Shown here: positions 1-43,985 of the stretch, in pieces
Numbering within the stretch: the stretch's first letter is position 1
Layout: the number at the start of each line of letters is the position of its first letter
The notes under the pieces: generated by a model
Seen by the model: the letters and a program-made list of their open reading frames with translations, nothing else
What the model was told of the DNA's origin: nothing
Database searches by the model: none
Program-made: the position numbers and the translations under genes
IMG/VR virus record: IMGVR_UViG_3300045988_075559
DNA: 43,985 bases
Reading direction: 5' to 3' (one strand)
DNA from: a virus

Positions 1-99
1 ATTTTTTTTGTCTCTTTCTCTGTGGCTTTTGCTTTATCTACGCTGAGTAACTTTTCAATTAAATTCCTATTCTTTCCTCCTATGCATCTATTGTGTTAA
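1..99. repeat. Terminal direct repeat, left copy (identical to 43887-43985)
   Basis: attttttttgtctctttctctgtggc...catctattgtgttaa occurs at both ends. This is most simply a circular-assembly overlap. Confidence 0.95.
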
Positions 100-514
100 G
101 TACTTCGAAGCTGCTGAAGTTAAACGGTATAGATTCCTCAAGCAGCTTACCTGCTTCCCAGTCCGCAAGTGTCAGCTCCGTGAACACGCAGTTATCTAAG
201 CGAATTCTTTCTGCTCCAAATGCTTCTGGATCTTCCAGGTTTGTGATGATCGTTGCTCTTGTTGCTTTTCCTTTTTTTAAATTCTCTGAAATCTTCTTTA
301 TGAAATAAGATGTCACTTTATTCAGCTTCAAGGTTCCAGATCCGCTAATCCCGGTTACCTTATACCCCTTTTCCAGCGTTCCGGTTCTCTTAACTTCTGT
401 CGTGTCAAGCTTCATTTTCGCCTGCAAAGCTGTCGTTTCTGCCATGTAGTCATTGTCTATCCAGCACTCTCCAAAAGTGCCGTTGACAACTCTGTCATCT
501 GTATAATTATTCCT
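80..514 (-). CDS. Tail tube protein (XkdM-like), proposed AGG start
   Basis: The ORF-track Met (445) is internal. The upstream in-frame codons NNYTDDRVVNGTFGECWIDNDY continue an XkdM-type N-terminus. There is no ATG/GTG/TTG in frame back to the sheath stop (527-529). AGG 512-514 lies 7 nt after GGAGG (522-526). Stop is TAG 80-82. Confidence 0.8.
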   Translation of the reverse strand, partial: RNNYTDDRVVNGTFGECWIDNDYMAETTALQAKMKLDTTEVKRTGTLEKGYKVTGISGSGTLKLNKVTSYFIKKISENLKKGKATRATIITNLEDPEAFGAERIRLDNCVFTELTLADWEAGKLLEESIPFNFSSFEVLNTIDA

Positions 515-526
515 TTTGTTTCCTCC

Positions 527-1606
527 TTACACAGCAATCTCCAGATTAATGTCTTCCATTACGTCCACGATCGTCACGTATGCCTTCAGAAAAACTTTAT
601 TATCGGTATACTGCTTTTTGATTTCCTCCTCTGACATTGCTTCTGCTTCGTCTCTGGAGACCTCCTTGTTTTCGATGATATATTCTTTTATCGCTTCTGT
701 ATCCAAGCCAATTTCATAGTCCTGTATCAGCCCGTTTCTTTCCAACTCTTTCAAGTAAGAATTGATCGCTGATATCAGGAGGCATTTGTTACTGTATGTG
801 TTTGGATACTTTCCGATATAGTTATCCTCGGCCAGCAGCACCAAATCGTCGTGGATCATATCCATTGTCTCTACAACACGGATTTTTTTCCACGAATCAG
901 CTTTTCCTTTCTGAACTGTCGTCAGAGAGTTGACGCCTTTTGCTACTTTTACTTTTTCTCCATCGTAGAACACAACAAATTTTCCTGAATCCACAGCAGT
1001 ATCCAGTGCATCTTTATCCAGTTTTTCACATGCGCTTACTTCTTCCAACACGGCAAATGTAGATGATATTTTATACGATGTTCCCGCAAGAAGTCCGGCG
1101 ATCCTGGAACAGAACGCCTCTGGCGTATATTTCTTATTGTTTACAATCACTTCGCTCGTTGCATAATTTATAATGCCTTCATTGTCCGCCGTATTATCAG
1201 GCAGAATTGCCTTTACCCTGTTCCTATTGCCATCTCTCTGCTCTTTTACCCATGTCAGGACGCTTTCTTCCTGTCCATCAGTCTTTACAGTCGGACAGCA
1301 CAGCCATGTTACTTTTTTGATTTCAAAGTATTCTAAAGCCTTGCTGTAATTTTCTTCTATTTTTTCAAGGACATATACAACTACCTTTCTTGGAGTTGTG
1401 TCATTTCCTTTCAGCGCAAATTTGATCTGTTCTTTGCTTTCTTCACTAAATGCTTCCGGGATATCTTTTTCACTGTAAATAACAGTCGGGTTTGCGGTTG
1501 GTACCGTTGTTTCTTTTATGATCATTCCAACCGTTCCACGTTCAGCTCGTCTTATTGTTTTTCTCGCCGCTGCCACAAAGACAACGTTCATTGTTGGTAA
1601 GCCCCT
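527..1606 (-). CDS. Contractile tail sheath protein (XkdK-like), proposed AGG start
   Basis: Sheath-like 354-aa ORF directly upstream of the tube gene. AGG 1604-1606 is 9 nt after GGAGG (1616-1620), overlaps the upstream stop TAG (1605-1607), and adds GLPT before the ORF-track Met (1591), which has no SD. Confidence 0.8.
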   Translation of the reverse strand, partial: RGLPTMNVVFVAAARKTIRRAERGTVGMIIKETTVPTANPTVIYSEKDIPEAFSEESKEQIKFALKGNDTTPRKVVVYVLEKIEENYSKALEYFEIKKVTWLCCPTVKTDGQEESVLTWVKEQRDGNRNRVKAILPDNTADNEGIINYATSEVIVNNKKYTPEAFCSRIAGLLAGTSYKISSTFAVLEEVSACEKLDKDALDTAVDSGKFVVFYDGEKVKVAKGVNSLTTVQKGKADSWKKIRVVETMDMIHDDLVLLAEDNYIGKYPNTYSNKCLLISAINSYLKELERNGLIQDYEIGLDTEAIKEYIIENKEVSRDEAEAMSEEEIKKQYTDNKVFLKAYVTIVDVMEDINLEIAV

Positions 1607-2039
1607 AGTCTTTTACCTCCTGTCCAAGCATAAGTATTTTCATTGTTTCAACATTTTCCTGTCTTTCAATCCGGTCCCAGAACTCTATGTCGAATCTACA
1701 CATTGGTACATTTGCATTTTCTCCCTGGAAGGTTAATTCCATGTCGCTTGTGTTTAAGCTTCTGCTGCCTACTGTCAGTTTCTGCCCGAACATTTCTTCC
1801 ATTATGGCGAAAAAATCTGTTCCATCTGCCTCGTTTGCCGCTTTTTGTATGTAATAGATTTCAGCCTCTACATTCTTATGTCTGGCATTTTTTGTTGATT
1901 CTAAAAAGGTCTGTGTTATATATACAAAAAAAGAAGGTCTGGTATAGCCTTCTATTGTATCGGCGCCATAGATTTTGTATTCCGGATATCTTTCTTTTAA
2001 AGCGGAATTGACCGCTTTCTTTATTTCTTTAAGAGTCAA
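1605..2039 (-). CDS. Head-tail joining / tail completion protein (family not recognised)
   Basis: TTG start 6 nt after AGGAGG; 144 aa. It occupies the slot between the gp10-like gene and the sheath. Confidence 0.6.
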   Translation of the reverse strand: MTLKEIKKAVNSALKERYPEYKIYGADTIEGYTRPSFFVYITQTFLESTKNARHKNVEAEIYYIQKAANEADGTDFFAIMEEMFGQKLTVGSRSLNTSDMELTFQGENANVPMCRFDIEFWDRIERQENVETMKILMLGQEVKD

Positions 2040-2529
2040 TTCCAGCCTCCTTTAATATTTTGTCAAGCAGTTCCTGTCCGATCAGCTCTGCGTAATCCGC
2101 ACGCTGCGCCATATATCTTGCAACTGTCTTTCTTCCTTTTACTTCTCCGACTTTCTTTCCAGTTCCTGCTTTTCCTCTTCCTTTCTTGTCCTTCCGATTA
2201 TGTGTAACCATATCATGGCCAAGTTCGTACAAATGATAATGAGGAGCTGATGACGTTACGGCGATTGTCATTTTACTTCCGGAACGGATTACTCTTCCCT
2301 GCCGGAAGCTCTTGCTTAATGGCTTCTGTGTTTCTTCGTCACTGCTGTTCTTTCCCCGCCGATAATGATGCCCTTTTGCTTCAGAATTTACTCGTTTTTG
2401 TAAATCCTTAGCAATATTTTTCGCTTCTTTCTTTAAAACTTTTTCCGCAGATGCAGGATATTGTTTTGTCGCCTTCTCCATTGCCTGGATCAGTTCCGAA
2501 GCGTCAAAATCAAAGTTGATACTTGACAC
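2029..2529 (-). CDS. HK97 gp10-family head-tail protein
   Basis: GTG 2527-2529 is 9 nt after AGGAGG. The ...SSAPHYHLYELGH... pattern fits the family. The ORF-track extension to 2601 overlaps the upstream gene and lacks an SD. Confidence 0.6.
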   Translation of the reverse strand: MSSINFDFDASELIQAMEKATKQYPASAEKVLKKEAKNIAKDLQKRVNSEAKGHHYRRGKNSSDEETQKPLSKSFRQGRVIRSGSKMTIAVTSSAPHYHLYELGHDMVTHNRKDKKGRGKAGTGKKVGEVKGRKTVARYMAQRADYAELIGQELLDKILKEAGIDS

Positions 2530-2854
2530 TTTCGAACACCTCCTCACATTGGATTTCCAGCATTCTGTGCGCATTATCCATATCAAGCGGTGGGCCTGCA
2601 ATGGAAAACATGTGTCCCTGATACAAAATCCTCATATCTGCAGTAATATCTTTTCGGAAGCGGATGTACATCCTGTGTGTAACCTCCGGCTTTAATTTGC
2701 TCATGAAATTGTATTCTGATGCTTTGTATGGTTTTACAGTTGCCCATACTGTCCGATATTTTTTCCACTCGGATTTGTCCTGACCCATTTCATCTTCTGA
2801 AGTGTTCAGGCGGAGAAATGTGATCCGCCTGTTTAGTTTTCCGATATCAACCAT
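2510..2854 (-). CDS. Head closure / head-tail adaptor protein (SPP1 gp16-like)
   Basis: ATG 2852-2854 is 6 nt after GGAGG. The MVDIGKLNRRITF...WATVKP...THRMYIRFR pattern fits the family. Confidence 0.65.
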   Translation of the reverse strand: MVDIGKLNRRITFLRLNTSEDEMGQDKSEWKKYRTVWATVKPYKASEYNFMSKLKPEVTHRMYIRFRKDITADMRILYQGHMFSIAGPPLDMDNAHRMLEIQCEEVFESVKYQL

Positions 2855-3131
2855 TTTCTTCCTCCAGTTGTGACGCCTGTAGCTGAAGAACCATTGATCC
2901 GACCACATGTGTCAGTCGTTGTTTGTCTGCTTCCTTTACTGTCAGCACACGATTTTCGTAGAGATCCTGTATGATAAGCATGAATAACATCTGCGTTTTT
3001 GGATTCTTCTCATCACATTTCCCGACAGCATCTTTTATGTACTCTTTTGCAGCGTTCATCATCAGTTCTATGGTCATGTCGTCTGCATCATCGTCGATTC
3101 GTAGATACTCTTTTACTGCATCAATATCCAC
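2847..3131 (-). CDS. gp6-like head-tail connector protein
   Basis: GTG start. MDIDAVKEYLRIDDDADD...AAKEYI matches the signature of head-tail connector proteins. Confidence 0.65.
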   Translation of the reverse strand: MDIDAVKEYLRIDDDADDMTIELMMNAAKEYIKDAVGKCDEKNPKTQMLFMLIIQDLYENRVLTVKEADKQRLTHVVGSMVLQLQASQLEEENG

Positions 3132-3147
3132 AGTTCACCGCCTTATC

Positions 3148-4302
3148 TCATACTCCTGTAACAGTTGCATCTTTAATTGTCAGCTGCCCGTTCACGAACG
3201 CTTCTTCGTCTTTCACCGTGCAGTCTTCCCTTTCGATTGCCCTGAAGATTGTAAGATCTTCTTCAAATGCATTCAGTTCTCCGATCTGGGCGATGTTAGA
3301 TGTCATAAGAGTCATCTGGTTTCTATCCCAGAATTTGATACCCTCTTTCAAATCTCCGATAATAACTGGTATCTTTCTACTTCCTGCTGTCTTTGTATCG
3401 GATGGCATATCGGAGTTTGGAATAACTTTGACAGGAACAATTGTTGATCCAGCGCAAAGTCTAAGCTGCATTGGATTTGCAGGATCCGGCTGGAGAAGAT
3501 ATCTTCCTTCGTTATCCTTTAATGTATCAAGCCACTGTAACCCATCGTCGTTTGTCACAATTGCAGAAGTAGGTTTAAATGCCTGTCCAAGCGTGATATT
3601 CAATGCTTTCTTGATATCATCAAGATCTTTCATTGCTGTTACATCCTTTGTCGCAATCTGCTCAAGAATCATTTTATTTCTTGTGACTCTTGACTCATCC
3701 GCAATCCATGTTGTCAAAGCTCCCGTAATATTTGCATCTGTATCCGCAAGAAGTTCATTTGTGCAAGGAAAATATCCTGCATATTTTTCAATCTCGTATG
3801 AGATTCTTTCGAACTGCGGGGTTGTTCCAGCTGTTATCTTTCCACCTTCTCCCACTTTCGCAAACCCAGTCTGCTGCGCACGTTTCTTATAGGTTCTCTG
3901 GCCTTTGTTTGTTGTTACATTTTCTACATCAACCAGGCTGATCAGAGAGAATTTTGCGCCTCTGTATGTATTGATCTGTGTCTGGATGTCTTCCGGGACT
4001 GTATATCCTCCATCTGCAGGTGTGCCTTCTACCATAGTTGCGTTTCGGAATCCTCTTCTTGCAGCATTAGCAAATTCTTTGATAGAGTTATTTTCTAACG
4101 GTTTCGGTTCCTGTGATGGATTGGCTGTTCCATCTCCGTCTGGATCCATGATGTCTTTCAGAAGGTCAAACTGTTCCTGCATATCTTTAAGTTCTTCCTT
4201 GGCTGTTCTTGCTTCTTCCAGCTTTCCCTGCTCTACCAGGGACTGTACCATTGTTTTTTTCTCATTAATAGAGTTTAAAAGTTCTAATAATTTTTTATTC
4301 CT
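3148..4302 (-). CDS. Major capsid protein (HK97 fold type), proposed AGG start
   Basis: Capsid-like 367-aa ORF downstream of the protease. AGG 4300-4302 is 5 nt after GGAGG (4308-4312) and adds NKKLLELLNSINEKKT, a coiled-coil N-terminus. No ATG/GTG/TTG lies in frame before 4251, and that ATG lacks an SD. Confidence 0.85.
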   Translation of the reverse strand, partial: RNKKLLELLNSINEKKTMVQSLVEQGKLEEARTAKEELKDMQEQFDLLKDIMDPDGDGTANPSQEPKPLENNSIKEFANAARRGFRNATMVEGTPADGGYTVPEDIQTQINTYRGAKFSLISLVDVENVTTNKGQRTYKKRAQQTGFAKVGEGGKITAGTTPQFERISYEIEKYAGYFPCTNELLADTDANITGALTTWIADESRVTRNKMILEQIATKDVTAMKDLDDIKKALNITLGQAFKPTSAIVTNDDGLQWLDTLKDNEGRYLLQPDPANPMQLRLCAGSTIVPVKVIPNSDMPSDTKTAGSRKIPVIIGDLKEGIKFWDRNQMTLMTSNIAQIGELNAFEEDLTIFRAIEREDCTVKDEEAFVNGQLTIKDATVTGV

Positions 4303-4319
4303 TATATCCTCCGTTCCGC

Positions 4320-4982
4320 TCAGATACCATACTGATCTAAGTCTCTTAATATTTCTTTTTTCTGCTGTTCTTTTGCTTCCTGGGCTTCTTTTTCCTGTTT
4401 TACTTTATTGCGTATTTCATCCGTCAGTCTGACTCCGCACACGCAATTAAAGAACTGCTGCCCTGAATTCTCGATCTTATCAATAAATCCAAGTTCAAGA
4501 GCCTTCTCTGCTGTGATCCATGTTTCCTTATCCATCATTTTCAGGATTTCATCTTTTGATCTTCCTGTTTTTTTTGCATACGCTTCCGAAAGCGCACTGT
4601 TCATTGTTTTCAGGATTTCTGCGTTCTTCTGCATATCATGATAATCTCCGGAAGCTCCTGACATTGAGACATTGTGGATCATTATAGTCGCAACAGGGCT
4701 CATTTTGCATGTGTTTGCCATTGCAATCACACTGGCTGCACTACCAGCAAGCGATTGAATGTTGATTTCCACGTCACTTCTTCCGGCAAGAATAGAATAG
4801 ATTTCCTGTCCTGCCATCACAGAGCCGCCGCCTGAGTTTATGTTTACCGTGAGTGTTTCTCCTGGTTGAAGAGAGGCAATTGCATTCCTGATATCATTCG
4901 GACATGTGGAATCCCAGTCCAGCCAGTCGTAAATCCATTTATCATCATTGCTGATGATATCCCCTCTTACATCAATCTCCAT
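4320..4982 (-). CDS. ClpP-family (S14) prohead maturation protease
   Basis: ATG 4980-4982 is 8 nt after GGAGG. Motifs: ...NINSGGGSVMAG...LAGSAASVIA...IMIHN. Confidence 0.85.
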   Translation of the reverse strand: MEIDVRGDIISNDDKWIYDWLDWDSTCPNDIRNAIASLQPGETLTVNINSGGGSVMAGQEIYSILAGRSDVEINIQSLAGSAASVIAMANTCKMSPVATIMIHNVSMSGASGDYHDMQKNAEILKTMNSALSEAYAKKTGRSKDEILKMMDKETWITAEKALELGFIDKIENSGQQFFNCVCGVRLTDEIRNKVKQEKEAQEAKEQQKKEILRDLDQYGI

Positions 4983-6252
4983 CTCCTTCACCTCCCTGTG
5001 TGTTAACTCCGTAAGCCGCGCCTATATGTGTTATTGGCTGATACGTTCCGTTTACCATGTTGACATCTCCTCCGTCCACGAAAGGAAGATCAAGGAGATC
5101 TCTCCCCTCATTGATCGTATAGATTCCGTTCTGCACGTATCCAGTTATTACTTCCTTCTGTGTCTTTGAATCCGTTCTCAATAATGCTTTTTCGTTGAAT
5201 TTAAAATAATATCCTTCTTTTTTCTCAGTATCAGAAAGACATTTATAGTTTATCTCCTGCTCGTACTGTGACAATCTATAGCTCATCGTGTCCACCAGGA
5301 ATGCCAACTGCTGGCTTTCAGAATTTGAATAGCTTGACTTATCATAATCGTTTAGCTGATTTGGTTTAATTCCGAATGCTGCTGCAATCTGCAATGCCGT
5401 ATATTTTTTTATCTCTGCATACTGCGCATCTGCCAGAGTTACGTTTAGTGGCTGCAGTGTCATACCAACTGGTACCGCCACCACTTTACCTGCGTTTTTA
5501 GCGCCTGAAAGTAATGCGTTGTATTCCTTTTGCAAGGCCATACGCTTTGGTTTATCAAGGTCTCCTGTATACTGCAACGCTGCCTTTGCGGTTAATCCGC
5601 TAGCATACAGCTGATTCAAGTATTTCTGTGACTCCACTGCGCCCGAAATTGAATCCTGTAAGATCTGCCTTACCGGTTTTCCCATGATTCCATTAAGTGT
5701 GCACCATGTTTTAAAGTGCATAACATTATCCTGTGAAAAAGTGTATGTCTTTCCGGTCTTAGGATCGCTGTATCGATAATACAGCCTTCCTGCGTCTCCG
5801 AACACTCCCACATCATCCATTAGCACATCCACATAATTGCTCTGCATAGGCCAGAATGAAAGAATGTTGTATTCTCCTCCATATCTTCCCTTTTTCTCGA
5901 ATTTCGTCTGTATCCATACATACGCATTTCCATAATGTTCACAATTATATTCTATCGTGCCCCAGAACGTCGCCGGAGTCATGATCTGATTTGGTCTGTT
6001 CATAAGGAGCCATGAAGCTCTCGTCGGATCTGCCCGTATTTTTCCCTTATCGGTCTGCTTATAAAATTTCAGTGGCATTTTCCCCATTGTTTCTGAAAGC
6101 ATTTTTAAGCATGTAAAATACGTTACTTCTCCAATTGCATTTCGTGGGGTTTTTGGATCAATTCCAAGCCACTCCATTAGCCTTTCATCATCTATTGATG
6201 TAGGCTCTCCAACAAGGGAATTCCACATTTCTTTAATTTTCTGTAGAATCCT
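4972..6252 (-). CDS. Portal protein (HK97 family), proposed AGG start
   Basis: Portal-like 418-aa ORF after TerL. AGG 6250-6252 is 7 nt after GAGGAG (6260-6265) and adds ILQKIKE. The ORF-track ATG 6226-6228 has no SD. Confidence 0.8.
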   Translation of the reverse strand, partial: RILQKIKEMWNSLVGEPTSIDDERLMEWLGIDPKTPRNAIGEVTYFTCLKMLSETMGKMPLKFYKQTDKGKIRADPTRASWLLMNRPNQIMTPATFWGTIEYNCEHYGNAYVWIQTKFEKKGRYGGEYNILSFWPMQSNYVDVLMDDVGVFGDAGRLYYRYSDPKTGKTYTFSQDNVMHFKTWCTLNGIMGKPVRQILQDSISGAVESQKYLNQLYASGLTAKAALQYTGDLDKPKRMALQKEYNALLSGAKNAGKVVAVPVGMTLQPLNVTLADAQYAEIKKYTALQIAAAFGIKPNQLNDYDKSSYSNSESQQLAFLVDTMSYRLSQYEQEINYKCLSDTEKKEGYYFKFNEKALLRTDSKTQKEVITGYVQNGIYTINEGRDLLDLPFVDGGDVNMVNGTYQPITHIGAAYGVNTQGGEGDGD

Positions 6253-7996
6253 TCAATATCTCCTCAATAAAATTATCAATGTAATCTCCGTAATCGTCTC
6301 CGAATGCATGAAACATTGCCAGCTTATACGCACATAGTGTTGCATCCACCGGGTCGATTCTCTTTGTTGTTGCATCTTTATCAATTTTGATCAATCCATT
6401 GTTCTGCCGGATTACCGCATTACTCATCGCATAATTCAGCAGAGGATTGTAAGTATATATAATATTTCTGCAAAATACCTGCTCTCTGAATCCCTGTGTT
6501 GCTTCGTTTAAATGTTTGTGGCTCTGAAATACTTCTTCGACATCGTATCCTTCATCTGACAGATCCATCATTAATTTACTTGCATTTGCAGGGTCAAAGC
6601 ACAGGCATTGTATTTTTAATTTCATTTTTTCGCAGGTCTCAAGAACATATCTCATAACTGCTCCCTGATCTACGATCGGAGTGTTTGTTACCTCCAGAAA
6701 TCCCATACGTTCCCACGCGTCATAGGCAACCTTGTCTTTTATAATATGTTCCTGAAGCTTCTCCCTTGTCGGGATAAAACTGTGTGACCAAAGAATATAC
6801 TTTACTATTTCTTTTCTATTCGCATCATATTCCCCGGATAAAAATGGAATCATAAACGCCACTGATGTAAGATCTGTCTTTGCGGACATATCGAAACCTA
6901 CATACACCGGATGTCCCGTTATATCAAATGGTAATTCATTCACCTGGCAGGCTTTCCATTTCGACATGTCCATATACCCATTCTCTTTCGCCTGCACCCA
7001 GACATCCAGACATTTTGTGAGGAAGGCCGTCATATGTTCTGGCTGTTCTCTGGCAATCTTATATTCACCGCGAATCTTATCGACACCTTCCGGATATGTC
7101 ATTCTAATCGGATTAGCTTTCTTCCAAGTCTCTTCGTTATCCAGATTTGAAATGTCTTCATAATCTTCCGGGTCCATCTCACAAATGTCGATTAGATATT
7201 CATCATTCTCCACGTCCGTGTTTGGATCCAACACCTTGGAACAATACTGATACTCAGTCACATAACAAGGATAAGTTAAATCCATTCCAGCTGTTGTTAT
7301 GATCATCAAGAGCGGCTCTTTTGTGTTTGATCCTATTCCTAAATCATAGAACTCCGTGGTTTTGTGCTGATGATACTCATCCAAAACCAGAAGTGCAGGG
7401 TTTGTACCATCCCCGGACTTTCCATCGTCTTTTGATAATGGTTTGATTGTGCTATTGCTTTTCAGATGTTTTATACAGTCCCTGGTTACCTTAAATTTCA
7501 TCCTCAAAGGTGATCCTTGAAGCATTAATCCGGCTTCCCCGAATACAATCTTGGACTGATCGCGTTTTGTGCCGGCGGTATAAATCTCGTATACTTCTCC
7601 GTTCTTGGTTGATGTAACTGCTGCCTCATAGAGTGCAATACCTGCCTCTTCCTGAGATTTCGCATTCTTTCTAGCCACTTCTGTGAAATATTTCTTAAAA
7701 CGTCGATATCCGGTATCTTTATGCACCCATCCGTACAGCTGGCAGATTCTAAATCTCTGCCATGGTGTTAGAATGATCGGTTGCTTTGCCAGAACTCCTT
7801 TACTATGTCGTAAGAGCGCAAACCATTCTACAATGTTCTCTGCCTGTCTTTCATTCCACACATACGGGAAATCCAATTGACCGATTCGGTCAATATCTTT
7901 CAACAATCTTTTGCAGGCCCATATGTGTTTCCTGCCGCTGATAATCTTTCCAGAGATACAATCTAATGCGTATTGTTTTAATTCATCAAGGATCAT
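6233..7996 (-). CDS. terL: Terminase large subunit
   Basis: 587 aa with ATPase and nuclease halves. The ATG overlaps the TerS stop (ATGA coupling). Confidence 0.9.
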   Translation of the reverse strand: MILDELKQYALDCISGKIISGRKHIWACKRLLKDIDRIGQLDFPYVWNERQAENIVEWFALLRHSKGVLAKQPIILTPWQRFRICQLYGWVHKDTGYRRFKKYFTEVARKNAKSQEEAGIALYEAAVTSTKNGEVYEIYTAGTKRDQSKIVFGEAGLMLQGSPLRMKFKVTRDCIKHLKSNSTIKPLSKDDGKSGDGTNPALLVLDEYHQHKTTEFYDLGIGSNTKEPLLMIITTAGMDLTYPCYVTEYQYCSKVLDPNTDVENDEYLIDICEMDPEDYEDISNLDNEETWKKANPIRMTYPEGVDKIRGEYKIAREQPEHMTAFLTKCLDVWVQAKENGYMDMSKWKACQVNELPFDITGHPVYVGFDMSAKTDLTSVAFMIPFLSGEYDANRKEIVKYILWSHSFIPTREKLQEHIIKDKVAYDAWERMGFLEVTNTPIVDQGAVMRYVLETCEKMKLKIQCLCFDPANASKLMMDLSDEGYDVEEVFQSHKHLNEATQGFREQVFCRNIIYTYNPLLNYAMSNAVIRQNNGLIKIDKDATTKRIDPVDATLCAYKLAMFHAFGDDYGDYIDNFIEEILKDSTEN

Positions 7997-8502
7997 ATTG
8001 CACCAAACCGGTTTTCAATTTCTTTCTGCTGCTTATTCACTTTTGCCGTGCCGGCTTTCAGTCTCGAATCAATTGTCAATCCACACAAGGCAGCAAAGCG
8101 TCGCATTTCTTCCGCATATCCTTTCTGAATGTCTACCATCGGATTCTTTACGACAATTACTCCGGTTCTGGTTTCTCTGTCAACATAATATGTCTGCTGA
8201 CTTAATATTTCTGTGGCTTTTACATAGTTTGCGAACGCATTACAATAGCCTCCGATATTATTCCTGTCCAGGTTTCCGACTATATTTAGTTTATCCAACT
8301 CTTTTATGATCCTGCGCCATTCTTTTTTTGCCACATCATCTATCAGCCATGTCGGAGGACGTTTGAGCTGGTTTTTCTCTGTTCTTACCTGGTCTTCTGC
8401 GTCTGCTTTCTTTTGTCCTTCTACTATTGTCAGGTGCTTTTTCTGCAAGCTGACTGGTTTCATTGGTCTTGCCCTTGTCCTCCCTCCTCTCTGGCCTGCC
8501 AA
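7993..8502 (-). CDS. terS: Terminase small subunit (P27 family)
   Basis: TTG 8500-8502 gives MAGQRGGRTRARP, the usual family N-terminus. ATG 8542-8544 is an alternative. Neither has a clear SD. Confidence 0.65.
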   Translation of the reverse strand: MAGQRGGRTRARPMKPVSLQKKHLTIVEGQKKADAEDQVRTEKNQLKRPPTWLIDDVAKKEWRRIIKELDKLNIVGNLDRNNIGGYCNAFANYVKATEILSQQTYYVDRETRTGVIVVKNPMVDIQKGYAEEMRRFAALCGLTIDSRLKAGTAKVNKQQKEIENRFGAI

Positions 8503-8578
8503 CTTTTTTATTGTTTTGGGAATTTTGCAGAAAGAAAGGGGCATACGTGGTCGTGGGAGATCCGTTCAAAACTTTTTT

Positions 8579-8980
8579 CTATCCCCCGGTGGTCTTGAAA
8601 CGCATCTGAAAGTCTCTCAATTCCTCCTGCACTACCGTCTTTCCCTCTTTCTCATATCGTTTATGTATCTCTTTATGTCCAGCTCTTGAGACTGGAATCA
8701 AATTTGAATCTGAATAGAACAAATCAGGTCTGTCTTGTGATAGCTCAATATGATGTGCCGTATCTGCTGTTACTATTCTGTTGTACTTGTACAATATATA
8801 GATATCCAGTCCATCATAACTGTTAAGTACAAACTGTCTCAGATTCTTCCATCGTTGTGTGTGATATTCTTTCTTTATTCCGGTCGGCTTCGCGTACTCT
8901 CTGATGTTGTTCTTTCTGCACGGGCAGGTAGTTCCTGCCGGTACCCTACCCCCACATCTACCACATCGTTTGTATATCAT
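8579..8980 (-). CDS. HNH endonuclease (packaging-associated)
   Basis: ATG 8978-8980 is 5 nt after GGAGGG. Zinc-knuckle Cys pairs plus HHIELSQ...NLIPVSRAGHKEIH. The ORF-track extension to 9028 would overlap a tRNA. Confidence 0.8.
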   Translation of the reverse strand: MIYKRCGRCGGRVPAGTTCPCRKNNIREYAKPTGIKKEYHTQRWKNLRQFVLNSYDGLDIYILYKYNRIVTADTAHHIELSQDRPDLFYSDSNLIPVSRAGHKEIHKRYEKEGKTVVQEELRDFQMRFKTTGG

Positions 8981-9001
8981 GCCATCCCTCCTGTTCTCTG
9001 A

Positions 9002-9072
9002 TAGCGGGAGACGGATTCGAACCGCCATTCCAGGCTAAGGAGGCCTGTAAGTTTCCGTTACTTTATCCCGCG
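9002..9072 (-). tRNA. Initiator-like tRNA with anticodon CCU (decodes AGG)
   Basis: 71-nt cloverleaf with acceptor CGCGGGA/UCCCGCU and C1 opposite U72. D stem AAGU/ACUU (A11:U24); anticodon arm CAGGC-CUCCUUA-GCCUG; T arm GGCGG-UUCGAAU-CCGUC; A73. No encoded CCA. Confidence 0.75.
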
Positions 9073-9079
9073 GTAATTA

Positions 9080-9153
9080 TGGACATTCTGAGATTTGAAC
9101 TCAGGACCGTCCGGTTATGAGCCGGATGCTCTGACCAGCTGAGCTAAATGTCC
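9080..9153 (-). tRNA. tRNA with anticodon CAU, elongator type (Met or Ile2)
   Basis: 74-nt canonical cloverleaf: GGACAUU/AAUGUCC (G1:C72 paired), D arm GCUC-AGCUGGUCA-GAGC, anticodon arm UCCGG-CUCAUAA-CCGGA, T arm CUGAG-UUCAAAU-CUCAG. Confidence 0.85.
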
Positions 9154-9160
9154 GTAGCGT

Positions 9161-9195
9161 AGGAGCCACCTGCTCATAAAGAACAGATGGCTCCT
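9161..9195. other. Long hairpin (15-bp stem, 5-nt loop) between the tRNA-like element and the tRNAs
   Basis: aggagccacctgctc / ataaa / gaacagatggctcct, with 13 Watson-Crick pairs and 2 wobble or mismatch positions. No flanking U tract. Confidence 0.6.
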
Positions 9196-9202
9196 ATGTC
9201 AA
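9173..9202 (-). promoter_or_regulatory. Putative sigma-70 promoter reading into the two tRNAs
   Basis: Minus strand TTGACA (9202-9197), N18, TATGAG (9178-9173). It overlaps the hairpin, and tRNA-CAU starts about 20 nt downstream. Confidence 0.3.
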
Positions 9203-9235
9203 GGAAAATCAATATGAGTCTGGTGTTAAACCGGA

Positions 9236-9303
9236 GCAGAACATCAGGATTCGAACCTGCGGCTCCATGGCTCACGCTCGCTCCTATTTGGCGAGATGTT
9301 CTG
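9236..9303 (-). other. Degenerate tRNA-like element (acceptor, D and T arms; no anticodon arm)
   Basis: CAGAACA/UGUUCUG acceptor, UCGC...GCGA D arm and GCAGG-UUCGAAU-CCUGA T arm. Only 17 nt (G CGUGAGCCAUGGAGCC) sit where about 23 nt of anticodon arm plus variable loop should be, and they do not pair. Confidence 0.4.
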
Positions 9304-9380
9304 GTAGTCTGCCAAGTGGGTACTGGCAGACAACTAAGGGAAGGAGAACTCTGTATGATCTTCCACTGAGTTCAGTTTAT

Positions 9381-9425
9381 ACTATAACATTTTGAATCGG
9401 GACATTTGGGACATTCGGGACAAAC
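9381..9425 (-). promoter_or_regulatory. Putative late promoter: three tandem 9-bp repeats plus extended -10
   Basis: Minus strand GTTTGTCCC GAATGTCCC AAATGTCCC (9425-9399), then GATTCAAAA, then TGTTATAGT (TGn-TATAGT, 9389-9381). It sits directly after the putative activator gene and upstream of the tRNA cluster. Confidence 0.4.
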
Positions 9426-9426
9426 T

Positions 9427-9849
9427 TTAATTTTCTTTAAAAAATCTTTGAAATTCTTTTTTTACGCTCTCTTCTGTGGCTTTTCTTCCCATCTTTCCAG
9501 CTACCTGCTGCCACGTCAGTTCTTCAAACACCTTGTATTTTATGATTCTCTGCATTCTTGGAGGAATTGTGTTTAGCCACCCTTCTACTTTTGTCTTTAG
9601 CTGCTCTGCCTGTTTTCTTCTCTCTTCCAGTACCTTCTGTCGATAGCGCAGTTGGCTGTCGTCCTTAATAGAAAATGTTGTTCCCTGCACCTTGAAATGT
9701 TTTGGGTTATAAGGAAATTCGGGGTTGCTTCCAGACACGTTTGTCTGTATCACTGTCTTTTTCTTTCTGTTAAGCTTTTTAATCTCCTGTTCCGTTTCCC
9801 TGATCAGTTCGCAGGCATCTACGTATTGATTCAAAATATTCTTATCCAT
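9427..9849 (-). CDS. Putative late-gene transcriptional activator (sigma region-4 / ArpU-RinA-like HTH)
   Basis: ATG is 8 nt after GGGGAG. The C-terminal ...LTWQQVAGKMGRKATEESVKKEF resembles a sigma-r4-type HTH. It sits just upstream of the packaging genes. Confidence 0.4.
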   Translation of the reverse strand: MDKNILNQYVDACELIRETEQEIKKLNRKKKTVIQTNVSGSNPEFPYNPKHFKVQGTTFSIKDDSQLRYRQKVLEERRKQAEQLKTKVEGWLNTIPPRMQRIIKYKVFEELTWQQVAGKMGRKATEESVKKEFQRFFKEN

Positions 9850-9934
9850 CGGTATCGCTCCCCTTTCCTTCTTTTCACACTTTCAGCCGGGAGCTTTGCG
9901 GTTCCCGGCTTTCCTTTCAATGTCTTTTATTTTT

Positions 9935-10198
9935 TCATGCCGCTCCATGGAGCATTAGATATAGTTTTGTGTATCCAGGAGAAGTGTATTGCCCGTTTTC
10001 CAGCTGTAATTGTACCACATAGGGATATAATTTTATAACAGTTGCTGTATGGTATATGATTCGTGTGCTGTTTCCATCATCTCTTACCCACGCTTTTAAT
10101 TTAATCTTTCTGCCTGGGCGGACTTTGAACGTTCTTTTGAGTGTCTTTCTTATGTCTCCCATTCTCATGAGAGGGATGTTGCTTTTGTCGTAATTCAT
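9935..10198 (-). CDS. Hypothetical protein (87 aa)
   Basis: ATG preceded by GGAAGGAG; the palindrome 10211-10225 abuts its SD. Confidence 0.6.
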   Translation of the reverse strand: MNYDKSNIPLMRMGDIRKTLKRTFKVRPGRKIKLKAWVRDDGNSTRIIYHTATVIKLYPYVVQLQLENGQYTSPGYTKLYLMLHGAA

Positions 10199-10210
10199 TT
10201 TTCTCCTTCC

Positions 10211-10225
10211 TGACCGATTCGGTCA
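10211..10225. repeat. Palindrome TGACCGATTCGGTCA, copy 1
   Basis: Exact 15-mer, also at 13382-13396 and 30902-30916. This copy is intergenic, directly upstream of an SD. Confidence 0.9.
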
Positions 10226-10305
10226 CTTTTTGTTCGTAGAATCTGTATTCCTTGCAATTCGTTCCGGCTGTAACATTTTTGTCTTTGATGATGTGCAATG
10301 TTCAT

Positions 10306-10659
10306 CTATTCATCCTCCAGATAGTTTTTCCCGAATATTTCCGTGAATTTATCCCTGCTGCCACACTTCTTCTCAAATGTTCTCTGGCCGATCCGCTGTA
10401 AAGTAATTCGGACTTCTTTATTTCTATGTACGGCTATATCTGATGTTCTGTGGCATTCCGGGCAAAGATATACGGTTAAGCCATATTGCTCGGAGTATTT
10501 GCGGTTTGCGCTGCCATAGATGTGATGGCGTTCTGTATAACCTGTTTTTCCGCAGATGAAACACTGACCTTTTGCATCTCTGTCTATGATACTTTTGTGG
10601 TGTTTCTTTCGTTTTTTTCTAATGGTTCCTTTTGGGAATAATAATCCTTCCTGATTCAT
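10306..10659 (-). CDS. Zinc-ribbon / HNH-like nuclease-family protein (NinG/Rap-like slot)
   Basis: ATGA-coupled start. Motifs CFICGKTG...RHHIYG...LCPECH. Confidence 0.4.
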   Translation of the reverse strand: MNQEGLLFPKGTIRKKRKKHHKSIIDRDAKGQCFICGKTGYTERHHIYGSANRKYSEQYGLTVYLCPECHRTSDIAVHRNKEVRITLQRIGQRTFEKKCGSRDKFTEIFGKNYLEDE

Positions 10660-10913
10660 ACCCAGCACCCTTTCATTGACGGTACATCAAATTCTGTTCT
10701 CTGGAAGAATATCCCTATCCAGTATGTCTGAATATCTTTCTGCAGTTCTTCCAGTGTATCTTTTACAATCACGGTATCTGTTGGTTTGGTTAATTCAAAT
10801 ATTCTGCCTATGGATTTCGTCGGATAATCTTCCGGGTGTTCAAATACTGCAATGATCGGGAATCTGATGTCCTCTAAATTTATCTCCTGTATCGATGTGA
10901 CGATCTTATCCAT
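10656..10913 (-). CDS. Hypothetical protein (85 aa)
   Basis: ATG is 6 nt after AAGGAG. Confidence 0.6.
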   Translation of the reverse strand: MDKIVTSIQEINLEDIRFPIIAVFEHPEDYPTKSIGRIFELTKPTDTVIVKDTLEELQKDIQTYWIGIFFQRTEFDVPSMKGCWV

Positions 10914-11104
10914 TCATTTCTCCTTGAAATATTCCAGTTAAAGTCTTCTACTGCTCTGGTGGCTTCCTGCTTCTTTAGGGCTGCCAGACCTCCCCAGGGC
11001 TTGCCGATAAAAACATGGTAGTCCAGGCTGGTGTAGATTAAACAGTCCGGAGGATTCCATCCCATGGTTTTTCGGAATAGTTTCTTTTTCTGTCTTTTAT
11101 TCAT
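10880..11104 (-). CDS. Hypothetical protein (74 aa)
   Basis: ATG is 9 nt after AAAGG. The 3' end overlaps the next gene by 34 nt, so the call is uncertain. Confidence 0.4.
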   Translation of the reverse strand: MNKRQKKKLFRKTMGWNPPDCLIYTSLDYHVFIGKPWGGLAALKKQEATRAVEDFNWNISRRNEWIRSSHRYRR

Positions 11105-11181
11105 TTCTTATCGCCTTTCTTATATCCCAGCAAGTGGAGACGGACGGTATCAAAATCCTGAAGCAATGTGATATCCTTCAC

Positions 11182-11541
11182 TCATACTTCCACCTCGCTA
11201 TCCGCTGGCATCTGGAACGTCATTCCTTTTTTGAGCATTTCTCCAAGTTCTCTTGCATGTTCTTTGTTTTCTTCCGTTTTTGGCTTCGTACTTAATATCC
11301 TACATACTTCTGGAATTATATATTTTGTGCATTCCGAATCTCCACAGGCTTCCTGAATCATATCCAGTACTTTCACGGCTTTTTCTTTTGTGGAATATCT
11401 TCCTAAAACAAAATATCCTCCACTTCTCTGTGCATCCTGCCAACTCCAACATATAACATTCAATAAATCTGGGAGTTTTAGATTGACTACAATGTTTTCA
11501 AACTTTACCAGTGCTGTTTTATCCTGACTTCTGATTAACAT
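11182..11541 (-). CDS. Hypothetical protein (119 aa)
   Basis: Start ATG 11539-11541 (MLIRSQDK...) is coupled to the upstream small ORF stop. The ORF-track start at 11583 is an extension. Confidence 0.55.
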   Translation of the reverse strand: MLIRSQDKTALVKFENIVVNLKLPDLLNVICWSWQDAQRSGGYFVLGRYSTKEKAVKVLDMIQEACGDSECTKYIIPEVCRILSTKPKTEENKEHARELGEMLKKGMTFQMPADSEVEV

Positions 11542-11681
11542 TTTGCTCTCTCCTTTACGATATCCATGTTTCCTGTGTACCAACGAATGTTTTCACATTT
11601 GTCTCTAATCTCTCCGGCAGTGGCATTTTCTATCACCAGATTCCCTGTTCTGTCTCTCACCTCATACAGTCTCTGGACCAT
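11535..11681 (-). CDS. Small hypothetical protein (48 aa, below the ORF-track cutoff)
   Basis: ATG 11679-11681 is 6 nt after AAGGAG. Sequence MVQRLYEVRDRTGNLVIENATAGEIRDKCENIRWYTGNMDIVKERAKC. Its stop overlaps the next start. Confidence 0.45.
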   Translation of the reverse strand: MVQRLYEVRDRTGNLVIENATAGEIRDKCENIRWYTGNMDIVKERAKC

Positions 11682-11743
11682 TTCATTCTCCTTGCTTTGT
11701 GTCCAAGTTGGACACGCTATATTACATATTTCTTATGGCTTCC

Positions 11744-11932
11744 TCAGTAGTCTAATTCTCCGACCTTACACGGCAATCTCACAAGTAAGCCCTGTTCTTC
11801 TAAGTCTTCATAGGTGGCAAGTTTTTCAGCCACTTTAAAATTTCCCTCATCCCAGTAATATGACGCATTATCGCCGCTATCCTGCTTCATCATTATGAGT
11901 CTGTCATTTACTCTTTCAGTTAATCTCTCCAT
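11744..11932 (-). CDS. Hypothetical protein (62 aa)
   Basis: ATG follows GAGGTGAAGTAG, the same junction sequence as at 12487/12488. Confidence 0.55.
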   Translation of the reverse strand: MERLTERVNDRLIMMKQDSGDNASYYWDEGNFKVAEKLATYEDLEEQGLLVRLPCKVGELDY

Positions 11933-12487
11933 CTACTTCACCTCTTTCAACTTCCCCACCGCCCACTTCAAAGACTCAACAAACTCATCGTTTAATGTTG
12001 AGCGATCTGGATTCTTGATAAATTTTTCAATAGTGCTAACTGCTTTCTCTTCTGAGTTAGGTACTGTAAATTCACCATTTTGTGCAATTTCAAGAAGCTC
12101 ATCAACGTTGTATTTCCAATTAAATATATTACACAAACACTTGTTACACCTGGTATTTCTTTCATACAGTACACATTCTGTGCATTCACGTCTGCTGCAT
12201 CTTCTTACATCTGATAGCCACTCAATAAATTTTCTTGCGGCCATTTCTTTTTCCCCGAGAAGTTCCGACGCTTCGTAAAAAGTACTATCCTTTGATTCGA
12301 TACGTGCGCTGTGCACCACGCTTTTGTCATTATAAAATTTTAAAATATCTGGAAAATATTGTGTTGGTAATGGTTTGCAATCGTATTTTGAGTACCAATG
12401 AAATCCCTGCTTTTCAGCTTCTTTAAGTAATTTCTCGTTTTCTTCTGGTGTTTTAATTAGAATACATGTGTTTATTAAATTAACCAT
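11933..12487 (-). CDS. Hypothetical protein, paralog A (184 aa)
   Basis: N- and C-terminal similarity to the adjacent 12488-12853 product (...QGFHWY.../...QGFTWA...; ...FVESLKWAVGKLKEVK / ...FVESLKLLTDAIE..EEVK). Confidence 0.65.
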   Translation of the reverse strand: MVNLINTCILIKTPEENEKLLKEAEKQGFHWYSKYDCKPLPTQYFPDILKFYNDKSVVHSARIESKDSTFYEASELLGEKEMAARKFIEWLSDVRRCSRRECTECVLYERNTRCNKCLCNIFNWKYNVDELLEIAQNGEFTVPNSEEKAVSTIEKFIKNPDRSTLNDEFVESLKWAVGKLKEVK

Positions 12488-12853
12488 CTACTTCACCTCT
12501 TCCATCTGACTCTCTATAGCGTCTGTGAGCAGCTTCAACGATTCAACGAATGTATCCGTCAATGCTGTTCTGTCTGGGTATTTAGCGAACGTTCTGACAA
12601 GTTTTACTGCATCCTTGATTTTTTCTTCATCTTCGACGATTTCGGATGCTTCATACACTGTCTTTTTAACATAGTTGTAAGTAACAATCTTACTGTCGTA
12701 AAAATTCAATATGTTTGGAAACGGAATTACGATAGGGTTTAAATGGTTTTCTCTCGCCCATGTGAATCCCTGAAGCTTTGCCATTTTCAGAACACTCAAA
12801 TATTCTTCCTGTGTCTTTACAAACACGATTTTTCCAGTTAAATTAATCATCAT
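12488..12853 (-). CDS. Hypothetical protein, paralog B (121 aa)
   Basis: ATG 12851-12853 is 5 nt after AAGGAGG. Tandem paralog of 11933-12487. Confidence 0.65.
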   Translation of the reverse strand: MMINLTGKIVFVKTQEEYLSVLKMAKLQGFTWARENHLNPIVIPFPNILNFYDSKIVTYNYVKKTVYEASEIVEDEEKIKDAVKLVRTFAKYPDRTALTDTFVESLKLLTDAIESQMEEVK

Positions 12854-13295
12854 AATTTCCTCCTTTAATCGCATCAACGCACTGATTTCGACCATCGACC
12901 ATCCCGCACTGATAATCCGTCATATCATTCTCGGTAGTGTTTTTCTCCGGCAGTGACTTCAATGGACACCATTCAGGAATTATTTCTGCTTCTTCGTCTA
13001 ATGCTGACTTTCCTGCAATCGGGCAATAAATGCAGATTTCCAGACAGTTACTGTGATTTCTCCCAATTAAGCAGGAAACGCAACCATGCTCTGGTGCATC
13101 TATCATTAATACTGACTTATCGTGTTTTTCTCCTTTTTCCTGACGGTTTTCGTATTCTCTTAATTTCTCAAGCCATTTAATGATGTTTTTCATCATCGGG
13201 CCATCTGGAAGGATACACGCCATATCATTGTTTCTTCTTGCTGTCTTAAACCATTTTATGGTATCATTGAGATCATCTATTTCTTTCTTCTGCAT
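12843..13295 (-). CDS. Hypothetical Cys-containing protein (150 aa)
   Basis: ATG 13293-13295 follows GGAGAAAGGAGAAACAAG. The ORF-track start at 13397 lies inside the palindrome and has no SD. Confidence 0.55.
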   Translation of the reverse strand: MQKKEIDDLNDTIKWFKTARRNNDMACILPDGPMMKNIIKWLEKLREYENRQEKGEKHDKSVLMIDAPEHGCVSCLIGRNHSNCLEICIYCPIAGKSALDEEAEIIPEWCPLKSLPEKNTTENDMTDYQCGMVDGRNQCVDAIKGGNYDD

Positions 13296-13381
13296 CTTGT
13301 TTCTCCTTTCTCCTTCCTGTGATCTGACAGGCTCACACAGGAAGGATGTATCTATGTGAATTTTAGGGCACCCTTTTTTAG

Positions 13382-13396
13382 TGACCGAATCGGTCA
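13382..13396. repeat. Palindrome TGACCGAATCGGTCA, copy 2
   Basis: Exact reverse-complement-identical copy. It is intergenic, immediately after the stop of 13398-13625. Confidence 0.9.
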
Positions 13397-13397
13397 T

Positions 13398-13625
13398 TTA
13401 TCTGTATTTGTAAATCTCTTTTATATTTTTGAGCTGTACTGTCTTAGGTCTTTTCCCTCCCTGGTTATACTGAAATCCGGTATCTGTAATCTTTGTAATT
13501 GTTGCACTTCCAAATCCACCGCCTTCATGTCCAGACGCTTTGTTGAAAGTTACTCCTACTGTATCTCCCACTTTGAATTTCTGTCCGTTGTCGTCAATTA
13601 TTATTTTTTCTGTTCTGTAATTCAT
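13398..13625 (-). CDS. Small hypothetical protein (75 aa)
   Basis: ATG 13623-13625 overlaps the ParB-like stop (ATGA). The ORF-track extension to 13778 lies inside the upstream gene. Confidence 0.55.
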   Translation of the reverse strand: MNYRTEKIIIDDNGQKFKVGDTVGVTFNKASGHEGGGFGSATITKITDTGFQYNQGGKRPKTVQLKNIKEIYKYR

Positions 13626-15745
13626 TTTTGAATCTCCTTCAAGAATTCCACAAGTTCTGTTTCGCTGTTTTGATATTTGTTGTATCTGGAATGGTAGTTC
13701 CATCCTTTGTCGTTCTTGCATTCCGGCTTTGGTCCTCCTACAAGGTGCATGTAATGGTGTTCCCCTGGCGTATACCACTGGCTTTTTTCTGATGGATCCG
13801 GAGCAAATTCTTCTACGATCAGGCGGGCGCCGTTCGCGAAATCGTATTTGTAGTATTTAATTCCTACGTTCTTGTCCTCGTACCAGAGTCCCCAGCTCTT
13901 ATAGTTCTTTAGCCATTCCTTGCGTTGATCATTATTCTTCATGATTGGCAATCCTGGCTGTTCCGGTTCCTCCTGACAGTCTTCTACAATATTTTTGAGA
14001 ATTCTGAGTCCTGCTACAAGCATTTGTTGTTTTTTAATCACCAACTCTGGAAATCCTGTTTCTTCTTTCTCAACTTCCGTCATCTGTTTTAACAGGTCTT
14101 CTTGTTTTTGCAGATATATTGATAGATCGCCCGTTGATGGAATCGGGATATCTTTTAATTCCTCCGGCCATGCATCTGGGATTTTATCTGCATTTCTCAG
14201 ATGTTTTACCATCTTGGTGGAATCGCCGGAATGGTCTTCCTGCTGCTTTTTGTCCGGCGTTTCTGCTGCCGGTTGGCAGCTCTCTTCTATCCATTCGCAG
14301 CGGCTATTGCAATCTTCCGGGCATTGTAAGCAACAATTATATGGGTTATCGCAATAAGCAGCTGCCCCGCATATTCCTGATCCAGATTTTCCAGTGATAC
14401 ATTTTGCCGGTTCGGTTTTTTCTTTCTGTTCCGGCTGTTTAGTCGGACGATGCGCGGATGAATCACACTCATACCCGCAATCTCCATGCTTTTTGCAGTT
14501 CCAGCAGCATTTTTCATTGCATTTCTCTCCGTCTCCCTCTGCTACCTTCTGGGCTTCTGAAAGAGTGCAGTGGAATCCTTTTCTGTGAATGCACTTTCCG
14601 GAATTGATTTCTTTCTTATCTGGCTTCTCCGGGGCGTCAATTGTGATCATTTTGACTGGTTTTTTGACAGAATAACGTTTGATCAGTTCCTCTGTCAGCT
14701 CCTGCCAGGACATTTCTACTTCTTCCTGGCTATCCGGATTGAAGGTAATCTTATCCTGATGTCCCTGGTAATTAAGATATCCGTTGCGGATTTTTACATA
14801 GCAATACAACATACTAAGCATTTTTACGCTCATTAGCTTGTCTCCGTTGCGAATCCGGGCTGTTGTATTCTTCTTTAAGCTTTCGAAGAATCTTTCTATC
14901 TGCAGGTCTACAGGAATAGGTGTTTCGTCTTCTTGTGGCTTCTGCTGCCTGATCGCCTGCTCTATTGTCATCTGTCCCGGAATGTCTGCATTTAATGCCT
15001 GCTGATCCTTCAGGAGTTGAATATCTGGAAGAGTCAGGATTTTGTTCTTCATGTACATCTCGTATGCCATCTTCTGCAGTTCCGGTTCCAGGGACGCTGC
15101 AGCATCTGCCACAGAAATGTTAATCTCTCCATCCTGAAACTCTTCCATCAGTTCCTCTGACAGATGATTGCTAATGTTCTTGTAACGACCGAACTGAGCG
15201 TTTGACACTCCAAGGAGTTCTTTTAAATTCTCTCTGACTGTTCCAGTGATTCCAACCTTCTCTTTCAGACCCTTAACAATCTTCTCCATCTCCAGAGCTT
15301 CCTGCATTCTTTCCCAATCATTCTTATCTCTGTAATTGTTTGCCTGAATCACCTTAAATTGTCTCAAGAATGGCGTGATTGCTTCTCTCTGCTCTGGTGT
15401 CAGTTCTTTGTCCTCTGAAACATTAATTTCCGCAGCATACATGCACGGAACCTTCTCGAATCTGGTGTCCCCTTCTTCGATTAACTCTATGCAGCACAAT
15501 CTTCTGCGATGGCCGGCAAGCACTTTGTCTTTTCCATCTACATTTTCTATCAGAATCGGCTGCATCAGGTACCCTGTGATCTTTATCGACGCTTTGAGTT
15601 TGCTAATGTTTTTTGTTGTGTAGAAGTTTTCCTGAGTCGGCACCAATTCTCTGGGATCCTTGTATATAATTGCCTGCTTCTCTTTTCTTTCCGGCAAGGA
15701 CCGCTTTGACAGCATGTCCAGCGCACTAAATTTCTCTCTTCCCAT
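13622..15745 (-). CDS. ParB/Srx-domain protein with HTH and Cys-rich insert (707 aa)
   Basis: N-terminal ...KVLAGHRRRLCC... ParB-type motif and ...LLGVSNAQFGRYKNI... HTH-like segment. It is adjacent to ParA. Confidence 0.7.
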   Translation of the reverse strand: MGREKFSALDMLSKRSLPERKEKQAIIYKDPRELVPTQENFYTTKNISKLKASIKITGYLMQPILIENVDGKDKVLAGHRRRLCCIELIEEGDTRFEKVPCMYAAEINVSEDKELTPEQREAITPFLRQFKVIQANNYRDKNDWERMQEALEMEKIVKGLKEKVGITGTVRENLKELLGVSNAQFGRYKNISNHLSEELMEEFQDGEINISVADAAASLEPELQKMAYEMYMKNKILTLPDIQLLKDQQALNADIPGQMTIEQAIRQQKPQEDETPIPVDLQIERFFESLKKNTTARIRNGDKLMSVKMLSMLYCYVKIRNGYLNYQGHQDKITFNPDSQEEVEMSWQELTEELIKRYSVKKPVKMITIDAPEKPDKKEINSGKCIHRKGFHCTLSEAQKVAEGDGEKCNEKCCWNCKKHGDCGYECDSSAHRPTKQPEQKEKTEPAKCITGKSGSGICGAAAYCDNPYNCCLQCPEDCNSRCEWIEESCQPAAETPDKKQQEDHSGDSTKMVKHLRNADKIPDAWPEELKDIPIPSTGDLSIYLQKQEDLLKQMTEVEKEETGFPELVIKKQQMLVAGLRILKNIVEDCQEEPEQPGLPIMKNNDQRKEWLKNYKSWGLWYEDKNVGIKYYKYDFANGARLIVEEFAPDPSEKSQWYTPGEHHYMHLVGGPKPECKNDKGWNYHSRYNKYQNSETELVEFLKEIQK

Positions 15746-15747
15746 TG

Positions 15748-16512
15748 TTACCTCCCTATCATCCGCAGATATTCCTCTACAAGTGTCTGATAGTCTTCTG
15801 CTGCCGCTGACCGCTTGCTATATAACACAACCGGTGTTCTGGCATATGTACTCTTTGCAACTGCCAGAGAATTTCTGATCACCGTCTCCATCGTCGGATA
15901 CCATTTCCTTATAATCTCCGCTCCCTGGCTATGCGCTTCGTTGTATTTGTTGTACTTGCTGATAAAGCACTTTACATTTTCCAGATCTGGGTTCAATTCA
16001 CATTTAATCTCATCGATCTGATCCAGAAGCTCATCCATGCCTTCTGTTGTGTTGTCGTCGACTTCTACCGGGATCAGAACATCATCTGCTGCCGTCAGCG
16101 CATTAATAACGGATACATTGATGTCCGGGGCATTATCGATCACACAGTAATCATAATTGTCTTTTACCTGTTGCAGGGCGTTCTTTAGTCTGGTCTGCTG
16201 AGGTCTTACACGGTCCATCGTCACCTCCATGTTTGCTGTCAGAAGGTTCAGATTCGCAGTGATCACATCTAAATTCTCGTAATCTGTTTTCTGGATCAGG
16301 CTTACCATGTCTGGTTTCTTGTCAACCATTATCTTGTCTATTCCTGCCCCTTCCTGGGTGCGTCGGTTCATCCCCCTCGAACAATCTCCCTGTTTGTCGT
16401 TATCTACAAGAAGGACTCTCTTTCCCTTTGTAGAAAGAATGTAAGCAATATTGATGCTTGAGGTGGTCTTTGCCACCCCTCCTTTTAAATTGATAATTGC
16501 AATTGTTCTCAT
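15748..16512 (-). CDS. ParA/Soj-type partition ATPase
   Basis: Walker A INLKGGVAKTT and ...LLVDNDKQGD.... ATG 16510-16512 (SD AAGGA) is preferred over the ORF-track start at 16584. Confidence 0.8.
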   Translation of the reverse strand: MRTIAIINLKGGVAKTTSSINIAYILSTKGKRVLLVDNDKQGDCSRGMNRRTQEGAGIDKIMVDKKPDMVSLIQKTDYENLDVITANLNLLTANMEVTMDRVRPQQTRLKNALQQVKDNYDYCVIDNAPDINVSVINALTAADDVLIPVEVDDNTTEGMDELLDQIDEIKCELNPDLENVKCFISKYNKYNEAHSQGAEIIRKWYPTMETVIRNSLAVAKSTYARTPVVLYSKRSAAAEDYQTLVEEYLRMIGR

Positions 16513-16531
16513 AATCGTTTTCCTTTTTTTG

Positions 16532-16942
16532 TCATTCTCTTTCTTTACCTCTGCTGCATCCTTCGTCTTCTTCCAGGCTTTCATCCAACCCTCTTGCGAG
16601 TCTGCACCAGTCTAATCCGGTTTCTTCGTGCGCTCTATATATACAGTCTTTGCAGAGTACAATTCTTCTGTACTTTTTCAACAACTTCCAAGCCTCACTC
16701 TGGGCGAAAGAATTGATTTCGTCATATTCTGCCTTTATTTTACTTATGTGCTTACTCATTTCGCACGAACTGCAGAAATAAAACTCAAGTGCTTCCTGGT
16801 TGGTCGTCTTCTCTCTGTATTGACAGATGTTGTTGCAGATGTAACTCTCCAAAGCTTCAATGTCTGTGTCTATTCCTTCGCTTTCGGTCTTCGTCAGCGC
16901 GGCGCATCCATTCAGGTTTTCCTCCTTCTGGTTCGCTTTCAA
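16532..16942 (-). CDS. Hypothetical Cys-rich protein (136 aa)
   Basis: TTG 16940-16942 is 7 nt after AAGGAGGG. It overlaps the alternative-frame ORF 16857-17081, so the boundaries are uncertain. Confidence 0.4.
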   Translation of the reverse strand: MKANQKEENLNGCAALTKTESEGIDTDIEALESYICNNICQYREKTTNQEALEFYFCSSCEMSKHISKIKAEYDEINSFAQSEAWKLLKKYRRIVLCKDCIYRAHEETGLDWCRLARGLDESLEEDEGCSRGKERE

Positions 16943-17001
16943 AGTAAATCCCTCCTTTCCGGTCTTTGTAGTACGTGAATCTGTATCCGGATTTAATGAT
17001 C

Positions 17002-17511
17002 TCACCCAGATACTCCATTTCTGCCGGGTTCTGTTCTGGTCTCAGGCTCCAGCCTTTGCCCCATAGTTCTTCTGCATTCATCTTTTCTCTTTTCCATCTC
17101 CTCCTGCAGCCACCCGGAGTAACTGTGTTTCTCAGTCTTTTCGGACAATTGATGTGCATCAGGAAGGGCATGGACGGCCGCATATACCCGCTTCCATTCT
17201 TCTGCATTCCTGATCGGTTCTCCTTTGGTGTCTTTCCATCCGGATCCGGCCAGCTCTTCCAACTTCAGGATCCTGCTGCTTACATATGCGTCCCGGGTAT
17301 GTACACAGATCTCCGAAGGTACTGTCATGCGTTCCAGGGCTTCTGCCAGTGTGAGCAGGACAGTCTGGTGATAGGTTCCCTTGTAATGTCCGAAACCCTC
17401 TCTGGTCTTTTCCTCATTGTGTACCAATACCGAGAGGACATATCCACATTTTCTGTCTGTAGTCCCCTGGAAAATACTGCTGGTCTCAAGATATATATCT
17501 ACATGTGTCAT
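17002..17511 (-). CDS. RNase H-like protein
   Basis: ATG is 5 nt after GGGGGG. The pattern VDIYLETSS...HQTVLLTLAEAL...HTRDAYV is reminiscent of the RNase HI fold. The C-terminal about 25 aa may be out-of-frame read-through. Confidence 0.4.
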   Translation of the reverse strand: MTHVDIYLETSSIFQGTTDRKCGYVLSVLVHNEEKTREGFGHYKGTYHQTVLLTLAEALERMTVPSEICVHTRDAYVSSRILKLEELAGSGWKDTKGEPIRNAEEWKRVYAAVHALPDAHQLSEKTEKHSYSGWLQEEMEKRKDECRRTMGQRLEPETRTEPGRNGVSG

Positions 17512-17512
17512 T

Positions 17513-18271
17513 TCATCCCCCCTTGTCTATCCTTATAAGGGTATAGTGCCGGTATGCATATCCTGTGTAGGGGTTAATCCCCATTTTCACAGACTCCGGA
17601 TCCACGTAATATCCTTTCGGAGCTTTCGGGTAGATTGGCCGTTTGTGCCGGTCCACCAGATTTCTTCTTTTTATCTCTTTTTGCTTAGGTTCTTTCCGGA
17701 TCAGGTTACGGGAGCAACTATATCTCTTAATTTCGTCCGGTTCATGTTCTTCCAGAGGCTTTGTGATATACTCTGAAAGTTTCACATATCCTCCGGCATC
17801 ATAGAGAGATGCGAAATATACATGCCCGTTCTCCCACAGTTCTGATATGATCCTGTCTGTTCCGGTCTCCTGATCTGCTTCTCTGTTTACCAGAAGGTGC
17901 ACATGGGGGCCGCCTTTCTTTCCAATTGCCAGGCGGTAAATATATTTCAGTTCCCATCCCTTTTTCTTATATTTCAGTCGGACTTTTCTGATCAGCTTCG
18001 CAAGATCTTTCTTCATCTGTTCCCACGCGGGGCGTTCCCCCTTCTTGTATGTGAGAGTCATCCAGTAATCGCCCGGAGAGAAATTCCACTTGATCAGTCT
18101 CCTGACATCTCTTTCCCTTCTCCACTGGTTCTGTTTGGCAATTTCTTCCGGAGTAGCTTTCTTTTTCTCTTCTCTTTCCTGTCCCCTGGCTCCATACCTT
18201 CCGGTATGCTTTTCCTCTATCTCCATGGTACTCCCAAAGTCCCATATCTCCCTTATGTATGCCCATCTCAT
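17513..18271 (-). CDS. Rolling-circle replication initiator (HUH endonuclease)
   Basis: ATG is 7 nt after AGGAG. Motif 1 is YWMTLTYKK, the HUH motif is GGPHVHLLVN, and the Tyr motif is YVKLSEYITKP. Confidence 0.65.
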   Translation of the reverse strand: MRWAYIREIWDFGSTMEIEEKHTGRYGARGQEREEKKKATPEEIAKQNQWRRERDVRRLIKWNFSPGDYWMTLTYKKGERPAWEQMKKDLAKLIRKVRLKYKKKGWELKYIYRLAIGKKGGPHVHLLVNREADQETGTDRIISELWENGHVYFASLYDAGGYVKLSEYITKPLEEHEPDEIKRYSCSRNLIRKEPKQKEIKRRNLVDRHKRPIYPKAPKGYYVDPESVKMGINPYTGYAYRHYTLIRIDKGG

Positions 18272-18464
18272 ATAAGTACTCCTGTCGCAAGTTTAATACC
18301 CCTAATCGAGCTTTTAAGAGACGTATTGTCTCGAAAAAAAGTTAAAAATATGGCAGGTCACTCCTGCCGGAATTGACATTCCGCCGCCTGAGTGTTATAC
18401 TTGTTGTATTGCAATTATCTCATGTGGCGGAAGCCAGGCTCATGCATTCCCGTGCATGGGCTTT

Positions 18465-18800
18465 TTATTTATTCTTGAATTCTTTGTATAATTCTCTTCC
18501 TGCTGCTTCGGTCATATTGCCGCTAATCATCTCTGACTTAGTCGTATATCTTAATCCGCTTAACAGTGCTTCTGCCGCTTGTGCTGCTTCTGGAATATCT
18601 TTCTTTATTCCTTCTGCGACTATGCTTAATGCAGCTATGACAAAAACTATGTCTCCCGCTGGAACAAATCCTACGATTTCCTGCAGTTCATTTACCCATA
18701 CCTTGGTGCGTTCTGTAGAAAGCTTTAAAAGTTCTATACCTTTTGCATTCATCAACTTTTTCTCAAATTCTTTGTAGCCATTAAAATCTGTTCTTAACAT
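18465..18800 (-). CDS. Hypothetical protein (111 aa)
   Basis: ATG 18798-18800 is 8 nt after AAGGAG. Confidence 0.55.
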   Translation of the reverse strand: MLRTDFNGYKEFEKKLMNAKGIELLKLSTERTKVWVNELQEIVGFVPAGDIVFVIAALSIVAEGIKKDIPEAAQAAEALLSGLRYTTKSEMISGNMTEAAGRELYKEFKNK

Positions 18801-18868
18801 TTCATTTTCTCCTTGATTTTTCGTTGGTTTTGTTTTATACTTTTTGTAAATCAAATTATTTTCTTTTT

Positions 18869-19069
18869 TTATAAGCCTCTCATGTTTGCAGACGTGAGGG
18901 CTTTTTTAATTACTTTTCTCTTCTCCTGCAGCCAGATCAGGATCACCAGGCACGTGATACTCAGCACTATTGTTCCGGCAAAGAGTTCTAATCTTGTGTT
19001 CCAGTCCCAGATCGGGAGCATGGCGGTTATGTATCCGATCAGCAGAGATATGATCATCTTGCGTTCCAA
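18869..19069 (-). CDS. Small membrane protein (66 aa, two hydrophobic segments)
   Basis: TTG is 8 nt after GGGAGG. Hydrophobic segments IISLLIGYITAML and LFAGTIVLSITCLVILIWL. Confidence 0.5.
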   Translation of the reverse strand: MERKMIISLLIGYITAMLPIWDWNTRLELFAGTIVLSITCLVILIWLQEKRKVIKKALTSANMRGL

Positions 19070-19117
19070 TTTTCTCGCCTCCCTTCATTTATGTATGCTT
19101 GTCCTACTGTCTCCGCC

Positions 19118-19285
19118 TTATTCGGCGGTTTTTCTTTCGTAATTCTTTCTTTGGTAATATCCGATTATAATCTTCGAAACATTATCTATAATTCTCTGAT
19201 TATCTTCCTTTGTGTTATTTTTACAGTAGTCGTCGTGGATTCGGATTAAGCCGGATCCGTATTTGATTTCTTTAATCACTGCCAT
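19118..19285 (-). CDS. Small hypothetical protein (55 aa, below the ORF-track cutoff)
   Basis: ATG 19283-19285 is 7 nt after GAGGTG. Sequence MAVIKEIKYGSGLIRIHDDYCKNNTKEDNQRIIDNVSKIIIGYYQRKNYERKTAE. Confidence 0.45.
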   Translation of the reverse strand: MAVIKEIKYGSGLIRIHDDYCKNNTKEDNQRIIDNVSKIIIGYYQRKNYERKTAE

Positions 19286-19350
19286 ATGTAATCACCTCTC
19301 TTGGATTATGTTATGTTGTGTGGTTGTACAGGGTTCCTTCCCTGCTCAAG

Positions 19351-19545
19351 TCACTTTTCTTCCCATTCCGCAAAATAATCCATACTTACATCAAAGTACT
19401 TTGCGACCTTTAAAATATTTTCAAATGTCGGAGATGCTTCGTTCCATTTGCCGATAGTCCCATTCCCGATATTTAACTTCTTCTCCAGCGAAGCAATTGA
19501 GATTCCCTCTTCTGCTGCCAGGCGCTTGATTTTTTCATAAATCAT
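19351..19545 (-). CDS. XRE-family HTH regulator (Cro-like, 64 aa)
   Basis: HTH ...ISIASLEKKLNIGNGTIGKWN.... The palindrome tcataga-N6-tctatga (19561-19580) abuts its SD. Confidence 0.75.
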   Translation of the reverse strand: MIYEKIKRLAAEEGISIASLEKKLNIGNGTIGKWNEASPTFENILKVAKYFDVSMDYFAEWEEK

Positions 19546-19879
19546 TTTTTTCTTCCTCTTCTCATAGACTTAAATCTATGAAAGTGTTATTATTGAATTG
19601 TTACTTTAGGTTTTAGTCTAATTTGGTACATAACCAGAAAGGAGTTGCCAAGGGGTAACAACTCAGGGACGCTTCCCAAGATGGGAGGTGTGGTTAAGGG
19701 ATTCTGTAAAAGATATCCTCGAATGTATCTTTCTTGTCCTGCAGATTATTTATCTAATCGACAAGTTTGATATGTAAAACCATTTTGCAGTGCTTTCGGC
19801 ACTCAGTTGGAAGCACTGTGAAATCCATTTTCACACCTCACGCATCTATTCCCAGACATTTCTGTCATTCCCACCCTTT

Positions 19880-20047
19880 TTATCCGGCTTTCTTCTGTTC
19901 TGCGCCTGCCAGAGCGATAACTGTATTCATACAGCCATCCAGGTAACCTTTCTGTCTCTCTGTAAGGCAGTCCCAGATTGCATTCATTTCTTCCATCTGC
20001 TGCCATCTCTGTTTTACTTTTTCTTCTGTAAGGATTTCTTTCATCAT
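19880..20047 (-). CDS. Small early protein (55 aa, below the ORF-track cutoff)
   Basis: ATG 20045-20047 follows GAGGTGAAACACA. It is the first gene downstream of the consensus early promoter. Sequence MMKEILTEEKVKQRWQQMEEMNAIWDCLTERQKGYLDGCMNTVIALAGAEQKKAG. Confidence 0.5.
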   Translation of the reverse strand: MMKEILTEEKVKQRWQQMEEMNAIWDCLTERQKGYLDGCMNTVIALAGAEQKKAG

Positions 20048-20082
20048 TGTGTTTCACCTCGCTTTCTGTTGTCTATGGTCAC

Positions 20083-20111
20083 ATTATATATTCCTATGGT
20101 AACTTTGTCAA
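20083..20111 (-). promoter_or_regulatory. Early (lytic-direction) sigma-70 promoter
   Basis: Minus strand TTGACA (20111-20106), N17, TATAAT (20088-20083), a perfect consensus. It is overlapped by the ATGGTMAC repeats at 20073-82 and 20094-103. Confidence 0.6.
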
Positions 20112-20143
20112 TAACTTTTTGTTTCCTTTGGTAACTTTTTGTA

Positions 20144-20172
20144 TTGACTTTATTTAATATAGGTGTTATTCT
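20144..20172 (+). promoter_or_regulatory. Putative repressor-gene promoter
   Basis: TTGACT (20144-20149), N17, TATTCT (20167-20172), 30 nt upstream of the CI-like start. Confidence 0.35.
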
Positions 20173-20202
20173 TTGATTAAAGAATTGCAAGGAGGTGAGC
20201 TA

Positions 20203-20577
20203 ATGACACAGGGTGAACGTGTAAAATCCGTCCGCGATAAAAAGCAGATGACAATGGAACAATTCGGGGAAAAGCTTGGTGTTACCAAAACAGCTATTTC
20301 TCGAATTGAAAAAGGTGATCGAAGTCTTACAGAACAAATGCTCAAGTCAATTTGTCGTGAGTTTAGTGTGAACGAGGACTGGTTGCGGACCGGAGCTGGT
20401 GGCCCTGAGAATATGTTTATTCCGGAAGATATGCGGTACCTTAACACCGTCGGCAGACTGGGAAACGAGCAGAACGAATTCAAAAAGTTCTGTATTAATA
20501 TGCTGATGGAGCTTCCGGACAAATACTGGGATTACATTTATGAAGAATTCAAGAAATTTGAGAAAAAAGAAGAGTAG
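20203..20577 (+). CDS. CI-like repressor (XRE HTH plus C-terminal domain)
   Basis: ATG 20203 is 7 nt after AAGGAGG. HTH MTMEQFGEKLGVTKTAISRIEKGDRSLT. It is divergent from the early promoter. Confidence 0.75.
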   Translation: MTQGERVKSVRDKKQMTMEQFGEKLGVTKTAISRIEKGDRSLTEQMLKSICREFSVNEDWLRTGAGGPENMFIPEDMRYLNTVGRLGNEQNEFKKFCINMLMELPDKYWDYIYEEFKKFEKKEE

Positions 20578-20912
20578 CCACTAAGGCTACTCCTTCCGAG
20601 GTTATCTGCAGATAAAATTGTAGATCATCTTTCCAGGAATCCGATAAGGAGATAATAGATCTCTTTTGCGCGGTTCCGGTTTCTTTCAAGTAATTTGATA
20701 ATAAGTGTAATGTATTTTTCGTTTTCCATGAGTATGTACCTCCTGTATCGAACATTCGTTTGTATTTAATATACAACAAGATTCTTTCGATTTCAAGAGG
20801 TGCTTTGTAGTATTTTCATAATCATCCCTCCCTGTGTATATTATGACATTTTTTCCAAAAAAATCATGCATTTAGAGGGAATCGTCCAGCATTCTGGACA
20901 CTTTTTTTGTTT

Positions 20913-21134
20913 TTACTTGTAATCCGACTCGAACAAGTCGGTAATCCGCACTTTTAGTGCTTTTGCAAGCAGCTCCATGTTTTCCATCGTTGGCGAATAT
21001 ACTTCGTTCATTATATTATCTATTGTGGACTTGGATATTCCCGATCTGACAGAGAGCTGCCGGACTGAAATGTTTTTGCTATACATAATTTCGCTTAACA
21101 ATATCTTCATAACCTTATTTCTTAGCAAAAGCAT
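20913..21134 (-). CDS. XRE-family HTH regulator (73 aa; start ambiguous, 21134 or 21110)
   Basis: HTH ...ISVRQLSVRSGISKSTIDNIMN.... A TATAAT lies 5 nt upstream of ATG 21134, so the transcript may be leaderless. Confidence 0.65.
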   Translation of the reverse strand: MLLLRNKVMKILLSEIMYSKNISVRQLSVRSGISKSTIDNIMNEVYSPTMENMELLAKALKVRITDLFESDYK

Positions 21135-21182
21135 TTCTATTATACTGGAAATTCATTCCATAAAAATCAGGAGGTTTTTCTT

Positions 21183-21683
21183 ATGAAAAAGAAATGGCTT
21201 TACGTAGTGCTTGCAGTATTAATAATTGGAGGAATCGGTTCTACAAGCCATAAAGATAGTTCTACCGATAGTTCTACTGATGCTTCTACTACTAATGTCG
21301 CAGATAATATTACGCCAACAGAAGCACCGGAACCAGAAGCAAATACTTCTGCAATGGTAGATAGCATCGTAAATAAAGCTAAATCTGATGCTGATGGTCA
21401 GTTGGATTTAGATACCTGCAAAGAAGCGCTTTCATACTTGAAGGACAATTATCCAAACTACTTTACAGATAATGAAACCATGGAAAAAGTCATGTATTAT
21501 GGAGCTTTTCTCGAATACTCATTTGAAGGTAAAGGGATTAACGATGTATGCGCAACTTTAGGTCAAGATGCTTTGCAGACAGTTAAATATGTATATCGTG
21601 GAGCCGATGCAATAGAAGATGAATCTACGCAATCAAATCTCAGACAGGTAAAAGAATCTCTCGATTCTGTATCATTAGAATAA
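21183..21683 (+). CDS. Secreted / membrane-anchored lysogeny-module protein (possible superinfection exclusion)
   Basis: ATG is 8 nt after AGGAGG. N-terminal anchor KKKWLYVVLAVLIIGGIG followed by a Ser/Thr/Asp-rich linker. Confidence 0.5.
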   Translation: MKKKWLYVVLAVLIIGGIGSTSHKDSSTDSSTDASTTNVADNITPTEAPEPEANTSAMVDSIVNKAKSDADGQLDLDTCKEALSYLKDNYPNYFTDNETMEKVMYYGAFLEYSFEGKGINDVCATLGQDALQTVKYVYRGADAIEDESTQSNLRQVKESLDSVSLE

Positions 21684-21842
21684 TAAAAACCGCCCCTGCT
21701 TAACAGAGACGGCTTTAAGAATCTTTGCAGTTGTGAATGCTCAATTCTTTCCTGGACAGTTAGAATTATAGCATATTTATTTACACCTGCAAAGGTGTAT
21801 TTTTTATACCCTTTTTTACATAAAATATCACGGAGGTGTGCT

Positions 21843-23417
21843 ATGAGTCTTGAAAATGTATGTATCTATTTAAGAAAGTCCCGTGCTGATCGGGAGGCTG
21901 AAGCAAGAGGTGAAGGTGAAACCCTGGCTAGGCACGAACGAATCCTTCTCGATCTTGCCAGAAGCCGTAATTATAATGTCGGTGCTATTTACAGGGAAAT
22001 TGTTTCCGGAGAAACTATCTCTGCCCGACCAGTTATGCAGCAGCTCCTTCGAGAAGTCGAAGCTGGTTCGTGGGATGGTGTTCTGGTTGTAGAGGTGGAA
22101 CGTCTGGCCAGAGGCGACACGATTGATCAGGGCGTTGTGTCCAGAGCTTTCCAATTTTCTGATACGAAGATTATTACTCCAACAAAAACTTATGATCCCG
22201 ATAACGAATTTGATGAGGAATACTTCGAGTTCGGTCTTTTTATGTCCAGACGTGAATATAAAACTATCAAGCGGCGTTTAAATGCCGGAAGGATTTCTTC
22301 TGTAAAAGAAGGAAAGTATTGCGGAAGCAGACCTCCGTATGGATACGAACGTGTCAAATTGCGTGGTGAAAAAGGTTTTACTCTCCAGCCGGTTCCGGAG
22401 CAGGCCGAAGTTATTAAAATGATCTATTCTTTGTACTCCGGAGCATCCGGTGACCGAATCGGTGTTTCAAAGATTGTCCGAAAACTCAACGATATGGGGA
22501 TCAAATCTCCTTCCGGAAAAAGCTGGGTTCCGATCAGTGTCCAGGATGTTCTTGCCAATCCTGTATACGCTGGAATGATCCGCTGGAATGGTCGAAAAAC
22601 TGTCAGGGCTATTCAGGATGGTGTGGTCACGCAGTCGCGTCCACGATCTAAAGAGGATGATATACTCTTATTTCCCGGCCGGCATCCGGCAATCGTGTCT
22701 AAAGAAATGTATGATTCCGTACAGCAGATCCGGAAGAAGAACCCTCCGCGTCCGATCAGTATCAAGAACACGATAAAAAATCCTCTTGCCGGAATTGTGT
22801 ACTGCAGCAAATGTGGTCGTGCCATGGTTCGGCGGCCTTATCAGAAACGCGGTCAGGATGACACACTTATGTGTTCTTACACCTCCTGCCCTACTGTAAG
22901 CAGCAAATTGTCGCTTGTGGAAAGAGCTGTGTTAAATGGCATTCAGGATCTTGTTGACGAATACCGGCTGAATGATGCTGTTCCCGGTCCGGACATTAAC
23001 AACGCTGTTAAATCTAAAGAGAAATTAATTGCAGAGAAAGAGCATGAACTGGAGAAATTGAATGTACAGAAGATGAAGCAGTATGATCTGCTCGAACAGG
23101 GAATCTATACGACTGAGGTTTTTCTGGAACGATCTAACTCAATCGCATCCTCCATTAATTCCTGTCAGGATTCTATAGAATGTCTAAAAGAAGAAATCAG
23201 GCATGACAAAGAGCTTATTGATCAACAGTCCTCTTTCATTCCAAGATGTGAGAACCTTCTTGAAATTTATTGGAGTTTAGACACTGCTGCGAAGAACAAG
23301 ATGTTAAAAGAACTGATCGAGAGGGTTAATTATACGAAGGATGTCAAAAATGCTTTCCGGATGGGGAACGAAGCCACCTTTGTCCTGGATATTTTCCCCA
23401 GAATTCAATCAAATTAA
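21843..23417 (+). CDS. Large serine recombinase (integrase)
   Basis: ATG 21843 is 6 nt after GGAGG. Resolvase-type N-terminus (VCIYLRKSRADRE, VVEVERLARGD), recombinase domain, zinc ribbon (CSKCGRAM...C..C) and coiled-coil C-terminus. Confidence 0.9.
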   Translation: MSLENVCIYLRKSRADREAEARGEGETLARHERILLDLARSRNYNVGAIYREIVSGETISARPVMQQLLREVEAGSWDGVLVVEVERLARGDTIDQGVVSRAFQFSDTKIITPTKTYDPDNEFDEEYFEFGLFMSRREYKTIKRRLNAGRISSVKEGKYCGSRPPYGYERVKLRGEKGFTLQPVPEQAEVIKMIYSLYSGASGDRIGVSKIVRKLNDMGIKSPSGKSWVPISVQDVLANPVYAGMIRWNGRKTVRAIQDGVVTQSRPRSKEDDILLFPGRHPAIVSKEMYDSVQQIRKKNPPRPISIKNTIKNPLAGIVYCSKCGRAMVRRPYQKRGQDDTLMCSYTSCPTVSSKLSLVERAVLNGIQDLVDEYRLNDAVPGPDINNAVKSKEKLIAEKEHELEKLNVQKMKQYDLLEQGIYTTEVFLERSNSIASSINSCQDSIECLKEEIRHDKELIDQQSSFIPRCENLLEIYWSLDTAAKNKMLKELIERVNYTKDVKNAFRMGNEATFVLDIFPRIQSN

Positions 23418-23540
23418 TTAATGATAACATCTATGTACAAACGAATCAGCTCATAGCTGTTGTCATTTTAATTATGCAATAAAGCTTTGACAATACCGCA
23501 CAATGTGTGGTATTGTTTCAATATGAAGGAGGTAACAATT

Positions 23541-23957
23541 GTGAATATTACAGAAATGAGAAATTATATAGGAGTCTCCAGAGCAGAGTTCTCCAGGCGC
23601 TATAACATTCCGCTCCGTACACTTGAATCGTGGGAATCCGAAGTCCGAACTCCACCGGAATATGTTCTGCGATTATTGGAAGAATCTGTTAGAAGAACAG
23701 ACATTGTAGAAGTAACATTCATGTATGACACGCTTCTGCAAGAAGATAAAATCCATCCATGGTCTAAAGATTTAGATGACCAATACGGAGCCGATCAAGC
23801 AGCGTATAAAACCGTGTTAAATATTGTCGATAGATTCCGGGAAAGGTATCCTAATTGTGAATGGGAGGATGAAGATATAGATTATATCGATGCGATAGAA
23901 GGCTTCGCTTCAGATTTCTTAATAAAGTCGTTGGGAAAAGGAGAGGGAAATGAGTAG
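23541..23957 (+). CDS. HTH (XRE/antitoxin-like) protein with acidic C-terminal domain
   Basis: GTG 23541 is 8 nt after AAGGAGG. HTH ...MRNYIGVSRAEFSRRYNIPLRTLESWESEVRTPPEYV.... Confidence 0.6.
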   Translation: MNITEMRNYIGVSRAEFSRRYNIPLRTLESWESEVRTPPEYVLRLLEESVRRTDIVEVTFMYDTLLQEDKIHPWSKDLDDQYGADQAAYKTVLNIVDRFRERYPNCEWEDEDIDYIDAIEGFASDFLIKSLGKGEGNE

Positions 23958-24651
23958 AGAACGAGGTGCTGGATACATTCCGGATAAAAGCAATTTAATG
24001 TCAAGCACTCTGGTTATGTTGAATTTTTTCAGGGACTGCGAGAAATCATTCTCTCGCTTTTCAGCTTTTTTAGAATCGAATTATAATATAAAATCCGCAA
24101 ACACTGTTCGAATGACTCTGGTTACACTGTGCAAATGGAAGTTATTGCGTGAAACGGATTTCAAAACTTACTCGCTCACAGATGCAGGCATCAATCTGTT
24201 AAATACGCCCTCCGAAATTTCACTGGGCAAACATATACAAGCCTGTACACTTTATTTCGCAGAGATTTTGCAAGAATTAGAAATAGAAGCAGGGGTGCTA
24301 ACCGGATCAGCACTAAAACAGGCGGCAAACCAGAAATACAGTATGTCGTTCAAGTCGAGCAGCGACTTATCATGTCGCACGCAATATTTAAGGGGGTTAG
24401 GTTTTATTGAGAGAAACTCGAAGAGATATAGAATAACTTCAAAAGGAAAAGATTTCTTGCAGTTACTAAGAGATGAAAGCTTACTTTCAGAGTGCAATAA
24501 CAAAAAATCATATAAAGAACCAGAATCAAATAATCACATCAGCCTTGAGTTGCCCAACAGCTTTTTGAAGAAATGTAAAAGGCGAAATTTATCACCAGAA
24601 TTTGTGTTATATAAACTTATGGCGCACTACGCAGACAATGAATTGTTTTAG
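23950..24651 (+). CDS. Hypothetical protein with two winged-helix-like repeats (233 aa)
   Basis: It overlaps the upstream gene by 8 nt. Repeated ...LLRETDFKTYSLTDAGINLL... and ...LGFIERNSKRYRITSKGKDFLQLL... segments. Confidence 0.55.
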   Translation: MSRERGAGYIPDKSNLMSSTLVMLNFFRDCEKSFSRFSAFLESNYNIKSANTVRMTLVTLCKWKLLRETDFKTYSLTDAGINLLNTPSEISLGKHIQACTLYFAEILQELEIEAGVLTGSALKQAANQKYSMSFKSSSDLSCRTQYLRGLGFIERNSKRYRITSKGKDFLQLLRDESLLSECNNKKSYKEPESNNHISLELPNSFLKKCKRRNLSPEFVLYKLMAHYADNELF

Positions 24652-24666
24652 AAGGTTTATTCAAAA

Positions 24667-24696
24667 GGAACTCTGTAACATAGAGTTCCTTTTTTT
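24667..24696. terminator. Rho-independent terminator between convergent genes
   Basis: ggaactct / gtaacat / agagttcc followed by ttttttt. The reverse orientation also has a short T run. Confidence 0.75.
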
Positions 24697-24702
24697 ATTC
24701 CT

Positions 24703-26136
24703 TTAAATCGCAATTAAATCTTTCCAAGTAGCAGATCCGCAAATACCATCCACTTCCAAAACTTCTTTTCTGGATTCCTGATAAGCTTTCAGAGCGTAAA
24801 TCGTGTTTGCATCTGCTGTCCATGTAAGTTTCAGGGCTTTGCCGTTTTTGCCTTTAAAGCCTCTGGCTCTTAAAATTTCCTGTAAGAGGAGCACAGATGT
24901 GTTTTTATCTCCTGCTTTTACTGTCTCTGGGTTAAACATGTAGCTGCCTCCTTCTGGGTTTGTTGTCTTGTCTGTTTCATCTTTATCTGCAGATAAAACA
25001 ATTGAATAGTCCGGTGTACAAAATTTTGTCCCTGGAAGATTACTATTGTAATAGCTCTTCTGGCACACCCCGCCACCATTTGCCACGATACCGGATGCTC
25101 CGGAAGTATTTCCCTCAATCGTCCAGAACCTGTCTCCGGCTACTTTTGTTACAAAGCCGGTGTGGGTAAATGTATCGCCGTGTTTAAAGATAACAATATC
25201 TCCAACTTTTGGATTGGCATTTTTTACAAATAAGACGCCTAAGGTTGGGCAATATACATACGGCCAGTGTTTTAAGAGTTTCTTTGCATTATCCAGACCA
25301 AAAGCTTTCATGAAACACCAGGAGATAAACGCTGCGCACCAGGGCTGCCCCTGATAGGATGGTTTTATATCTCTCCAATATTTTGTATAGTTTGCTGATC
25401 CGGCATTTCCAGTCTTGCTGTCAAGCTTACTGTTATTTTTCTTTTCCAAGTACCCGATCTCTTCTTCTGCAATTCCCAGAACTACGTTGATAGCTTCACT
25501 CTTTGTCATGACTGTGTTTTCCTTTTCTATATCTTTTGCTTCGTTATAATCTTTGTAAAATATATTTCTATCTACAGTTCCGCTGATGCCTGGTATCTTC
25601 GCTTTGCTGGAATACTGCCAGCCCACACCAAAGTCCGGCCGGAGTCGTTCCTGTAAGGTGCCGTTATCTGATGCCGGATAACGTGCGATCCAGAAATCAT
25701 ATTTTTTCAGATGGCTACAAATTACATTCAGGTACCAATCCACATTGCAATAAATACCAAATTTATATCCCGCTGCCGTGATAATCTTTTCGAATGCTTC
25801 TGCCAATTTATGGATCTGTTCAGCTCCGAGGCTTCTCTGATTATTCCATTCCAAATCCAGCCAGACCGGATACTGCAGTTTTCGCCCGTTCAGAACTTCC
25901 ACTACTTTTCTGGCTTCGCTCTGTATCTCCGCAACTGTCATGGCATAACTGTATTTATATGCTCCGGTTGGAATGTTATGTTTCTGACATCCGGAGTAAT
26001 TTTTCTCAAAGCAGCTATCAATCACGTTTCCGGCTTCTGTGATCCGGAGTATTGCAAAGTCCATTCCGTAGTTTGCTACGGTCTCCCAGTCGATTGTTCC
26101 TTGCCATGCCGAAACGTCTATTCCTCTTATTTCCAT
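24703..26136 (-). CDS. Endolysin: GH25 muramidase + CHAP + PG_binding_1-like domain
   Basis: ATG is 6 nt after AAGGAG. GH25 N-terminus GIDVSAWQGTIDW...; CHAP segment ...QPWCAAFISWC...HTGFV...EGN; C-terminal ...LQEILRARGF...DGICGSATW. Confidence 0.85.
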   Translation of the reverse strand: MEIRGIDVSAWQGTIDWETVANYGMDFAILRITEAGNVIDSCFEKNYSGCQKHNIPTGAYKYSYAMTVAEIQSEARKVVEVLNGRKLQYPVWLDLEWNNQRSLGAEQIHKLAEAFEKIITAAGYKFGIYCNVDWYLNVICSHLKKYDFWIARYPASDNGTLQERLRPDFGVGWQYSSKAKIPGISGTVDRNIFYKDYNEAKDIEKENTVMTKSEAINVVLGIAEEEIGYLEKKNNSKLDSKTGNAGSANYTKYWRDIKPSYQGQPWCAAFISWCFMKAFGLDNAKKLLKHWPYVYCPTLGVLFVKNANPKVGDIVIFKHGDTFTHTGFVTKVAGDRFWTIEGNTSGASGIVANGGGVCQKSYYNSNLPGTKFCTPDYSIVLSADKDETDKTTNPEGGSYMFNPETVKAGDKNTSVLLLQEILRARGFKGKNGKALKLTWTADANTIYALKAYQESRKEVLEVDGICGSATWKDLIAI

Positions 26137-26168
26137 GTCAGTCTCCTTTCATAGAGAAAAAGGGATGA

Positions 26169-26501
26169 TCACTCATCCCCTGAATCCTTATACTTTGTTC
26201 TGTCCCAGATCTCTTTTACCTTCTCCCAGCCGCCGGTTGCTACCAGATACACTACAAAAGCGGCTAGGAATGATGCGAACACATAATACCATGTGATCAC
26301 CGTTTTATAATATGTACACAATACAGCCAATGCCACCGGACACAGTACCAGGGACGCTGCAAGAGCTACAATGCTGGTCGGAATGTTTTTCAATCCCGGA
26401 AGCTCCTTAATCACCTGCACAACGATTGATACCATGAAAGCAAGCCCTCCGATCAGTGCCAGACCATAAGTTACATACTGCATCATTACTTTTACATCCA
26501 T
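26169..26501 (-). CDS. Holin (three predicted TM segments)
   Basis: ATG 26499-26501 is 6 nt after GGGGA. Three hydrophobic helices. It lies directly upstream of the endolysin. Confidence 0.6.
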   Translation of the reverse strand: MDVKVMMQYVTYGLALIGGLAFMVSIVVQVIKELPGLKNIPTSIVALAASLVLCPVALAVLCTYYKTVITWYYVFASFLAAFVVYLVATGGWEKVKEIWDRTKYKDSGDE

Positions 26502-26503
26502 AA

Positions 26504-26806
26504 TCATTCCCCTTTTCTTTTAATATGCAATTCTTCGATTTCCTGTTTCATTTTTGTTACCATGCCATTTCCACCCAACGCATGATATGCATCATACATC
26601 TCGCAGAAGTTCTGATATGCGTAGGAAGGGATATCTCCCAGTTTCATGTACTTTGCATGGTACTCGATCAGTTGAGTACGGAGCAGGAGCATAGTCCCCT
26701 TACTATTTGCATCCCGGTCTTTCTTCTGGTTCTTCAAGATCCAGACGATATACCCTAAAAGAACCGGTAACACAATAGTATATGTCTGCACGAGTATTTC
26801 TTTCAC
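26504..26806 (-). CDS. Lysis-cassette membrane protein (single N-terminal TM; possible holin/antiholin)
   Basis: GTG start. TM segment TIVLPVLLGYIVWIL. It lies adjacent to the holin. Confidence 0.4.
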   Translation of the reverse strand: MKEILVQTYTIVLPVLLGYIVWILKNQKKDRDANSKGTMLLLRTQLIEYHAKYMKLGDIPSYAYQNFCEMYDAYHALGGNGMVTKMKQEIEELHIKRKGE

Positions 26807-26810
26807 TGTT

Positions 26811-27047
26811 TCACTCTTTCTCCGGTTTGCGCCGGCACAATTTTAAAACGGTAATATGTCTTTCAGCGGCTCTTATATTCTCTGGCAGTTCATCATCGTC
26901 AACATCTGCGTATTTACGGCAATTAAATTCTACTAGATCAATGTCCTTTTCAATCTCCTGCAGAGTTTTATTGCTCTGGCCGTTTGCAAGCAGGACCAGG
27001 TCAAAGATGATGGACCAGAGTTTGCTTATAATCTGTAATTTTGTCAT
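26811..27047 (-). CDS. Hypothetical protein (78 aa)
   Basis: ATG is 5 nt after GAGGAG. Confidence 0.55.
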   Translation of the reverse strand: MTKLQIISKLWSIIFDLVLLANGQSNKTLQEIEKDIDLVEFNCRKYADVDDDELPENIRAAERHITVLKLCRRKPEKE

Positions 27048-27146
27048 TTATTCTCCTCTGGCAAAGAAATGAGTTCCTGGTACTCTTTATCTGTAAGTTT
27101 TCCACGTTCCTTTGCCTGTTCTACCATTTTCAGCCAATTTTCGTGG

Positions 27147-27353
27147 TTATACATTTTCTTCATTTTCAATAAAATTCTGTACATCTTCTTCCTCCTCTGT
27201 TTCTTCTGGAATATAAACGTCTGTCATTGCTGCCAGATACTGAATTGTTACGTTCTGGTTTTCAATGATTTTTTTCTGCTTTTCTACGGTTGCTCTGAGG
27301 TTCTCGTCCTCTGCCGCTTCCGCAGGTGTCTGAGTCATTTTTCTTACTTCCAT
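27147..27353 (-). CDS. Hypothetical acidic protein (68 aa)
   Basis: ATG 27351-27353 follows AAAGGGTGAAGAAC. It overlaps the RT ORF 3' end by about 90 nt. Confidence 0.4.
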   Translation of the reverse strand: MEVRKMTQTPAEAAEDENLRATVEKQKKIIENQNVTIQYLAAMTDVYIPEETEEEEDVQNFIENEENV

Positions 27354-28383
27354 GTTCTTCACCCTTTCTTAACTGTTTTAAATATTTCTGAGTCCTTTGT
27401 TTTACTTTATACGAATTTCCTTTATCAGCATTATTTTCCCAGGAATTGTGATGTTCATCTACTTTTTCCGGTTCAAGTTCTCCTCTCTGTGATTTATGAA
27501 CCATCCTCACAAGAGTTTTTCTTTCATGCTTTACACTATCTGAGTTAAGCGTCATGATTATCCTTCCTGTTTCTGTCAGCCGATAGTCGAATCCCAAAAA
27601 TGTAAATCCTTTTTCAAGCGGTGTTATGTGTGATTTCTTTTCATTTGCTTCCAGCCCGTATATCTGCAATTGCTTCATTATCTCACCGAAAACTCTCTCA
27701 GCCTGTTTTCTTGTTTTAACAAGAATCCAGAAATCATCCATGTATCTGATATTGTATTTTACATGCAACTGTTCTTTGATGTAATGATCTAATGGATTCA
27801 GAAGCGAAATACCGGCAATCTGTACCATTTGAGATCCTGGATTGTATCCGGTTTCTCCTGCGTACTGGTCTCGTAAAACTCCACACGACATTTCTGTTGT
27901 ATCCTTATCCGTCAGATTCCTTATTTGCCTTTCCACATCACTGTGCCGCATGTTTAGGTAGTATCCATGTATGTCAACCTGAACTATCCATCCTTTTGTG
28001 CCGTATCTGCAGTAATAATTCCATAGATATTTTTTAACCAGTGCTCTTGCAAAGTCTGTTCCCTTTCCTGTCTGGCAGGCGCAATTTGAATAAGTGAATC
28101 CCTTTGTCATTTGAGGATAAAGAGAATTATCATTAATGCTCCTTTGATATACCCGATCCTTAAACGGAATACTGAGAGCTTCCCGGCGTTTCGGATATGT
28201 TATCAAGACTGTTTTAGGCTTCCCATTCTTCCATGTTCCGTCTTGATGCTGATGTTTCATCCGGAGTATATTTTCTTCTCCATTTAACAAAAACGACTTA
28301 ACTGATGGTTTCCATGTTACTCCATTCTTACATTTCAGCATTGATTCGTATAAACTATCATAGCTTGTTATATGATCTTTCAT
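27262..28383 (-). CDS. DGR reverse transcriptase
   Basis: YMDD box (IRYMDDFWIL) and a DGR-type ...NPGSQMVQIAG... motif. It lies downstream of the TR. The last about 30 aa may be non-native read-through. Confidence 0.85.
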   Translation of the reverse strand: MKDHITSYDSLYESMLKCKNGVTWKPSVKSFLLNGEENILRMKHQHQDGTWKNGKPKTVLITYPKRREALSIPFKDRVYQRSINDNSLYPQMTKGFTYSNCACQTGKGTDFARALVKKYLWNYYCRYGTKGWIVQVDIHGYYLNMRHSDVERQIRNLTDKDTTEMSCGVLRDQYAGETGYNPGSQMVQIAGISLLNPLDHYIKEQLHVKYNIRYMDDFWILVKTRKQAERVFGEIMKQLQIYGLEANEKKSHITPLEKGFTFLGFDYRLTETGRIIMTLNSDSVKHERKTLVRMVHKSQRGELEPEKVDEHHNSWENNADKGNSYKVKQRTQKYLKQLRKGEEHGSKKNDSDTCGSGRGREPQSNRRKAEKNH

Positions 28384-28548
28384 CTTTTGTGCTTCCGCAG
28401 TTTCTCAGTGCTGGCAGGCTTATGTAAGTCACGCACTGTCTCTTTCGATTATCCGCGGTATTGTTTAGGCTTATGCCAGGGATTTCGGCTCCTTGTCTAT
28501 ATCTTCAAGGCGATCATTGCTATGCAATAACCATAATGCTTTTAGGAA

Positions 28549-28675
28549 GACAATCGGGGCATACACATTCGAGTTCCATGCGTTCGTGTTGTTGACGTTG
28601 CCGGATGTGTTCACATTCATGACGTTGTTAGCGTTGCCGCGGTTAGCCGAACGAGAAAACACATTCTGAGGTGTT
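28549..28675 (-). repeat. DGR template repeat (TR)
   Basis: 127 bp aligned to the VR at an offset of +641. There are 14 mismatches, every one at a TR adenine in the coding sense (T on the plus strand). Confidence 0.9.
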
Positions 28676-28694
28676 AGCCTACGTCCCATGTAAT

Positions 28695-29126
28695 TTAAGA
28701 GTATCTTTCTATGTCAGATTCCCGCCATTTTTTAATATAATTTCTCACTTTTACTGTTTGTTCTGACCAATATTCTACCCTTTTTCCTTTCAGGTGAAAG
28801 AGTGGATGCGCAAGCCCAATCAGTGCAAGTAAGTTGTTACAATCCAGAATCGCCTGACGCTGCAGTTTGCTTCTCCAGGCCCATAGCTCTTTCTTATTCT
28901 TTTCTGTTACCCGGATATTGTTTGCGGTCCAGGCATTTATATAAATGTCTTTCGCTGTCCGGATGATATCGTCCGTGAGCGCAGATTGATATTCCGGAAG
29001 AAATACCTTTTTATTCTTGCAGATCTGAATCGTGTAGACCGCCAGCTCTCTTGCGTACCATACTGCATTTAACTGTCTATTCTGCGGTGTGTCCGGTACA
29101 TTTCTCTTACCTGCTTTAACTGCCAT
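28695..29126 (-). CDS. avd: DGR accessory variability determinant (Avd-like)
   Basis: 143-aa basic helical protein between the target gene and the TR. ATG follows AAAGGAAAAGAA. Confidence 0.7.
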   Translation of the reverse strand: MAVKAGKRNVPDTPQNRQLNAVWYARELAVYTIQICKNKKVFLPEYQSALTDDIIRTAKDIYINAWTANNIRVTEKNKKELWAWRSKLQRQAILDCNNLLALIGLAHPLFHLKGKRVEYWSEQTVKVRNYIKKWRESDIERYS

Positions 29127-29140
29127 TTCTTTTCCTTTCT

Positions 29141-29166
29141 ATCCCTGCATCCGCGGGTGCAGGGAT
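29141..29166. promoter_or_regulatory. GC-rich hairpin downstream of the VR (DGR target-recognition element candidate)
   Basis: atccctgca / tccgcggg / tgcagggat. It lies 15-40 nt beyond the target-gene stop, 3' of the VR. Confidence 0.6.
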
Positions 29167-29180
29167 TATTTGATTGCTGA

Positions 29181-30377
29181 TTATACGACGACAAGCGGGG
29201 CATACACATTCGAGTACCATGCGCTCGTGTCGTCGACGGAGCCGGATGTGTTCACATTCATGACGCTGTAAGCGTTGCCGCGGCCAGCCGAACGAGAAAA
29301 CACACCCTGAGGTGATGTGTGGTTCGCAGCTGAATATCTAATCATAATCGGATAGGTTTTCCATGGTTCAATCGGTGTTTTGGAATTTGTTCTCCGCTGC
29401 CAGTATTCGTGAACTGCTCCCTCCTCTTTGCTCATGTTTACGTTCATCTGAGACATGGATGCAAGGAATACTCTGTCGTATGTGATATCTGTCACGCCAC
29501 CATCATTGACGGTATTCGCAAGGGTAGTTACTTTGACCGTCTTTAATGCTGCCAGCATATCCGCAGGCATTCCGCAGAGGAAACCGTCTTTTGTGGCTAA
29601 CTGACTCGGCGCAATATCCCAGTCGTCCTGTTTTGTCCACCATTTGCCCTTTGGTTGTGTTGAATTGAGCCACTGACGGGCCGCTGAGTATTTCCAGCGA
29701 TTCCAGCCGTATGCTGATTCCTGCATACTGTTAAGATTTCCGTTTCTGGTTGCGTACTGCATGGTTCCCAGATCTGTTCCGTCTGATCCGGATGTAACTG
29801 CCACGGTTTCAATTGTGGTGATTCCGTCTGCAGCGTAAGAGGTTGCTTTCCAGTTGCTCGGCACAATGTCCGGCATCTGTGTGAATCCATATACTGATCC
29901 ACCTGCAGGTACGGCCTTGGTCAAAGTAAACTGCCAGTATGTGTCTGCTTTTGCATTATTTCCCCAATCCTTTTCTAATTTGAGGTGATAAGTTCCTGCT
30001 GCCAGTCCATCCGGACAGCGCAAGAATGCACGGTTGCTAAACTGTAATCCGAATGGGGTTGTGTAATGCGCTTCCAGGAATGTTCCTGAAATGACTTCTC
30101 CGTCCTCCAGTTCTACATTTTCAAAATGTGTAACCTGCCACGGGAAATCATATTCCTGGCCGGCGGCAGTATCTGTCCATTTCTCAAGAATCTGGTCTCC
30201 GAAATCAAAAATTTTCTGAGCGTACCCATTTCTGGAAAGCCCGCTGATCTGGTCCCACGTTGATATGTTTTCCAGGTTTGCCGCCTGTGTAAATGCCATT
30301 GTCTGCAATGCCTGTGAAATTTCTTTCATAGTGCTTTCGCGTGGAAAATTAATGAGTGTCTGGTCTCCTGTTGCCAT
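29181..30377 (-). CDS. DGR target protein (putative receptor-binding tail protein with C-terminal variable region)
   Basis: ATG is 7 nt after AAGGAGG. The C-terminus ...GVFSRSAGRGNAYSVMNVNTSGSVDDTSAWYSNVYAPLVVV carries the VR. Confidence 0.85.
   Translation of the reverse strand: MATGDQTLINFPRESTMKEISQALQTMAFTQAANLENISTWDQISGLSRNGYAQKIFDFGDQILEKWTDTAAGQEYDFPWQVTHFENVELEDGEVISGTFLEAHYTTPFGLQFSNRAFLRCPDGLAAGTYHLKLEKDWGNNAKADTYWQFTLTKAVPAGGSVYGFTQMPDIVPSNWKATSYAADGITTIETVAVTSGSDGTDLGTMQYATRNGNLNSMQESAYGWNRWKYSAARQWLNSTQPKGKWWTKQDDWDIAPSQLATKDGFLCGMPADMLAALKTVKVTTLANTVNDGGVTDITYDRVFLASMSQMNVNMSKEEGAVHEYWQRRTNSKTPIEPWKTYPIMIRYSAANHTSPQGVFSRSAGRGNAYSVMNVNTSGSVDDTSAWYSNVYAPLVVV
29190..29316 (-). 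repeat. DGR variable repeat (VR)
   Basis: The last about 43 codons of the target gene. TR Asn codons correspond to G/Y/S/D in the VR. Confidence 0.9.
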
Positions 30378-30407
30378 TTCTGTTCCTCCTTTATTTATAA
30401 TCTCTAG

Positions 30408-31418
30408 TTATTCTGTATAGACAATATCAAGTCCACCGTCTTCACTATTTATTGCCAAAGTTATATGTTGTGTCTGAGCAATCAGTGCATCTGTTGCGGA
30501 CTTGGCGGCAGCCGCCTGGTCTTTAGCAGCTTTTGTGGCGGTATTTGCATTTGTTGCCGCGGTTTCGGCTGTAGTCGTGGCAGTTTTGACAGCTTCTAAG
30601 GATTTTCCAATTTCTGTGCTTAAATTTGCCGCGTCCGAAATCGTTTTTTTGAGTGTCGTATCCTTTGCAGTTGCATCCGCAATTGTCTTGTTCAGATTAT
30701 CTTTCGCTGTCTCTATGTTTACATCAAATCTTCCAATCTCCTGATTAGTATGTTCTGTAATTCCTTGCTGTGCTTCTGATTCTTTCAGTGCAATATAATC
30801 TTCTGTCTGACTCTTTACATTCTTTACGGATATCTCCTGCTGACTGGTTATAGTCTGTATCGCCTGTTTTCTTGTCTTATCAATTTCTGTCTGAGTCAAA
30901 GTGACCGATTCGGTCACTTTTTCATCAAATCCGGTGATCTGCGCATTGATATTCTGTTCAGACTCTGATGCTGCCTTTCTGGACTGCTCCGCGCTCTGGG
31001 CGTAGCCTGCGGCACTGTCTCTGCTATTCTCAGTTTCCTGCGCTGCTTGCACAGTGTTGGAATGTAACTGCTGTATATCCGTGTGAGCTGATTCTATTTC
31101 CTGTTGTGACAGCTCTACTGCTGCTCTGGATGTCTCAACCTGTTTGGCTTTATTAATCACATCATCATAGGCTGCAATATATTCCGGTGTCATATCTCCT
31201 GGAAGGGCTATCATCTGCCAATACTCTGAATTATGACCCGGATCAGGAGCGATTCCTGTGATTGTTGTCTCCAGCTCTGCCAGGCAGAAGTATGAGCCGC
31301 CTTGATAGCTTACTGTGTCAAGATATTCGTAGGATGCTCCTGGATCGTACTCTCCTCCTGGATTCAAGGAGACGTTTCCGAGATCTGTTTCTTGATAGTT
31401 GTTCTCTGTCGTGCTCAT
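30408..31418 (-). CDS. Tail fibre protein (N-terminal binding-like domain plus long Ala/Gln/Thr-rich coiled coil)
   Basis: ATG is 7 nt after GAGGAG. It contains palindrome copy 3 (30902-30916). Confidence 0.55.
   Translation of the reverse strand: MSTTENNYQETDLGNVSLNPGGEYDPGASYEYLDTVSYQGGSYFCLAELETTITGIAPDPGHNSEYWQMIALPGDMTPEYIAAYDDVINKAKQVETSRAAVELSQQEIESAHTDIQQLHSNTVQAAQETENSRDSAAGYAQSAEQSRKAASESEQNINAQITGFDEKVTESVTLTQTEIDKTRKQAIQTITSQQEISVKNVKSQTEDYIALKESEAQQGITEHTNQEIGRFDVNIETAKDNLNKTIADATAKDTTLKKTISDAANLSTEIGKSLEAVKTATTTAETAATNANTATKAAKDQAAAAKSATDALIAQTQHITLAINSEDGGLDIVYTE
30902..30916. repeat. Palindrome TGACCGATTCGGTCA, copy 3 (17-bp perfect: gTGACCGATTCGGTCAc)
   Basis: Exact copy inside the fibre CDS, where it encodes VTESVT. 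Confidence 0.9.
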
Positions 31419-31429
31419 TTTTCTTCTCC

Positions 31430-31726
31430 TCAGTCGATTCGGTCTATATTGTATTCCACCGCACAGATGTGCTCAATTCTGCATCCTCTGGCCTCATTCC
31501 ATCCCTCGGCAAAATACGCCACATCTGCAGTTGCTAACAATTCCAGAGACTTTCCAAGGAACCATAAAGGCTTTGCGTCTGCTGGTGCTGCCTGAAAGAA
31601 TGAATCAATCACTTCCACTGGTTCACCTATTCGTTTTTCTGCGCTTTCAATTGCTTCCTTTCTTACTGCAAGGATCTCTTCATCCGTTTTTCCTCTCATT
31701 GGCTGACTAATGAATAATTTCTTCAT
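31430..31726 (-). CDS. Small conserved protein (resembles nucleoside 2-deoxyribosyltransferase-like / DUF4406 proteins, from memory)
   Basis: ATG is 6 nt after AAGGAGG. Motifs MKKLFISQPMRGKTDEEI...IDSF...PLWFLGKSLELLATADVAYFAEGWNEARGCRIEH. Confidence 0.45.
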   Translation of the reverse strand: MKKLFISQPMRGKTDEEILAVRKEAIESAEKRIGEPVEVIDSFFQAAPADAKPLWFLGKSLELLATADVAYFAEGWNEARGCRIEHICAVEYNIDRID

Positions 31727-31737
31727 TTTCTTCCTCC

Positions 31738-32478
31738 TTAAAATTTTAATCTGTATTTCAATCGGCTTCTTTTTCTGCTAAAACGCACCTTATCTACGGT
31801 TGGATCAGAATACATTTTGAGTCTGCCCTTTACAACCTTAAAGGCGGCAAAATGGACGTTTCCGGTTTCGCCTTTAAGTTCAGTTTCTTTCTGGTGGACA
31901 TAATTATCAATGTCTTTCTTTCCCTCTTCTACTCTGCCGGGAATAGATGCTGCAACTTTCTGTGCTTCTCCGGCATAGTATTTCGCATTGTCTTCTTTTT
32001 GCTCCGGATAATCTCCTCTTCCGTGTGCCCAGGCCTCTGCCTGGTCTCTGGCTTTTTCTGACCGGTCGGCTGCCTGATTGACTGCCTCGACCGTCTCTCT
32101 GAAAATCTCCGGTTCTTCCGGCGATCCGGGAACCTCCGGTTTTGGTCTTGCTTTTATTGGTATGGTTATTTTATGTTCTGTATTTCCAGAATTATTTTCA
32201 CTCAGGTATATGAATGCGTATATTTTGTAATTTTGGTCGATTTCTTCGTTCTCCAGCATGGAATCCGGAATTGGCACATCTGTTACAGAATCTTTCGTTG
32301 TTCCTATTCTTGTTACAGATGTTCCGCCTGTTTCTTCCAATGAGAAATGTATCTCAATAGCCGGCCGTAGAGTAAGTCCCTGAATTCTTAAAATTTGTCC
32401 ATAATCCCACTGCCACGCTGTTTCGGCCCGAATATTTGTTTCTGCTTCTGAAAAAACAGCAGTGATTATATTATTCCT
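31738..32478 (-). CDS. Fibre-module virion protein (family not recognised), proposed AGG start
   Basis: The frame is open for 46 codons upstream of the ORF-track TTG (32340, no SD). AGG 32476-32478 is 6 nt after GGAGG (32485-32489) and overlaps the rSAM 3' end. Confidence 0.6.
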   Translation of the reverse strand, partial: RNNIITAVFSEAETNIRAETAWQWDYGQILRIQGLTLRPAIEIHFSLEETGGTSVTRIGTTKDSVTDVPIPDSMLENEEIDQNYKIYAFIYLSENNSGNTEHKITIPIKARPKPEVPGSPEEPEIFRETVEAVNQAADRSEKARDQAEAWAHGRGDYPEQKEDNAKYYAGEAQKVAASIPGRVEEGKKDIDNYVHQKETELKGETGNVHFAAFKVVKGRLKMYSDPTVDKVRFSRKRSRLKYRLKF

Positions 32479-33796
32479 CTTCTGCCTCCTTCTTTAGCAA
32501 ATTCCATTCTTTTTCCGTGATAATATCCAATGCCCATTCTTTCGGGATGTATAGTTTCATTCTTTTATTGATTTTATTTTTTCTGTAATATCTGTTCCAG
32601 AAATAGGCATTCGCCAGTGCTCTTGCTTTGTGCATAATGCAAATATATGTCGCCCTGGCGTCCGGTGTTCCGAAAATCTGGTAATTGTATGCAGTGCACC
32701 AGCTGCAGCCTTCTGCGATAGGACAGTTAAAGCACTCGTCTGTGCTCTGTGTTCTCCTGTCAATTTTTTTCAAGCGCTCTACGCGGCATCTGTCGCATTC
32801 CGTCTGACAGATTCCATAATCTACATCTCCGATTGAATAAGGTTCCTGTTGATTTCCCAGAGAGCTTTCCATGTAGCGCAAACACGGATATATAATGCCT
32901 GCCGGATCTACGGCCAGCATCACTCCGTTTCCGCCACACCAATTCTCCAGATCGTCCTCCTGTTTCGGATGGAAGAACTCCTCTTCAAACAGCGAACAAA
33001 AATAATCATTTTCGAAGTCCATGTTGTTTTCCAAAATGTAGTCTGCGAGACGCTTCATTTCGTTATATAGTACGGTGGCGTGAATTGGTTTCCATCCATC
33101 CTCGTATACGCAGTTCGCATTTATTTCGCAATATCCCAGCTCAAACATATGGACGATCGCATCGTATGTATGCATGACATTGGCCGGCGCGATAGTGATC
33201 TTTGAACCCATGTAATTTCCTTTGTCCATCCAATCTTTCGCCGCAGATACTGCCAAGTCATACGAAGGGCTTCCATCTGAGAATATGCGGCAGGAATCAT
33301 GCAGTTCTTGATTCCCGTCAACTGTGACTGAGAAAGACAATCTGTTCTTCCATTTATCAAGTACTCTTCCGACTTCCGGATCATGATATAGTGTTCCGTT
33401 TGAGCATATAGAAAACATCGTTTTATCAAGCCACGGGTGATTAAGTTCTATCATTCTGTCAATTGCGTATGAGCATATCTGGTCTATTAATTTCGCTTCT
33501 AACAATGGCTCACCGCCAATGAAATCAATGATCAATCCCGGAGATTTATGGGGGTTGATATATTCTTTCATCCCTTTTTCTCCGGTTAACAATAAATCTA
33601 TCATTTTCTCAGCCGTTTCAAGGCTCATTTTGCGTTTTCCTTTTTTGATCTGGTAGCAGTATGTGCACGCCAGATTACAATCATCGGTGACCTGAAATGT
33701 CACTGTCTGTGTTAAAATTTTTTCTTTTTCATTTGCCTGATGAAGTTCCGGATATAATCGGCTTAATTGTTCTGTGTACTGCTCAGTTCTTTTCAT
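32471..33796 (-). CDS. Radical SAM / SPASM-domain peptide maturase (CXXX-repeat-target type)
   Basis: ATG 33794-33796 is 8 nt after GAAGG. CNLACTYC (CX3CX2C), GGEPLL, and C-terminal Cys clusters (CGGNG...YPC, CFNCPIAEGCSWC). Confidence 0.85.
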   Translation of the reverse strand: MKRTEQYTEQLSRLYPELHQANEKEKILTQTVTFQVTDDCNLACTYCYQIKKGKRKMSLETAEKMIDLLLTGEKGMKEYINPHKSPGLIIDFIGGEPLLEAKLIDQICSYAIDRMIELNHPWLDKTMFSICSNGTLYHDPEVGRVLDKWKNRLSFSVTVDGNQELHDSCRIFSDGSPSYDLAVSAAKDWMDKGNYMGSKITIAPANVMHTYDAIVHMFELGYCEINANCVYEDGWKPIHATVLYNEMKRLADYILENNMDFENDYFCSLFEEEFFHPKQEDDLENWCGGNGVMLAVDPAGIIYPCLRYMESSLGNQQEPYSIGDVDYGICQTECDRCRVERLKKIDRRTQSTDECFNCPIAEGCSWCTAYNYQIFGTPDARATYICIMHKARALANAYFWNRYYRKNKINKRMKLYIPKEWALDIITEKEWNLLKKEAEEE

Positions 33797-34124
33797 TTTC
33801 AATACCTTCGATTTCACAATTGCACATTATGTTGATCTCAAGTTTCGTCGAATTGTTTGGAAGCATCCAATTATATTTATGTTTCTTTATTGCTCCCGGT
33901 ATATACAACTTTTCAATTTCCTGAACTGCCAGTTTGTACTCCGCTTCCAGTTCTACTCCTTTTTTTTGATATGCTTTGAATGCATCAGAATTAATAATAT
34001 CCGGATCGTTCGGATGTGATTCAATAATTCTCTGGATAACATCTTTTGCAAATCCCAGTTCAAAGTTTAATCTTTCAATGTATTCTGCCTTTTCTCGTTC
34101 GATTTCTACAATTATCTTTCTCAT
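33783..34124 (-). CDS. Small helical protein, candidate rSAM accessory partner (113 aa)
   Basis: ATG 34122-34124 is 5 nt after AAGGGAG. It overlaps the rSAM start by 14 nt. Confidence 0.55.
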   Translation of the reverse strand: MRKIIVEIEREKAEYIERLNFELGFAKDVIQRIIESHPNDPDIINSDAFKAYQKKGVELEAEYKLAVQEIEKLYIPGAIKKHKYNWMLPNNSTKLEINIMCNCEIEGIENEKN

Positions 34125-34138
34125 AGTTTCTCCCTTCT

Positions 34139-34444
34139 TTAGATCGCTCCAAGTTTTATTGTGATCACACTTCCTCTGTCTGACAAATCCTCTGTAATCA
34201 CGTCCACTTTCCATCCTGGGAAGTCCCTTTTTGTTTTCCCAACGCTTAATGTGAATTCCGAGTCGTTTCCGTCTGATAATTTTTTCTTAACTGATTCAAA
34301 AGTTTCATTTTCTCCCACATACATGGTGATAAGGCTGTTGTAACTTAATTCATTTCCTTTTCCATCCTTAAATTTTTCAAATGAGAATGAATTGTTCATT
34401 CCTGCTATTTCTATTTCCTGTTTATTTTTTAAAACTAACTTCAT
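34139..34444 (-). CDS. Hypothetical protein (101 aa)
   Basis: ATG is 6 nt after AGGAGG. Confidence 0.6.
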   Translation of the reverse strand: MKLVLKNKQEIEIAGMNNSFSFEKFKDGKGNELSYNSLITMYVGENETFESVKKKLSDGNDSEFTLSVGKTKRDFPGWKVDVITEDLSDRGSVITIKLGAI

Positions 34445-34482
34445 TTTTCTTCCTCCTGTTTTTCAAAAAATGACCAAGTCGG

Positions 34483-35142
34483 TCATTTTACCGCAGATGA
34501 AACCTGCCCATAGCATGTATCTTTGCATGTATTTCCGCAATTAGTAGAACAATTTGACGAGCATGAAGTACTGCATCCTCCGCAAATCGTAGAACAGCTA
34601 TTTGAACACGATTCCGCGCATCCTCCCATGCATGAAGATGTACATTCGGATCCGCATGAACTTCCGCATGAGCTGCATCCAGAACAGCCAGTGCATGATG
34701 TCGAACACGATGCTGTGCATCTATTGTCGCATCCAGTACAGTATCCTGAACATGTCCCAGAGCATCCAGAGCAATCGTATGAACAACTGTACCCGCATCC
34801 AGTACATCCATTTTTGCAGCCGCCCGAACAGTCATCTGCGCATGTTGCAAAGCAATTGCCTCCGCATGCATTTGTGCAGTCTGCGCAAGTCTGCGCACAA
34901 TTTGTCGTGCAGGTCTGGAAGCAATCCGTTTTGCAGCCACCCGAACAGTCATCTGCACATGTTGCCTGACAACCCGTACATTCATCCTCACATGCTCTGT
35001 TGCATAGCCTATCACAATTCCCACTGCATCCAGTTTTACAGCTGGTTGAGCATGCGGTTCCGCATGAGCTTCCGCAATTTCCTTTCGTCGTATTTTGACA
35101 ACTTGTCGCGCACTGAGTTCCGCAACTAGATGTACAAGCCCT
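34483..35142 (-). CDS. CXXX-repeat Cys-rich protein (219 codons, 54 Cys), proposed AGG start
   Basis: Absent from the ORF track. This 660-nt open frame, (AGG)ACTSSCGTQCATSCQN...CKDTCYGQVSSAVK, has no N-terminal ATG/GTG/TTG. AGG 35140-35142 is 8 nt after AGGAGG (35151-35156). Stop is TGA 34483-34485. Confidence 0.7.
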   Translation of the reverse strand, partial: RACTSSCGTQCATSCQNTTKGNCGSSCGTACSTSCKTGCSGNCDRLCNRACEDECTGCQATCADDCSGGCKTDCFQTCTTNCAQTCADCTNACGGNCFATCADDCSGGCKNGCTGCGYSCSYDCSGCSGTCSGYCTGCDNRCTASCSTSCTGCSGCSSCGSSCGSECTSSCMGGCAESCSNSCSTICGGCSTSCSSNCSTNCGNTCKDTCYGQVSSAVK

Positions 35143-35163
35143 TTTGTTTTCCTCCTTTTAATT

Positions 35164-35691
35164 TTAAGCTTTTATTGATGTAGTGCATCCCGCGCCGCAT
35201 GTATGTGTGCAGCCGCTCGAACAGCCGCCTGTGCAGCCGCCACAGCCGCCTGAACAGCCATCTGAGCACTGTTTTCCACATGTAGTGCTACAGTTTCCAG
35301 AGCACGAAGCGCACCCCATACAGGCAGATGCACAGGCCAGTTCGCATAGACCTGTGCAATTCCCCCTACACCCCGATACCTTTGCATCTTTCTGTATGTT
35401 CAGCATTTTGTCTGCGAAATTTTCCGCTCTTTCCAAAGTCATTTCAAGAGCAGTTCTTTCTTTTCTCAGACTGTTATCTTGCAGGAAATCATTGATTTCC
35501 AGAAGTGGATCAATAATCTTTTGAATGTGCTCATCTGAAACCTGTTTTCCATTCTGCGGCATGAAATCAAAATCATATTCCTGCGATGCATATTTCTTCA
35601 GTGAACCTCCCATTTGTTCTGCTGTTCTGCTCATCATTGTTTTTTTTACTTTTTCTTTGATCCGTTTCAAAGATTCAGCTGTTATAATCCT
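35164..35691 (-). CDS. Protein with helical N-domain and C-terminal CXXX-repeat tail (17 Cys), proposed AGG start
   Basis: AGG 35689-35691 is 7 nt after AGGAG (35699-35703). The ORF-track TTG 35670 lacks an SD. C-terminus: CRGNCTGLCELACASACMGCASCSGNCSTTCGKQCSDGCSGGCGGCTGGCSSGCTHTCGAGC. Confidence 0.7.
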   Translation of the reverse strand, partial: RIITAESLKRIKEKVKKTMMSRTAEQMGGSLKKYASQEYDFDFMPQNGKQVSDEHIQKIIDPLLEINDFLQDNSLRKERTALEMTLERAENFADKMLNIQKDAKVSGCRGNCTGLCELACASACMGCASCSGNCSTTCGKQCSDGCSGGCGGCTGGCSSGCTHTCGAGCTTSIKA

Positions 35692-35701
35692 TATTCTTCT
35701 C

Positions 35702-36268
35702 CTATACTGCTGACACTGACGTGTAAGCCGGGTTCACGAGCATATAGTCAATTGTTACTATTTCCATTATTGTCGTCTTCATGATCGACGCTTCAATGTA
35801 CATTTTCGTACCTTTTTTTACTTCTCCGAAATCTACAATAGTTCCCAAAATCTTATATTTATTATTTTCGTCAAACATACTTGGCGAAATGCGGATTTCT
35901 TTAATGATCTCTCCGGTATATGATCCTTTTCTGATTTTTACAGATATAACAGAATCTGTTTTTGATATATCTGAAACCTTCATTCGAATCATGACTGAAT
36001 ATGTCCCTATTTTCAGTGCAAGGTTTTTCGAAAACAGTGGCGTCTCGGATATAGCACTTGTACTTTTACTCAGAGCAAGATACTCCGCATCTTCATCGTT
36101 AATCGTAGCTTCTGCAGAAAGGTTTGTTCCTCCAACATAAATTCCACCGGCATTCTCTACTTTCGCAAGTGTTTCATCAACCTTGTCCATCATATCTGCG
36201 AAATCTTTTACGTTGAAGAAGTCATCATCCTCCGGCTTCGGAAATCCATAATTAATTGTTTTTTGCAA
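35702..36268 (-). CDS. Tail fibre-associated protein
   Basis: TTG is 6 nt after AGGAGG. The N-terminal ...YGFPKPEDDDFFNVKDFADMMDKVD... resembles a tail-fibre N-terminal motif. Confidence 0.5.
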   Translation of the reverse strand: MQKTINYGFPKPEDDDFFNVKDFADMMDKVDETLAKVENAGGIYVGGTNLSAEATINDEDAEYLALSKSTSAISETPLFSKNLALKIGTYSVMIRMKVSDISKTDSVISVKIRKGSYTGEIIKEIRISPSMFDENNKYKILGTIVDFGEVKKGTKMYIEASIMKTTIMEIVTIDYMLVNPAYTSVSAV

Positions 36269-36803
36269 ATGTTACCTCCTCATTCCGCAGCTGGTAATAT
36301 GTCTTTTCTTTTAGCTGCTTATATGTATAAGGTTTATATTTTTTGTATTGATTGTATCTAAGAGTTATTTCTAGTAGATAATCGAGCGGAACCATCTGTT
36401 CAAACAGATCTTCTACTCCCTTGATCATATACTTACGCGTCACTTCAACCTGACATGATACCTGTTTTTTATCCAGTTCAATGTCCAGTATATAGTTTTC
36501 TCTTCCAAGCACTGCGTCCAGTTTCTGGCGTAGTGTTGTTTCTGTGTATACAGGACTGGACCACCACCTCAGCAGCACTTCCACTTTTCGGTCTTCCAGG
36601 CTAGCGGTATCTAACGGCTGAATTCCGAGGATCTTTTCTCTGCGCTGTATTCCTGATTCTTCAGCTGTTTTGATCGTAATATTACGGTCAATTTCTTCCA
36701 GATAATTTTCAAGAACCCTTCCAACGTTGTCTCCTGCATCAACGCACGCTTTTATCTCTCTTATATCTATTACAACATCCGGGTACTCCACATTTATATG
36801 CAT
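36252..36803 (-). CDS. XkdU-like (DUF2313-type) baseplate/tail protein
   Basis: ATG overlaps the upstream stop. It occupies the position after the baseplate J gene. Confidence 0.55.
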   Translation of the reverse strand: MHINVEYPDVVIDIREIKACVDAGDNVGRVLENYLEEIDRNITIKTAEESGIQRREKILGIQPLDTASLEDRKVEVLLRWWSSPVYTETTLRQKLDAVLGRENYILDIELDKKQVSCQVEVTRKYMIKGVEDLFEQMVPLDYLLEITLRYNQYKKYKPYTYKQLKEKTYYQLRNEEVTFAKNN

Positions 36804-37864
36804 GTGATATCCCCCTTTACCGGCACGGTTCCATCTGTTATCTGTAGATTCTCCGCTTTCCCATTAATTTTAGTGTCTGCCACATCAATGATTCCTTTGA
36901 TATTTACAACTGCTGCCTCAATTTGTAGTATTCTCACAATGATTGTTTCTTTATTTTCCCATTCTTTTCTCAGATTTAGTAAATATTCATCGATAGTCTG
37001 GTTAATATAGCTTTTCAGGGCTTCCGCAGTATATCCGGATTCGCATGTGATTGTTGTCTCTATATTTACGGTAGTTTCTTCTACGCCAGTGATCGTCACC
37101 CTATGCCCGATGGGTGCAAATCCCTCACCTTCTCCGCTGTTTACAATCGGATCAACAGCCGTCTGAGTTGCAGTTATAACATCCTGTGACGGTTTTCTGT
37201 AATCCTGCCCTATGATAGTTATGGCAATTCTGTCCGATGGTGCCTTTACACGTTTCAGCTTGCATCCATATACACCGCTTAATTCTTTTATACGGCTTTT
37301 GTAATATTCCCTATTTCCCGCAAACCCTCTGTAATTATATGTCGCAAGTAATCTCGCGCGATAGCTCTCCGTCTCTTCCTGATCTTTTCCTTCTAATGTA
37401 CACTTAATAATTCTTCCCCATTCAAAATTATCTACGTATCCGATCGGGTCGAGGTCTCCCATTATGTGATTCGGTTCTGCACCCGGGCTATCACAGCCAA
37501 GTCGGTATGTGTGTTCTTTTTCATCAATCACATTGTATACTGTGTAATTGTATTCGTCGAGATTCCAGCGCGATCCAAGTGGTACTTCACAGTTAAATTG
37601 AGCAGTCATTTCTGCATATGTTGCCTGGTTGATATAACATCCTCTGTCGTTTCCATTCCTGATCAAGTGTTCCAGGTCCGCTGTGTCTGCATACATATTC
37701 TGTTCTATTCCAGCAAGCATCAGATAAGCTTCCTCAAGTCTTACCGCCTGTTTTGCGCATGCGTTAAAAATCAAGCTGCCTTCTGATGTATCAATGTCGT
37801 CTGGCATGTCCCTCATCATTGATCGCATGATTGCTTCGTATGTCATTTCTTCAAACCTCTGCAT
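36794..37864 (-). CDS. Baseplate J-like protein (XkdT-like)
   Basis: ...MTYEAIMRSMMRDMPDDIDTSEGSLIFNA... is a J-family N-terminus. The start is ambiguous between ATG 37864, in-frame AGG 37856-58 and ATG 37846. Confidence 0.75.
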   Translation of the reverse strand: MQRFEEMTYEAIMRSMMRDMPDDIDTSEGSLIFNACAKQAVRLEEAYLMLAGIEQNMYADTADLEHLIRNGNDRGCYINQATYAEMTAQFNCEVPLGSRWNLDEYNYTVYNVIDEKEHTYRLGCDSPGAEPNHIMGDLDPIGYVDNFEWGRIIKCTLEGKDQEETESYRARLLATYNYRGFAGNREYYKSRIKELSGVYGCKLKRVKAPSDRIAITIIGQDYRKPSQDVITATQTAVDPIVNSGEGEGFAPIGHRVTITGVEETTVNIETTITCESGYTAEALKSYINQTIDEYLLNLRKEWENKETIIVRILQIEAAVVNIKGIIDVADTKINGKAENLQITDGTVPVKGDITCI

Positions 37865-38258
37865 TCACCTCCCCGTCTCCAAGCTCTGTTATCAATCGAA
37901 ATGAAACCGTTACTTTTCCTTCATCTTTTGTACACGTAAAATTTTCAATTCCCGTTATGTACGGATTTTCTGTCAGGCACTCCTCTGTCATCCGTTCCAG
38001 TTCGGAATCTGTCAGTTCTTTTGAGTAGCTTTTTCCGATAAGTTCTTCATATTCCTGTCCATAGTCCTCTGAATAAATATAGTATCTATATCTTGGCGTT
38101 TTTAATGCCAGCCATACCCACACAAGAAGTGCATCGTATCCTTCCACTATCTTTCCGGAAAGCTGGCCGGTTTCAAAATTGATTCCATATTCCCGTGGAA
38201 TATATAAATTTTCTTCTTTCTCATCATCTTCTTCGTTGTCCACGAACGGAAACATCAT
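37851..38258 (-). CDS. XkdS-like (DUF2634-type) baseplate protein
   Basis: ATGA-coupled start. Segment ...WLALKTPRYRYYIYSEDYGQEYEELIG.... Confidence 0.55.
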   Translation of the reverse strand: MMFPFVDNEEDDEKEENLYIPREYGINFETGQLSGKIVEGYDALLVWVWLALKTPRYRYYIYSEDYGQEYEELIGKSYSKELTDSELERMTEECLTENPYITGIENFTCTKDEGKVTVSFRLITELGDGEVNAEV

Positions 38259-38578
38259 TCTGGCACCACCACCTTTGCTATCACCACATATTTTTCATGT
38301 TTATTAAGTTTTATAAGAAGGACTCTGTCTCCTTCCTGTAGAATATTTTTCTTGTATTCTTCCAGTGTTGCATTATGTGAAGAATCCGTCATATATTCTG
38401 CTGATTGTGGCTTCGAATTATGTATGAATATTTTTTTCTTATTGTCCAATCTTAGATTACAATTTATTAGATAATCATTTTTGTCCAGCGTCATGGTATC
38501 TATTTTAATCTTTCCCGCATCCATCATAATTCCCAGTTGAGGCGGCTGAGCATTGTAATATCGCCCAGCTCTTCTCAT
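38255..38578 (-). CDS. XkdR-like (DUF2577-type) baseplate protein
   Basis: C-terminal ...EGDRVLLIKLNKHEKYVVIAKVV pattern. The start is uncertain. Confidence 0.5.
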   Translation of the reverse strand: MRRAGRYYNAQPPQLGIMMDAGKIKIDTMTLDKNDYLINCNLRLDNKKKIFIHNSKPQSAEYMTDSSHNATLEEYKKNILQEGDRVLLIKLNKHEKYVVIAKVVVPE

Positions 38579-38604
38579 TTGCTCTACGTAACGTTCGTAT
38601 ATGT

Positions 38605-40536
38605 TTATAGACCTTTGTATCTTCCTCCGTTAACAGCTGCTGTCACTTTCTTTCCCTTCCATTGGCTTACATTAAGCAATGCTCCGGAATTTGAGTAATC
38701 ACTTCCACCCATGCTCTCAAATTCTATGATTGACCATCCAGACGATGGATAATCCTGCCAATGTCCGTATGCGCTTCCATTTTTATCTCCCGCGTTCTTT
38801 TCGTCCGCGACAAGGCAGTTTAACTTTATTCCTCCTTCCAGAGTAAAGCTCACAAGGTCTCCGCAGGATCCGAAGTATTCCCCAACTGCAACAAGATAAT
38901 ACCCATCTATTGTCGCAATTCCGTGATCGCTTGCCCGTCCTTTAGCATTCCACACATTCGCGACTCTTCTTTGCATAGAGTCTCCATTCCACCTGCTGTA
39001 CCAATATGGATATATTGTGTAATCCCATGGGCATATCCCAGATTGCTGCAGTCCTGCTGGTATTGGTTTCGATGTCCCGGATATTGTTGTGTCATTTCCT
39101 GTCGAAGCCGTCGTAGTAGGATAATCTATATAGCAAAATCCAAGGACTGTGCTGCAGGATGGACCGTTACTTCTTTTTACGGTATCGCTCAGATTGCCTT
39201 CTATGGAAACCCAGTTGTTTCCGGACATACTTTCGATGATTCCAATGTGTCCAGATCCTCCGTAGATAACCAGTGCTCCAAGTCGTGGCGAACTTCCAAA
39301 CTTTCCCCTATCCTTATACCAGTCCATGACATTAAAACAATATGCTTCTTTTCCTCCTCCCATGAAGAGATCGCCGTGTCCTGTTTTATTGAATATGGCC
39401 CAAATGAACATACAGCACCATGCCGCATCCCACCCATAATAGGTCGTTATTTCATTATGATTGCTTCCTGGCGGGTTCTCGCCCACTCCAATCCAGGCTC
39501 TTGCCTGATTTAGCACATCCTCTAATGCGTTACTTGTCCCTGATCCGAAAGAACCTTCCGATGTTTCCTGTTCTTCATCCTCTTCCTGGATGTCCATAAT
39601 ATTTTTAAAAGCCAGTTCCAGTTTTGTGGTGTATAAACCGCCACTCCATTCATGGCTGTCATTTTCTATCCAAAACTTTCCCTTGAGGCCGGTTCTGGAA
39701 TCTTCTATGATCACTCCTAATCCGGAGATGCATCTGCAGTCTCCTATCATTGTCAGGCTTGATGTTTTATCAATCCCATGAAGTTCTGTCTTCGCTTCTG
39801 CTTTTCCATTCCCCGAATCTACAGATATAGAATTTTGAAAGATTCCGAATTTATCAGCCCACTTTGAATTACTTATGCTTCCTATCTTTCTATTATCCGA
39901 ATTGTATATGTACACTCGGTTTACCATGCTGTCAATGTTTTCAGAATAAGAGGATTCTACAATTCTTTCCCCCTGGCAAATGTGGAAATTGGGGATAACT
40001 TTTCCTTTTTGTATAACCTCCAATTTATCTCTGTTCATCTGGGCTATATATGGCTTTTTATTCTTCCTGTACGCTTTTGTATATGCAGCCATGATGATTT
40101 CATAATACGATCTTTCCTGGAAGAATATTTTTGGAATGTTTATTTTGGTTTTAGCCAGGTCTCCCGTTTTTACTTTTACATCCTTGCATACCAAGGATGT
40201 AATCTTTTCAGGCGTCTTGTTTGCAAATTTGTAGGTTCCCGACGATCTGAGTAAATGAATCATTCCGTCCTGTGCGGTATACGAAAGTTCCCCTGCCTCT
40301 GATTTTCTTTCCCTGCATGTTACCATCCCAATGAATTTTGTCTTTTTATCATCCGGATATCCTGGGTAAAATGTTATTTTATCTCCCAGTTTAATTCCCA
40401 GGTTCTTTACGTTTTTGTCATTTGGGCTATATGCAACATTAAATACTACTGATCTGGCCGCTTGTTTTGCGCTTCCCGACCAGCTTACCGATGTAACGTA
40501 CCCAGTTATATTCGTATCTTTCCAATTCAGTTTCAT
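38605..40536 (-). CDS. XkdQ-like baseplate hub protein fused to CHAP peptidase and a further C-terminal lytic-like domain (tail lysin)
   Basis: ATG 40534-40536 overlaps the upstream TGA. CHAP signature ...DAAWCCMFIWAIF...GHIGII...EGN. Confidence 0.65.
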   Translation of the reverse strand: MKLNWKDTNITGYVTSVSWSGSAKQAARSVVFNVAYSPNDKNVKNLGIKLGDKITFYPGYPDDKKTKFIGMVTCRERKSEAGELSYTAQDGMIHLLRSSGTYKFANKTPEKITSLVCKDVKVKTGDLAKTKINIPKIFFQERSYYEIIMAAYTKAYRKNKKPYIAQMNRDKLEVIQKGKVIPNFHICQGERIVESSYSENIDSMVNRVYIYNSDNRKIGSISNSKWADKFGIFQNSISVDSGNGKAEAKTELHGIDKTSSLTMIGDCRCISGLGVIIEDSRTGLKGKFWIENDSHEWSGGLYTTKLELAFKNIMDIQEEDEEQETSEGSFGSGTSNALEDVLNQARAWIGVGENPPGSNHNEITTYYGWDAAWCCMFIWAIFNKTGHGDLFMGGGKEAYCFNVMDWYKDRGKFGSSPRLGALVIYGGSGHIGIIESMSGNNWVSIEGNLSDTVKRSNGPSCSTVLGFCYIDYPTTTASTGNDTTISGTSKPIPAGLQQSGICPWDYTIYPYWYSRWNGDSMQRRVANVWNAKGRASDHGIATIDGYYLVAVGEYFGSCGDLVSFTLEGGIKLNCLVADEKNAGDKNGSAYGHWQDYPSSGWSIIEFESMGGSDYSNSGALLNVSQWKGKKVTAAVNGGRYKGL

Positions 40537-41222
40537 GGGATCACCAGTTTCGTTCCATTGTAGAGCCACCAGCCTTTCACTCCATTGTGTGAGCTGCTCG
40601 TGTGGCCATGTTTCTTTGCTTCTTTTTCTATTACCGTTTTATTCGCATTATATATCTTGCTGCTATAGCTTCCTGAACCGTAATATTTCTTCGCAATGCT
40701 CCGAAGCGTTTCCTTGCCTGATACCGTATGTGTCTTCTTTTTCGGTTTATTGTCTGGCCGGTTATTCTCCTTCTCTGGTTTCTTTTTATCTGATTCGACT
40801 GGTTCAAGAACAGCTTTTGCCGGCTTAGTGTACTTAGGTGGTCTGTAATCGTCCATAGTAAGCGAGTATTTTATATCCCCAGTTCCATCTTCTTCCCCGA
40901 ACTGAAATGATTTTATGATTACTTTTTTATTCAGTTTTGTTTTCGTGACAATAAACTGGATAGGCGTTTCCTGCCATTTAAGAATTTCTTTTACATATTC
41001 CCACGGATTTCTGTCTTTTGCATAATCTGCAAAGGGATAATCATTTTCCGGGAAAAAGGACTCGAATGCATATGTCTTGAGTCCCTTTTTTCCAAGAATT
41101 GTTACATCCCCTTTTGTCTGCACATTTACTGTCTGATGCGTATTTTCGAACGTCACGCTAAATGATTCGGGTCTGATCGGAAGCTGGATTGATTTATTTC
41201 CATTTTTTAACCAATATTCCAT
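40533..41222 (-). CDS. LysM-domain tail protein (XkdP-like)
   Basis: ATG is 5 nt after AGGAG. C-terminal LysM: HTVSGKETLRSIAKKYYGSGSYSSKIYNANK. Confidence 0.75.
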   Translation of the reverse strand: MEYWLKNGNKSIQLPIRPESFSVTFENTHQTVNVQTKGDVTILGKKGLKTYAFESFFPENDYPFADYAKDRNPWEYVKEILKWQETPIQFIVTKTKLNKKVIIKSFQFGEEDGTGDIKYSLTMDDYRPPKYTKPAKAVLEPVESDKKKPEKENNRPDNKPKKKTHTVSGKETLRSIAKKYYGSGSYSSKIYNANKTVIEKEAKKHGHTSSSHNGVKGWWLYNGTKLVIP

Positions 41223-41230
41223 CTTGTCTC

Positions 41231-43396
41231 CTACGCTGTTTGTGGCATGTTGTCACTTGCCTCTTCGATTTTCCTTACAATCGCTTCTGCTATTTTATCA
41301 ATATCAGAATCATCTCGCACTACGATACTGTCTGCAAGCTTCGCAATTTTGACTATAAAGTTCTTCTTTGCCTCCTGGCGTGCCTTCTGTACAGATTCGT
41401 CGTGTGGATACACTCTGCTTCCAGATGGAAGATCTACAATCTCTCCACCTTTTTCACTGATCTGTACGATACCTCCCTGCCAGTTATCTGTGCCTTTCGC
41501 AAGAGTTGGGATTTGTGGTATGTTAAGGCCCTCCCAGCCTTTTCCTCCTATTCCGGGTACCCACTCAGGAACTGTAAAATGAATTGAATTAATCTTGCTG
41601 ATCGCTCCATTGACGATTGATATCACAGCATTAATTGGAACTTTTACCATATCAGCCAGTCCTGAGAATGCAGTTCCTACAAACTCCTTGCATCCATTCC
41701 ATACAGATTCCCAGTCTGTTTTAAACACACCGTTCAAAAAGGAGATAATTCCTTCGAACATAGTGAGTAACGCATCAATGGCAACTCCAATCGTATCAAA
41801 TGTTCCGACGATAAATTCTCCGGCGAAATTAAAGATTTCTTCGACTACCGGTCCGAATGTCTCTTTCAGGTATGATGCTATTTTTTCCACAAATTCTATG
41901 AACGGTTCTAATTGCGGTTTTACTGTCTGCCAGAATTCCACAAATCTATCTCCTATCTTCTGCAAAATAGGTGCGATTCTGTCCCAGTTTTTATAGATCA
42001 GCAGAGCCGCTGCTGCCACTGCTGCTGCCGCAATTCCAAATGGTCCTGTCATTATCTTCGCAATTCCCGAGAATCCTGAAGCACCCGTCAGTTTTGTAAT
42101 CGCACCACCTATTTTTCCAAAATTTGAGATTACTGTTCCGATTCCGGAGGACACTTTCCCGAACCCAAGTAAAACAGGTCCTACTGATGCCGCTACTGCT
42201 GCAAATTTGACTATCGTCTTCTGAGTTGCCGGTCCTAATTTATTCCATTTGTCCGTAAATTTCTGTATGGCATTAATCCCTTTTGTAACATACGGAATCA
42301 ACTGGTTCCCAATTGGTTGCAGCACATCTACCTGTATCGTTCTCCAAAGTCCTCCCAGAGCGCCTGATAATGTATCGTATTTTACATTTACCAGTTCTTC
42401 GACAGACTCCTTGCTTTTATCTATTGCATCACTCGCCGTCGACATAGAGGTTATAACCTGAGGTCCCAAATCTTCCCACATGGTTCCGAATAGGTTTACT
42501 CCAGCTGCACTCTGTGCTACCGGATCATCCATGGAAGCAAGTCCTTCTATGACTTCGTTGAATGCTTCTTTTGCAGTTTTCCCTCCAGCTCCAAACTTTT
42601 GTGCCATTTCGTCTGCATTCATCCCGAGAGCCTCGAATCCCTGTTTCGTCGTGTCTGATCCATCTATCGCTCTGATTGAGAATTCTTTTACCGCATCTCC
42701 GATCTTATCCAGATTGAAAGCTCCGTTCTGTGCACCGTTTGCGAATACAGAAAACATATCCTCTGCATCCAGTCCCAGCTTCTTGAACTGTACGGAGTAT
42801 TCGTCAATGTTGTCGAAGAGTTCATCTGAGAAATTCAATCCTGATTGCATGCCCTGAGTCATGAGATTGAATGCTTCTCTTGCTGATACCCCATAGTGCT
42901 TTATAAGTGCGTCGGCTGCTCTTGTGCTTTCTGCTACATCTACGTCAAACGTATCTGACAGCGTATATGCGTATTCCGTGCATCTCTGCAGGGCAGAATC
43001 GTCCAGATAGGACATATTCTGGTTGACAGTTGCCATTGCTTCCGCAACATCATTGATGGACTCACCAAAATTATCTTTATAGACATTGTTGATCATGTCT
43101 TTATATTTGCCCATCTCATCTGTTGCGGTACCTGTTGCCGCCGCAAACTGCTGAAATGCGTCCTGTGAATCAGAGGAAAATTTAATTGCTGCAGTTCCGA
43201 CTGCTGCCAGTGGTGCAGTGACCGACTTGGTCAATGTTTCTCCGGCAGATGTAAATGCATCTCCGGCATGAGAGAACACATCAGCAACATTGTTAAAACG
43301 TTTTTCCAGGTCACGAGCCTGGGCCGCCACCTGTTTTGATGGATCGCTGAAATCATCTATTAACTTAACAACTGCTGCAACCGTCTTACCTGCCCT
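41231..43396 (-). CDS. Tape measure protein, proposed AGG start
   Basis: AGG 43394-43396 is 10 nt after GAGGAG (43407-43412) and adds AGKTVAAVVKLIDDFSDPSKQ before the ORF-track GTG (43330, no SD). Helical and Gly/Ala-rich hydrophobic segments. Confidence 0.8.
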   Translation of the reverse strand, partial: RAGKTVAAVVKLIDDFSDPSKQVAAQARDLEKRFNNVADVFSHAGDAFTSAGETLTKSVTAPLAAVGTAAIKFSSDSQDAFQQFAAATGTATDEMGKYKDMINNVYKDNFGESINDVAEAMATVNQNMSYLDDSALQRCTEYAYTLSDTFDVDVAESTRAADALIKHYGVSAREAFNLMTQGMQSGLNFSDELFDNIDEYSVQFKKLGLDAEDMFSVFANGAQNGAFNLDKIGDAVKEFSIRAIDGSDTTKQGFEALGMNADEMAQKFGAGGKTAKEAFNEVIEGLASMDDPVAQSAAGVNLFGTMWEDLGPQVITSMSTASDAIDKSKESVEELVNVKYDTLSGALGGLWRTIQVDVLQPIGNQLIPYVTKGINAIQKFTDKWNKLGPATQKTIVKFAAVAASVGPVLLGFGKVSSGIGTVISNFGKIGGAITKLTGASGFSGIAKIMTGPFGIAAAAVAAAALLIYKNWDRIAPILQKIGDRFVEFWQTVKPQLEPFIEFVEKIASYLKETFGPVVEEIFNFAGEFIVGTFDTIGVAIDALLTMFEGIISFLNGVFKTDWESVWNGCKEFVGTAFSGLADMVKVPINAVISIVNGAISKINSIHFTVPEWVPGIGGKGWEGLNIPQIPTLAKGTDNWQGGIVQISEKGGEIVDLPSGSRVYPHDESVQKARQEAKKNFIVKIAKLADSIVVRDDSDIDKIAEAIVRKIEEASDNMPQTA

Positions 43397-43562
43397 TGTT
43401 TTTCATCTCCTCTTTTAAGTCTTGCATTTCCTGTTTCAAAAAAGCGCGGGTGATTAATCGTTCACCCGCGCCCATATTGTAATATTTCGATGGCTTCCAT
43501 TTTTTCAGGCGGAACAATGCGTAAGCAACGCTTGCTTCGCTGTCCACCTTTATAAGTTTTTT
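43386..43562 (-). CDS. -1 frameshift extension of the tail assembly chaperone
   Basis: After the A-AAA-AAC slip the -1 frame stays open for 56 codons (LIKVDSEASVAYALFRLKKWKPSKYYNMG...KNKGR), ending at TAA 43386-88. Confidence 0.7.
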   Translation of the reverse strand, partial: KKLIKVDSEASVAYALFRLKKWKPSKYYNMGAGERLITRAFLKQEMQDLKEEMKNKGR

Positions 43563-43954
43563 ACTTCTTCTTCAGCGTCTTCTCCAAGTCCTGAGAGCTT
43601 TACGATTTCTGATGCAATGCTTCCAGTTTCCATTCCGAACAGAATCGCCGCAAGATCCTTTGGCGTAGAAGCCCCAAAATGTTCCATCAATTTCTGATCA
43701 GTCAGACATGGATCCACGACACCGTATACACAGCACATTAAATTAAAATCATATGTGGCATTCATGTCACGGTTTCCCTTTTTGTCATACAGCATGGCCT
43801 GAAGGGTGTTGTATCTTTTTCCTGATAATTCTCTAATCGTAATCTCTGCGTCTTCGCCTACCAGTTTGGCCAGCTTCTTTGATTTAATTTTTTTTGTCTC
43901 TTTCTCTGTGGCTTTTGCTTTATCTACGCTGAGTAACTTTTCAATTAAATTCCT
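43550..43954 (-). CDS. Tail assembly chaperone (XkdN-like), proposed AGG start
   Basis: Open frame of 52 codons upstream of the ORF-track ATG (43795) with no ATG/GTG/TTG. AGG 43952-43954 (= 66-68 in the left repeat copy) is 7 nt after GGAGG (43962-43966). Confidence 0.7.
   Translation of the reverse strand, partial: RNLIEKLLSVDKAKATEKETKKIKSKKLAKLVGEDAEITIRELSGKRYNTLQAMLYDKKGNRDMNATYDFNLMCCVYGVVDPCLTDQKLMEHFGASTPKDLAAILFGMETGSIASEIVKLSGLGEDAEEEVKNL
43556..43562 (-). promoter_or_regulatory. Slippery heptamer A AAA AAC
   Basis: It is in the zero frame (GT)A AAA AAC, two codons before the chaperone stop. Confidence 0.7.
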
Positions 43955-43985
43955 ATTCTTTCCTCCTATGCATCTATTGTGTTAA
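43887..43985. repeat. Terminal direct repeat, right copy (identical to 1-99)
   Basis: Exact 99-bp match to the window start. Genes read through the junction: tube stop, chaperone SD and chaperone start. Confidence 0.95.

What the first reader, a model, noticed from the sequence alone, without database searches (positions are those of the whole stretch)
443..1620. Sheath and tube genes: AGG sits at the SD-spaced start position and no canonical start is available
Tube: between the sheath stop TAA (527-529) and the first ATG (443-445) the frame is open and encodes NNYTDDRVVNGTFGECWIDNDY. This continues an XkdM-type tube N-terminus (PBSX XkdM as I recall it: MALKAQNTISGKEGRLFLDGEEMA). The stretch contains no ATG/GTG/TTG. 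AGG 512-514 lies 7 nt after GGAGG (522-526).

Sheath: AGG 1604-1606 lies 9 nt after GGAGG (1616-1620) and overlaps the upstream TAG, in the manner of ATGA coupling. It yields (AGG)GLPTMNVVF. ATG 1589-1591 has no SD.

These are two of the most abundant virion proteins, so a poor start codon would be paradoxical unless a dedicated initiator exists.
Basis: partly seen in the sequence, partly recalled or inferred. Interest (0 to 1): 0.9.

Follow-up and report, generated by a model that had tools for sequence, protein, structure and literature searches.

The report
Phage initiator tRNA reads AGG starts
This gut phage begins at least a dozen virion genes, including sheath and tube, with AGG instead of ATG and carries its own initiator-shaped tRNA with the matching CCU anticodon, which looks like a natural private start codon not described before.

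Summary

- **AGG is the start column.** AGG 514-512 (tube) and AGG 1606-1604 (sheath) lie 7 and 9 nt after GGAGG. They align with the initiator Met of homologues: MNNYTPDRVINGTFGE… for tube, MGLPVMNVIF for sheath.
- **It is not just two genes.** Twelve late genes in this circular 43.9 kb temperate phage start this way: TerS, portal, major capsid, sheath, tube, chaperone, tape measure and five baseplate or fibre-region genes.
- **The decoder is in the window.** At 9002-9072 (minus strand), at the head of the late gene block, sits a tRNA with anticodon CCU. It has bacterial initiator hallmarks: a C1·U72 mismatch, G2:C71, C3:G70, A73, A11:U24, G29:C41 and G30:C40.
- **tRNA and AGG starts go together.** Of 54 syntenic relatives with enough upstream DNA, 41 have the tRNA and AGG starts, and 13 have neither. 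No locus is mixed. ATG and AGG swap in otherwise near-identical contexts.
- **AGG still means Arg inside genes.** Internal AGG codons align to Arg or Lys.

No publication describing such a natural system was found. Nothing is experimentally shown, and the amino acid carried (Met or Arg) is unresolved.

The parts
9002..9072 (-). tRNA with anticodon CCU and initiator-type features; the proposed decoder of AGG start codons. CCA is not encoded.
   Evidence: ARAGORN. Rfam tRNA 48.8 bits, with the 1:72 pair flagged as non-standard. Sequence read: C1.U72, G2:C71, C3:G70, A73, A11:U24, G29:C41, G30:C40, C31:G39, C32/A38, U37, A20. About 100 contigs carry the same body, all with CCU.
9080..9153 (-). 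tRNA with anticodon CAU and a G1:C72 pair, so elongator-type (Met or Ile2). It is the conserved 5' neighbour of the CCU tRNA. Its role in the system is unknown.
7993..8475 (-). Small terminase subunit, AGG start 8475-8473 (SD AGGAGG, 7 nt).
   Evidence: Pfam Terminase_4. Relative L013 has ATG in the identical context, MARPMKPVSL against (AGG)ARPMKPVSL. A downstream ATG at 8463 with a weak SD is a possible alternative start.
4972..6252 (-). Portal protein, AGG start 6252-6250 (SD AGGAG, 7 nt); overlaps the end of the large terminase gene.
   Evidence: Pfam Phage_portal. AGG is conserved in 40 relatives. The next in-frame ATG (6228) has no SD. No ATG-type orthologue was found for this portal type.
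3148..4302 (-). HK97-type major capsid protein, AGG start 4302-4300 (SD GGAGG, 5 nt).
   Evidence: Pfam Phage_capsid. L134 has ATG in the same column, MNKKLLELLN against (AGG)NKKLLELLN.
527..1606 (-). Tail sheath protein, AGG start 1606-1604; SD GGAGG at 1620-1616 (9 nt); overlaps the upstream TAG.
   Evidence: Pfam Phage_sheath_1 and Phage_sheath_1C. L040 has ATG GGA TTA CCA GTA ATG = MGLPVM against (AGG)GLPTM. AGG in 42 of 42 tRNA+ loci and ATG in the tRNA- loci.
80..514 (-). XkdM-type tail tube protein, AGG start 514-512; SD GGAGG at 526-522 (7 nt).
   Evidence: Pfam DUF2001, E = 2e-47, aligned from residue 6. Most listed homologues are 142-147 aa starting MNNYTPDRVING. AGG in 42 of 42 tRNA+ loci.
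43550..43954 (-). XkdN-like tail assembly chaperone, AGG start 43954-43952 (SD AGGAGG, 7 nt). The same start is seen again at 68-66 because of the 99-bp terminal overlap of the circular contig.
   Evidence: Pfam Phage_TAC_5. 87 relatives have ATG in the same context, MNLIEKLL against (AGG)NLIEKLL. Terminal overlap shown.
41231..43396 (-). Tape measure protein, AGG start 43396-43394 (SD AGGAG, 10 nt).
   Evidence: Pfam PhageMin_Tail. L040 reads MANKTVAAVV against (AGG)AGKTVAAVV. AGG in 41 of 41 tRNA+ loci.
38255..38614 (-). DUF2577 baseplate-region protein, AGG start 38614-38612 (SD GGAGG, 9 nt).
   Evidence: Pfam DUF2577. AGG is conserved in 40 relatives. The L040 orthologue starts with ATG.
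36794..37858 (-). Baseplate J-like protein, probable AGG start 37858-37856 (SD GGAGGTG, 7 nt). ATG 37864 lies two codons upstream but too close to the SD.
   Evidence: Relatives have ATG, GTG or TTG in exactly the AGG column, MFEEMTYE against (AGG)FEEMTYE.
35164..35691 (-). Protein of unknown function in the tail-fibre region, AGG start 35691-35689 (SD AGGAG, 7 nt).
   Evidence: AGG is conserved in 28 relatives. No Pfam hit.
34483..35142 (-). 219-codon Cys-rich repeat protein, AGG start 35142-35140 (SD AAGGAGG, 8 nt). There is no canonical start codon anywhere in its frame.
   Evidence: Missed by ORF listing based on ATG/GTG/TTG.
31738..32478 (-). 246-codon protein of unknown function, AGG start 32478-32476 (SD AAGGAGG, 6 nt). 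The first canonical codon is 46 codons downstream and has no SD.
   Evidence: No homologue in the fetched loci, so this case rests on sequence context alone.

Best explanation
**The element.** The window is a complete circular temperate myovirus-like phage of about 43.9 kb from a Lachnospiraceae (Blautia/Ruminococcus-type) gut host.

**The tRNA.** At the head of its late gene block it encodes a tRNA whose body is built like a bacterial initiator tRNA:
- No Watson-Crick pair at 1:72.
- The formyltransferase determinants G2:C71 and C3:G70, plus A73.
- A11:U24.
- The P-site determinants G29:C41 and G30:C40.

Its anticodon is CCU rather than CAU.

**The genes.** Twelve late genes, including sheath and tube, have AGG at the normal Shine-Dalgarno distance in place of ATG.

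**Proposed mechanism.**
- The 30S subunit is positioned by the strong SD.
- The phage tRNA pairs CCU with AGG in the P site and starts the protein.
- The 1:72 mismatch keeps the tRNA off EF-Tu, so internal AGG codons are still read as Arg by host tRNAs.

**Shown here.**
- AGG occupies the start column.
- The tRNA exists, is conserved with compensatory changes, and carries these sequence features.
- The tRNA and AGG starts co-occur without exception in the loci examined.
- Internal AGG behaves as Arg.

**Inferred, not shown.**
- P-site use, formylation and rejection by EF-Tu.
- The amino acid delivered. Met is plausible because A73, G2:C71 and C3:G70 match the Met-type tRNA(CCU) of AGG->Met Bacilli. 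Arg is plausible because of C35 and U36, plus A20 in this copy.
- The biological purpose. Candidates are a private translation channel or lock for virion genes, or independence from a host initiator tRNA that can be depleted or cleaved.
For: 1. **Start column.**
- Most of the 120 listed tube homologues are 142-147 aa and start MNNYTPDRVING, against (AGG)NNYTDDRVVNG in the window.
- Pfam DUF2001 aligns from residue 6.
- L040, which has no tRNA in the fetched locus, has ATG, GTG or TTG at every start: sheath MGLPVMNVIF, tube MNSYTPDRVI, TMP MANKTVAAVV.

2. **ATG/AGG swaps in near-identical contexts** for TerS, MCP, BpJ and TAC.

3. **Census over the 38 tRNA-bearing loci plus the window.** ATG 176 and AGG 77, against TTG 22, GTG 14, AGA 29 and AAG 22.

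4. **SD quality.** AGG starts have a 5-6-mer SD core in 46 of 54 distinct contexts, at 7-10 nt spacing.

5. **Codon at the start column.** It is AGG and never AGA or CGN in tRNA+ loci: 217 AGG. Internally AGA outnumbers AGG about 3 to 1.

6. **Contingency.** For loci with at least 9.2 kb upstream of the tube gene the table is 41 / 0 / 0 / 13.

7. **tRNA features**.
- The initiator-type positions and the anticodon are invariant across 14 sequence variants.
- There are compensatory T-stem changes.
- Every one of about 100 contigs has CCU.

8. **Literature.**
- The 1:72 mismatch plus the 2:71 and 3:70 pairs is the Fmt determinant. G30 of the middle pair is essential, and cg/GC/cg still sustains E. 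coli (PMC5389676).
- Non-near-cognate codons initiate at about 0.01-1% of AUG in E. coli (10.1101/063800).
- Anticodon-mutant initiators do start at matching non-AUG codons (PMC11744186).

9. **Internal AGG** aligns to R in 60% and K in 26% of cases.
Against: - There is no experimental evidence of any kind.
- The third anticodon-stem pair is C31:G39 or U31:G39, not G31:C39.
- Position 37 is U in most variants, whereas tRNA-fMet has A37, which forms a base triple with G29:C41 (PMC2528185).
- The anticodon lacks A35, the MetRS identity base. Position 20 varies between A and U, so neither Met nor Arg identity is secure.
- The tRNA/AGG association is largely one clade, so the Fisher p-value overstates independence. 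Within-clade ATG/AGG polymorphism in at least 7 gene families partly offsets this.
- The tRNA sits on the same strand directly upstream of the late genes, and no promoter was identified for it. Co-transcription is therefore untested, and if it holds, a purely temporal-control role is not obvious.
- A11:U24 as an initiator-specific feature is cited from memory (RajBhandary reviews) and was not confirmed in a paper read here.
Confidence: 0.8

Rival explanations
1. AGG is the start, but it is read inefficiently by the host's ordinary fMet-tRNA(CAU) with a middle-position mismatch. Strong SDs and translational coupling help. The phage tRNA(CCU) is just an elongator that supplies Arg for AGG codons.
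For: - AGG differs from AUG at one position.
- AGG starts have unusually strong SDs, and many are coupled to the upstream stop.
- Phage tRNAs are usually explained as codon supply.
- The window copy has A20, C35 and U36, which are Arg identity elements.
Against: - Non-near-cognate codons give about 0.01-1% of AUG in E. coli, which is implausible for capsid, sheath and tube proteins.
- This does not explain why the start column is always AGG and never another weak codon or AGA/CGN.
- An elongator should have a Watson-Crick 1:72 pair. This tRNA has an invariant C1.U72 together with the Fmt determinants and A11:U24.
- AGG is not rare inside these genes, at roughly 15-18% of the Arg codons counted.
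- No AGG starts occur in relatives that lack the tRNA.
Confidence: 0.1
2. The genes really start at the first downstream canonical codon (ATG 445 for tube, ATG 1591 for sheath). The upstream open stretch is untranslated, and the SD-AGG arrangement is incidental.
For: - Gene callers chose such starts. Public databases hold 108-136 aa tube proteins from the closest relatives.
- The sheath would lose only five residues.
Against: - The 23 residues upstream of Met445 align residue for residue with homologue N-termini and with Pfam DUF2001 positions 5 onward.
- ATG 445 and ATG 1591 have no SD, while AGG has GGAGG at 7-9 nt.
- The Cys-rich gene at 34483-35142 has no canonical start at all.
- Relatives have ATG exactly in the AGG column.
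Confidence: 0.04
3. The host or phage uses a code in which AGG is a methionine sense codon, as in the UBA7642 Bacilli clade, so AGG is simply a synonym of ATG everywhere.
For: - AGG->Met reassignment exists in gut Bacilli, with a tRNA(CCU) that has A73, G2:C71 and C3:G70.
- Phages adapted to that code have been reported (PMC8629427).
Against: - Internal AGG codons in the tRNA-bearing phages align to Arg (60%) and Lys (26%) of the orthologue, like AGA and CGT. Met is not among the eight most frequent partners.
- The hosts indicated are Lachnospiraceae, not the recoded clade.
Confidence: 0.02
4. Sequencing or assembly artefact, with ATG misread as AGG, or programmed read-through of the sheath TAA giving a sheath-tube fusion.
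For: The tube and sheath frames coincide. A single T->G change would create each case.
Against: - The same AGG columns recur in dozens of independently assembled contigs from different samples and collections, including a cultured isolate.
- The change is confined to start columns and tracks the tRNA.
- The other AGG genes are not in frame with their upstream neighbours, and each has its own SD.
Confidence: 0.01

Closest known systems
Engineered anticodon-mutant initiator tRNAs, such as the amber initiator tRNA-fMet(CUA) and other non-AUG initiators used for orthogonal initiation and phage biocontainment
   Same: - An initiator-tRNA body with a changed anticodon starts translation at the complementary non-AUG codon placed after an SD.
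- Formylation and P-site determinants are kept.
- The amino acid carried can change with the anticodon.

Sources: PMC11744186; 10.1101/2024.07.29.605542 and 10.1101/2021.05.25.445580.
   Different: - Those are laboratory constructs derived from E. coli metY.
- This one is natural, phage-encoded, has a distinct body (short D-loop, 4-nt variable loop, C1.U72, C31:G39, U37), and has evolved together with many AGG-start genes.
- No CCU/AGG pair was found in the papers read.
Stop-codon recoding in phages with phage-encoded suppressor tRNAs (crAss-like and Lak phages; cited from memory: Ivanova 2014, Borges 2022)
   Same: A phage-encoded tRNA changes how one codon is read, and the recoded codon is concentrated in late or structural genes. 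Correct translation of virion genes therefore depends on a phage tRNA.
   Different: - That recoding acts at elongation, on stop codons inside genes.
- This one acts at initiation, on a sense codon that keeps its normal meaning inside genes.
AGG->Met sense-codon reassignment in uncultivated gut Bacilli (UBA7642), PMC8629427
   Same: A tRNA(CCU) with A73, G2:C71 and C3:G70 that lacks A20 is inferred to be charged with Met even though it has C35. This shows that a Met-accepting CCU tRNA is plausible.
   Different: - That tRNA is an elongator and AGG means Met genome-wide.
- Here internal AGG remains Arg, and the tRNA has initiator features.
Canonical bacterial initiator tRNA-fMet
   Same: The 1:72 mismatch, G2:C71, C3:G70, G4:C69, G5:C68, G6:C67, A73, A11:U24, G29:C41, G30:C40 and C32/A38 (PMC5389676).
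   Different: - Anticodon CCU instead of CAU.
- U72 instead of A72.
- 31:39 is C:G or U:G.
- U37 in most copies.
- D-arm, variable loop and T-loop sequences are unrelated.
Ordinary phage-encoded elongator tRNAs (codon supply, or evasion of anticodon nucleases; PMC10264068)
   Same: A small tRNA cluster in a phage genome. The neighbouring tRNA(CAU) may be of this ordinary kind.
   Different: Elongators have a paired 1:72 and are not tied to a particular start codon.

Membership tests
Bacterial initiator tRNA (tRNA-fMet class) | No Watson-Crick pair between positions 1 and 72 | tested here: met
   C1.U72, flagged as a non-standard pair by cmscan. Invariant in all 14 variants.
Bacterial initiator tRNA (tRNA-fMet class) | G2:C71 and C3:G70 (formyltransferase determinants) and A73 | tested here: met
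   The acceptor stem CGCGGGA/UCCCGCU plus A73 is invariant. The determinants are as stated in PMC5389676.
Bacterial initiator tRNA (tRNA-fMet class) | Three consecutive G:C pairs at 29:41, 30:40 and 31:39 | tested here: inconclusive
   G29:C41 and G30:C40 are invariant, but 31:39 is C:G or U:G. In E. coli G30 is the essential element and cg/GC/cg mutants are functional, so function is plausible. The strict rule is not met.
Bacterial initiator tRNA (tRNA-fMet class) | A11:U24 (purine 11 : pyrimidine 24) in the D stem | tested here: met
   The D stem AAGU/ACUU is invariant. That this pair is initiator-specific comes from my own knowledge and was not confirmed in a paper read here.
Bacterial initiator tRNA (tRNA-fMet class) | CAU anticodon, charged with Met by MetRS | tested here: not met
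   The anticodon is CCU in every copy. Charging is not testable here.
Bacterial initiator tRNA (tRNA-fMet class) | Formylated, bound by IF2 in the 30S P site, rejected by EF-Tu | not testable with these tools
   Needs biochemistry.
Elongator tRNA-Arg(CCU) | Watson-Crick 1:72 pair, allowing EF-Tu binding | tested here: not met
   C1.U72.
Elongator tRNA-Arg(CCU) | Arg identity elements A20, C35 and U36 | tested here: inconclusive
   C35 and U36 are always present. A20 is present in the window copy, but 6 of the 14 variants have U20.
AGG->Met sense-codon reassignment | Internal AGG codons align with Met or hydrophobic positions | tested here: not met
   Internal AGG aligns to R in 60% and K in 26% of cases.
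XkdM-type tail tube protein (Pfam DUF2001) and contractile tail sheath (Phage_sheath_1 / Phage_sheath_1C) | Profile match above the curated cut-off over the full length | tested here: met
   DUF2001 scores 161 bits over residues 6-139. The sheath domains score 51.8 and 61.6 bits.
Phage stop-codon recoding with a suppressor tRNA | In-frame stop codons inside late genes and a suppressor tRNA | tested here: not met
   Late genes are open in the standard code. The only tRNAs have CAU and CCU anticodons.

The most novel reading that the evidence does not exclude
A natural orthogonal initiation system. A family of temperate Lachnospiraceae phages carries its own initiator tRNA with a CCU anticodon and has converted many virion-gene start codons from ATG to AGG. 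AGG is then a start signal only when the phage tRNA is present, and it stays an Arg codon inside genes. This would be the first natural case of start-codon reassignment by a dedicated non-CAU initiator tRNA. It could act as a translation-level lock or private channel for late genes, or as insurance against loss of the host initiator tRNA.
Probability: 0.78. Interest if true: 0.95.

Novelty: categorically new. Interest (0 to 1): 0.93.

Why it matters
- **A rule would be broken.** Initiation with a CAU-anticodon initiator tRNA at AUG or its near-cognates is one of the most conserved rules of translation. The known natural exceptions rely on wobble with that same tRNA. A virus that brings its own initiator for an unrelated sense codon would be a new kind of genetic-code flexibility, acting at initiation rather than elongation or termination.
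- **A natural counterpart to synthetic biology.** Synthetic biologists have engineered orthogonal initiation. This would be the natural version.
- **Annotation errors.** Gene callers systematically truncate, shift or miss genes in these phages. Public tube proteins of 108-136 aa replace the 144 aa form, and a 219-codon gene with no canonical start goes uncalled. Gut virome annotations and protein families therefore contain errors that could be fixed by allowing AGG starts when this tRNA is present.
- **New questions.** How are virion genes controlled, and how do phages cope with host defences aimed at the initiator tRNA or at formylation?
- **It is testable.** A cultured isolate, Ruminococcus sp. 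AF41-9, carries such a prophage.

Tried and rejected
- **Annotated phage records.** Megablast of the structural module against INPHARED phages gave only a 42-bp hit, so there is no annotated close relative.
- **Same anticodon arm with any anticodon.** The one extra hit (L044) lies in GC-rich coding DNA and is not a tRNA.
- **First bacterial genome scan,** with the exact anticodon arm: 0 hits. A second scan with the acceptor/D-arm pattern found two genomes.
- **Regulatory signals.** The promoter/terminator scan around the tRNAs found no sigma-70-like promoter and nothing informative. Rfam at permissive threshold on the 9140-9460 intergenic region found nothing.
- **Phage-encoded translation factors.** Pfam scans of 30 window proteins, the 10 structural proteins included, found no formyltransferase, aaRS or initiation-factor-like protein. 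About 25 small ORFs were not scanned.
- **Literature.** Seven completed searches for natural AGG starts or phage-encoded non-AUG initiators returned only engineered systems and eukaryotic near-cognate work; an eighth search only located the Hecht et al. preprint.
- **Other mechanisms considered and rejected.** Frameshifting from the out-of-frame ATG 498 (only a 13-codon ORF), sheath-tube TAA read-through, AGG->Met recoding, and sequencing error. See the rival explanations.
- **U37 pairing with an A at -1.** A at -1 is enriched before AGG (35 of 54, against 26 of 66 before ATG). Some tRNA variants have A37, so this stays an unexplained side observation.
Full report
**1. Observation check**

- Tube frame: TAA(529-527) GGA GGA AAC AAA AGG(514-512) AAT AAT TAT … TAC ATG(445-443).
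- Sheath frame: TAA(1615-1613) AAG ACT AGG(1606-1604) GGC TTA CCA ACA ATG(1591-1589).
- GGAGG lies 7 nt (526-522) and 9 nt (1620-1616) upstream of the two AGG codons.
- The sheath AGG overlaps the upstream gene's TAG by two bases.
- There is no in-frame ATG, GTG or TTG, or any near-cognate codon, between the upstream stop and the first ATG.
- The downstream ATGs have no Shine-Dalgarno (SD) sequence.
- Pfam identifies the two proteins as a DUF2001/XkdM-type tail tube and a contractile tail sheath.

**2. AGG occupies the start column**

- Translated from AGG 514, the tube protein is 144 aa.
- Roughly 100 of the 120 best database homologues are 142-147 aa. They begin M-N-N/S-Y-T-P-D/E-R-V-I-N-G-T-F-G-E, against (AGG)-N-N-Y-T-D-D-R-V-V-N-G-T-F-G-E in the window.
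- The Pfam profile aligns from residue 6.
- The closest relatives (80-95% identity) are the ones stored as truncated or oddly started proteins of 108-136 aa. This is expected if gene callers met the same missing start.
- L040 is a syntenic contig with about 85% tube identity and no tRNA in the fetched locus. It has canonical starts throughout. Its sheath begins TAA|ATG GGA TTA CCA GTA ATG (MGLPVMNVIF), against (AGG)GLPTMNVVF in the window. Its tube begins MNSYTPDRVI.

**3. The phenomenon is genome-wide**

- The two ends of the window overlap by 99 bp, so this is a circular contig of 43,886 bp.
- It encodes a serine recombinase, an HTH repressor and ParA, so it is a temperate phage.
- A gene-by-gene look finds AGG at SD spacing, with no canonical start carrying an SD, for twelve late genes.

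| Gene | AGG start | SD and spacing |
|---|---|---|
| TerS | 8475 | AGGAGG, 7 nt |
| Portal | 6252 | AGGAG, 7 nt |
| Major capsid | 4302 | GGAGG, 5 nt |
| Sheath | 1606 | GGAGG, 9 nt |
| Tube | 514 | GGAGG, 7 nt |
| XkdN-like chaperone | 43954 (seen again at 68) | AGGAGG, 7 nt |
| Tape measure | 43396 | AGGAG, 10 nt |
| DUF2577 | 38614 | GGAGG, 9 nt |
| Baseplate J | 37858 | GGAGGTG, 7 nt |
| Unknown | 35691 | AGGAG, 7 nt |
| Cys-rich repeat protein | 35142 | AAGGAGG, 8 nt |
| Unknown | 32478 | AAGGAGG, 6 nt |

- The Cys-rich protein has 219 codons and no canonical start in its frame.
- Early, lysogeny and lysis genes use ATG, GTG or TTG.
- At positions that look like true starts, the window has ATG 18 and AGG 11, against AGA 1, AAG 2 and GGA 2.
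- The bare motif is only modestly enriched: 13 observed against 5.5 ± 2.8 expected. The strength of the case lies in gene context and comparison with relatives.

**4. The tRNA**

Two tRNAs lie at the head of the late gene block: CAU at 9080-9153 and CCU at 9002-9072. The CCU tRNA reads:

CGCGGGA UA AAGU AACGGAA ACUU A CAGGC CUCCUUA GCCUG GAAU GGCGG UUCGAAU CCGUC UCCCGCU A

| Feature | Phage tRNA(CCU) |
|---|---|
| 1:72 | C1·U72 mismatch |
| Acceptor pairs | G2:C71, C3:G70 |
| Discriminator | A73 |
| D stem | A11:U24 |
| Anticodon stem | G29:C41, G30:C40, C31:G39 |
| Anticodon loop | C32 and A38; U37 |
| Position 20 | A in the window copy |

- The same paper says the anticodon-stem GC pairs license P-site use, with G30 the essential element, and that cg/GC/cg variants still sustain E. 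coli.
- The initiator specificity of A11:U24, and the role of the 1:72 mismatch in excluding EF-Tu, are from my own knowledge of the field.

**5. Relatives**

- The tRNA body occurs in 50 IMG/VR contigs, 45 metagenome contigs and two bacterial genomes. Several metagenome contigs are labelled human gut and some exceed 100 kb. The genomes are a Lachnospiraceae MAG and the cultured isolate Ruminococcus sp. AF41-9.
- Every copy has the CCU anticodon.
- Across 14 sequence variants the acceptor stem, D stem, G29/G30 pairs and anticodon never change.
- The T stem shows compensatory changes: 51:63 C:G↔U:A and 50:64 G:C↔A:U. This is a tRNA gene under selection.
- Variable positions are 31:39 (C:G or U:G), 37 (U or A) and 20 (A or U).

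**6. Co-occurrence of the tRNA with AGG starts**

- I used the L040 proteins to project the residue-1 column onto 84 sequences (80 tube-related loci, L039-L041 and the window).
- In loci that carry the tRNA, sheath is AGG in 42 of 42, tube in 42 of 42 and tape measure in 41 of 41.
- Sub-lineages also use AGG for TerS, TerL, protease, capsid, head-completion protein, Dit and baseplate J.

| Loci with ≥9.2 kb upstream of the tube gene | AGG starts | No AGG starts |
|---|---|---|
| tRNA present | 41 | 0 |
| tRNA absent | 0 | 13 |

- In total there are 217 AGG start columns in tRNA+ loci and 0 of 124 in tRNA− loci.
- The Fisher p-value (9e-13) overstates independence, because the tRNA+ genomes form one broad clade.
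- Within that clade, however, at least seven gene families are polymorphic ATG/AGG in near-identical contexts. TerS: …ggaggacaATGgcaagacca against …ggaggacaAGGgcaagacca. MCP: MNKKLLELLN. BpJ: MFEEMTYE. TAC: MNLIEKLL.
- The start column is never AGA or CGN in tRNA+ loci, although AGA outnumbers AGG about 3 to 1 inside the genes.
- AGG starts have stronger SDs than ATG starts in the same phages: a 5-6-mer core in 46 of 54 distinct contexts against 31 of 66, at 7-10 nt spacing.
- The isolate's prophage has AGG starts for its protease and capsid genes.

**7. AGG inside genes**

In tRNA-bearing phages, internal AGG codons align to Arg (60%) and Lys (26%) of the L040 orthologues. This is the same profile as AGA and CGT, and Met is not among the top eight partners. 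This is therefore not the AGG→Met sense reassignment described for UBA7642 Bacilli (PMC8629427).

**8. Mechanism**

Shown here:
- AGG is the start column.
- A conserved tRNA(CCU) with initiator-type sequence features is encoded directly upstream of these genes.
- The two traits co-occur without exception in the loci examined.
- Internal AGG is Arg.

Inferred:
- The tRNA enters the 30S P site at SD-positioned AGG.
- It is formylated.
- It is kept out of elongation by its 1:72 mismatch.

Support from the literature:
- Codons outside the canonical and near-cognate set initiate at only about 0.01-1% of AUG in E. coli (10.1101/063800). That is far too little for capsid, sheath and tube proteins.
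- Engineered initiators with changed anticodons do start translation at matching codons (PMC11744186).

The amino acid is unresolved:
- Met is plausible. The Met-type tRNA(CCU) of the recoded Bacilli has the same A73, G2:C71 and C3:G70 and lacks A20, and C35 is reported as the least critical anticodon base for MetRS. Six of the 14 phage variants have U20.
- Arg is plausible. C35 and U36 are always present, and the window copy has A20.

The purpose is speculative. Candidates are a private translation channel or lock for virion genes, linkage that makes structural modules depend on the tRNA, or independence from a host initiator tRNA that defence systems can attack. No phage-encoded translation factor was found among the 30 window proteins scanned.

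**9. Rival explanations**

- Near-cognate reading by the host initiator, with the phage tRNA as a plain Arg elongator. It does not explain the invariant 1:72 mismatch, the exclusivity of AGG, or the absence of AGG starts where the tRNA is absent (about 0.1).
- Downstream canonical starts. Contradicted by N-terminal conservation and by a gene with no canonical start at all (about 0.04).
- AGG→Met recoding. Contradicted (about 0.02).
- Sequencing artefact or read-through. Contradicted by dozens of independent assemblies (about 0.01).

**10. Novelty and limits**

- Seven completed full-text searches for such a system found no report of a natural non-CAU initiator tRNA or of AGG start codons in phages or bacteria.
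- The nearest things are laboratory-made initiators, phage stop-codon recoding with suppressor tRNAs, and the AGG→Met elongator case.
- The library covers only open-access papers and bioRxiv, so an existing description elsewhere cannot be excluded.
- Nothing here is experimental. The third anticodon-stem pair and U37 depart from canonical initiators, and neither transcription nor charging of the tRNA was tested.
- N-terminal proteomics of virions from the AF41-9 lysogen, or an SD-AGG reporter with and without the tRNA, would settle the question.

Noticed in passing
window 34483-35142 (-): A 219-codon Cys-rich repeat protein (RACTSSCGTQCATSC…, CxxxC-type repeats) with an AGG start and no canonical start codon in its frame. 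Standard ORF finders report a shadow frame (34488-35171) instead. The upstream gene (35164-35691) ends with the same Cys motif.
   Followed up: partly
window 9080-9153 (-): A tRNA(CAU) with a G1:C72 pair, so elongator Met or lysidine-type Ile2. It is the conserved 5' neighbour of the CCU tRNA in most relatives, 7 to about 700 nt away. Its isotype and any functional link to the AGG system are unknown.
   Followed up: partly
window 9153-9430 (-): The intergenic region upstream of the tRNAs contains two hairpins (about 9170-9200 and 9300-9330) and a stretch that resembles a tRNA T-arm and 3' half (gccgcaggttcgaatcctgatgttctgctcc). There is no Rfam hit and no sigma-70-like promoter.
   Followed up: partly
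L047 and similar loci (L050, L052, L055, L057, L062, L066 and others): A sub-lineage uses AGG for eight late genes, including both terminase subunits, the prohead protease, the capsid protein and the head-completion protein. How far AGG has spread differs between otherwise similar phages.
   Followed up: partly
AGG starts across tRNA-bearing loci: The base before AGG starts is A in 35 of 54 distinct contexts and never C, against 26 of 66 before ATG starts. Most tRNA variants have an unusual U at position 37, which could pair with that A. Other variants have A37, so the link is unproven.
   Followed up: partly
L039 18513-20206: The related Blautia massiliensis contig carries a diversity-generating retroelement (bAvd plus reverse transcriptase) after the baseplate genes. 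The window has no equivalent in the genes scanned.
   Followed up: no
public protein databases (P0002, P0009, P0012, P0033, P0054, P0058, P0077 and others): Tube proteins of the AGG clade are stored with wrong N-termini: 108-136 aa truncations, an ATT or GTG start translated as M, or a 153 aa upstream extension. One of them is an NCBI 'phage tail tube protein [Blautia massiliensis]' entry. This is systematic mis-annotation caused by the AGG starts.
   Followed up: partly
window 1-99 and 43887-43985: A 99-bp exact terminal overlap, so the contig is a circular assembly of 43,886 bp. The chaperone start therefore appears twice, at 68-66 and at 43954-43952.
   Followed up: yes
L126 (Ruminococcus sp. 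AF41-9, QUDO01000003.1): A cultured human-gut isolate carries a prophage with the CCU tRNA and with AGG starts for its protease and capsid genes, on a 166 kb scaffold. It could serve as an experimental system.
   Followed up: partly

Follow-up and report, generated by a model that had tools for sequence, protein, structure and literature searches.

About eleven late genes for packaging, head and tail functions in the gut phage analysed here very probably start at the codon AGG, which would be read by a phage-encoded tRNA of the initiator type carrying the anticodon CCU. The window, i.e. the whole stretch of DNA that was analysed, comprises 43,985 nt and corresponds to the IMG/VR virus record IMGVR_UViG_3300045988_075559. 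Beyond this record, we think it quite likely that in several temperate phage lineages of gut Clostridia (Lachnospiraceae), which together carry at least four different tRNA bodies, AGG functions as an efficient, phage-private start codon that toggles freely with ATG in many genes for packaging, head and tail, and that these phages possess a natural orthogonal initiation system based on an initiator tRNA mutated to CCU and encoded at the front of the late operon.

The major capsid gene is located on the minus strand of the window, and the sequence given for its 5' end in the preliminary description was reproduced letter for letter. Read 5' to 3' on this strand, GGT ATC TGA is followed by GCGGAAC, GGAGG, ATATA, AGG, a run of codons from AAT AAA AAA TTA TTA to GAG AAA AAA ACA, and ATG. 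The TGA (4322-4320, minus strand) is the stop codon of the gene for a ClpP-type protease just 5' of the capsid gene; the genes for this protease and the portal protein are the upstream neighbours. The features relevant to the capsid start are:

3148 to 4302, minus strand: major capsid protein CDS as re-annotated using the homologue alignment, 384 codons plus stop, HK97 fold
4300 to 4302, minus strand: AGG, at which the major capsid gene is proposed to begin; homologues have their ATG at the aligned position
4308 to 4312, minus strand: Shine-Dalgarno (SD) sequence GGAGG of the capsid gene, 5 nt 5' of AGG; homologues starting with ATG share GGAGG or GAGG and the 5-nt spacing
4249 to 4251, minus strand: ATG of Met18, the start picked by ORF finders and gene callers, without SD

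The encoded protein is an HK97-type major capsid protein (PF05065, E = 3e-41, residues 98-373) in which the PF05065 domain is preceded by an N-terminal delta (scaffolding) domain of coiled-coil type, about 97 residues long and conserved among homologues. Between 4404 and the stop at 3148 (minus strand), no other stop codon interrupts the capsid frame. The preliminary description had placed the capsid start at the AGG that lies 5 nt after GGAGG and had stated that the stretch upstream of Met4251 lacks an in-frame ATG, GTG or TTG; our frame scan agrees with the latter, as none of the three occurs in the capsid frame upstream of 4251 and the 16 codons after AGG include no canonical start. Its further observation that ATG 4249-4251 has no SD was borne out as well, the preceding letters being GAGAAAAAAACA, which contain no usable SD.

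Alignment of homologues, which the preliminary description had named as a check, places their starts at the equivalent of AGG and not at that of Met4251, the position it had named as contrary to its proposal. Nearly all of the 120 best homologues begin with MNKKLLELL(N), and their initial Met aligns with the AGG of the window. Homologues called at MVQSL... turned out to be AGG-bearing relatives shortened by gene callers, and those called as MILMILEF... or MSHLEL... represent a spurious extension into the protease gene. At the DNA level, 62 IMG/VR loci have either ATG or AGG at the equivalent spot after an equal SD and spacing. Among the closest relatives, 28 independent assemblies share this capsid AGG, and it recurs in several more distant clades. 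The identical codon was found in more than 30 independent assemblies and in the isolate genome of Lacrimispora defluvii PI-S10-B5A, where it belongs to a prophage. A blastn comparison of the capsid region with GenBank phages gave no match. In the capsid tree, AGG occurs in place of ATG in at least three separate clades, with ATG clades interleaved. When AGG lineages were compared with one another, codons 2-17 displayed an excess of synonymous changes (8:4, 5:1 and 8:3), which indicates, at the level of sequence comparison, that these codons are under protein-level constraint among AGG lineages. This mostly synonymous divergence and the homologue alignment support the earlier suggestion that the 17 codons upstream of Met4251 encode a genuine N-terminus. 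Taken together, AGG 4302-4300 has an SD at working distance, coincides with the start position of orthologues and is preceded or followed by no better start in the ORF; our comparisons support this codon as the genuine capsid start, and ATG 4251 probably specifies an internal Met. Since the internal AGG codons 354 and 358 of the same gene align with invariant Arg, AGG is still read as Arg in elongation, and a general reassignment of AGG was rejected on the same grounds.

The capsid gene is not the only one with this arrangement. In ten more late genes of the window, a strong SD is followed after 5-10 nt by AGG at the 5' end of the ORF:

8473 to 8475, minus strand: AGG start of the small terminase subunit (CDS 7993-8475; AGGAGG + 7 nt; phrog_83)
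6250 to 6252, minus strand: AGG start of the portal protein (CDS 4972-6252; AGGAG + 7 nt; PF04860)
1604 to 1606, minus strand: AGG start of the tail sheath (CDS 527-1606; AGGAGG + 9 nt; ATG at the same codon in locus L094)
512 to 514, minus strand: AGG start of a tail tube-like protein (CDS 80-514; AAGGAGG + 7 nt; ATG in L094 and L096)
43952 to 43954, minus strand: AGG start of an XkdN-like tail assembly chaperone (CDS 43550-43954; AGGAGG + 7 nt)
43394 to 43396, minus strand: AGG start of the tape measure protein (CDS 41231-43396; phrog_1272)
38612 to 38614, minus strand: AGG start of a 119-aa tail-region protein (CDS 38255-38614; GGAGG + 9 nt; PHROG coordinates fit)
35689 to 35691, minus strand: less certain AGG start of a 175-aa protein (CDS 35164-35691; AGGAG + 7 nt; from SD and ORF geometry alone)
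35140 to 35142, minus strand: AGG start of a 219-aa Cys-rich protein (CDS 34483-35142; AAGGAGG + 8 nt)
32476 to 32478, minus strand: AGG start of a 246-aa protein (CDS 31738-32478; AAGGAGG + 6 nt)

For the small terminase, portal, sheath, tube, chaperone and tape measure genes, orthologues have an ATG at the identical codon or one codon away. Small terminase orthologues in phages without tRNA(CCU) have ATG at the AGG position, and in the portal gene of the L090 clade the ATG lies one codon upstream of it. The tape measure AGG is conserved in all phages carrying tRNA(CCU), and the L094 gene has its ATG one codon downstream. In the chaperone gene, relatives that are 96-99% identical have ATG at the exact codon, making this position polymorphic for AGG and ATG, and the next canonical start is found 53 codons downstream. 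The AGG of the 119-aa tail-region protein is conserved in all relatives. PHROG profile coordinates are consistent with the AGG starts: residue 2 of the tail sheath aligns with position 2 of phrog_1480, residue 3 of the tail tube-like protein with position 4 of phrog_365 (next canonical start 23 codons downstream), residues 47-117 of the Cys-rich protein with positions 49-123 of phrog_6085 (next canonical start 171 codons downstream), and residue 5 of the 246-aa protein with position 2 of phrog_16164 (next canonical start 46 codons downstream). Across the 11 genes, ATG was replaced by AGG alone and never by other mutant codons.

AGG accounts for 11 of the 43 assigned start positions in the window, compared with an internal frequency of 4.9 per 1000 codons (binomial P = 1.8e-16, a value that is somewhat overstated because AGG starts were found by looking for them). 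Its use is confined to late genes (11/29, versus 0/14 early genes; P = 0.008). Three further AGG candidates, at 2619, 40575 and 17523, were set aside, either because they are ambiguous or because a canonical start close by accounts for them better; those at 2619 and 40575 had SD and ORF geometry alone in their favour and are more doubtful than 35691.

A tRNA gene with the anticodon CCU stands at the front of the late operon. It immediately precedes the terminase genes, lies approximately 4.7 kb upstream of the capsid gene and has a second tRNA gene as its neighbour:

9002 to 9072, minus strand: tRNA with anticodon CCU and initiator-type body (type 1), the proposed AGG-reading initiator
9080 to 9153, minus strand: neighbouring tRNA(CAU) with a G1:C72 pair (elongator type), closest in E. 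coli to tRNA-Ile2 (ileX)

ARAGORN labels tRNA(CCU) as Arg on the basis of the anticodon. However, the type 1 body combines a C1xU72 mismatch with G2:C71, C3:G70, G4:C69, A73 and A11:U24, the last being invariant in the seven type 1 variants. Positions 1 and 72 are unpaired throughout (C1xU72 in type 1, U1xU72 in L213, A1xA72 in type 2 and C1xA72 in types 3 to 5), and an unpaired 1:72 is an established feature that excludes a tRNA from EF-Tu. Types 1 and 2 share the formylation determinants G2:C71 and C3:G70 as well as G4:C69 and the discriminator A73 with E. coli metY; type 3 has A4:U69. The cloverleaf is supported by five compensatory pairs, whereas 1 and 72 never pair. In the anticodon stem, G29:C41 and G30:C40 are followed by C31:G39 or U31:G39 in type 1 (C31:G39 in the window), and in types 2 and 3, A29:U41 and G30:C40 precede a C or U at position 31 that pairs with G39. 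Hence the three-G:C rule of initiator anticodon stems is only partly kept, and phage-encoded initiator-like tRNAs with the anticodon CAU vary likewise. The bodies of types 2 and 3 are plainly tRNAfMet-like, and among GenBank phages every best match to type 3 carries the annotation tRNA-Met. At the equivalent genomic position, the sister prophage L211 carries a tRNA(CAU) that is initiator-like.

Sequence identity to E. coli metY (tRNAfMet) amounts to 65% for type 1 and 72% for type 2, versus 44-46% to argW (tRNA-Arg(CCU)). The latter value, the unpaired 1:72 and A at position 11, where types 1 and 2 differ from E. coli argW, metT and ileX (U or C), do not fit an elongator tRNA-Arg(CCU); elongators pair a pyrimidine at position 11 with a purine at 24. 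The only features that do fit Arg are C35 and U36 of the anticodon and, in the variant of the window, A20. A20 is a major ArgRS identity element in E. coli; its absence from the other variants makes the amino acid and the charging efficiency of tRNA(CCU) uncertain. Several variants have an unusual U at position 37. All variants carry CCU and not CAU, so that by known identity rules tRNA(CCU) would be no substrate of MetRS. Judged by these features, tRNA(CCU) is an initiator-type tRNA but not a tRNAfMet. The neighbouring tRNA(CAU) is probably a reader of AUA (ATA makes up 21 per 1000 codons in the window) and is not required for the AGG system, since phages with tRNA types 2 and 3 lack one. A scan for promoters and terminators around the tRNAs was uninformative.

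Among the loci compared, tRNA(CCU) is present in every locus with an AGG-start capsid gene and at least 5.2 kb of upstream flank. SD-AGG starts number 12, 10, 7, 5, 5, 4 and 2 in loci with tRNA(CCU) versus 0-2 in loci without it, a comparison that is descriptive, as loci within a clade are not independent, and that leaves aside tRNA types 4 and 5, whose contigs end about 2 kb or less downstream. The matches in loci without tRNA(CCU) were dismissed as chance, because they lie inside an SD or out of frame; beyond these, sister phages without tRNA(CCU) have no AGG starts. The same combination is seen in an unrelated family whose coat protein is P22-like: in L349, the coat gene starts at AGG, AGG starts number six and a type 3 tRNA(CCU) lies a short way upstream of TerL, whereas its 91%-identical sister L351 has ATG, no tRNA(CCU) and no AGG starts. 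From this comparison of loci, the pattern recurs independently in the P22-like-coat family. Sequence comparison thus establishes the start positions, the interchange of AGG and ATG, the kind of tRNA and its co-occurrence with AGG starts, and tRNA(CCU) is likely the reason why an AGG start can work.

We infer that tRNA(CCU) decodes the AGG starts, and the amino acid that it carries and the purpose of the system are proposed on the same footing. According to our model, the phage tRNA would have been derived from a bacterial or phage initiator tRNA by a change of the anticodon from CAU to CCU. An ordinary strong SD would position the 30S subunit, and AGG in the P site would pair fully with CCU, a compensating change in the middle pair having turned AUG:CAU into AGG:CCU. 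The 1x72 mismatch, G2:C71, C3:G70, A11:U24 and the G:C pairs of the anticodon stem would cause the tRNA to be handled as an initiator and not as an elongator. In this way, the capsid protein would be synthesised with the complete delta domain as (X)NKKLLELLNSINEKKTMVQ..., where X is the amino acid on tRNA(CCU), probably Arg and possibly formylated. By analogy with stop-codon recoding in the late genes of other phages, the purpose would most likely be a translational lock or timer, by which many late proteins come to need a phage-made tRNA, although the genes to be unlocked apparently share their operon with tRNA(CCU), which makes the regulatory benefit less clear.

Several other readings of these data were weighed. 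Translation of the capsid gene could begin at ATG 4251 (Met18), the 17 codons being a relic of an ATG to AGG loss and the delta domain 17 residues shorter. This ATG is the first canonical start in the frame, gene callers picked it in cluster P0001 with its 669 member sequences, and Met18 is kept in the nearest clades. We nevertheless regard such a start as very unlikely: GGAGG stands at the family's usual 5-nt spacing before AGG and not before this ATG, Met18 is absent from the AGG clades L096/L212 and L213, and the next in-frame canonical start in L096/L212 is codon 93, past the delta domain. In addition, the constraint on codons 2-17 does not fit a relic, and the same pattern occurs in ten other genes, some of which have no downstream start for 46-171 codons. 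It is similarly difficult to explain the recurrence of AGG by decaying, defective prophages or by sequencing or assembly errors, in which case AGG would be a broken start codon. Only one substitution separates ATG from AGG and the material is mostly metagenomic, but the identical codon in independent assemblies, in an isolate genome and in several diverged clades, the exclusive replacement of ATG by AGG in 11 genes, the intact ORFs with synonymous-biased divergence and the constant company of a complementary tRNA leave decay or error scarcely credible.

Improbable, in our view, is that AGG is read as a near-cognate codon by the host tRNAfMet with the help of a strong SD, with tRNA(CCU) serving as an elongator tRNA-Arg for a rare codon. 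Such a role would agree with the ARAGORN call and with the 47 internal AGG codons in the phage. Yet the tRNA body is initiator-like and not Arg-like, the main Arg codon is AGA (225 codons versus 47 AGG), for which the phage has no tRNA, and sister phages without tRNA(CCU) have no AGG starts though presumably infecting similar hosts. The native initiator tRNA does support some AGG initiation in E. coli (cited in bioRxiv 10.64898/2026.04.16.719103; reporter work in PMC6868393), but this counts as mis-initiation, is repressed by IF3 (PMC6868393) and would be implausible for the most abundant virion proteins. We give almost no weight to a protease-capsid fusion produced by frameshifting or stop-codon readthrough, in which the capsid gene would have no start codon of its own. 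The capsid frame is indeed open for 34 codons upstream of AGG, overlapping the 3' end of the protease gene, and the protease stop shares the capsid frame in L026 and L034. However, the frame relation varies (-1 in the window, in frame in L026/L034), the stop is TGA, TAA or TAG depending on the locus, a fusion could hardly yield a large excess of capsid over protease, and the mechanism fails for AGG genes without a preceding open frame (35142, 32478, 514 and 43954). Initiation at the ATA preceding the capsid AGG, or at an ATAAGG motif, was rejected, as this ATA is only 2 nt past the SD and other AGG starts have no preceding ATA. Also discarded were a second SD, TAAGGA, with a downstream start, as no in-frame start follows it, and A-to-I editing of ATA, for which the context is wrong.

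As far as is known, natural start codons are AUG and near-cognates with a change in the first or third position, and a single tRNAfMet serves them all. If our reading of AGG and tRNA(CCU) is correct, a dedicated natural initiator tRNA that defines an AGG start would represent a new kind of natural code variation, at the step of initiation, and a natural counterpart of synthetic orthogonal initiation that uses the very CCU/AGG pair that worked best there. It would also add a new layer of phage gene control or isolation, with late proteins depending on a phage tRNA. A systematic fault in annotation also emerges: in public protein sets, the capsid, portal, sheath and further genes are cut short or lengthened in error, and the tRNA(CCU) genes are labelled tRNA-Arg. 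Current gene callers would not see the AGG start system. Because the cultured isolate L. defluvii PI-S10-B5A carries such a prophage, the proposal is directly testable.

How does this system compare with known ones? Like bacterial and phage tRNAfMet, the phage tRNAs have a 1x72 mismatch, G2:C71, C3:G70, G4:C69, A73 and A11:U24 and share 65-72% identity with metY; unlike them, they carry CCU in place of CAU and keep the three-G:C rule only in part. SD-directed initiation at a non-AUG codon is also known from bacterial near-cognate starts (GUG, UUG, CUG, AUU and AUA; for instance AUU in infC and GTC in sigR). Those starts use the normal tRNAfMet with a mismatch in the first or third position, often at low expression and under IF3 control, whereas the mismatch of AGG would be in the middle position, high expression is needed and a fully complementary, dedicated tRNA is present. 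In crAss-like and Lak phages, which encode suppressor tRNAs, TAG or TGA is read as sense in late genes. Such stop-codon recoding resembles the AGG system in that the phage has its own tRNA with a non-standard anticodon, late or structural genes are translatable only in the phage's own context and standard gene callers mis-annotate them. It differs in altering a stop codon in elongation, while here a start codon would be added and the elongation meaning of AGG (Arg) is unchanged.

Further close parallels are initiator tRNAs engineered in the laboratory, and the full-text literature that we searched, most subscription journals being outside its scope, contained only these and no natural case of a non-AUG initiator tRNA. 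In E. coli metY mutants such as i-tRNA(CCU)/AGG or the amber pair CUA/UAG, an initiator body with a changed anticodon is likewise combined with the complementary codon after an SD. Among 12 engineered pairs tested in six E. coli strains, metY CCU with AGG was consistently the best, with induction of up to 402-fold and expression above that of AUG in Nissle 1917, and CCU/AGG is the pair reported as most efficient and portable among engineered initiators (bioRxiv 10.64898/2026.04.16.719103). In contrast to these laboratory constructs, the tRNA bodies of the phages have diverged, with a compact D loop, U72, U37 and an altered anticodon stem, and the phage system occurs in nature, is encoded and conserved in phages and serves many essential late genes.

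The gene for the HK97-type major capsid protein (MCP; PF05065 at residues 98-373, numbering from AGG) follows those for the portal and the protease, and the preliminary description placed its start at an AGG codon behind GGAGG, with no canonical in-frame start before the ORF-track ATG and no Shine-Dalgarno sequence (SD) in front of that ATG. The sequence matches this description. The minus strand reads, 5' to 3', ...GGT ATC TGA, GCGGAAC GGAGG ATATA AGG AAT AAA AAA TTA TTA GAA CTT TTA, continuing AAC TCT ATT AAT GAG AAA AAA ACA ATG GTA CAG..., and ATG, GTG and TTG are absent from the MCP frame between the upstream stop and 4251.

Features at the MCP start
4322-4320, minus strand: TGA stop of the ClpP-type prohead protease
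4312-4308, minus strand: GGAGG, SD of the MCP gene
4302-4300, minus strand: AGG, proposed MCP start, 5 nt (ATATA) after GGAGG
4251-4249, minus strand: ATG, ORF-track start of the MCP, without SD

A search of 5.8 billion proteins yielded >6,000 relatives; of the best 120, which were inspected, nearly all begin with MNKKLLELLN..., so that their Met aligns exactly with the window's AGG, supporting the proposed start. Clusters called as MVQSL... (e.g. public protein cluster P0001, 367 aa, 669 member sequences) represent relatives with AGG whose proteins gene callers cut short, and clusters called MILMILEFEEEKRRNEK... or MSHLELEEIRNKK..., which carry an Arg codon where others have Met, are spurious extensions into the 3' end of the protease gene. 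Overall, gene callers mis-handle AGG-start genes in three ways (clusters P0001, P0004, P0028 and P0121), namely by truncation to an internal Met (367-aa MCP, 341-aa coat), by extension to an upstream in-frame ATG within the protease gene (MILMILEF...) or by extension to a TTG (LSHLEL...).

At the DNA level, the MCP start codon of 62 IMG/VR loci is ATG or AGG at one common place, preceded by GGAGG or GAGG at a constant spacing of ~5 nt. AGG occupies this position in the window clade (28 assemblies, 96-99% identity), in the related loci L026/L088 (87%), L096/L099/L212 (70%) and L213 (72%), and in the P0004 (85%) and P0028 (76%) clades; in a neighbour-joining MCP tree, AGG forms three or more distinct groups, and each of them has an ATG sister. 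L096/L212 lack Met18, and the next in-frame canonical start of their MCP is codon 93, the use of which would delete the whole delta domain. Between AGG lineages, codons 2-17 differ mostly synonymously (synonymous to non-synonymous 8:4, 5:1 and 8:3, including TCT/AGC serine switches) and are therefore translated, in agreement with the earlier view that the codons upstream of ATG 4251 encode a real N-terminus. Separately, in L026/L088, L034/L096 and L212 the protease stop (TAA or TAG) lies in the capsid frame 5 codons before AGG, which we judge to be a coincidence; in the window the two frames are offset by one.

When all stop-to-stop ORFs were scanned for an in-frame AGG at SD spacing upstream of any canonical start, eleven good SD-AGG starts were found in the window, all on the minus strand.

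SD-AGG starts in the window
8475, minus strand: small terminase
6252, minus strand: portal
4302, minus strand: MCP
1606, minus strand: tail sheath
514, minus strand: tail tube-like
43954, minus strand: XkdN-like chaperone
43396, minus strand: tape measure
38614, minus strand: late-region ORF
35691, minus strand: late-region ORF, weaker assignment
35142, minus strand: late-region ORF, 219 aa, 171 codons to the next canonical start
32478, minus strand: late-region ORF, 46 codons to the next canonical start

The candidates at 2619 and 40575 were left out as weaker assignments. Using tblastn, we found ATG at the window's AGG codon in orthologues of the small terminase (L094, L097, L102, L124), sheath (L094) and tube (L094, L096), and one codon off in those of the portal and tape measure. 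PHROG profile coordinates fit the AGG starts, e.g. sheath residue 2 corresponds to profile position 2. The chaperone gene (43952-43954) has AGG in the window and L082 and ATG in 96-99% identical relatives (loci L067, L070 and L082 compared); the start is therefore polymorphic among near-identical phages, and in this gene AGG and ATG interchange on very short evolutionary time scales.

AGG starts are confined to the late region, from the tRNA genes through the tail genes and wrapping around the window ends, and occur in 0 of 14 early, replication or partition genes (Fisher P = 0.008 vs late). As an internal codon AGG is minor (47 of 9,671 codons; AGA 225), yet it is found at 11 of 43 start positions and is thus ~50-fold enriched there. 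Within the MCP, internal AGG codons fall at invariant Arg positions, so AGG keeps its ordinary meaning in elongation. As side observations, the 219-aa protein (34483-35142, minus strand) is extremely rich in Cys in its N-terminal half (CTSSCGTQCATSCQ...CGSSCGTACSTSCKTGCSGNC...), and its sole match is a weak one to a PHROG of unassigned function. The early region (13622-18271, minus strand) carries genes for a ParA-type ATPase (15748-16584) and, at 17513-18271, for a Rep-like protein (PF23343). No integrase was noticed; this may be a phage-plasmid and not a prophage that integrates.

Two tRNA genes head the late operon (ARAGORN and Rfam).

tRNA genes of the window
9002-9072, minus strand: tRNA(CCU), whose anticodon is exactly complementary to AGG, ~4.7 kb upstream of the MCP
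9080-9153, minus strand: tRNA(CAU), adjoining tRNA(CCU)

The Arg label of tRNA(CCU) derives from the anticodon only, and its body is of the initiator type: 5'-CGCGGG...CCCGCUA-3', in which C1 and U72 do not pair, with G2:C71, C3:G70, G4:C69 and A73, A11:U24, and G29:C41 and G30:C40. It is 65% identical to metY, the E. coli initiator gene, vs 44% to argW, the tRNA-Arg(CCU) gene (verified E. coli genes). Most initiator features are present; the anticodon CAU is by definition not among them, and the three G:C pairs of the initiator anticodon stem are partly kept. Judged by its sequence, the molecule is most aptly called a tRNA of the initiator type that carries a new anticodon. By the established identity rules, C35 should abolish recognition by MetRS and favour ArgRS; A20, however, varies among the tRNA(CCU) variants.

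In seven variants of this body (type 1) the cloverleaf is preserved, with five compensatory pairs, and position 1 is never paired with 72. Type 2, from the 70% AGG clade (AGCGGAGUAGAGCAGUCUGGUAGCUCGCCAGCCUCCUUAGCUGGAAGUCAGAGGUUCAAAUCCUCUCUCCGCAA; 72% identity to metY), reads plainly as a tRNAfMet body in which A35 has become C. An IMG/VR pattern search added another three initiator-bodied CCU tRNAs (types 3-5), all C1xA72, and every one of the best GenBank phage matches to type 3 carries the annotation tRNA-Met. Among the matches listed, initiator-bodied phage tRNAs carry CAU (at least 80 distinct sequences) or CCU (at least 3) and no other anticodon. An initiator-like tRNA(CAU) with U1xU72, the unusual anticodon loop UUCAUGC and an acceptor stem nearly that of tRNA(CCU) occupies the tRNA(CCU) position in a sister prophage of Enterocloster lavalensis with an ATG capsid start (L211:1818-1892). 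It may represent the ancestral state, and it suggests a path from a phage initiator tRNA(CAU) to a CCU anticodon and then to drift of starts from ATG to AGG.

The window's tRNA(CAU) has G1:C72 and is closer to E. coli tRNA-Ile2 (68% identity) than to elongator Met (61%) or the initiator (55%). It probably serves as an ordinary AUA-reading tRNA-Ile2, because ATA accounts for 21 per 1000 codons. This neighbour is absent from type 2 and type 3 phages, and among close relatives it varies far more than tRNA(CCU). At L226:3050-3124 and L227:279-353, ARAGORN also reported an unusual tRNA-like gene whose anticodon loop has 8 nt ('cata', Met|Tyr); in P0028-clade phages it lies ~2 kb upstream of the tRNA pair.

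tRNA(CCU) is present in all loci whose MCP starts with AGG and whose sequence extends 5.2 kb or more upstream. It is also present in an 80% clade with an ATG MCP start (L090, L091, L093, L098), in which terminase, sheath, tube, tape measure and other genes have AGG starts; ATG relatives outside this clade have neither. SD-AGG counts per locus were 12, 10, 7, 5, 5, 4 and 2 with tRNA(CCU) and 0-2 without it, the latter being rejected as real starts and ascribed to chance; loci of one clade do not count as independent. Counted by lineage, AGG starts occur in 4 of 4 with a testable tRNA(CCU) vs 0 of 8 related ones without (P = 0.002), and in 4 of 4 tRNA types with visible context the gene lies just upstream of the terminase genes. 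The same association was found independently in a second phage family, with Terminase_3, an SPP1-type portal, a scaffold protein and a P22-like coat. Here, the coat gene starts with AGG in L349 and L350 (homologue N-terminus MNKILTPQ...; gene-caller product a 341-aa truncation), and L349 has six AGG starts in 21 kb and a type 3 tRNA(CCU) directly upstream of TerL, a position downstream of which the L350 sequence begins. L351, the 91%-identical sister of L349, has an ATG coat start and lacks both tRNA(CCU) and AGG starts.

Comparative sequence analysis thus supports AGG initiation and the role of the tRNA, and we consider it likely that the phage CCU initiator tRNA makes AGG a start of many late genes. 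The change from AUG:CAU to AGG:CCU would be a compensating swap of the middle codon-anticodon pair, by which the phage-encoded tRNA would turn AGG into a start codon. Among engineered initiators, metY(CCU) paired with an AGG start gave the largest induction of 12 pairs in 6 of 6 E. coli strains (35- to 402-fold), and in Nissle 1917 its expression exceeded that from AUG (bioRxiv 10.64898/2026.04.16.719103). When the native initiator is alone, initiation at AGG counts as mis-initiation and is repressed by IF3 (PMC6868393), and an AGG start would therefore be tightly "off" without the special tRNA. As candidate purposes we infer a lock or timer acting on the translation of late proteins, genetic isolation at the level of modules, or freedom from a host initiator tRNA under attack.

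We found no description of a natural CCU-initiator/AGG-start case in the full-text literature covered, the coverage of which is incomplete, so that this absence is no proof of novelty. If true, the combination would constitute a new kind of natural system, for which a cultured isolate, Lacrimispora defluvii PI-S10-B5A, would serve as a practical experimental system; in its prophage (L212, NZ_JAAOXG010000061.1), the capsid gene starts with AGG and the tRNA(CCU) is of type 2. Among the nearest known systems, engineered orthogonal initiator tRNAs share the proposed mechanism but are artificial, phage stop-codon recoding by suppressor tRNAs shares its logic but concerns another step of translation, and natural near-cognate starts are decoded by tRNAfMet, unlike the starts proposed here to be read by a CCU tRNA.

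Follow-up and report, generated by a model that had tools for sequence, protein, structure and literature searches.

Putative AGG start codons in the late genes of Lachnospiraceae-type phages and a phage-encoded initiator-type tRNA(CCU)

Main finding

The portal gene and about ten other late genes of a gut phage recovered from a metagenome probably start at AGG, a codon predicted to be decoded by an initiator-type tRNA with a CCU anticodon encoded by the phage itself. Observed directly are the sequence anatomy of the start sites, the interchange of AGG and ATG at aligned starts in relatives, the co-occurrence of the tRNA with AGG starts and the features of the tRNA. The use of the AGG starts in translation is strongly supported by these sequence comparisons, yet no proteomics, ribosome profiling or tRNA charging data stand behind the claim.

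The stretch analysed, referred to here as the window, comprises the 43,985 nucleotides (nt) of IMG/VR virus record IMGVR_UViG_3300045988_075559, a metagenome assembly with a 99-nt terminal overlap. A megablast search of GenBank phages with the terminase-portal region gave no match, and the relatives detected by tblastn (Geobacillus and Clostridium phages) all fell below 60% identity, leaving no cultured relative available. A scan of genome contigs yielded only 6 loci, indicating Lachnospiraceae-type hosts, the exact host being unresolved.

Start site of the portal gene

The proposed start of the portal gene lies within the end of the large terminase gene, where the following features are found.

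6260..6265, minus strand: Shine-Dalgarno (SD) element GAGGAG within the 3' end of the large terminase gene; core AGGAG, 7-nt spacer to AGG
6250..6252, minus strand: AGG, proposed portal initiation codon; aligned with the ATG start of locus L001 and conserved in 33 related loci
6229..6249, minus strand: ATT CTA CAG AAA ATT AAA GAA (ILQKIKE), portal N-terminal extension, identified by its match to an N-terminal profile
6226..6228, minus strand: ATG chosen as start by ORF lists and gene callers; no upstream SD core, aligned residue A, I or V in other lineages
4972..6252, minus strand: portal gene as re-annotated, 426 codons plus stop; PF04860, canonical-start homologs 424-430 amino acids (aa)
6233..7996, minus strand: large terminase gene; PF03354 and PF20441, stop TAA at 6235-6233

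The final 11 codons of the large terminase gene contain the SD element, the AGG and the first portal codons. The terminase gene itself begins at an SD-less ATG (7996) that overlaps the stop of the preceding small terminase gene. An SD-led start, taken as at least 5 nt of anti-SD complementarity situated 5-10 nt before the start, is present in the form of AGGAG with its 7-nt spacer (ATATTGA, 6259-6253). A canonical start codon (ATG, GTG or TTG) is not, as the codon is AGG and the codon preceding it is TGA. This in-frame TGA (6255-6253) lies immediately 5' of AGG 6252-6250, making AGG the first codon of the portal frame, in frame with the 418-codon ORF counted from the ATG. A longer portal ORF from an upstream canonical start is impossible, since the TGA directly precedes the AGG. 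The ATT at 6249-6247 was also considered as a start and rejected, as the codon following AGG varies among the AGG-start genes (AAT, GCA, GGC, TCT, GCT, ATT); because this next codon differs, AGG is the only element that they have in common. The identity of the gene is supported by its match to PF04860 (282 bits, E 6e-84, above the gathering score) and by neighbours assigned to PF03354/PF20441, PF00574 and PF05065, the order terminase-portal-protease-capsid being that of an HK97-type module.

A first-pass annotation, made from the sequence alone, had placed GAGGAG 7 nt before AGG 6250-6252 inside the terminase 3' end and had proposed that a start there adds ILQKIKE; all of these coordinates hold on the minus strand, and the added residues match the N-terminus conserved in canonical-start portals. 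Its statement that no purine-rich element precedes the ATG was only partly accurate: the 12 nt upstream of ATG 6228 (AAAATTAAAGAA) are purine- and A-rich, but they contain no GGAG or GAGG core and hence no SD-like element. Judged from the relatives that carry alanine at this position, ATG 6228-6226 is most likely an internal methionine codon. It may possibly serve as a minor (coupled) restart site, and some use of it is not excluded.

Portal starts in related phages

Portals with canonical starts and 65-80% identity begin M-x-I-[LIM]-N-[RK]-I-K-x-A-W-N, and the window has ILQKIKEMWN straight after the AGG. Against the N-terminal profile of these canonical-start portals, ILQKIKE scores 14 bits, a value reached by only 19 of 20,000 permutations. 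In L001 (73-78% identical in the part of the N-terminus compared), an ATG occupies the exactly aligned codon and is preceded by GAGGA and 8 nt. The ATG is found one codon upstream of the aligned position in L007, L009/L044, L046/L008 and L108-L110, and likewise in L048, where it follows an SD by 7 nt and where the automated start table had taken a nearby GTG instead.

Each of the 33 loci in the window and L002-type clades has the AGG, and the portal SD is retained in relatives as GAGGAG or AAGGAG. Outside these clades, L006 carries AGG at the one-codon-upstream position, 7 nt behind GGAGG, and L055-57 carry it 9 nt behind GGAGG, aligned with the start methionine of their nearest canonical homologs (P0046 and P0053). 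In L005, AAGGAG is followed by 8 nt and AGG. The distance from the AGG to the next in-frame ATG downstream is about 23 codons in L005 and about 46 in L055/56, and L006 and L045 have no such ATG within the stretch read. The AGG of L045 is also at the codon aligned with the start methionine, but is separated from the nearest SD core by 15 nt. For L005, L006 and L055-57, the AGG with its SD 7-9 nt upstream is the only plausible portal start. Altogether, five or six lineages have AGG at the portal start, preceded by the SD at a distance of 7-10 nt (15 nt in L045). The window, L002-type and L033-35 clades all retain ATG 6228, whose equivalent is absent from the AGG lineages L005, L006, L045 and L055-57. 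It should be kept in mind that the loci are not phylogenetically independent and represent about 6 tRNA lineages.

AGG starts in other late genes

The first-pass reading of AGG as the portal start is supported by the N-termini of relatives, the ATG of L001 and the conservation of the AGG, and its further suggestion of an architecture common to other genes was borne out as well. Besides portal, ten late genes display an SD, 5-10 nt and AGG, with spacers like those of ATG-start genes.

8473..8475, minus strand: small terminase, AGG start candidate (AGGAGG + 7 nt)
4300..4302, minus strand: major capsid, AGG start (GGAGG + 5 nt; first canonical ATG 17 codons downstream)
1604..1606, minus strand: tail sheath, AGG start (AGGAGGT + 8 nt)
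512..514, minus strand: tail tube, AGG start (AAGGAGG + 7 nt; first ATG 23 codons downstream)
43952..43954, minus strand: tail assembly chaperone, AGG start (AGGAGG + 7 nt)
43394..43396, minus strand: tape measure, AGG start (AGGAG + 10 nt)
38612..38614, minus strand: DUF2577 baseplate-region gene, AGG start candidate (GGAGG + 9 nt)
35689..35691, minus strand: 175-aa gene, AGG start candidate (AGGAG + 7 nt)
35140..35142, minus strand: 219-aa Cys-rich gene, AGG start (AAAGGAGG + 8 nt)
32476..32478, minus strand: 246-aa gene, AGG start (AAGGAGG + 6 nt; first canonical TTG 46 codons downstream)

Counting the codons that lie 5-10 nt behind a strong SD and at or before the first canonical start, in minus-strand frames of at least 100 codons, AGG is the commonest, with 10 occurrences vs 8 for ATG. 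The remaining codons occur 1-5 times each, nearly all directly beside an AGG or ATG start. This stricter count replaced an earlier, permissive one (codons behind any SD), which was uninformative. Seven genes, including portal, could be tested against relatives, and in each of them the AGG aligns with an ATG or GTG of relatives, either exactly or with an offset of no more than one codon; the canonical start is one codon away for portal and, in some relatives, for tape measure. The codon aligned with the small terminase AGG is ATG in L035, L005, L010, L044, L045, L108 and L109 and GTG in L110, and that aligned with the major capsid AGG is ATG in 13 relatives and again AGG in L005 and L006. For the tail assembly chaperone, L049 and L032 (98.7% identical in the part of the N-terminus compared) have ATG, which is the sole difference there. 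Domain matches reach close to the proposed N-termini, with Pfam DUF2001 spanning residues 6-139 of the AGG-extended tail tube, PF08890 residues 5-132 of the extended chaperone and phrog_16164 residues 5-223 of the 246-aa protein. In the 219-aa Cys-rich gene, none of the first ~175 codons is ATG, GTG or TTG.

The phage tRNA(CCU)

Upstream of the small terminase gene, two tRNA genes were identified, and the Rfam search returned these two (CCU and CAU) only.

9002..9072, minus strand: initiator-type tRNA, anticodon CCU, proposed to decode the AGG starts (ARAGORN and Rfam)
9080..9153, minus strand: companion elongator-type tRNA with anticodon CAU (G1:C72, C11:G24), adjoining the CCU tRNA in most relatives

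The tRNA(CCU) displays a C1.U72 mismatch, G2:C71, C3:G70, G4:C69, A11:U24, A73 and the anticodon-stem pairs G29:C41, G30:C40 and C31:G39. Its acceptor stem (CGCGGGA...UCCCGCU-A) shares 5' CGCGGG and 3' CCCGC with the initiators of Escherichia coli and Bacillus subtilis, whose reference sequences were entered by hand for this comparison. Several hallmarks of an initiator are present. There is no Watson-Crick pair at 1:72, the bases being C.U in the window, U.U in L006 and A.A in L045; G2:C71, C3:G70, G4:C69 and A73, that is, the formylation determinants and discriminator, are present in the window copy; and the purine11:pyrimidine24 pair is A11:U24 in six of six aligned CCU variants. When these six variants were aligned with the CAU tRNA of L008, the two reference initiators and the companion tRNA of the window, 1:72 was unpaired in 9 of the 10 and A11:U24 present in 9 of the 10, the companion elongator being the sole exception in both. 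The tRNA(CCU) of L055-57 has U1:A72, a weak Watson-Crick pair and no mismatch. Of the three consecutive G:C pairs of an initiator anticodon stem (G29-G31:C39-C41), the first two are found in the window copy, but the third is C31:G39 instead of G31:C39, or U31:G39 in some variants, and L045 has A29:U41. Outside 1:72, the cloverleaf is 96-100% paired, with compensatory changes; the D-loop is short, and most copies have an unusual U at position 37.

In overall sequence, the tRNA(CCU) is 61-65% identical to initiator tRNAs and 34% to the companion elongator. The paired 1:72 and pyrimidine11:purine24 expected of an elongator tRNA-Arg are not seen, and the anticodon is CCU in all copies and not the CAU of tRNA-fMet. 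It may therefore be viewed as an initiator-type body with a new anticodon and not as a tRNA-fMet in the strict sense. A blastn search of GenBank phages with the tRNA pair matched the companion tRNA(CAU) and gave no match for the CCU tRNA. That the tRNA(CCU) acts in initiation, including formylation, IF2 binding and P-site entry, is inferred without biochemistry, and formylation in particular is uncertain. The amino acid carried is likewise inferred without charging data and is most likely arginine, by way of C35/U36 plus A20 in the window copy. At position 20, which counts among the ArgRS identity elements, the window and L002 types have A; L037, L005 and L006 have U and L045 has C, leaving the carried amino acid uncertain across the variants.

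Of the AGG-start loci, ~38 extend into the region 5' of the small terminase, and all of these carry tRNA(CCU). It is lacking in L008, L009/L044, L010, L109 and L110, whose starts are all canonical; in L109 and L110, the 10 kb upstream contain no tRNA of any kind.

Alternative explanations

The portal protein could instead be made from ATG 6228-6226, without an SD, by translational coupling after the terminase TAA (6235-6233), with the AGG and the codons upstream of the ATG being mere terminase coding sequence. The stop is only 4 nt from this ATG, an SD-less coupled start exists in the phage at terminase ATG 7996, ATG 6228 persists across three clades as described above, and every gene caller picks it (P0001-P0016). 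Yet, the seven upstream codons encode the conserved portal N-terminus and are therefore under protein-level constraint in the portal frame, while canonical-start homologs have alanine at the aligned residue, so that the methionine looks like an internal substitution. Moreover, L005, L006 and L055-57 retain AGG and its SD without any ATG nearby, and ten other genes have the same layout without a coupled ATG, which makes coupling an unlikely account. Slightly less credible again is that the AGG starts are real but weakly read by the near-cognate host initiator tRNA(CAU), the tRNA(CCU) being an ordinary elongator tRNA-Arg for a rare codon. Phages often carry tRNA-Arg for the rare AGA and AGG codons, AGG differs from AUG at one position, ARAGORN labels the tRNA as tRNA-Arg, and A20, C35 and U36 of the window copy are ArgRS identity elements. 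Against this, 1:72 is unpaired in all but one lineage, with differing bases, which hinders EF-Tu use, and the tRNA has the acceptor stem and the A11:U24 of an initiator. Codon supplementation, in which presence of the tRNA would be linked to more AGG, is not seen either: internal AGG amounts to 4.3-8.3 per 1000 codons in phages with tRNA(CCU) vs 3.5-9.9 in those without. The strict co-occurrence of the tRNA with AGG starts and the true initiator tRNA(CAU) at the same locus in L008 also speak against near-cognate reading. Finally, capsid, sheath and tube, the most abundant virion proteins, use AGG, a poor fit with a start that IF3 makes wild-type E. coli reject (PMC6868393).

Two further explanations, each regarded as very improbable, concern the codon and the data themselves. 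If AGG had been reassigned as a sense codon (e.g., from Arg to Met) in the phage or host, it would mean methionine, and potentially a start, everywhere; such an AGG-to-Met reassignment has reportedly been proposed for some uncultured Bacilli. This was rejected, as internal AGG aligns with conserved arginine, portal codon 195 standing opposite R in 92 of 104 homologs; AGG usage is ordinary (4-8 per 1000 codons), and the tRNA(CCU) is without elongator features. Internal AGG still encodes arginine. The pattern could also be an assembly or sequencing artefact or chance, given that the source is a metagenome assembly with overlapping ends, but AGG is found in dozens of independent assemblies (IMG/VR, ENA, Logan and GTDB MAGs) and the pattern recurs at 11 genes.

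Comparison with known systems

Stop-codon recoding in gut phages relies on suppressor tRNAs of the phages' own, which read TAG or TGA chiefly in late genes and for which a role in timing has been proposed. The AGG system resembles this recoding in that a phage tRNA gives another meaning to a codon that is enriched in late or structural genes, and standard gene callers mis-annotate these genes. It differs in that the suppressors act in elongation on stop codons, whereas AGG is a sense codon affected at initiation, with internal arginine unchanged. Similarly, the near-cognate starts GUG, UUG, AUU, CUG and AUA are non-AUG codons following an SD, but they are read through a mismatch by the single tRNA-fMet(CAU), tuned by IF3, while a dedicated second, cognate initiator is proposed for AGG. 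A natural counterpart is the initiator tRNA(CAU) of L008, an Enterocloster lavalensis prophage. Its gene has an identical location, ahead of the small terminase gene and 2.8 kb upstream of portal, and it shares the acceptor stem (GCGGGA/UCCCGC), unpaired 1:72, A73 and A11:U24 and has a related T-arm. L008 has kept CAU and GGG:CCC, and its testable late genes all start with ATG or GTG, in contrast to the window, where the tRNA carries CCU and would serve AGG.

In the literature searched, no natural AGG start with a dedicated tRNA was found, only engineered systems and AGG as a negative-control start. The engineered initiator tRNAs (amber CUA/UAG and metY CCU/AGG) likewise combine an initiator body with a non-CAU anticodon pairing perfectly with a post-SD start. 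The engineered E. coli initiator tRNA(CCU)/AGG gave the largest fold-change of 12 pairs in five of six E. coli strains, and in Nissle 1917 the AGG/CCU pair was second to UAA and above AUG (bioRxiv 10.64898/2026.04.16.719103). A phage containment design built on amber start codons also exists (bioRxiv 10.1101/2024.07.29.605542). These tRNAs are man-made from E. coli metY, whereas the phage tRNA(CCU) is natural, virus-encoded, found in several lineages and associated with about eleven late genes, its body having diverged (C.U, U.U or A.A at 1:72, C31:G39, U37 and a short D-loop).

Proposed model and significance

In the model favoured here, GAGGAG inside the terminase end would position the 30S subunit 7 nt before AGG 6252-6250, and the AGG would be decoded by the phage initiator-type tRNA (9072-9002, CCU for CAU) and not by the host initiator tRNA. 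The unpaired 1:72, the formyltransferase-recognised acceptor (G2:C71/C3:G70/G4:C69), A11:U24, A73 and the G:C pairs at the bottom of the anticodon stem are predicted to direct tRNA(CCU) to the P site. This one tRNA may serve about eleven late genes, namely small terminase, portal, capsid, sheath, tube, chaperone, tape measure and four others, with host elongator tRNAs presumably reading internal AGG as arginine. More broadly, it is fairly likely that this group of Lachnospiraceae-type phages runs a private initiation channel, in which some eleven late structural genes are initiated at AGG by a second, virus-encoded initiator tRNA(CCU). This tRNA probably derives from a phage tRNA(CAU) like that of L008, and the N-terminal residue it inserts may be one other than Met, such as arginine.

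If confirmed, this would be, to our knowledge, the first natural expansion of the start-codon repertoire through a dedicated non-CAU initiator tRNA, and a virus-encoded one, with nature having reached the very AGG/CCU pair that is best in synthetic biology; such phages would also offer ready orthogonal initiator tRNAs for Gram-positive hosts. It would further point to a systematic annotation error, with portal, capsid, tube and other proteins truncated in public databases. The annotated portal has 418 instead of 426 aa in the window and down to 379 aa in relatives, and the Cys-rich ORF at 35142 would be uncallable with standard start codons. For the phages themselves, making capsid, portal, sheath and tube would require the phage tRNA(CCU), and it is inferred that this dependence gates or protects late-gene translation. 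It could act as a timing switch for late genes, and late translation could persist when the host initiator tRNA is attacked, e.g., by VapC-type nucleases, providing a testable model of how phages may control or protect late-gene translation at initiation.

Sequence anatomy of the proposed portal start

The proposed start of the portal gene and all surrounding genes lie on the minus strand, and the start falls within the 3' end of the large terminase gene, which reads ...GAG GAG ATA TTG AAG GAT TCT ACA GAA AAT TAA.

Features around the proposed portal start
7996-6233, minus: large terminase gene (PF03354 and PF20441)
6265-6260, minus: Shine-Dalgarno (SD) element GAGGAG, exactly 7 nt from the AGG
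6255-6253, minus: in-frame TGA in the portal frame, directly before the AGG
6252-6250, minus: AGG, proposed portal start
6249-6229, minus: ATT CTA CAG AAA ATT AAA GAA in the portal frame
6228-6226, minus: ATG in the portal frame, followed by TGG AAT...
Down to 4972, minus: portal ORF (PF04860, E 6e-84)

The first-pass annotation had read this region as GAGGAG, 7 nt, AGG, ILQKIKE, and ATG, and both coordinates and reading proved right when checked on the minus-strand sequence. Its further statement that no purine-rich element precedes ATG 6228 holds only in part: the bases there are A-rich purines, but they include no GGAG or GAGG core and thus no SD element. The candidate N-terminal peptides, with x as the initiating residue, are x-ILQKIKEMWNSLVGEPTSIDDER versus MWNSLVGEPTSIDDER for the portal, x-NKKLLELLNSINEK for the capsid, and x-NNYTDDR for the tube. 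At 7993-7996 (minus), the large terminase gene starts without an SD at an ATG that shares bases with the small terminase stop (ATGA), a classic coupled start, showing that the phage uses both start strategies.

The portal N-terminus and its start in relatives

Using the AGG-extended portal as query, 4,337 homologs were retrieved. Annotations of the nearest (86-99% identity) all begin at MWNSL..., as gene callers accept ATG, GTG, and TTG only. Portals with such canonical starts at 65-80% identity are 424-430 aa long and begin with M-x-I-[LIM]-N-[RK]-I-K-x-A-W-N-x-L, while the window encodes I-L-Q-K-I-K-E-M-W-N-S-L directly 3' of the AGG, so that the Met called as the portal "start" aligns with Ala in these homologs. 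Scored on a profile built from 32 distinct N-termini of canonical-start portals, ILQKIKE reached 14 bits, a value equalled or exceeded by only 19 of 20,000 permutations of its residues, indicating that the codons 5' of ATG 6228 behave as portal coding sequence. In addition, portal records of several related clades (P0019-P0035, P0068-71, and P0083-P0120) are annotated 20-47 residues short (400, 386, 402, 381, and 379 aa); where DNA of such clades was checked (loci L005 and L055-57), AGG is the start inferred from the sequence. The same truncation is seen for capsid, tube, and sheath genes in public protein sets.

Portal starts were also compared in the DNA of related loci, obtained by exact-protein look-ups and pattern scans. 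In L001 (73-78% identity over the N-terminal stretch compared), GAGGA and 8 nt precede ATG ATT TTT CAG AGG TTT AAA, and this ATG aligns exactly with the AGG of the window. The stretch AGG ATT CTA CAG AAA ATT AAA is kept in 33/33 loci of the window clade and a 91% L002-type clade, while the bases just 5' of it differ between the two (TTGA versus TACACG). More distant AGG starts include L005 (AAGGAG, 8 nt, AGG AAT ATA ATT AAA AGA ATA TGG AAC; next in-frame ATG ~23 codons downstream), L006 (GGAGG, 7 nt, AGG GGA TTT ATA), L045 (AGG GAA TTT AAA, separated by 15 nt from the end of the closest upstream SD core), and L055-57 (GGAGG, 9 nt, AGG AAA ATA ATT GAT AAA). In the latter, the codons after AGG encode KIIDKVKAAFHALARPS of homologs starting MKIIDKVKAAFHALARPS, and the next in-frame ATG of L055/56 lies 46 codons downstream. 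An SD and ATG occupy the corresponding position in L007, L009/L044, L046/L008, and L108-L110, as well as in L048 (GGAGG, 7 nt, ATG), where the automated table chose a GTG close by. Several lineages thus show AGG and ATG standing in for each other at the start of the portal gene; together with the N-terminal profile, these starts provide strong comparative support for AGG as the portal start.

Proposed AGG starts in the late module

Minus-strand frames of at least 100 codons were scanned for the codon that follows a strong SD by 5-10 nt and lies no further downstream than the first canonical start. AGG held this place 10 times and ATG 8 times; other codons occurred 1-5 times each, nearly always beside an AGG or ATG start. 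An eleventh AGG start candidate, that of the small terminase gene, follows AGGAGG and 7 nt.

Proposed AGG-start genes (position of the AGG; from the SD scan unless noted)
43954, minus: tail chaperone
43396, minus: tape measure
38614, minus: DUF2577 gene
35691 and 32478, minus: two genes of unknown function
35142, minus: Cys-rich gene, no canonical start within the first ~175 codons
8475, minus: small terminase (AGGAGG + 7 nt)
6252, minus: portal
4302, minus: capsid
1606, minus: sheath
514, minus: tube

All eleven genes belong to the late module, and no SD-AGG starts were seen in the early genes (about 9400-21000). The portal layout thereby recurs at ten other late genes, bearing out the earlier suggestion of a shared architecture. 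For the seven genes comparable in relatives, portal included, the aligned codon varies between AGG and ATG/GTG; the canonical start lies one codon off the aligned position in the portal gene and, in some relatives, in the tape measure gene. The chaperone starts with AGG in the window and L018 and with ATG in L049 and L032, relatives that share 98.7% identity with the window across the compared N-terminal part. With their AGG extensions, the tube (144 aa), capsid (384), portal (426), and chaperone (134) are as long as their canonical homologs, and Pfam/PHROG profiles reach the N-termini of the AGG-extended tube, chaperone, and phrog_16164 products.

The Cys-rich ORF (219 aa, 34486-35142, minus) carries C-x3-C-type repeats, has its AGG behind AAAGGAGG and 8 nt, and weakly matches phrog_6085; standard ORF lists give an overlapping wrong frame here (34488-35024, GTG). 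Window positions 1-99 and 43887-43985 form an exact 99-nt direct repeat, which shows that the genome is complete and was assembled as a circle of about 43,886 bp. The tube gene ends at 80, and the next gene is the AGG-start gene at 43954.

An initiator-type tRNA with anticodon CCU

Directly 5' of the HNH and small terminase genes, ARAGORN and Rfam identified two tRNAs, with anticodons CCU (9072-9002, minus) and CAU (9153-9080). The tRNA(CCU) folds as a cloverleaf with anticodon loop CUCCUUA, an unpaired C1.U72 flagged by Infernal, G2:C71, C3:G70, and G4:C69 in the acceptor stem, discriminator A73, A11:U24 in the D stem, and G29:C41, G30:C40, and C31:G39 in the anticodon stem. In E. coli tRNA-fMet, the unpaired 1:72, G2:C71/C3:G70/G4:C69 with A73, and A11:U24 direct formylation and exclude EF-Tu. 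The acceptor stem CGCGGG/CCCGC is likewise that of bacterial initiators, while U37 and C31:G39 are unusual.

The initiator-type features are kept in seven tRNA(CCU) sequence variants from related loci and an eighth in L055-57, with 1:72 being a C.U, U.U, or A.A mismatch depending on lineage, or U1:A72 in L055-57. When six variants were aligned with reference tRNAs, 9/10 sequences lacked a 1:72 pair and 9/10 had A11:U24, the companion elongator tRNA(CAU) being the exception both times; pairing in all other stems was 96-100% and included compensatory changes. The CCU tRNAs share 61-65% identity with initiator tRNAs, versus 34% with the companion; E. coli and B. subtilis initiators served as references. 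L008, an Enterocloster lavalensis prophage (NZ_PYII01000047.1) with only canonical starts, carries at 1818-1892 an initiator-type tRNA(CAU) where the window has tRNA(CCU), with U1.U72, GGG:CCC, an unusual loop UUCAUGC, and ~80% identity to the same references. It is plausible that such a tRNA was the precursor of tRNA(CCU). C35/U36 and the window's A20 point to Arg as the putative amino acid, though A20 is not conserved among variants, and charging and formylation remain unknown.

tRNA(CCU) is present in every AGG-start locus that includes the sequence 5' of the small terminase gene (~38 loci in about six tRNA lineages), and the handful of AGG loci lacking it are contigs ending short of this region. 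It is absent from canonical-only loci with enough upstream sequence (L008, L009/L044, L010, L109, and L110). A pattern scan found tRNA(CCU) in 50 viral contigs, and relatives were located in Lachnospiraceae genomes (Blautia and Enterocloster).

The companion tRNA(CAU) (Met, or possibly Ile2) adjoins tRNA(CCU) in most relatives and resembles tRNAs annotated Met/Ile in Bacillus, Enterococcus, and Lactobacillus phages. A tRNA-like element at 9235-9312 (minus) combines an acceptor-like stem of 7 bp (CAGAACA/TGTTCTG) with a hairpin resembling a D arm and a sequence, CAGG-TTCGAAT-CCTG, resembling a T arm, but has no recognisable anticodon arm and is called by neither ARAGORN nor Rfam; it is 84-98% conserved in some relatives and absent from the L002 type. 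As listed, ORF 8579-9028 runs into the tRNA(CCU) gene; this 133-aa gene probably begins at ATG 8980 instead (AGGAGG + 6 nt).

Alternative explanations

The one serious rival for the portal gene is coupled restart at ATG 6228, which lies 4 nt past the terminase stop, and SD-less coupled starts do occur in this phage, as at terminase ATG 7996. However, restart leaves unexplained both the conserved N-terminal codons and the lineages lacking this ATG, although ATG 6228 cannot be ruled out as a minor second start. The tRNA(CCU) could instead be an elongator tRNA-Arg for codon supplementation, which is unlikely, as internal AGG usage is equal with and without it and it lacks elongator features.

Sense-codon reassignment of AGG is excluded, portal codon 195 (AGG) being R in 92/104 homologs. 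The adjacent ATT is excluded as portal start since the codon after AGG varies among AGG-start genes, and dozens of independent assemblies exclude an assembly artefact.

Biological implications

Judged from sequence comparison, AGG 6252 is probably the main portal start and would be read by the phage's initiator-type tRNA(CCU). AGG is a poor start in wild-type E. coli, where it is rejected by IF3 (PMC6868393). An engineered E. coli initiator tRNA with the same CCU/AGG pairing as proposed for the phage beat 11 other engineered pairs in most strains tested and, in Nissle 1917, was second in fold-change only to the UAA pair, with output above AUG; no natural counterpart is mentioned there (bioRxiv 10.64898/2026.04.16.719103). 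The phage mechanism is thus biochemically feasible, although the literature searched yielded no natural case of an AGG start served by its own tRNA. The portal AGG represents one case of a genome-wide and clade-wide phenomenon for which this literature offered no natural precedent, and it could be speculated that AGG starts serve late-gene timing or independence from a host initiator tRNA under attack.

Follow-up and report, generated by a model that had tools for sequence, protein, structure and literature searches.

The CCU tRNA gene and its surroundings

The window, by which we mean the whole stretch of viral DNA that was analysed (43,985 nucleotides; IMG/VR virus record IMGVR_UViG_3300045988_075559), carries on its minus strand, at 9002..9072, a 71-nt gene for an initiator-type tRNA with the anticodon CCU (plus-strand AGG at 9038-9040). 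A tRNA(CCU) had been placed at 9002-9072(-) in an earlier note made from the sequence, and the same coordinates were obtained with ARAGORN, which typed the gene as tRNA-Arg(cct), and with Rfam, where model RF00005 gave 48.8 bits compared with a gathering score of 29. The 1:72 pair, which the note had read as missing and which a corrected fold might have restored, was the sole non-standard pair flagged by RF00005; the MFE fold was an exact cloverleaf that kept nucleotides 1 and 72 open.

In the acceptor, C1 faces U72 and is followed by G2:C71, C3:G70, G4:C69 and G5:C68, with A73 as the discriminator. The D arm contains A11:U24 (purine 11:pyrimidine 24) and A20, the anticodon stem contains G29:C41, G30:C40 and C31:G39, the loop is CUCCUUA with U at position 37, and an encoded CCA is absent. 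Each tRNA feature that the note had listed agreed with the sequence, and so did its caveats (U72 and not A72, C31:G39 and not G31:C39, and U37).

The initiator features of tRNA-fMet were established by the RajBhandary and Varshney laboratories. With E. coli tRNA-fMet (metZWV/metY), the window tRNA shares the unpaired 1:72, the CGCGGG 5' end, the pairs G2:C71 to G5:C68, A73, A11:U24, G29:C41 and G30:C40. It differs from it in having CCU instead of CAU, U72 instead of A72, C31:G39 instead of G31:C39 and U37 instead of A37, as well as a compact 7-nt D loop and a 4-nt variable loop, and in being phage-encoded within a late operon. With the window tRNA as query, blastn found no match in E. coli genomes. 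Elongator tRNAs have a Watson-Crick 1:72 pair, which is needed for EF-Tu binding, together with Y11:R24 and a purine at position 37. The window tRNA is at odds with all three of these traits (1:72 unpaired, A11:U24, U37), although it resembles the elongator tRNA-Arg(CCU) of the E. coli argW type in its anticodon and in C35, U36 and, in the window copy, A20, so that the ArgRS identity set A20, C35 and U36 is complete. Because of its CCU anticodon, it would be no substrate for MetRS and would not read AUG. Strictly speaking, it is therefore no tRNA-fMet but an initiator-type body with another decoding specificity.

A second tRNA gene, tRNA(CAU) at 9080..9153(-), with G1:C72, lies 7 nt upstream (ARAGORN; Rfam, 73.1 bits); the pair marks it as an elongator-type Met tRNA or possibly Ile2. 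In almost every lineage-A locus it is the neighbour of the CCU tRNA, and it is missing from the lineage-B loci L089 and L093. Directly upstream of the tRNA pair is a gene for a transcriptional regulator of the RinA/Alt-like activator family (9427..9849, minus strand; phrog_36, phrog_2198), whose blastn match is a RinA-family activator of Ruminococcus phage phiRgPS_6 and which is likely a late-gene activator. On the other side, an HNH endonuclease gene with an ATG start (8579..8980, minus strand; phrog_144) begins 21 nt downstream of the tRNA 3' end. Since this gap leaves no room for a terminator and a promoter, the tRNA would lie in the 5' leader of the late operon. No minus-strand terminator was predicted near the tRNAs, and sigma-70 promoter and terminator signals around them were not above shuffled expectation, with no promoter upstream. 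A third, degenerate tRNA considered at about 9240-9290, where a T-arm-like sequence (GCAGGTTCGAATCCTG) is present, was unsupported by Rfam at permissive thresholds. A Pfam search of the phage revealed no formyltransferase, deformylase, synthetase or tRNA-modifying enzyme. No close relatives were found in a curated phage collection, where only the neighbouring tRNA-Met and the RinA-like gene were matched.

AGG at the start positions of late genes

Thirteen late genes of the window, all on the minus strand, have an in-frame AGG start 5-10 nt past a strong Shine-Dalgarno (SD) sequence. The first canonical start lies 4-171 codons past the AGG, an in-frame canonical start upstream is absent (for the baseplate wedge gene, see below), and the PHROG profile alignments begin at residue 1-5. 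These starts occur in 13 of about 35 late genes, compared with none of about 25 early or lysogeny genes; other essential late genes, namely terL, protease and endolysin, retain ATG or TTG.

The small terminase gene (terS, 7993..8475) has its AGG at 8473-8475, after GGAGGGAGG, and aligns with phrog_83 from residue 1. This AGG is kept in all relatives, including the lineage-B phage L093 (48% identity), and the ATG found four codons past it in the window is missing in most of them. The AGG of the portal gene (4972..6252; phrog_12), at 6250-6252, follows GAGGAG by 8 nt; it is present in relatives 86-100% identical, and those 80% identical have their start at an ATG one codon upstream. In the gene for the major head protein of the HK97 type (3148..4302; phrog_10 from residue 3), the AGG at 4300-4302 follows GGAGGAT and ATA, and the first ATG lies 17 codons past it. 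Relatives 79-80% identical, and every tRNA-less relative, have ATG (MNKKLLELLN) exactly at this site. The gene for a tail completion/Neck1-like protein (2029..2619; phrog_5) starts with AGG at 2617-2619, a position where four relatives (L017, L025, L041 and L042) have ATG.

The tail sheath gene (527..1606) has AGG at 1604-1606, 9 nt after AGGAGG and overlapping the preceding stop as TAGG; residues 2-358 of its product align with positions 2-352 of 353 in phrog_1480, and the AGG is kept down to 69% identity, with ATG in the tRNA-less L088. This same relative has ATG at the start of the tail tube gene (80..514), where in the window the AGG at 512-514 follows AAGGAGGA by 6 nt. Residues 3-143 of the tube protein align with positions 4-144 of 146 in phrog_365, the first ATG is 23 codons past the AGG, and the AGG is kept while the second codon varies. 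For the XkdN-like tail assembly chaperone (43550..43954; phrog_389 from residue 2), the AGG at 43952-43954, duplicated at 66-68 through a 99-bp assembly overlap, precedes the first ATG by 53 codons, and relatives 98-99% identical carry ATG exactly there (MNLIEKLL). The AGG of the tape measure gene (41231..43396; phrog_1272), at 43394-43396, is kept down to 67-72% identity.

A tail-module gene at 38255..38614 (phrog_579) has AGG at 38612-38614, 8 nt after GGAGGA, and this codon is kept to 50% identity, with tct, cct or gct as the second codon. The baseplate wedge subunit gene (36794..37858; phrog_6) has a probable AGG start at 37856-37858. An ATG at 37862-37864, two codons upstream, is just 3 nt past the SD; a relative 98% identical (L282) has GCG in place of this ATG and retains the AGG, and another (L291) has ATG at the AGG position. 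The evidence is weaker for a tail-module protein of unknown family (35164..35691; AGG at 35689-35691, 6 nt after AGGAGA), for which AGG was present in all relatives found, 93-100% identical, and no ATG orthologue was seen. The gene at 34483..35142 (phrog_6085) has AGG at 35140-35142 after AAGGAGGA and its first in-frame canonical start 171 codons further on; the AGG is kept while the spacer varies, a rival frame overlaps it, but the PHROG match is in this frame only. Finally, in a gene of the tail-fibre region (g32478, 31738..32478; AGG at 32476-32478), residue 5 aligns with position 2 of phrog_16164, the first canonical start is 46 codons on, and two relatives (L279, L285) have ATG at the AGG position.

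Taken by gene, ATG occupies the identical position in orthologues of the capsid, neck, sheath, tube, chaperone, baseplate and g32478 genes. Among unique contexts, the codon at the start position was AGG in 62, ATG in 42 and AGA or CGN in none, whereas internal AGG codons of the same genes corresponded to AGG in 68 cases and to other Arg codons in 92 (Fisher p = 1.2e-18 for start versus internal drift, with related sequences counted). Internal AGG amounts to 5.8-8.0 per 1000 codons and 14% of Arg codons, among which AGA dominates; its use is equal in early and late genes, which gives no reason for codon supplementation. The earlier note had claimed AGG starts for nine virion genes; judged by these comparisons the starts are real, and AGG occupies the true start positions of 13 late genes.

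Co-occurrence of the tRNA and AGG starts in other phages

To follow the two elements across genomes, relatives were anchored on the capsid and chosen without reference to the tRNA, which yielded 24 loci with the tRNA and 18 without it; events were counted in the open stretch ahead of the first ATG, GTG or TTG of long ORFs. Each of the 24 tRNA-containing loci had 3-10 SD-positioned AGG sites, 167 events in all, and AGG was the commonest SD-positioned codon in them (167/872 events). In the 18 loci without the tRNA, SD-positioned AGG accounted for 4/326 events, all trivial; the AGG starts are far too many to be due to chance. The AGG events in the tRNA-less loci L091, L108 and L112 were discarded, being either weak or the SD of a canonical start 3-7 codons downstream. 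No other non-canonical codon was enriched at SD-positioned sites, and L088, which does not have the tRNA, has ATG at the capsid, sheath, tube and chaperone genes.

Unrelated lineages of 26-45% GC contained 35 AGG events in 209 kb, compared with one in 135 kb of unrelated low-GC viral loci and none in clean genome controls. The tRNA and AGG starts were found together in unrelated phage loci (L141, L130/126/143, L128/133/145, L129, L127, L134, L136, L144 and L120) and in prophage or MAG loci (L195, L198, L232, L248, L259 and L153). Seven, later three, AGG events in supposed controls had seemed to be exceptions, but they came from genuine CCU-tRNA loci; the loci of this kind found among the initial controls were L232, L248, L253, L257, L259 and L153. 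The note had proposed a phage initiator that reads AGG, and a search for its co-occurrence with AGG starts. The proposal is supported in that AGG stands where orthologues have ATG, tRNA-less relatives have no such AGG, and AGG starts track the tRNA in the clade of the window and in about ten unrelated phage lineages. At the level of sequence, the co-occurrence of the tRNA and AGG starts is strict across many phage lineages.

The CCU tRNA sequence of the window was identical at 24 loci fetched from viral contigs, and the family alignment comprised 17 distinct 71-nt members. Since the search patterns fixed G2-G5/C68-C71, these members were ascertained on an initiator-like acceptor, and the conservation of these positions is not independent evidence. 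Position 1:72, however, was unpaired in all 17 members although both columns vary (CxU, CxA, AxA, GxA and UxU), while the other 20 of the 21 cloverleaf pairs were maintained, 14 of them with double-sided changes; the mismatch is no isolated defect of one tRNA, which agrees with the remark in the note that the tRNA does not look like an elongator tRNA-Arg. A73 was near-invariant, and A11:U24 was present in 6/17 members, including the clade of the window, the rest having U11:A24. A20 is the main determinant of E. coli ArgRS, and because only 5/17 members have it, charging with Arg is not assured. In the anticodon stem, G30:C40 was found in 16/17 members and G29:C41 in 12/17, and 31:39 was mostly U:G. 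Of the three G:C pairs of E. coli initiators, G30:C40 is the essential one, initiators with au/GC/gu exist naturally, and an engineered cg/GC/cg stem sustains growth (PMC5389676). The window tRNA, with GC/GC/cg, retains the essential pair without the complete motif. In one member (L001/Blautia aquisgranensis type) the pair is A30:U40, with which E. coli initiators do not function (PMC5389676).

At least 15 distinct CCU tRNAs with an unpaired 1:72 come from phages and prophages of Blautia, Roseburia, Agathobacter and Treponema. In lineage B (L089, L093), whose capsid is 69% identical to that of the window, the CCU tRNA lies 4.7 kb upstream of the capsid gene, in the same slot as in the window, and its best match in 5,426 E. 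coli genomes is tRNA-fMet (75.7% over the full length). The same pattern also caught a true elongator tRNA-Arg(CCU), L240, with G1:C72 and a normal D arm. Initiator-type bodies bearing CCU are present in CPR and Actinomycetota MAGs as well (tRNA bodies only), and other anticodons on initiator bodies are rare (UAU at 3 loci, CUG at 8). Bodies of the form CGCGG...CCGCA-A with C1xA72 also carry the CUG anticodon, which means that a 1:72 mismatch alone is not diagnostic; no CAG starts were evident beside them in the short loci at hand. An A at position -1 precedes 63-80% of AGG starts compared with 36-39% of ATG starts. We discarded a quadruplet pairing between U37 and this base, given that the enrichment of A at -1 was equal for U37 and A37 tRNAs and there was no covariation.

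Proposed mechanism, alternative explanations and meaning

From the sequence of the window and its relatives, we consider it highly probable that 9002-9072(-) encodes a phage-borne initiator tRNA, with its anticodon changed from CAU to CCU, that serves the 13 AGG-start morphogenesis genes. We infer the expression, aminoacylation, formylation, P-site delivery and purpose of this tRNA as follows. Processing of the late transcript probably releases it from the 5' leader. A host synthetase would load it with an amino acid, the likeliest candidate being ArgRS, which could recognise C35/U36 and, in the window copy, A20 as well. With its unpaired 1:72 and the pairs G2:C71, C3:G70 and G4:C69, it is probably a substrate of the host formyltransferase and kept from EF-Tu, and IF2 would bring it to the P site of the 30S subunit, where CCU could pair perfectly with an AGG located 5-10 nt past the Shine-Dalgarno. 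With 13 morphogenesis genes on AGG starts, their translation would be conditional on the phage's own tRNA. It also seems likely that, in many temperate phages of gut Firmicutes and at least sporadically in Spirochaetes, an orthogonal AGG initiator operates by which virion proteins start with (formyl-)Arg or another non-Met residue, independently of host tRNA-fMet.

As to the purpose, we prefer a private, phage-controlled initiation channel, by which virion proteins would be made only in the late phase and the structural module would be bound to the tRNA. A serious alternative as the reason for the many AGG genes is that, with the tRNA in place, ATG changed to AGG by a neutral ratchet, and the rationale of a simple temporal switch is weakened by the presence of the tRNA in the same operon as the genes to be gated. 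An anti-defence role, in which the same initiator mechanism would escape nucleases or toxins that act on tRNA-fMet (VapC-type), with timing secondary, appears unlikely to us. The anticodon loop CUCCUUA and its stem are indeed unlike those of tRNA-fMet, the AGG set consists of the most essential structural genes, and the evasion of anticodon nucleases by phage tRNAs with altered loops has been proposed (PMC10264068); however, terL, protease and endolysin keep ATG or TTG and would hence still be blocked, and no defence or counter-defence gene linked to the tRNA was found.

It is very unlikely that the AGG starts are read by host fMet-tRNA(CAU), by near-cognate pairing or termination-reinitiation, with the CCU tRNA as a passenger. 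AGG and AUG are unlike at the middle position and initiation of this kind is very weak, AGG starts are restricted to genomes with the CCU tRNA in over 10 independent lineages, relatives without it have ATG at these sites, and other non-canonical codons are not enriched there. This holds even though several AGG starts abut or overlap the preceding stop, as in the TAGG of the sheath gene, and the native initiator weakly and promiscuously initiates on many codons including AGG (preprint 10.64898/2026.04.16.719103). Also very improbable is an ordinary elongator tRNA-Arg(CCU) for a rare host codon, with C1xU72 as a tolerated defect of the kind common in carelessly built phage tRNAs and AGG as an internal Arg codon or part of an untranslated leader. 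Such a tRNA would agree with the Arg type given by ARAGORN, with A20, C35 and U36 as ArgRS identity elements, and with codon supplementation, the standard explanation for phage tRNAs (background in PMC10264068). It is opposed by the unpaired 1:72 of 17/17 distinct members whose remaining pairs covary, by the G1:C72 and normal D arm of the genuine elongator L240, by an internal AGG share of only 14% of Arg codons without late-gene enrichment, and by the 13 AGG sites, which change to ATG and never to AGA or CGN and where profiles align from residue 1-5 with no upstream in-frame canonical start. A sequencing or assembly error turning ATG into AGG, or a chance cloverleaf, has a negligible probability, since this tRNA and these AGG sites were found again and again in independent sources (dozens of metagenome assemblies, MAGs and isolate genomes, including Blautia aquisgranensis, Roseburia lenta and a protein record of Blautia wexlerae), and most ATG starts are intact in the same genomes.

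The proposed phage initiator has counterparts among engineered ones, i-tRNA(CUA) (amber), i-tRNA(AAC) and metY(CCU)/AGG, which likewise combine a body of changed anticodon with a matching start after an SD. In every E. coli strain, metY(CCU) with an AGG-start sfGFP was the best of 12 non-canonical pairs (35-402-fold; 10.64898/2026.04.16.719103). These initiators are man-made, plasmid-borne and directed to one reporter, whereas the phage system would be natural, spread over many phage lineages and about a dozen essential genes, with a body that has diverged from tRNA-fMet. No natural counterpart of AGG/CCU initiation was found in the literature covered (open-access papers and bioRxiv). Stop-codon recoding with suppressor tRNAs has reportedly been described in crAss-like and Lak phages, by Ivanova in 2014 and by Borges and Peters in 2022. 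There too, a phage tRNA redefines a codon for which late or structural genes are enriched, so that the host machinery alone cannot express these genes properly. In contrast, suppressor tRNAs act at elongation/termination, with UAG or UGA as sense codons, and the AGG system would act at initiation, leaving internal AGG as Arg; its anticodon reads a sense codon, and the positions concerned are starts and not stops within ORFs.

To our knowledge, all bacterial translation starts, cellular or viral, use fMet-tRNA(CAU) on AUG, GUG or UUG. From the comparisons, the virus appears to own a second start codon of natural origin, for which we know of no earlier description. If true, a natural initiator with another anticodon, and probably another amino acid, would break the fMet-tRNA(CAU) rule, and for the first time a dedicated tRNA would be seen to widen the set of start codons in nature. 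For hundreds of gut phages and prophages in public databases, gene callers have placed the N-termini of major structural proteins wrongly: the deposited capsid has 367 aa instead of 384, the tube 111, 121 or 135 instead of 144, and the chaperone 81 instead of 134, the 81-aa product being on 181 contigs. Synthetic biology would gain a naturally optimised orthogonal initiation pair, AGG/CCU being also the best engineered pair. The hosts, Blautia wexlerae, B. aquisgranensis and Roseburia lenta, are commensals that abound in the human gut and can be cultured, and the questions raised concern late timing, the silencing of prophage leakiness, the evasion of defences directed at tRNA-fMet and the locking of structural modules to the tRNA. 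Start codons, like stop codons, would be open to viral re-coding, which would add a new level of viral control over expression and would isolate phage modules genetically from one another.

Genome layout and structure of the tRNA(CCU)

The genome of this temperate, contractile-tailed phage (~43.9 kb, 41.7% GC) is complete and was assembled as a circle. It has an exact 99-bp terminal overlap (1-99 = 43887-43985), and hence the AGG start of the chaperone gene at 43952-43954 is duplicated at 66-68. On the minus strand, the late genes extend from ~9.1 kb down to 80 and, past the junction, from 43.95 to 24.7 kb; the early genes occupy 20.9 to 9.4 kb of the same strand. The plus strand has a serine recombinase and regulators at 21-24.6 kb. 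The window also carries a diversity-generating retroelement (27262-28383(-), 28537-28673, 29178-29314, 29181-30377(-)), composed of a reverse transcriptase (Pfam RVT_1) and an adjoining 137-nt template repeat. The variable repeat, 88% identical to the template, lies at the 3' end of a 398-aa gene (29181-30377), and the first 13 mismatches between the repeats are all A-to-N changes at template adenines.

ARAGORN called two tRNAs in the window, tRNA-Arg(cct) at 9002-9072(-) and tRNA-Met(cat) at 9080-9153(-), which scored 48.8 and 73.1 bits, respectively, with the Rfam tRNA model (gathering score of 29). The tRNA(CCU) lies 7 nt after the tRNA(CAU), its 3' end is 21 nt ahead of the HNH start codon, and a RinA/Alt-like regulator gene precedes the pair. 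The tRNA(CAU), with a G1:C72 pair, is a near-constant upstream neighbour of the tRNA(CCU) in the clade of this phage and is absent from a second lineage, B (L089, L093). It could be an elongator Met or a lysidine-modified Ile2 tRNA; one blastn match, in an Acinetobacter phage, is annotated as tRNA-Ile. Just upstream of it there is an inverted repeat, GGAGCCAtctgttctttatgagcagGTGGCTCC (~9160-9195(-)), and further upstream a T-arm-like segment, GCAGGTTCGAATCCTG (~9240-9290(-)), in which Rfam detected no tRNA; promoter and terminator prediction around 9160-9290(-) called none.

The features that the earlier note had listed for the tRNA(CCU) were all present: C1xU72, the CGCGGG 5' end, G2:C71, C3:G70, A11:U24, the anticodon-stem pairs G29:C41, G30:C40 and C31:G39, A73, U37 and A20. 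According to the Rfam model, 1:72 is its only non-standard pair, and the minimum free energy fold is a cloverleaf with nt 1 and 72 open. The molecule is initiator-like, yet it is not a strict tRNA-fMet, because its anticodon, and therefore its aminoacylation identity, differs. In contrast to elongator tRNA-Arg(CCU), it fails three defining elongator features; a genuine elongator caught by the family search pattern (L240) has G1:C72. An ordinary elongator tRNA-Arg(CCU) would be expected to supply a codon that the phage over-uses. Internal AGG is rare (5.8 and 8.0 per 1000 codons in late and early genes, respectively) and represents 14% of the Arg codons in both gene sets, where AGA dominates, so that there is no codon-supply rationale and this explanation fails. 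AGG starts are confined to the late module (13 of ~35 genes versus 0 of ~25; p = 3e-4).

AGG codons at the start positions of late genes

For each late gene, we inspected the reading frame from the preceding stop codon to the first ATG, GTG or TTG. A recurring layout was observed, consisting of a strong Shine-Dalgarno (SD) sequence, a spacer of 5-10 nt, an in-frame AGG and a typical N-terminus, as in the capsid gene (ACGGAGGATATA-AGG-AAT-AAA-AAA-TTA-TTA). The earlier note had reported AGG at the start of nine virion genes; we confirmed this and found 13 such genes, with exact coordinates for each; the distance from the AGG to the first canonical start ranges from 4 to 171 codons.

Four independent lines of sequence evidence indicate that these AGG codons are true starts. 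Profile alignments begin at or close to the AGG-encoded residue (sheath residues 2-358 to profile positions 2-352 of 353; tube residues 3-143 to positions 4-144 of 146; TerS from residue 1), and of the two frames that overlap at 34.5-35.1 kb, the one initiated by AGG is alone in matching a family. Orthologues have ATG at exactly this position in the capsid (MNKKLLELLN), neck, sheath, tube, chaperone and baseplate genes and in a tail-fibre-region gene (31738..32478(-), AGG at 32476-32478). The AGG of terS is conserved even at 48% identity, while the downstream ATG of the window is missing from most relatives, leaving no alternative start. Among unique sequence contexts, the start position was occupied by AGG in 62, by ATG in 42, and by AGA or CGN in 0; AGG codons in the interior of these 13 genes aligned to AGG in 68 cases and to other Arg codons in 92 (Fisher p = 1.2e-18). 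Judged from these alignments, the AGG at the start position does not behave as an arginine codon.

Regarding the sequence context, the base at -1 was A in 63-80% of the unique AGG-start sites versus 36-39% for ATG starts of the same phages. This enrichment was alike for tRNAs with U37 and A37 (the 13 AGG starts of the window; loci L001-L148), and G was also enriched at +4 of AGG starts.

The tRNA family and its co-occurrence with AGG starts

A strict search pattern that fixed only CGCGGG...CCU...T-loop...CCCGC retrieved 56 viral contigs, all with U or A and none with G at position 72. When N1, N72 and N73 were left free, the loosened pattern retrieved many more distinct sequences from viral contigs and bacterial genomes or MAGs, with A73 and CxA, AxA, GxA, CxU or UxU at 1:72; since the patterns fixed the fMet-type acceptor, the family is ascertained on it. 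Seventeen distinct 71-nt members aligned without gaps, with 20 of 21 cloverleaf pairs kept (14 with changes on both sides) and 1:72 unpaired in all 17. G30:C40 was present in 16 of them, and one has A30:U40; some members of the family lack A11:U24, A20 or the complete set of three G:C pairs. Among the three G:C pairs of the initiator, G30:C40 is the essential element; au/GC/gu variants occur naturally, and an engineered cg/GC/cg version sustains E. coli (PMC5389676).

The tRNA of lineage B (AGCGGAG-UA-GAGC-AGUCUGGUA-GCUC-...-CUCCUUA-...-CUCCGCA-A) occupies the same slot, ~4.7 kb upstream of a capsid gene whose product is 69% identical to that of the window. Its best full-length match across all 5,426 E. 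coli genomes was tRNA-fMet (75.7% identity; a median of 4 places in each genome; confirmed at the metZWV locus). Outside Firmicutes, CCU was found on near-complete tRNA-fMet bodies in a Parcubacteria (L178) and an Actinomycetota (L228) MAG, with a GAGA or GAGC D arm and a GGG/CCC anticodon stem. In a Bacteroidales MAG (L179), an 8-nt anticodon loop, CUCCUUAA, sits on an fMet-like body that has three G:C pairs; ARAGORN calls this tRNA 'tRNA-??? (cctt)'.

Other anticodons were also observed on such bodies. Viral contigs (L345, L346, L348-L350, L352-L355) carry tRNA(CUG) on CGCGGGG...CCCCGCA-A, that is, an initiator-like acceptor (C1xA72, A73) with a Gln-type anticodon; these loci are short, and one (L355) has a single SD-positioned CAG (acggaggtgttatt CAG). 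Because such bodies exist without demonstrable CAG starts, a 1:72 mismatch alone is not proof, and what ties the CCU tRNAs to a function is that they co-occur with AGG starts. Three viral contigs encode tRNA(UAU), which reads AUA and might initiate at AUA starts. The bodies in L305 and L314 are clearly fMet-like (GAGCAGTTCGGCAGCTC D arm, C1xU72, A73), and L312 has C1xC72 and a different D arm.

The relatives were fetched through the capsid protein, and the sample is therefore independent of the tRNA. The co-occurrence envisaged in the earlier note was found: every capsid-fetched locus with the tRNA(CCU) had AGG starts, and every tRNA-lacking locus with the upstream region covered had ATG at the capsid gene. 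One of the latter (L088), in which the HNH-terS region is present, starts its capsid, sheath, tube and chaperone genes with ATG. We also counted, without reference to orthology, the codons located 5-10 nt after an SD and upstream of the first canonical start in long ORFs. In these statistics, which include related sequences, AGG accounted for 167 of 872 events in 24 tRNA-bearing loci (3-10 per locus; the top codon) versus 4 of 326, all trivial, in 18 loci lacking it.

As the capsid-fetched loci are related to one another, unrelated lineages were examined. In phages with a GC content of 26-45% (L120, L126-L130, L133, L134, L136, L141, L143-L145), AGG starts with textbook SDs adjoin the other initiator-type tRNAs that have a CCU anticodon, as they do in prophages or MAGs of Lachnospiraceae, Blautia, Agathobacter, Roseburia lenta and a Treponema. 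Their rate was 35 events in 209 kb, versus 1 in 135 kb of unrelated low-GC viral loci; genome controls gave 0 events after reassigning loci that proved to bear the tRNA. The system is widespread in gut Lachnospiraceae phages and present elsewhere. The set of AGG-using genes varies between close relatives: the chaperone start is AGG in the window and ATG in phages 98-99% identical, and in an 80% clade the capsid has ATG while neck, sheath, tube and tape measure still have AGG. Therefore, AGG and ATG appear interchangeable when the tRNA is present.

Proposed mechanism and purpose

The structure of the tRNA, the start positions and the co-occurrence support the interpretation, put forward in the earlier note, that an initiator-type tRNA licenses the AGG-started late genes. 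We conclude that the phage has a naturally occurring initiator-type tRNA(CCU) to which the AGG start codons of its morphogenesis genes are coupled; in open-access papers and bioRxiv, we found only engineered systems and no natural case. A similar logic underlies the suppressor tRNAs of phages with recoded stop codons, but the tRNA(CCU) would act at initiation.

The late transcript probably contains both tRNAs in its 5' leader, from which they would be processed. Pfam revealed no recognisable synthetase, formyltransferase, deformylase or modification enzyme in the window, and therefore host enzymes must act on the tRNA(CCU). By the E. coli identity rules established by the RajBhandary laboratory, an open 1:72 with G2:C71 and C3:G70 determines formylation and EF-Tu exclusion. 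The CCU anticodon (C35, U36), plus A20 in the copy of the window, would presumably be recognised by ArgRS under E. coli rules. In the P site, the perfect CCU-AGG duplex should satisfy IF3. We infer that the tRNA is expressed, charged, formylated and used in this site, and propose that it works like the engineered orthogonal i-tRNA(CCU)/AGG pair. That such a duplex works is known from an engineered E. coli metY(CCU), without A20, which drives AGG-start sfGFP, surpasses 11 other non-canonical pairs in six strains, and in Nissle exceeds AUG (preprint 10.64898/2026.04.16.719103).

A practical consequence concerns public databases, in which AGG-start proteins of hundreds of contigs are truncated at the N-terminus. 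Different gene callers give conflicting results for them (records P0001, P0016, P0020, P0022, P0031, P0033). Deposited lengths are 111, 121 and 135 aa (PGAP, Blautia wexlerae WP_432705447.1) for the tail tube, 367 aa (DAE69912.1) for the capsid, and, on 181 contigs, 81 aa for the chaperone, which has 134 aa in relatives with an ATG start.

As to why such a system is kept, each explanation is tentative. It may have arisen through a neutral ratchet: with the tRNA present, ATG-to-AGG is one cheap T-to-G change, and once AGG became fixed in essential genes the tRNA would be indispensable; the rapid toggling between AGG and ATG in close relatives fits this idea. Escape from defences aimed at tRNA-fMet is also conceivable, but it leaves the canonical starts of terL, the protease and the endolysin unexplained. 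The preferred reading, likewise tentative, is that the tRNA(CCU) and AGG starts constitute a private initiation channel that makes synthesis of the abundant virion proteins dependent on a phage product. In lysogens this would suppress leaky expression, and it would also bind the structural module to the tRNA.

Follow-up and report, generated by a model that had tools for sequence, protein, structure and literature searches.

Probable initiation at AGG of a fibre-module gene and other late genes of a gut phage by a phage-encoded initiator-type tRNA

Where does a protein-coding gene begin when its reading frame offers none of the usual start codons at the expected place? This question is raised by a fibre-module gene in a stretch of 43,985 nucleotides of viral DNA (IMG/VR record IMGVR_UViG_3300045988_075559; the whole stretch is called the window below). 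The source is a gut Lachnospiraceae/Ruminococcus phage, which is myovirus-like with a sheath and a tube. The frame of the fibre-module gene contains no ATG, GTG, or TTG between an in-frame TAA at 32496-94 and the TTG at 32340-38, where the ORF track places the start. As judged from the sequence, the gene most likely begins at an AGG codon, and we give a probability of about 0.78 to the reading that about 11 late genes, among them this one, a BppU-like adaptor, are initiated at AGG by an initiator-type tRNA(CCU) of the phage. The features of the junction between this gene and the upstream radical SAM (rSAM) gene are as follows.

31738..32478, minus strand, fibre-module gene, BppU-like adaptor, 246 codons plus stop (PHROG 16164, E 1e-79)
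32341..32475, minus strand, 45 codons that separate the AGG from the ORF-track TTG and encode the N-terminal half of the beta-sandwich domain
32471..33817, minus strand, rSAM gene, SPASM-type maturase-like (PHROG 1802, E 2e-78)
32476..32478, minus strand, AGG, where the fibre-module (BppU-like) gene is proposed to start
32485..32489, minus strand, Shine-Dalgarno (SD) core GGAGG within the 3' end of the rSAM gene, kept in all three junction types of relatives

The rSAM frame ends with ttg cta aag aag gag gca gaa gag gaa TAA (stop at 32473-71); its true start is perhaps the ATG at 33796, and the gene calls in relatives are 441-442 aa. The +1 frame relative to it, which is that of the adaptor, reads aga agg agg cag aag AGG (32478-76) aat aat ata atc act gct after the TAA at 32496-94. 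The first-pass annotation had described a GGAGG followed at 6 nt by AGG, and this was confirmed (GGAGG at 32489-85, spacer CAGAAG, AGG at 32478-76); the spacing is inside the range of the ATG genes in the window. Its statements that the AGG opens 46 codons before the TTG at 32340, that this TTG has no SD, and that the AGG lies 3 nt upstream of the overlapping rSAM stop also hold: the peptide that it quoted matches, the 22 nt preceding the TTG (ggctattgagatacatttctca) contain no SD, and two bases lie between the AGG and the stop, with an overlap of 8 nt between the two ORFs (AGGAATAA). The overlap pattern AGG-RA-TAA is kept in relatives, and the start codon would lie within a few nt of the upstream stop, as in coupled genes. 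Translational coupling of the adaptor gene to the rSAM gene, as put forward in the first-pass annotation, would fit the 8-nt overlap, though it would be unnecessary because a full SD is present.

The same startless junction was found in 25 independent metagenomic or viral contigs, and AGG is the second commonest codon (10) after ATG (12) among those on the coding strand that lie 5-9 nt after GGAGG and open at least 45 codons. Because of this repetition and this rank, the SD-AGG junction is beyond chance. A DNA search of GenBank phages with the junction gave no match. In all 25 loci with an abutting rSAM gene, no ATG, GTG, or TTG occurs for 32-173 codons, and the first canonical codon varies by lineage (TTG, an ATG four codons before it, or a GTG at codon 72 or 173). 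In the three diverged junction types of these 25 rSAM-bearing relatives, neither AGG nor GGAGG varies, and the AGG aligns with the ATG of homologues of the MNNI type. Taken alone, the invariance of the AGG at this junction is weak evidence, because the overlapping rSAM codons also constrain it. A sequencing or assembly error was considered separately and is ruled out by the presence of the same AGG in dozens of independent assemblies (IMG/VR, ENA, and Logan).

The protein itself indicates where the coding region begins. Residues 5-223 of the adaptor correspond to positions 2-227 of the PHROG 16164 profile. Its 1013 homologues are mostly 243-247 aa long, and those of this length open with MNNNIITAVF or MNNILTAVF; the predicted N-terminus of the adaptor under an AGG start is X-NNIITAVFSEAETNIR. 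In a search of GenBank phage proteins, the sole match was gp16 of Ruminococcus phage phiRg519T2, which has an ordinary start and is related over the N-terminal 140 residues. The AlphaFold2 (AF2) model consists of an N-terminal beta-sandwich (pLDDT 80-90) and a helical stalk, and it ends in a small beta domain; this short C-terminal part is modelled poorly. The leader supplies four of the eight strands of the N-terminal BppU-like domain (residues 4-8, 15-17, 29-33, and 40-46; pLDDT 82-88), so that the structure prediction proposed with the first-pass annotation gives half of the domain to the upstream 46 residues. The leader also holds residues that are invariant in the adaptor family (W22 Q23 D25 Y26 G27 Q28 ... 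H44 F45). Compared with the relative L006, its codons differ by 14 synonymous and 9 nonsynonymous changes, and across diverged lineages the frame is kept open with a synonymous excess, as expected of a stretch that is coding in relatives. The 46 leader codons are real coding sequence, and the inclusion of these codons in the protein, as annotated at first pass, is supported by the PHROG 16164 homology, the invariant residues, and the N-terminal strands.

These data bear directly on the version given by the ORF track, in which a 200-aa protein starts at the TTG at 32340 and the leader is a decaying remnant, left after an rSAM cassette replaced the original start. The recombination junction does lie exactly at the start, since the DNA is identical to that of the ATG-started gene of the relative L002 from the ATA onward, and public gene callers give products of 200 or 204 aa. 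However, a decaying remnant agrees poorly with an open frame and synonymous excess across diverged lineages, the first canonical codon changes between lineages, no SD precedes the TTG, and the truncation would remove four of the eight strands together with many invariant residues of the N-terminal domain. We regard this version as very improbable.

The predicted fold of the adaptor resembles that of known baseplate proteins. In Foldseek searches, it matched 3uh8, 4v96, 6v8i, and 9m8o (E 2e-5 to 3e-3, probability 1.0), and the structural matches comprise TP901-1 ORF48/BppU, the 80alpha and NF5 baseplates, and 'BppU domain protein' entries of BFVD. Like BppU (the baseplate upper protein, ORF48 of the lactococcal phage TP901-1) and the 80alpha/NF5 adaptors, it has an N-terminal beta-sandwich followed by a helical stalk and is encoded in a baseplate/fibre module. 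Unlike them, it belongs to a myovirus-like phage, has a short C-terminal part, shares just 9-14% sequence identity, and gave no match to Pfam BppU_N (nor to any Pfam family at E <= 0.01).

About 10 other virion genes of the window show an SD, 5-10 nt, and then an AGG, located at or next to the ATG codon of distant homologues. Their AGG codons are listed below.

512..514, minus strand, AGG of the tail tube gene, 7 nt after GGAGG (PHROG 365, residues 3-143 on profile 4-144)
1604..1606, minus strand, AGG of the tail sheath gene, 9 nt after GGAGG (PHROG 1480, residues 2-358 on profile 2-352)
4300..4302, minus strand, AGG of the major head protein gene, 5 nt after GGAGG
6250..6252, minus strand, AGG of the portal gene, 7 nt after AGGAG
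8473..8475, minus strand, AGG of the small terminase (TerS) gene, 7 nt after GGAGG
35140..35142, minus strand, AGG of a gene for a 219-aa Cys-rich CxxxC-repeat protein, 8 nt after GGAGG, missed by the ORF track
35689..35691, minus strand, AGG of a gene for a 175-aa protein with a Cys-rich C-terminus, 7 nt after AGGAG
38612..38614, minus strand, AGG of the DUF2577 baseplate-region gene, 9 nt after GGAGG, AGG in 28 of 28 cases
43394..43396, minus strand, AGG of the tape measure gene
43952..43954, minus strand, AGG of the XkdN-like tail assembly chaperone gene, 7 nt after GGAGG

In the sheath, tube, major head, and TerS genes, the SD-spaced AGG is the codon at profile position 1, and in the portal and tape measure genes it is at or beside the first codon. 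The major head gene has AGG in 20 of 20 close relatives versus ATG in 24 of 24 distant ones, and for TerS the comparison with distant homologues gives AGG gca aga cca versus ATG gca aga cca. AGG is likewise constant in the close relatives of the tube (38/38), portal (18/18), and tape measure (35/35) genes, and the distant relatives have ATG at the same or adjacent codon (tube), ATG one codon upstream (portal), or ATG or GTG at the adjacent codon (tape measure). The chaperone gene has ATG at the exact codon in 34 close relatives (99% identical in the case of L131) and AGG only in the window and in L167. The sole canonical start of the 219-aa Cys-rich gene is an ATG at 34629, 48 codons before the stop. 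Under an AGG start, the predicted N-termini are X-GLPTMNVVFVAAAR for the sheath, X-NNYTDDR for the tube, and X-NKK.../LLELLNSINEK for the major head protein. The identification of AGG 32478-76 as the start in the first-pass annotation is thus supported by the alignment with ATG and by these further late genes.

Two other ways of obtaining the complete adaptor can be weighed against these genes. One nt past the rSAM stop there is an in-frame AUH codon (ATA at 32469-67), which the host initiator tRNA could use as a near-cognate start, either beside the AGG or instead of it; in the latter case the AGG would be merely part of a purine-rich ribosome-binding region. Ribosomes that finish the rSAM gene one nt upstream could reinitiate there. 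In the three junction types, this place one nt past the TAA is always taken by ATA, ATT, or ATC, with a GAGG 6 nt upstream of the ATA, and position 2 of the PHROG 16164 profile aligns with the second Ile. AUU, AUA, and AUC belong to the weak start codons known in bacteria (PMC5499595). However, the Ile is a conserved internal residue of the ATG-started homologues (MNNI, MGKI, and MEI), for which coding alone explains the conservation, and the ATA is 15 nt from the conserved GGAGG. Moreover, the tube, sheath, major head, TerS, and Cys-rich genes have the AGG and lack an AUH codon at the equivalent place. A start at ATA is therefore improbable.

The second way is a prfB-like programmed +1 frameshift at GAA TAA, which would fuse the rSAM enzyme to the adaptor. 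The adaptor frame is indeed +1 relative to that of rSAM, and the shift window has a stop at its end and a GGAGG before it; against this, the P-site tRNA cannot re-pair (GAA to AAU, and GGA to GAU in L048), and 8 nt separate the SD from the P-site codon versus about 3 nt in prfB. The homologues are stand-alone proteins of 243-247 aa with their own ATG, and in the tube and Cys-rich genes the SD-AGG follows an intergenic stop, with no ORF to shift from. Such a fusion is scarcely credible.

If AGG is the start, which tRNA reads it? Only two tRNAs were found in the window, neither of them a suppressor.

9002..9072, minus strand, phage tRNA(CCU), reads AGG and has initiator hallmarks (ARAGORN, Rfam)
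9080..9153, minus strand, elongator-type tRNA(CAU), which almost always adjoins tRNA(CCU)

The tRNA(CAU) is probably of Ile2 or Met identity. The tRNA(CCU) gene is located at the head of the packaging/structural block, between a putative late activator and HNH/TerS; a promoter scan around the tRNAs gave nothing usable. The acceptor stem of tRNA(CCU) is CGCGGGA/UCCCGCU with a C1xU72 mismatch and A73, and the tRNA has A11:U24, G29:C41, and G30:C40. Positions 1:72 are unpaired in all 11 variants (marked as non-standard by cmscan), whereas pairing in every other stem is complete (100%) and shows compensatory changes. The formylation determinants G2:C71, C3:G70, and A73 are invariant, and the stem is the same as that of E. 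coli tRNAfMet; the 5' strand of the acceptor is identical at six of seven positions to tRNAfMet versus one of seven to E. coli tRNA-Arg(CCU). An A:U pair occupies alignment columns 11:23 in 11 of 11 variants, and E. coli argW has U11:A24. The tRNA(CCU) thus departs from the pattern of elongator tRNA-Arg(CCU), which has a paired 1:72 and pyrimidine 11 with purine 24. A search with the same acceptor pattern gave 56 matches with the CCU anticodon versus none with CGU or CUU.

The likeness to bacterial tRNAfMet therefore covers the CGCGGG acceptor, the 1:72 mismatch, A73, G2:C71, C3:G70, A11:U24, and two G:C pairs by the anticodon loop. It differs from tRNAfMet in having C1xU72 instead of C1xA72, short D and variable loops, and, in every copy, the anticodon CCU instead of CAU; the CCU is invariant, and the adjacent loop and stem positions vary. 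Instead of three consecutive G:C pairs in the anticodon stem, there is G29:C41 in 11 of 11 variants, G30:C40 in 10 of 11 (A30:U40 in L210), and at 31:39 C:G (six variants) or U.G (five), never G:C. The window copy has U at position 37. In unrelated phages, initiator-like tRNAs with UAU, CAA, and AAU anticodons also occur, though more rarely.

The missing third G:C pair and the possible U at position 37 could suit a different reading, in which AGG is the start and tRNA(CCU) is an ordinary elongator tRNA-Arg, the host initiator or another factor acting at AGG with low efficiency. ARAGORN labels the tRNA as Arg from its anticodon, and phage tRNA-Arg genes for AGR codons are common. However, the invariant 1:72 mismatch, the acceptor stem of the tRNAfMet type, and A11:U24 instead of the Y11:R24 of argW speak against an elongator. 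Internal AGG is rare (5.9 per 1000 codons, versus 237 AGA codons); therefore, a supplementary elongator tRNA for AGG is poorly motivated. In addition, the most abundant virion proteins (major head, sheath, and tube) use AGG, which fits poorly with the very low efficiency of tRNAfMet at AGG. We consider the elongator reading quite unlikely.

The distribution of tRNA(CCU) follows that of the AGG starts. The sheath gene has AGG in 38 of 38 close relatives, and tRNA(CCU) was found 7.4-7.6 kb upstream in all 30 AGG relatives with at least 8.2 kb of upstream DNA. In the distant relatives of the sheath gene, the start is canonical (ATG, or GTG/ATG nearby) in 40 of 40, and any tRNA was found in 0 of 40. 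For the adaptor gene, tRNA(CCU) is present in 14 of 14 long contigs with the AGG junction versus 4 of 34 contigs with a canonical start. A start at ATA would leave both the initiator-like tRNA(CCU) and this co-occurrence unexplained. In the independent phage L219, which has a divergent tRNA(CCU), the major head and portal ORFs open with AGG directly after a stop; this case is suggestive only, because an in-frame ATA precedes one of the two ORFs and the SD is spaced at 10 nt. The cultured isolate Ruminococcus sp. AF41-9 (QUDO01000003.1) contains the tRNA(CCU) in a prophage.

In the preferred reading, initiation at AGG by the phage tRNA, the GGAGG 6 nt upstream would position the ribosome, and translation of the adaptor would start at AGG 32478-76. 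The AGG would function as a start since the phage supplies its own initiator-type tRNA with the anticodon CCU, which would pair with AGG in the ribosomal P site as tRNAfMet does with AUG. IF3 rejects AGG when the normal initiator tRNA is used, and the efficiency is then very low (PMC6868393); thus, the model rests wholly on a functional phage tRNA. About 11 late genes would share this private start (TerS, portal, major head, sheath, tube, chaperone, tape measure, DUF2577, the two Cys-rich genes, and the adaptor), and their translation would therefore depend on expression of the phage tRNA. We infer from the comparisons above that tRNA(CCU) is expressed, charged (with Arg or Met), and used in initiation, and that it gates late-gene expression. 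MetRS normally requires CAU. Arg charging is suggested by the presence of the ArgRS identity elements C35 and U36; the A20 element is not conserved, because position 20 is A or U by variant. We only tentatively entertain, as rather less than an even chance, that tRNA(CCU) is charged with Arg and that about 11 virion proteins start with (formyl-)Arg instead of Met, which would be natural orthogonal initiation. Scans of the other genes in the window against PHROG and Pfam gave no formyltransferase, synthetase, or initiation-factor gene.

The proposed system can be compared with three known ones. In the stop-codon recoding of gut phages by suppressor tRNAs (bioRxiv 10.1101/2021.08.26.457843; PMC9523058), a phage tRNA likewise changes the meaning of a codon, the codon is concentrated in late, structural, or lytic genes, translation depends on the phage tRNA, and standard gene callers mis-annotate the affected genes. 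Here, in contrast, the codon is a sense codon in initiation, the tRNA is of the initiator type (1:72 mismatch) instead of a suppressor, and the late ORFs of the window are open in the standard code with no in-frame stops. Natural non-AUG starts (GUG, UUG, AUU of infC, and GTC of sigR; PMC5472188) also follow an SD, begin a conserved protein, and may be regulatory. They depend on near-cognate pairing of tRNAfMet and on control by IF3, whereas AGG has a central mismatch and is normally rejected (PMC6868393). Engineered orthogonal initiator tRNAs (bioRxiv 10.1101/2021.05.25.445580; PMC11744186) are built on tRNAfMet with an altered anticodon, and they begin translation at the matching non-AUG codon behind an SD. 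Those initiators are laboratory constructs used in E. coli or in vitro, whereas the phage system is natural and conserved in dozens of contigs with about 11 matching genes. Classic anticodon mutants of tRNAfMet are also engineered initiators with altered anticodons.

In the literature searched (full text), we found neither a naturally occurring phage initiator tRNA whose anticodon differs from CAU nor any account of phage genes that start at AGG. The major head, sheath, tube, TerS, and Cys-rich proteins are overlooked or cut short by gene callers, and public databases hold hundreds of truncated adaptor copies (200 or 204 aa). If our reading is correct, gene callers for phages would have to allow starts at AGG whenever a tRNA of this kind is present, and the phage would offer a natural orthogonal pair of start codon and tRNA for engineering. 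The idea is directly testable in a cultured isolate because of the prophage copy of the tRNA in Ruminococcus sp. AF41-9. It would also be the first natural case found of a virus that reassigns a sense codon as a start via its own initiator tRNA, an initiation-level counterpart of stop-codon recoding and a new layer of late-gene control. The initiator-like tRNAs with UAU, CAA, and AAU anticodons would then make the strategy generally viral. If the tRNA is charged with Arg, particle synthesis would be locked to the phage tRNA, which may serve as a late-gene timer, and the lock could prevent the genes from being expressed in the lysogen or by satellites or competitors.

The two genes that meet at the junction are the following.

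31738-32478, minus strand: adaptor gene of the fibre module
32471-33817, minus strand: rSAM gene, coding for a radical-SAM/SPASM-like maturase, within the tail-fibre module

On the minus strand, the rSAM gene ends in ...AAG AAG GAG GCA GAA GAG GAA TAA, with the stop codon at 32473-71. The +1 frame relative to rSAM reads TAA (32496-94) and then AGA AGG AGG CAG AAG AGG AAT AAT ATA ATC ACT GCT..., and this adaptor frame is open from that TAA down to the stop at 31738. Its earliest ATG, GTG, or TTG is the TTG at 32340, which has no Shine-Dalgarno (SD) sequence. The first-pass annotation placed the start at an AGG codon instead, and the elements it named are all present: GGAGG (32489-85), a 6-nt spacer, and AGG (32478-76), 46 codons before the TTG. 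The overlap with the rSAM stop was also found, as the two ORFs share 8 nt (AGGAATAA). This arrangement is compatible with translational coupling; coupling would be unnecessary, because a full SD precedes the AGG. We consider that AGG is the start codon of the adaptor gene, used by means of a phage tRNA with a CCU anticodon, at a probability of about 0.78.

The 46 upstream codons are evidently coding. In a profile search, the 246-residue version matched PHROG 16164 with E = 1e-79 (residues 5-223 on profile positions 2-227), and the majority of 1013 relatives found in a protein search are 243-247 amino acids long with full query coverage, beginning with MNNNIITAVF, MNNILTAVF, MGKITTAVF, and similar sequences. 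The family-invariant residues W22, Q23, D25, Y26, G27, Q28, L30, G34, L35, L37, E42, H44, and F45 lie inside the extension. In the AlphaFold2 model, residues 1-110 form an N-terminal beta-sandwich predicted with confidence (pLDDT about 80-90), and four of its eight strands (4-8, 15-17, 29-33, and 40-46) precede the TTG; thus, in the model, the upstream residues complete a domain, which is the check that the first-pass annotation had proposed. Because Foldseek matched this domain to the baseplate proteins of TP901-1 (BppU; 3uh8, 4v96), phage 80alpha (6v8i), and NF5 (9m8o), the product is predicted to be a BppU-like baseplate/fibre adaptor; the BFVD matches are entries named 'BppU domain protein'. 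If translation began at the TTG and the leader were decaying, the product would be without half of this anchoring domain. Against such decay, the leader is conserved as coding in relatives: the frame is kept open, and the window and L006 (a relative's locus) differ by 14 synonymous and nine nonsynonymous codons over the 46.

Hundreds of database copies of the adaptor are annotated as 200 or 204 amino acids, starting with MHFSLEE or MEETGG (public protein clusters P0004, P0006, P0048, P0058, P0060, P0062, P0067, and P0069), because AGG is not usable by gene callers. The contigs of this 200-204-residue subset all have rSAM directly upstream and the same junction. Similar systematic truncation is to be expected for other AGG-start genes.

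We compared the adaptor start in 80 IMG/VR loci and in ENA and Logan loci. In every locus in which rSAM abuts the adaptor (25 and the window), a canonical start is absent for 32-173 codons, and the earliest canonical codon varies by lineage (the TTG, an ATG four codons before it, or a GTG, at codon 72 or codon 173); adaptor loci without an abutting rSAM have a normal N-terminal ATG. The lack of a canonical start is, judged from these sequences, conserved and no accident of the window. GGAGG and AGG are retained in all three diverged junction types.

Junction types
Type 1: AAG AGG AAT AAT ATA ATC
Type 2: AAG AGG AAT AAC ATT ACA
Type 3: AAG AGG GAT AAC ATC ATA

Where MNNI-type relatives have their ATG, the window has the AGG. 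The ATG-started gene of locus L002, which reads gaaaggaaagacaATG AAT AAC AAT ATA ATC, is identical in DNA to the window from ATA onward. A sequencing error behind the AGG was ruled out by the agreement of dozens of independent assemblies. A +1 frameshift fusing rSAM to the adaptor was rejected: the site offers no re-pairing, its SD is wrongly spaced, the adaptor homologues are stand-alone, and other AGG genes come after intergenic stops. A nearer competitor is the ATA, ATT, or ATC (AUH) codon one nucleotide after the rSAM stop, used as a start or by reinitiation after that stop; it is in frame and lies 6 nt after a weaker GAGG. Such a start accounts for the adaptor gene only, however, and leaves the tRNA unexplained. 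The adaptor gene alone would allow both AGG and AUH; the choice is settled by the other genes of the window.

A coding-strand scan of the window for codons that follow GGAGG by 5-9 nt and head an open run of 45 or more codons found 12 ATG and ten AGG. Ten other late genes have an SD, 5-10 nt, and an AGG heading an open frame, with no canonical start at the homologous N-terminus, which supports AGG as the start of a 246-codon adaptor gene.

Other late genes headed by AGG (first base of AGG)
514: tail tube
1606: sheath
4302: major head
6252: portal
8475: TerS
35142: 219-aa Cys-rich protein
35691: 175-aa Cys-rich-tailed protein
38614: DUF2577 protein
43396: tape measure
43954: XkdN-like chaperone

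AGG is position 1 of the sheath family profile (residues 2-358 on positions 2-352 of 353) and position 1-2 of the tube family profile. No AUH codon occurs at or beside the AGG in the tube, sheath, major head, TerS, and 219-aa Cys-rich genes; AGG is the sole common denominator of the startless late genes.

Just upstream of rSAM, the two Cys-rich proteins (34483-35142 and 35164-35691, minus strand) have dense CxxxC-type repeats, and PHROG 6085, function unassigned, is their only family match; the 219-aa protein was invisible to the ORF track because it too starts at AGG. A virion protein with cross-links installed by rSAM is one possible reading, a RiPP-like substrate another. The window also holds a diversity-generating retroelement (27262-28383, 28695-29126, and 29181-30377, minus strand) with a reverse transcriptase (PHROG 1423) and Avd (PHROG 3206); its probable target, immediately upstream, is the DUF6273 protein, a tail-fibre or receptor-binding protein. 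A DUF4406/nucleoside 2-deoxyribosyltransferase-like gene (PHROG 355; 31430-31726, minus strand) separates the adaptor from the next fibre gene, which is an unusual site for a nucleotide-metabolism-type protein.

We then examined 78 sheath-homologue loci with 10-kb flanks, 38 close (80-99% identity) and 40 distant (40-46% identity). In about eleven late genes, SD-AGG coincides with the codon equivalent to ATG or adjoins it.

Start codons in close and distant relatives
Sheath: close, AGG 38/38; distant, ATG, or GTG/ATG nearby, at the aligned codon 40/40 (ATG GGC GCA CCA)
Major head: close, AGG 20/20; distant, ATG 24/24
Tube: close, AGG 38/38; distant, ATG at the same or adjacent codon
TerS: close, AGG gca aga cca; distant, ATG gca aga cca
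Tape measure: close, AGG 35/35; distant, ATG or GTG at the adjacent codon
Portal: close, AGG 18/18; distant, ATG one codon upstream
DUF2577: close, AGG 28/28; distant, no match

The close sheath loci form two subclades with differing spacers, and the Gly-Leu-Pro codons after the AGG are kept through synonymous changes. The chaperone start (43952-43954) is ATG in 34 close relatives, including L131 at 99% identity, and AGG in the window and L167, and the chaperone genes of L131 and L167 are about 99% identical; therefore, ATG and AGG interchange at one and the same codon. The SD differs with it (AGGGG with ATG, AGGAGG with AGG). This polymorphism is a natural pair for comparing start strength.

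Two tRNAs, found by ARAGORN and Rfam, head the structural block; a putative sigma-r4-like regulator lies on one side of them and the HNH/TerS genes on the other.

9002-9072, minus strand: tRNA(CCU), anticodon complementary to AGG, CGCGGGAUAAAGUAACGGAAACUUACAGGCCUCCUUAGCCUGGAAUGGCGGUUCGAAUCCGUCUCCCGCUA
9080-9153, minus strand: companion tRNA(CAU), elongator-type, G1-C72, GGACAUUUAGCUCAG...

As references, we used E. coli tRNAfMet (annotated tRNA-Met) and tRNA-Arg(CCU) (argW, annotated tRNA-Arg), both checked at 100% identity. The 5' acceptor strand of tRNA(CCU) agrees with tRNAfMet at six of seven bases and with argW at one; C1xU72 is unpaired (flagged as non-standard by cmscan), A73, G2:C71, and C3:G70 are present, and A11:U24 is of the initiator type, whereas argW has U11:A24. 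In all 11 sequence variants, drawn from about 70 contigs, 1:72 is unpaired and every other stem position pairs, with compensatory changes at 30:40 (G-C/A-U) and 51:63 (U-A/C-G). The CCU anticodon is constant; position 20 (A or U), position 37 (U or A), and pair 31:39 (C-G or U.G) vary. The tRNA thus has the acceptor-stem and D-stem characters of an initiator, but lacks the CAU anticodon and the third anticodon-stem G:C pair, and one variant has A30:U40, unlike the canonical initiator. Because of this combination, it is best described as a putative initiator-derived tRNA with a new anticodon, not tRNAfMet. As position 20 varies, the charging enzyme may be ArgRS or another one. Charging with Arg would be favoured by C35 and U36; Met is also possible. 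An ordinary elongator tRNA-Arg is contradicted by the 1:72, 11:24, and acceptor features and by the rarity of internal AGG (61 of 10,390 codons, against 237 AGA), which leaves a supplementary elongator poorly motivated. The companion, nearly always adjoining tRNA(CCU) in relatives (6-66 nt apart), may be a tRNA-Ile2 for AUA or a Met elongator; AUA is frequent in the window (21 per 1000 codons).

tRNA(CCU) lies 7.4-7.6 kb upstream of the sheath in all 30 AGG loci whose upstream DNA extends to 8.2 kb or more; the eight of 38 AGG-sheath loci without it all have less than 6.3 kb. None of the 40 canonical-start sheath loci has a tRNA of any kind in its 10-kb flanks. Among adaptor contigs, it occurs in 14/14 AGG-junction contigs of at least 28 kb, versus only 4/34 canonical-start contigs. 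The acceptor and T-loop pattern was found with a CCU anticodon in 56 IMG/VR contigs and with CGU or CUU in none. Its 5' half occurs in only two of 185,579 species genomes, Ruminococcus sp. AF41-9 and a Lachnospiraceae MAG, and the AF41-9 copy lies beside a companion tRNA(CAU) and a Cys-rich ORF resembling the window's post-tRNA HNH gene; Ruminococcus/Lachnospiraceae is the likely host group.

Two unrelated phages, L219 (IMGVR_UViG_3300012979_000087) and L221 (IMGVR_UViG_3300031760_000113), carry two initiator-like tRNA(CCU) genes of divergent sequence, in which C1xA72 is the mismatch and the CCA is encoded. The ORFs for the major head and portal in L219 open with AGG directly after a stop, and 75-77 codons pass without a canonical start; however, one of these ORFs is preceded by an in-frame ATA, and the SD spacing is 10 nt. 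Initiator-like tRNAs with a CGCGGG acceptor and a 1:72 mismatch also occur in IMG/VR contigs L228, L229, L230, L232, L233, and L234, with anticodons CAA (reading UUG), UAU (AUA), and AAU (AUU); that of L232 resembles a Firmicutes tRNAfMet with an altered anticodon.

Among natural systems, the nearest is the recoding of stop codons by suppressor tRNAs of phages, a proposed late-gene regulation [bioRxiv 10.1101/2021.08.26.457843; PMC9523058]; in mechanism, the nearest is an initiator tRNA engineered to have another anticodon [bioRxiv 10.1101/2021.05.25.445580; PMC11744186]. In full-text searches of a collection that covers part of the journals, neither AGG start codons in phages nor a natural initiator tRNA of a phage with an anticodon other than CAU turned up. 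The adaptor gene belongs to a larger, apparently undescribed system. With the normal initiator, AGG is a start rejected by IF3 proofreading [PMC6868393], and hence tRNA(CCU) matters. Expression of this tRNA would coincide with that of the late operon or shortly precede it, and the tRNA would be aminoacylated and enter the P site at AGG; virion protein synthesis would therefore be gated by the phage's own tRNA.
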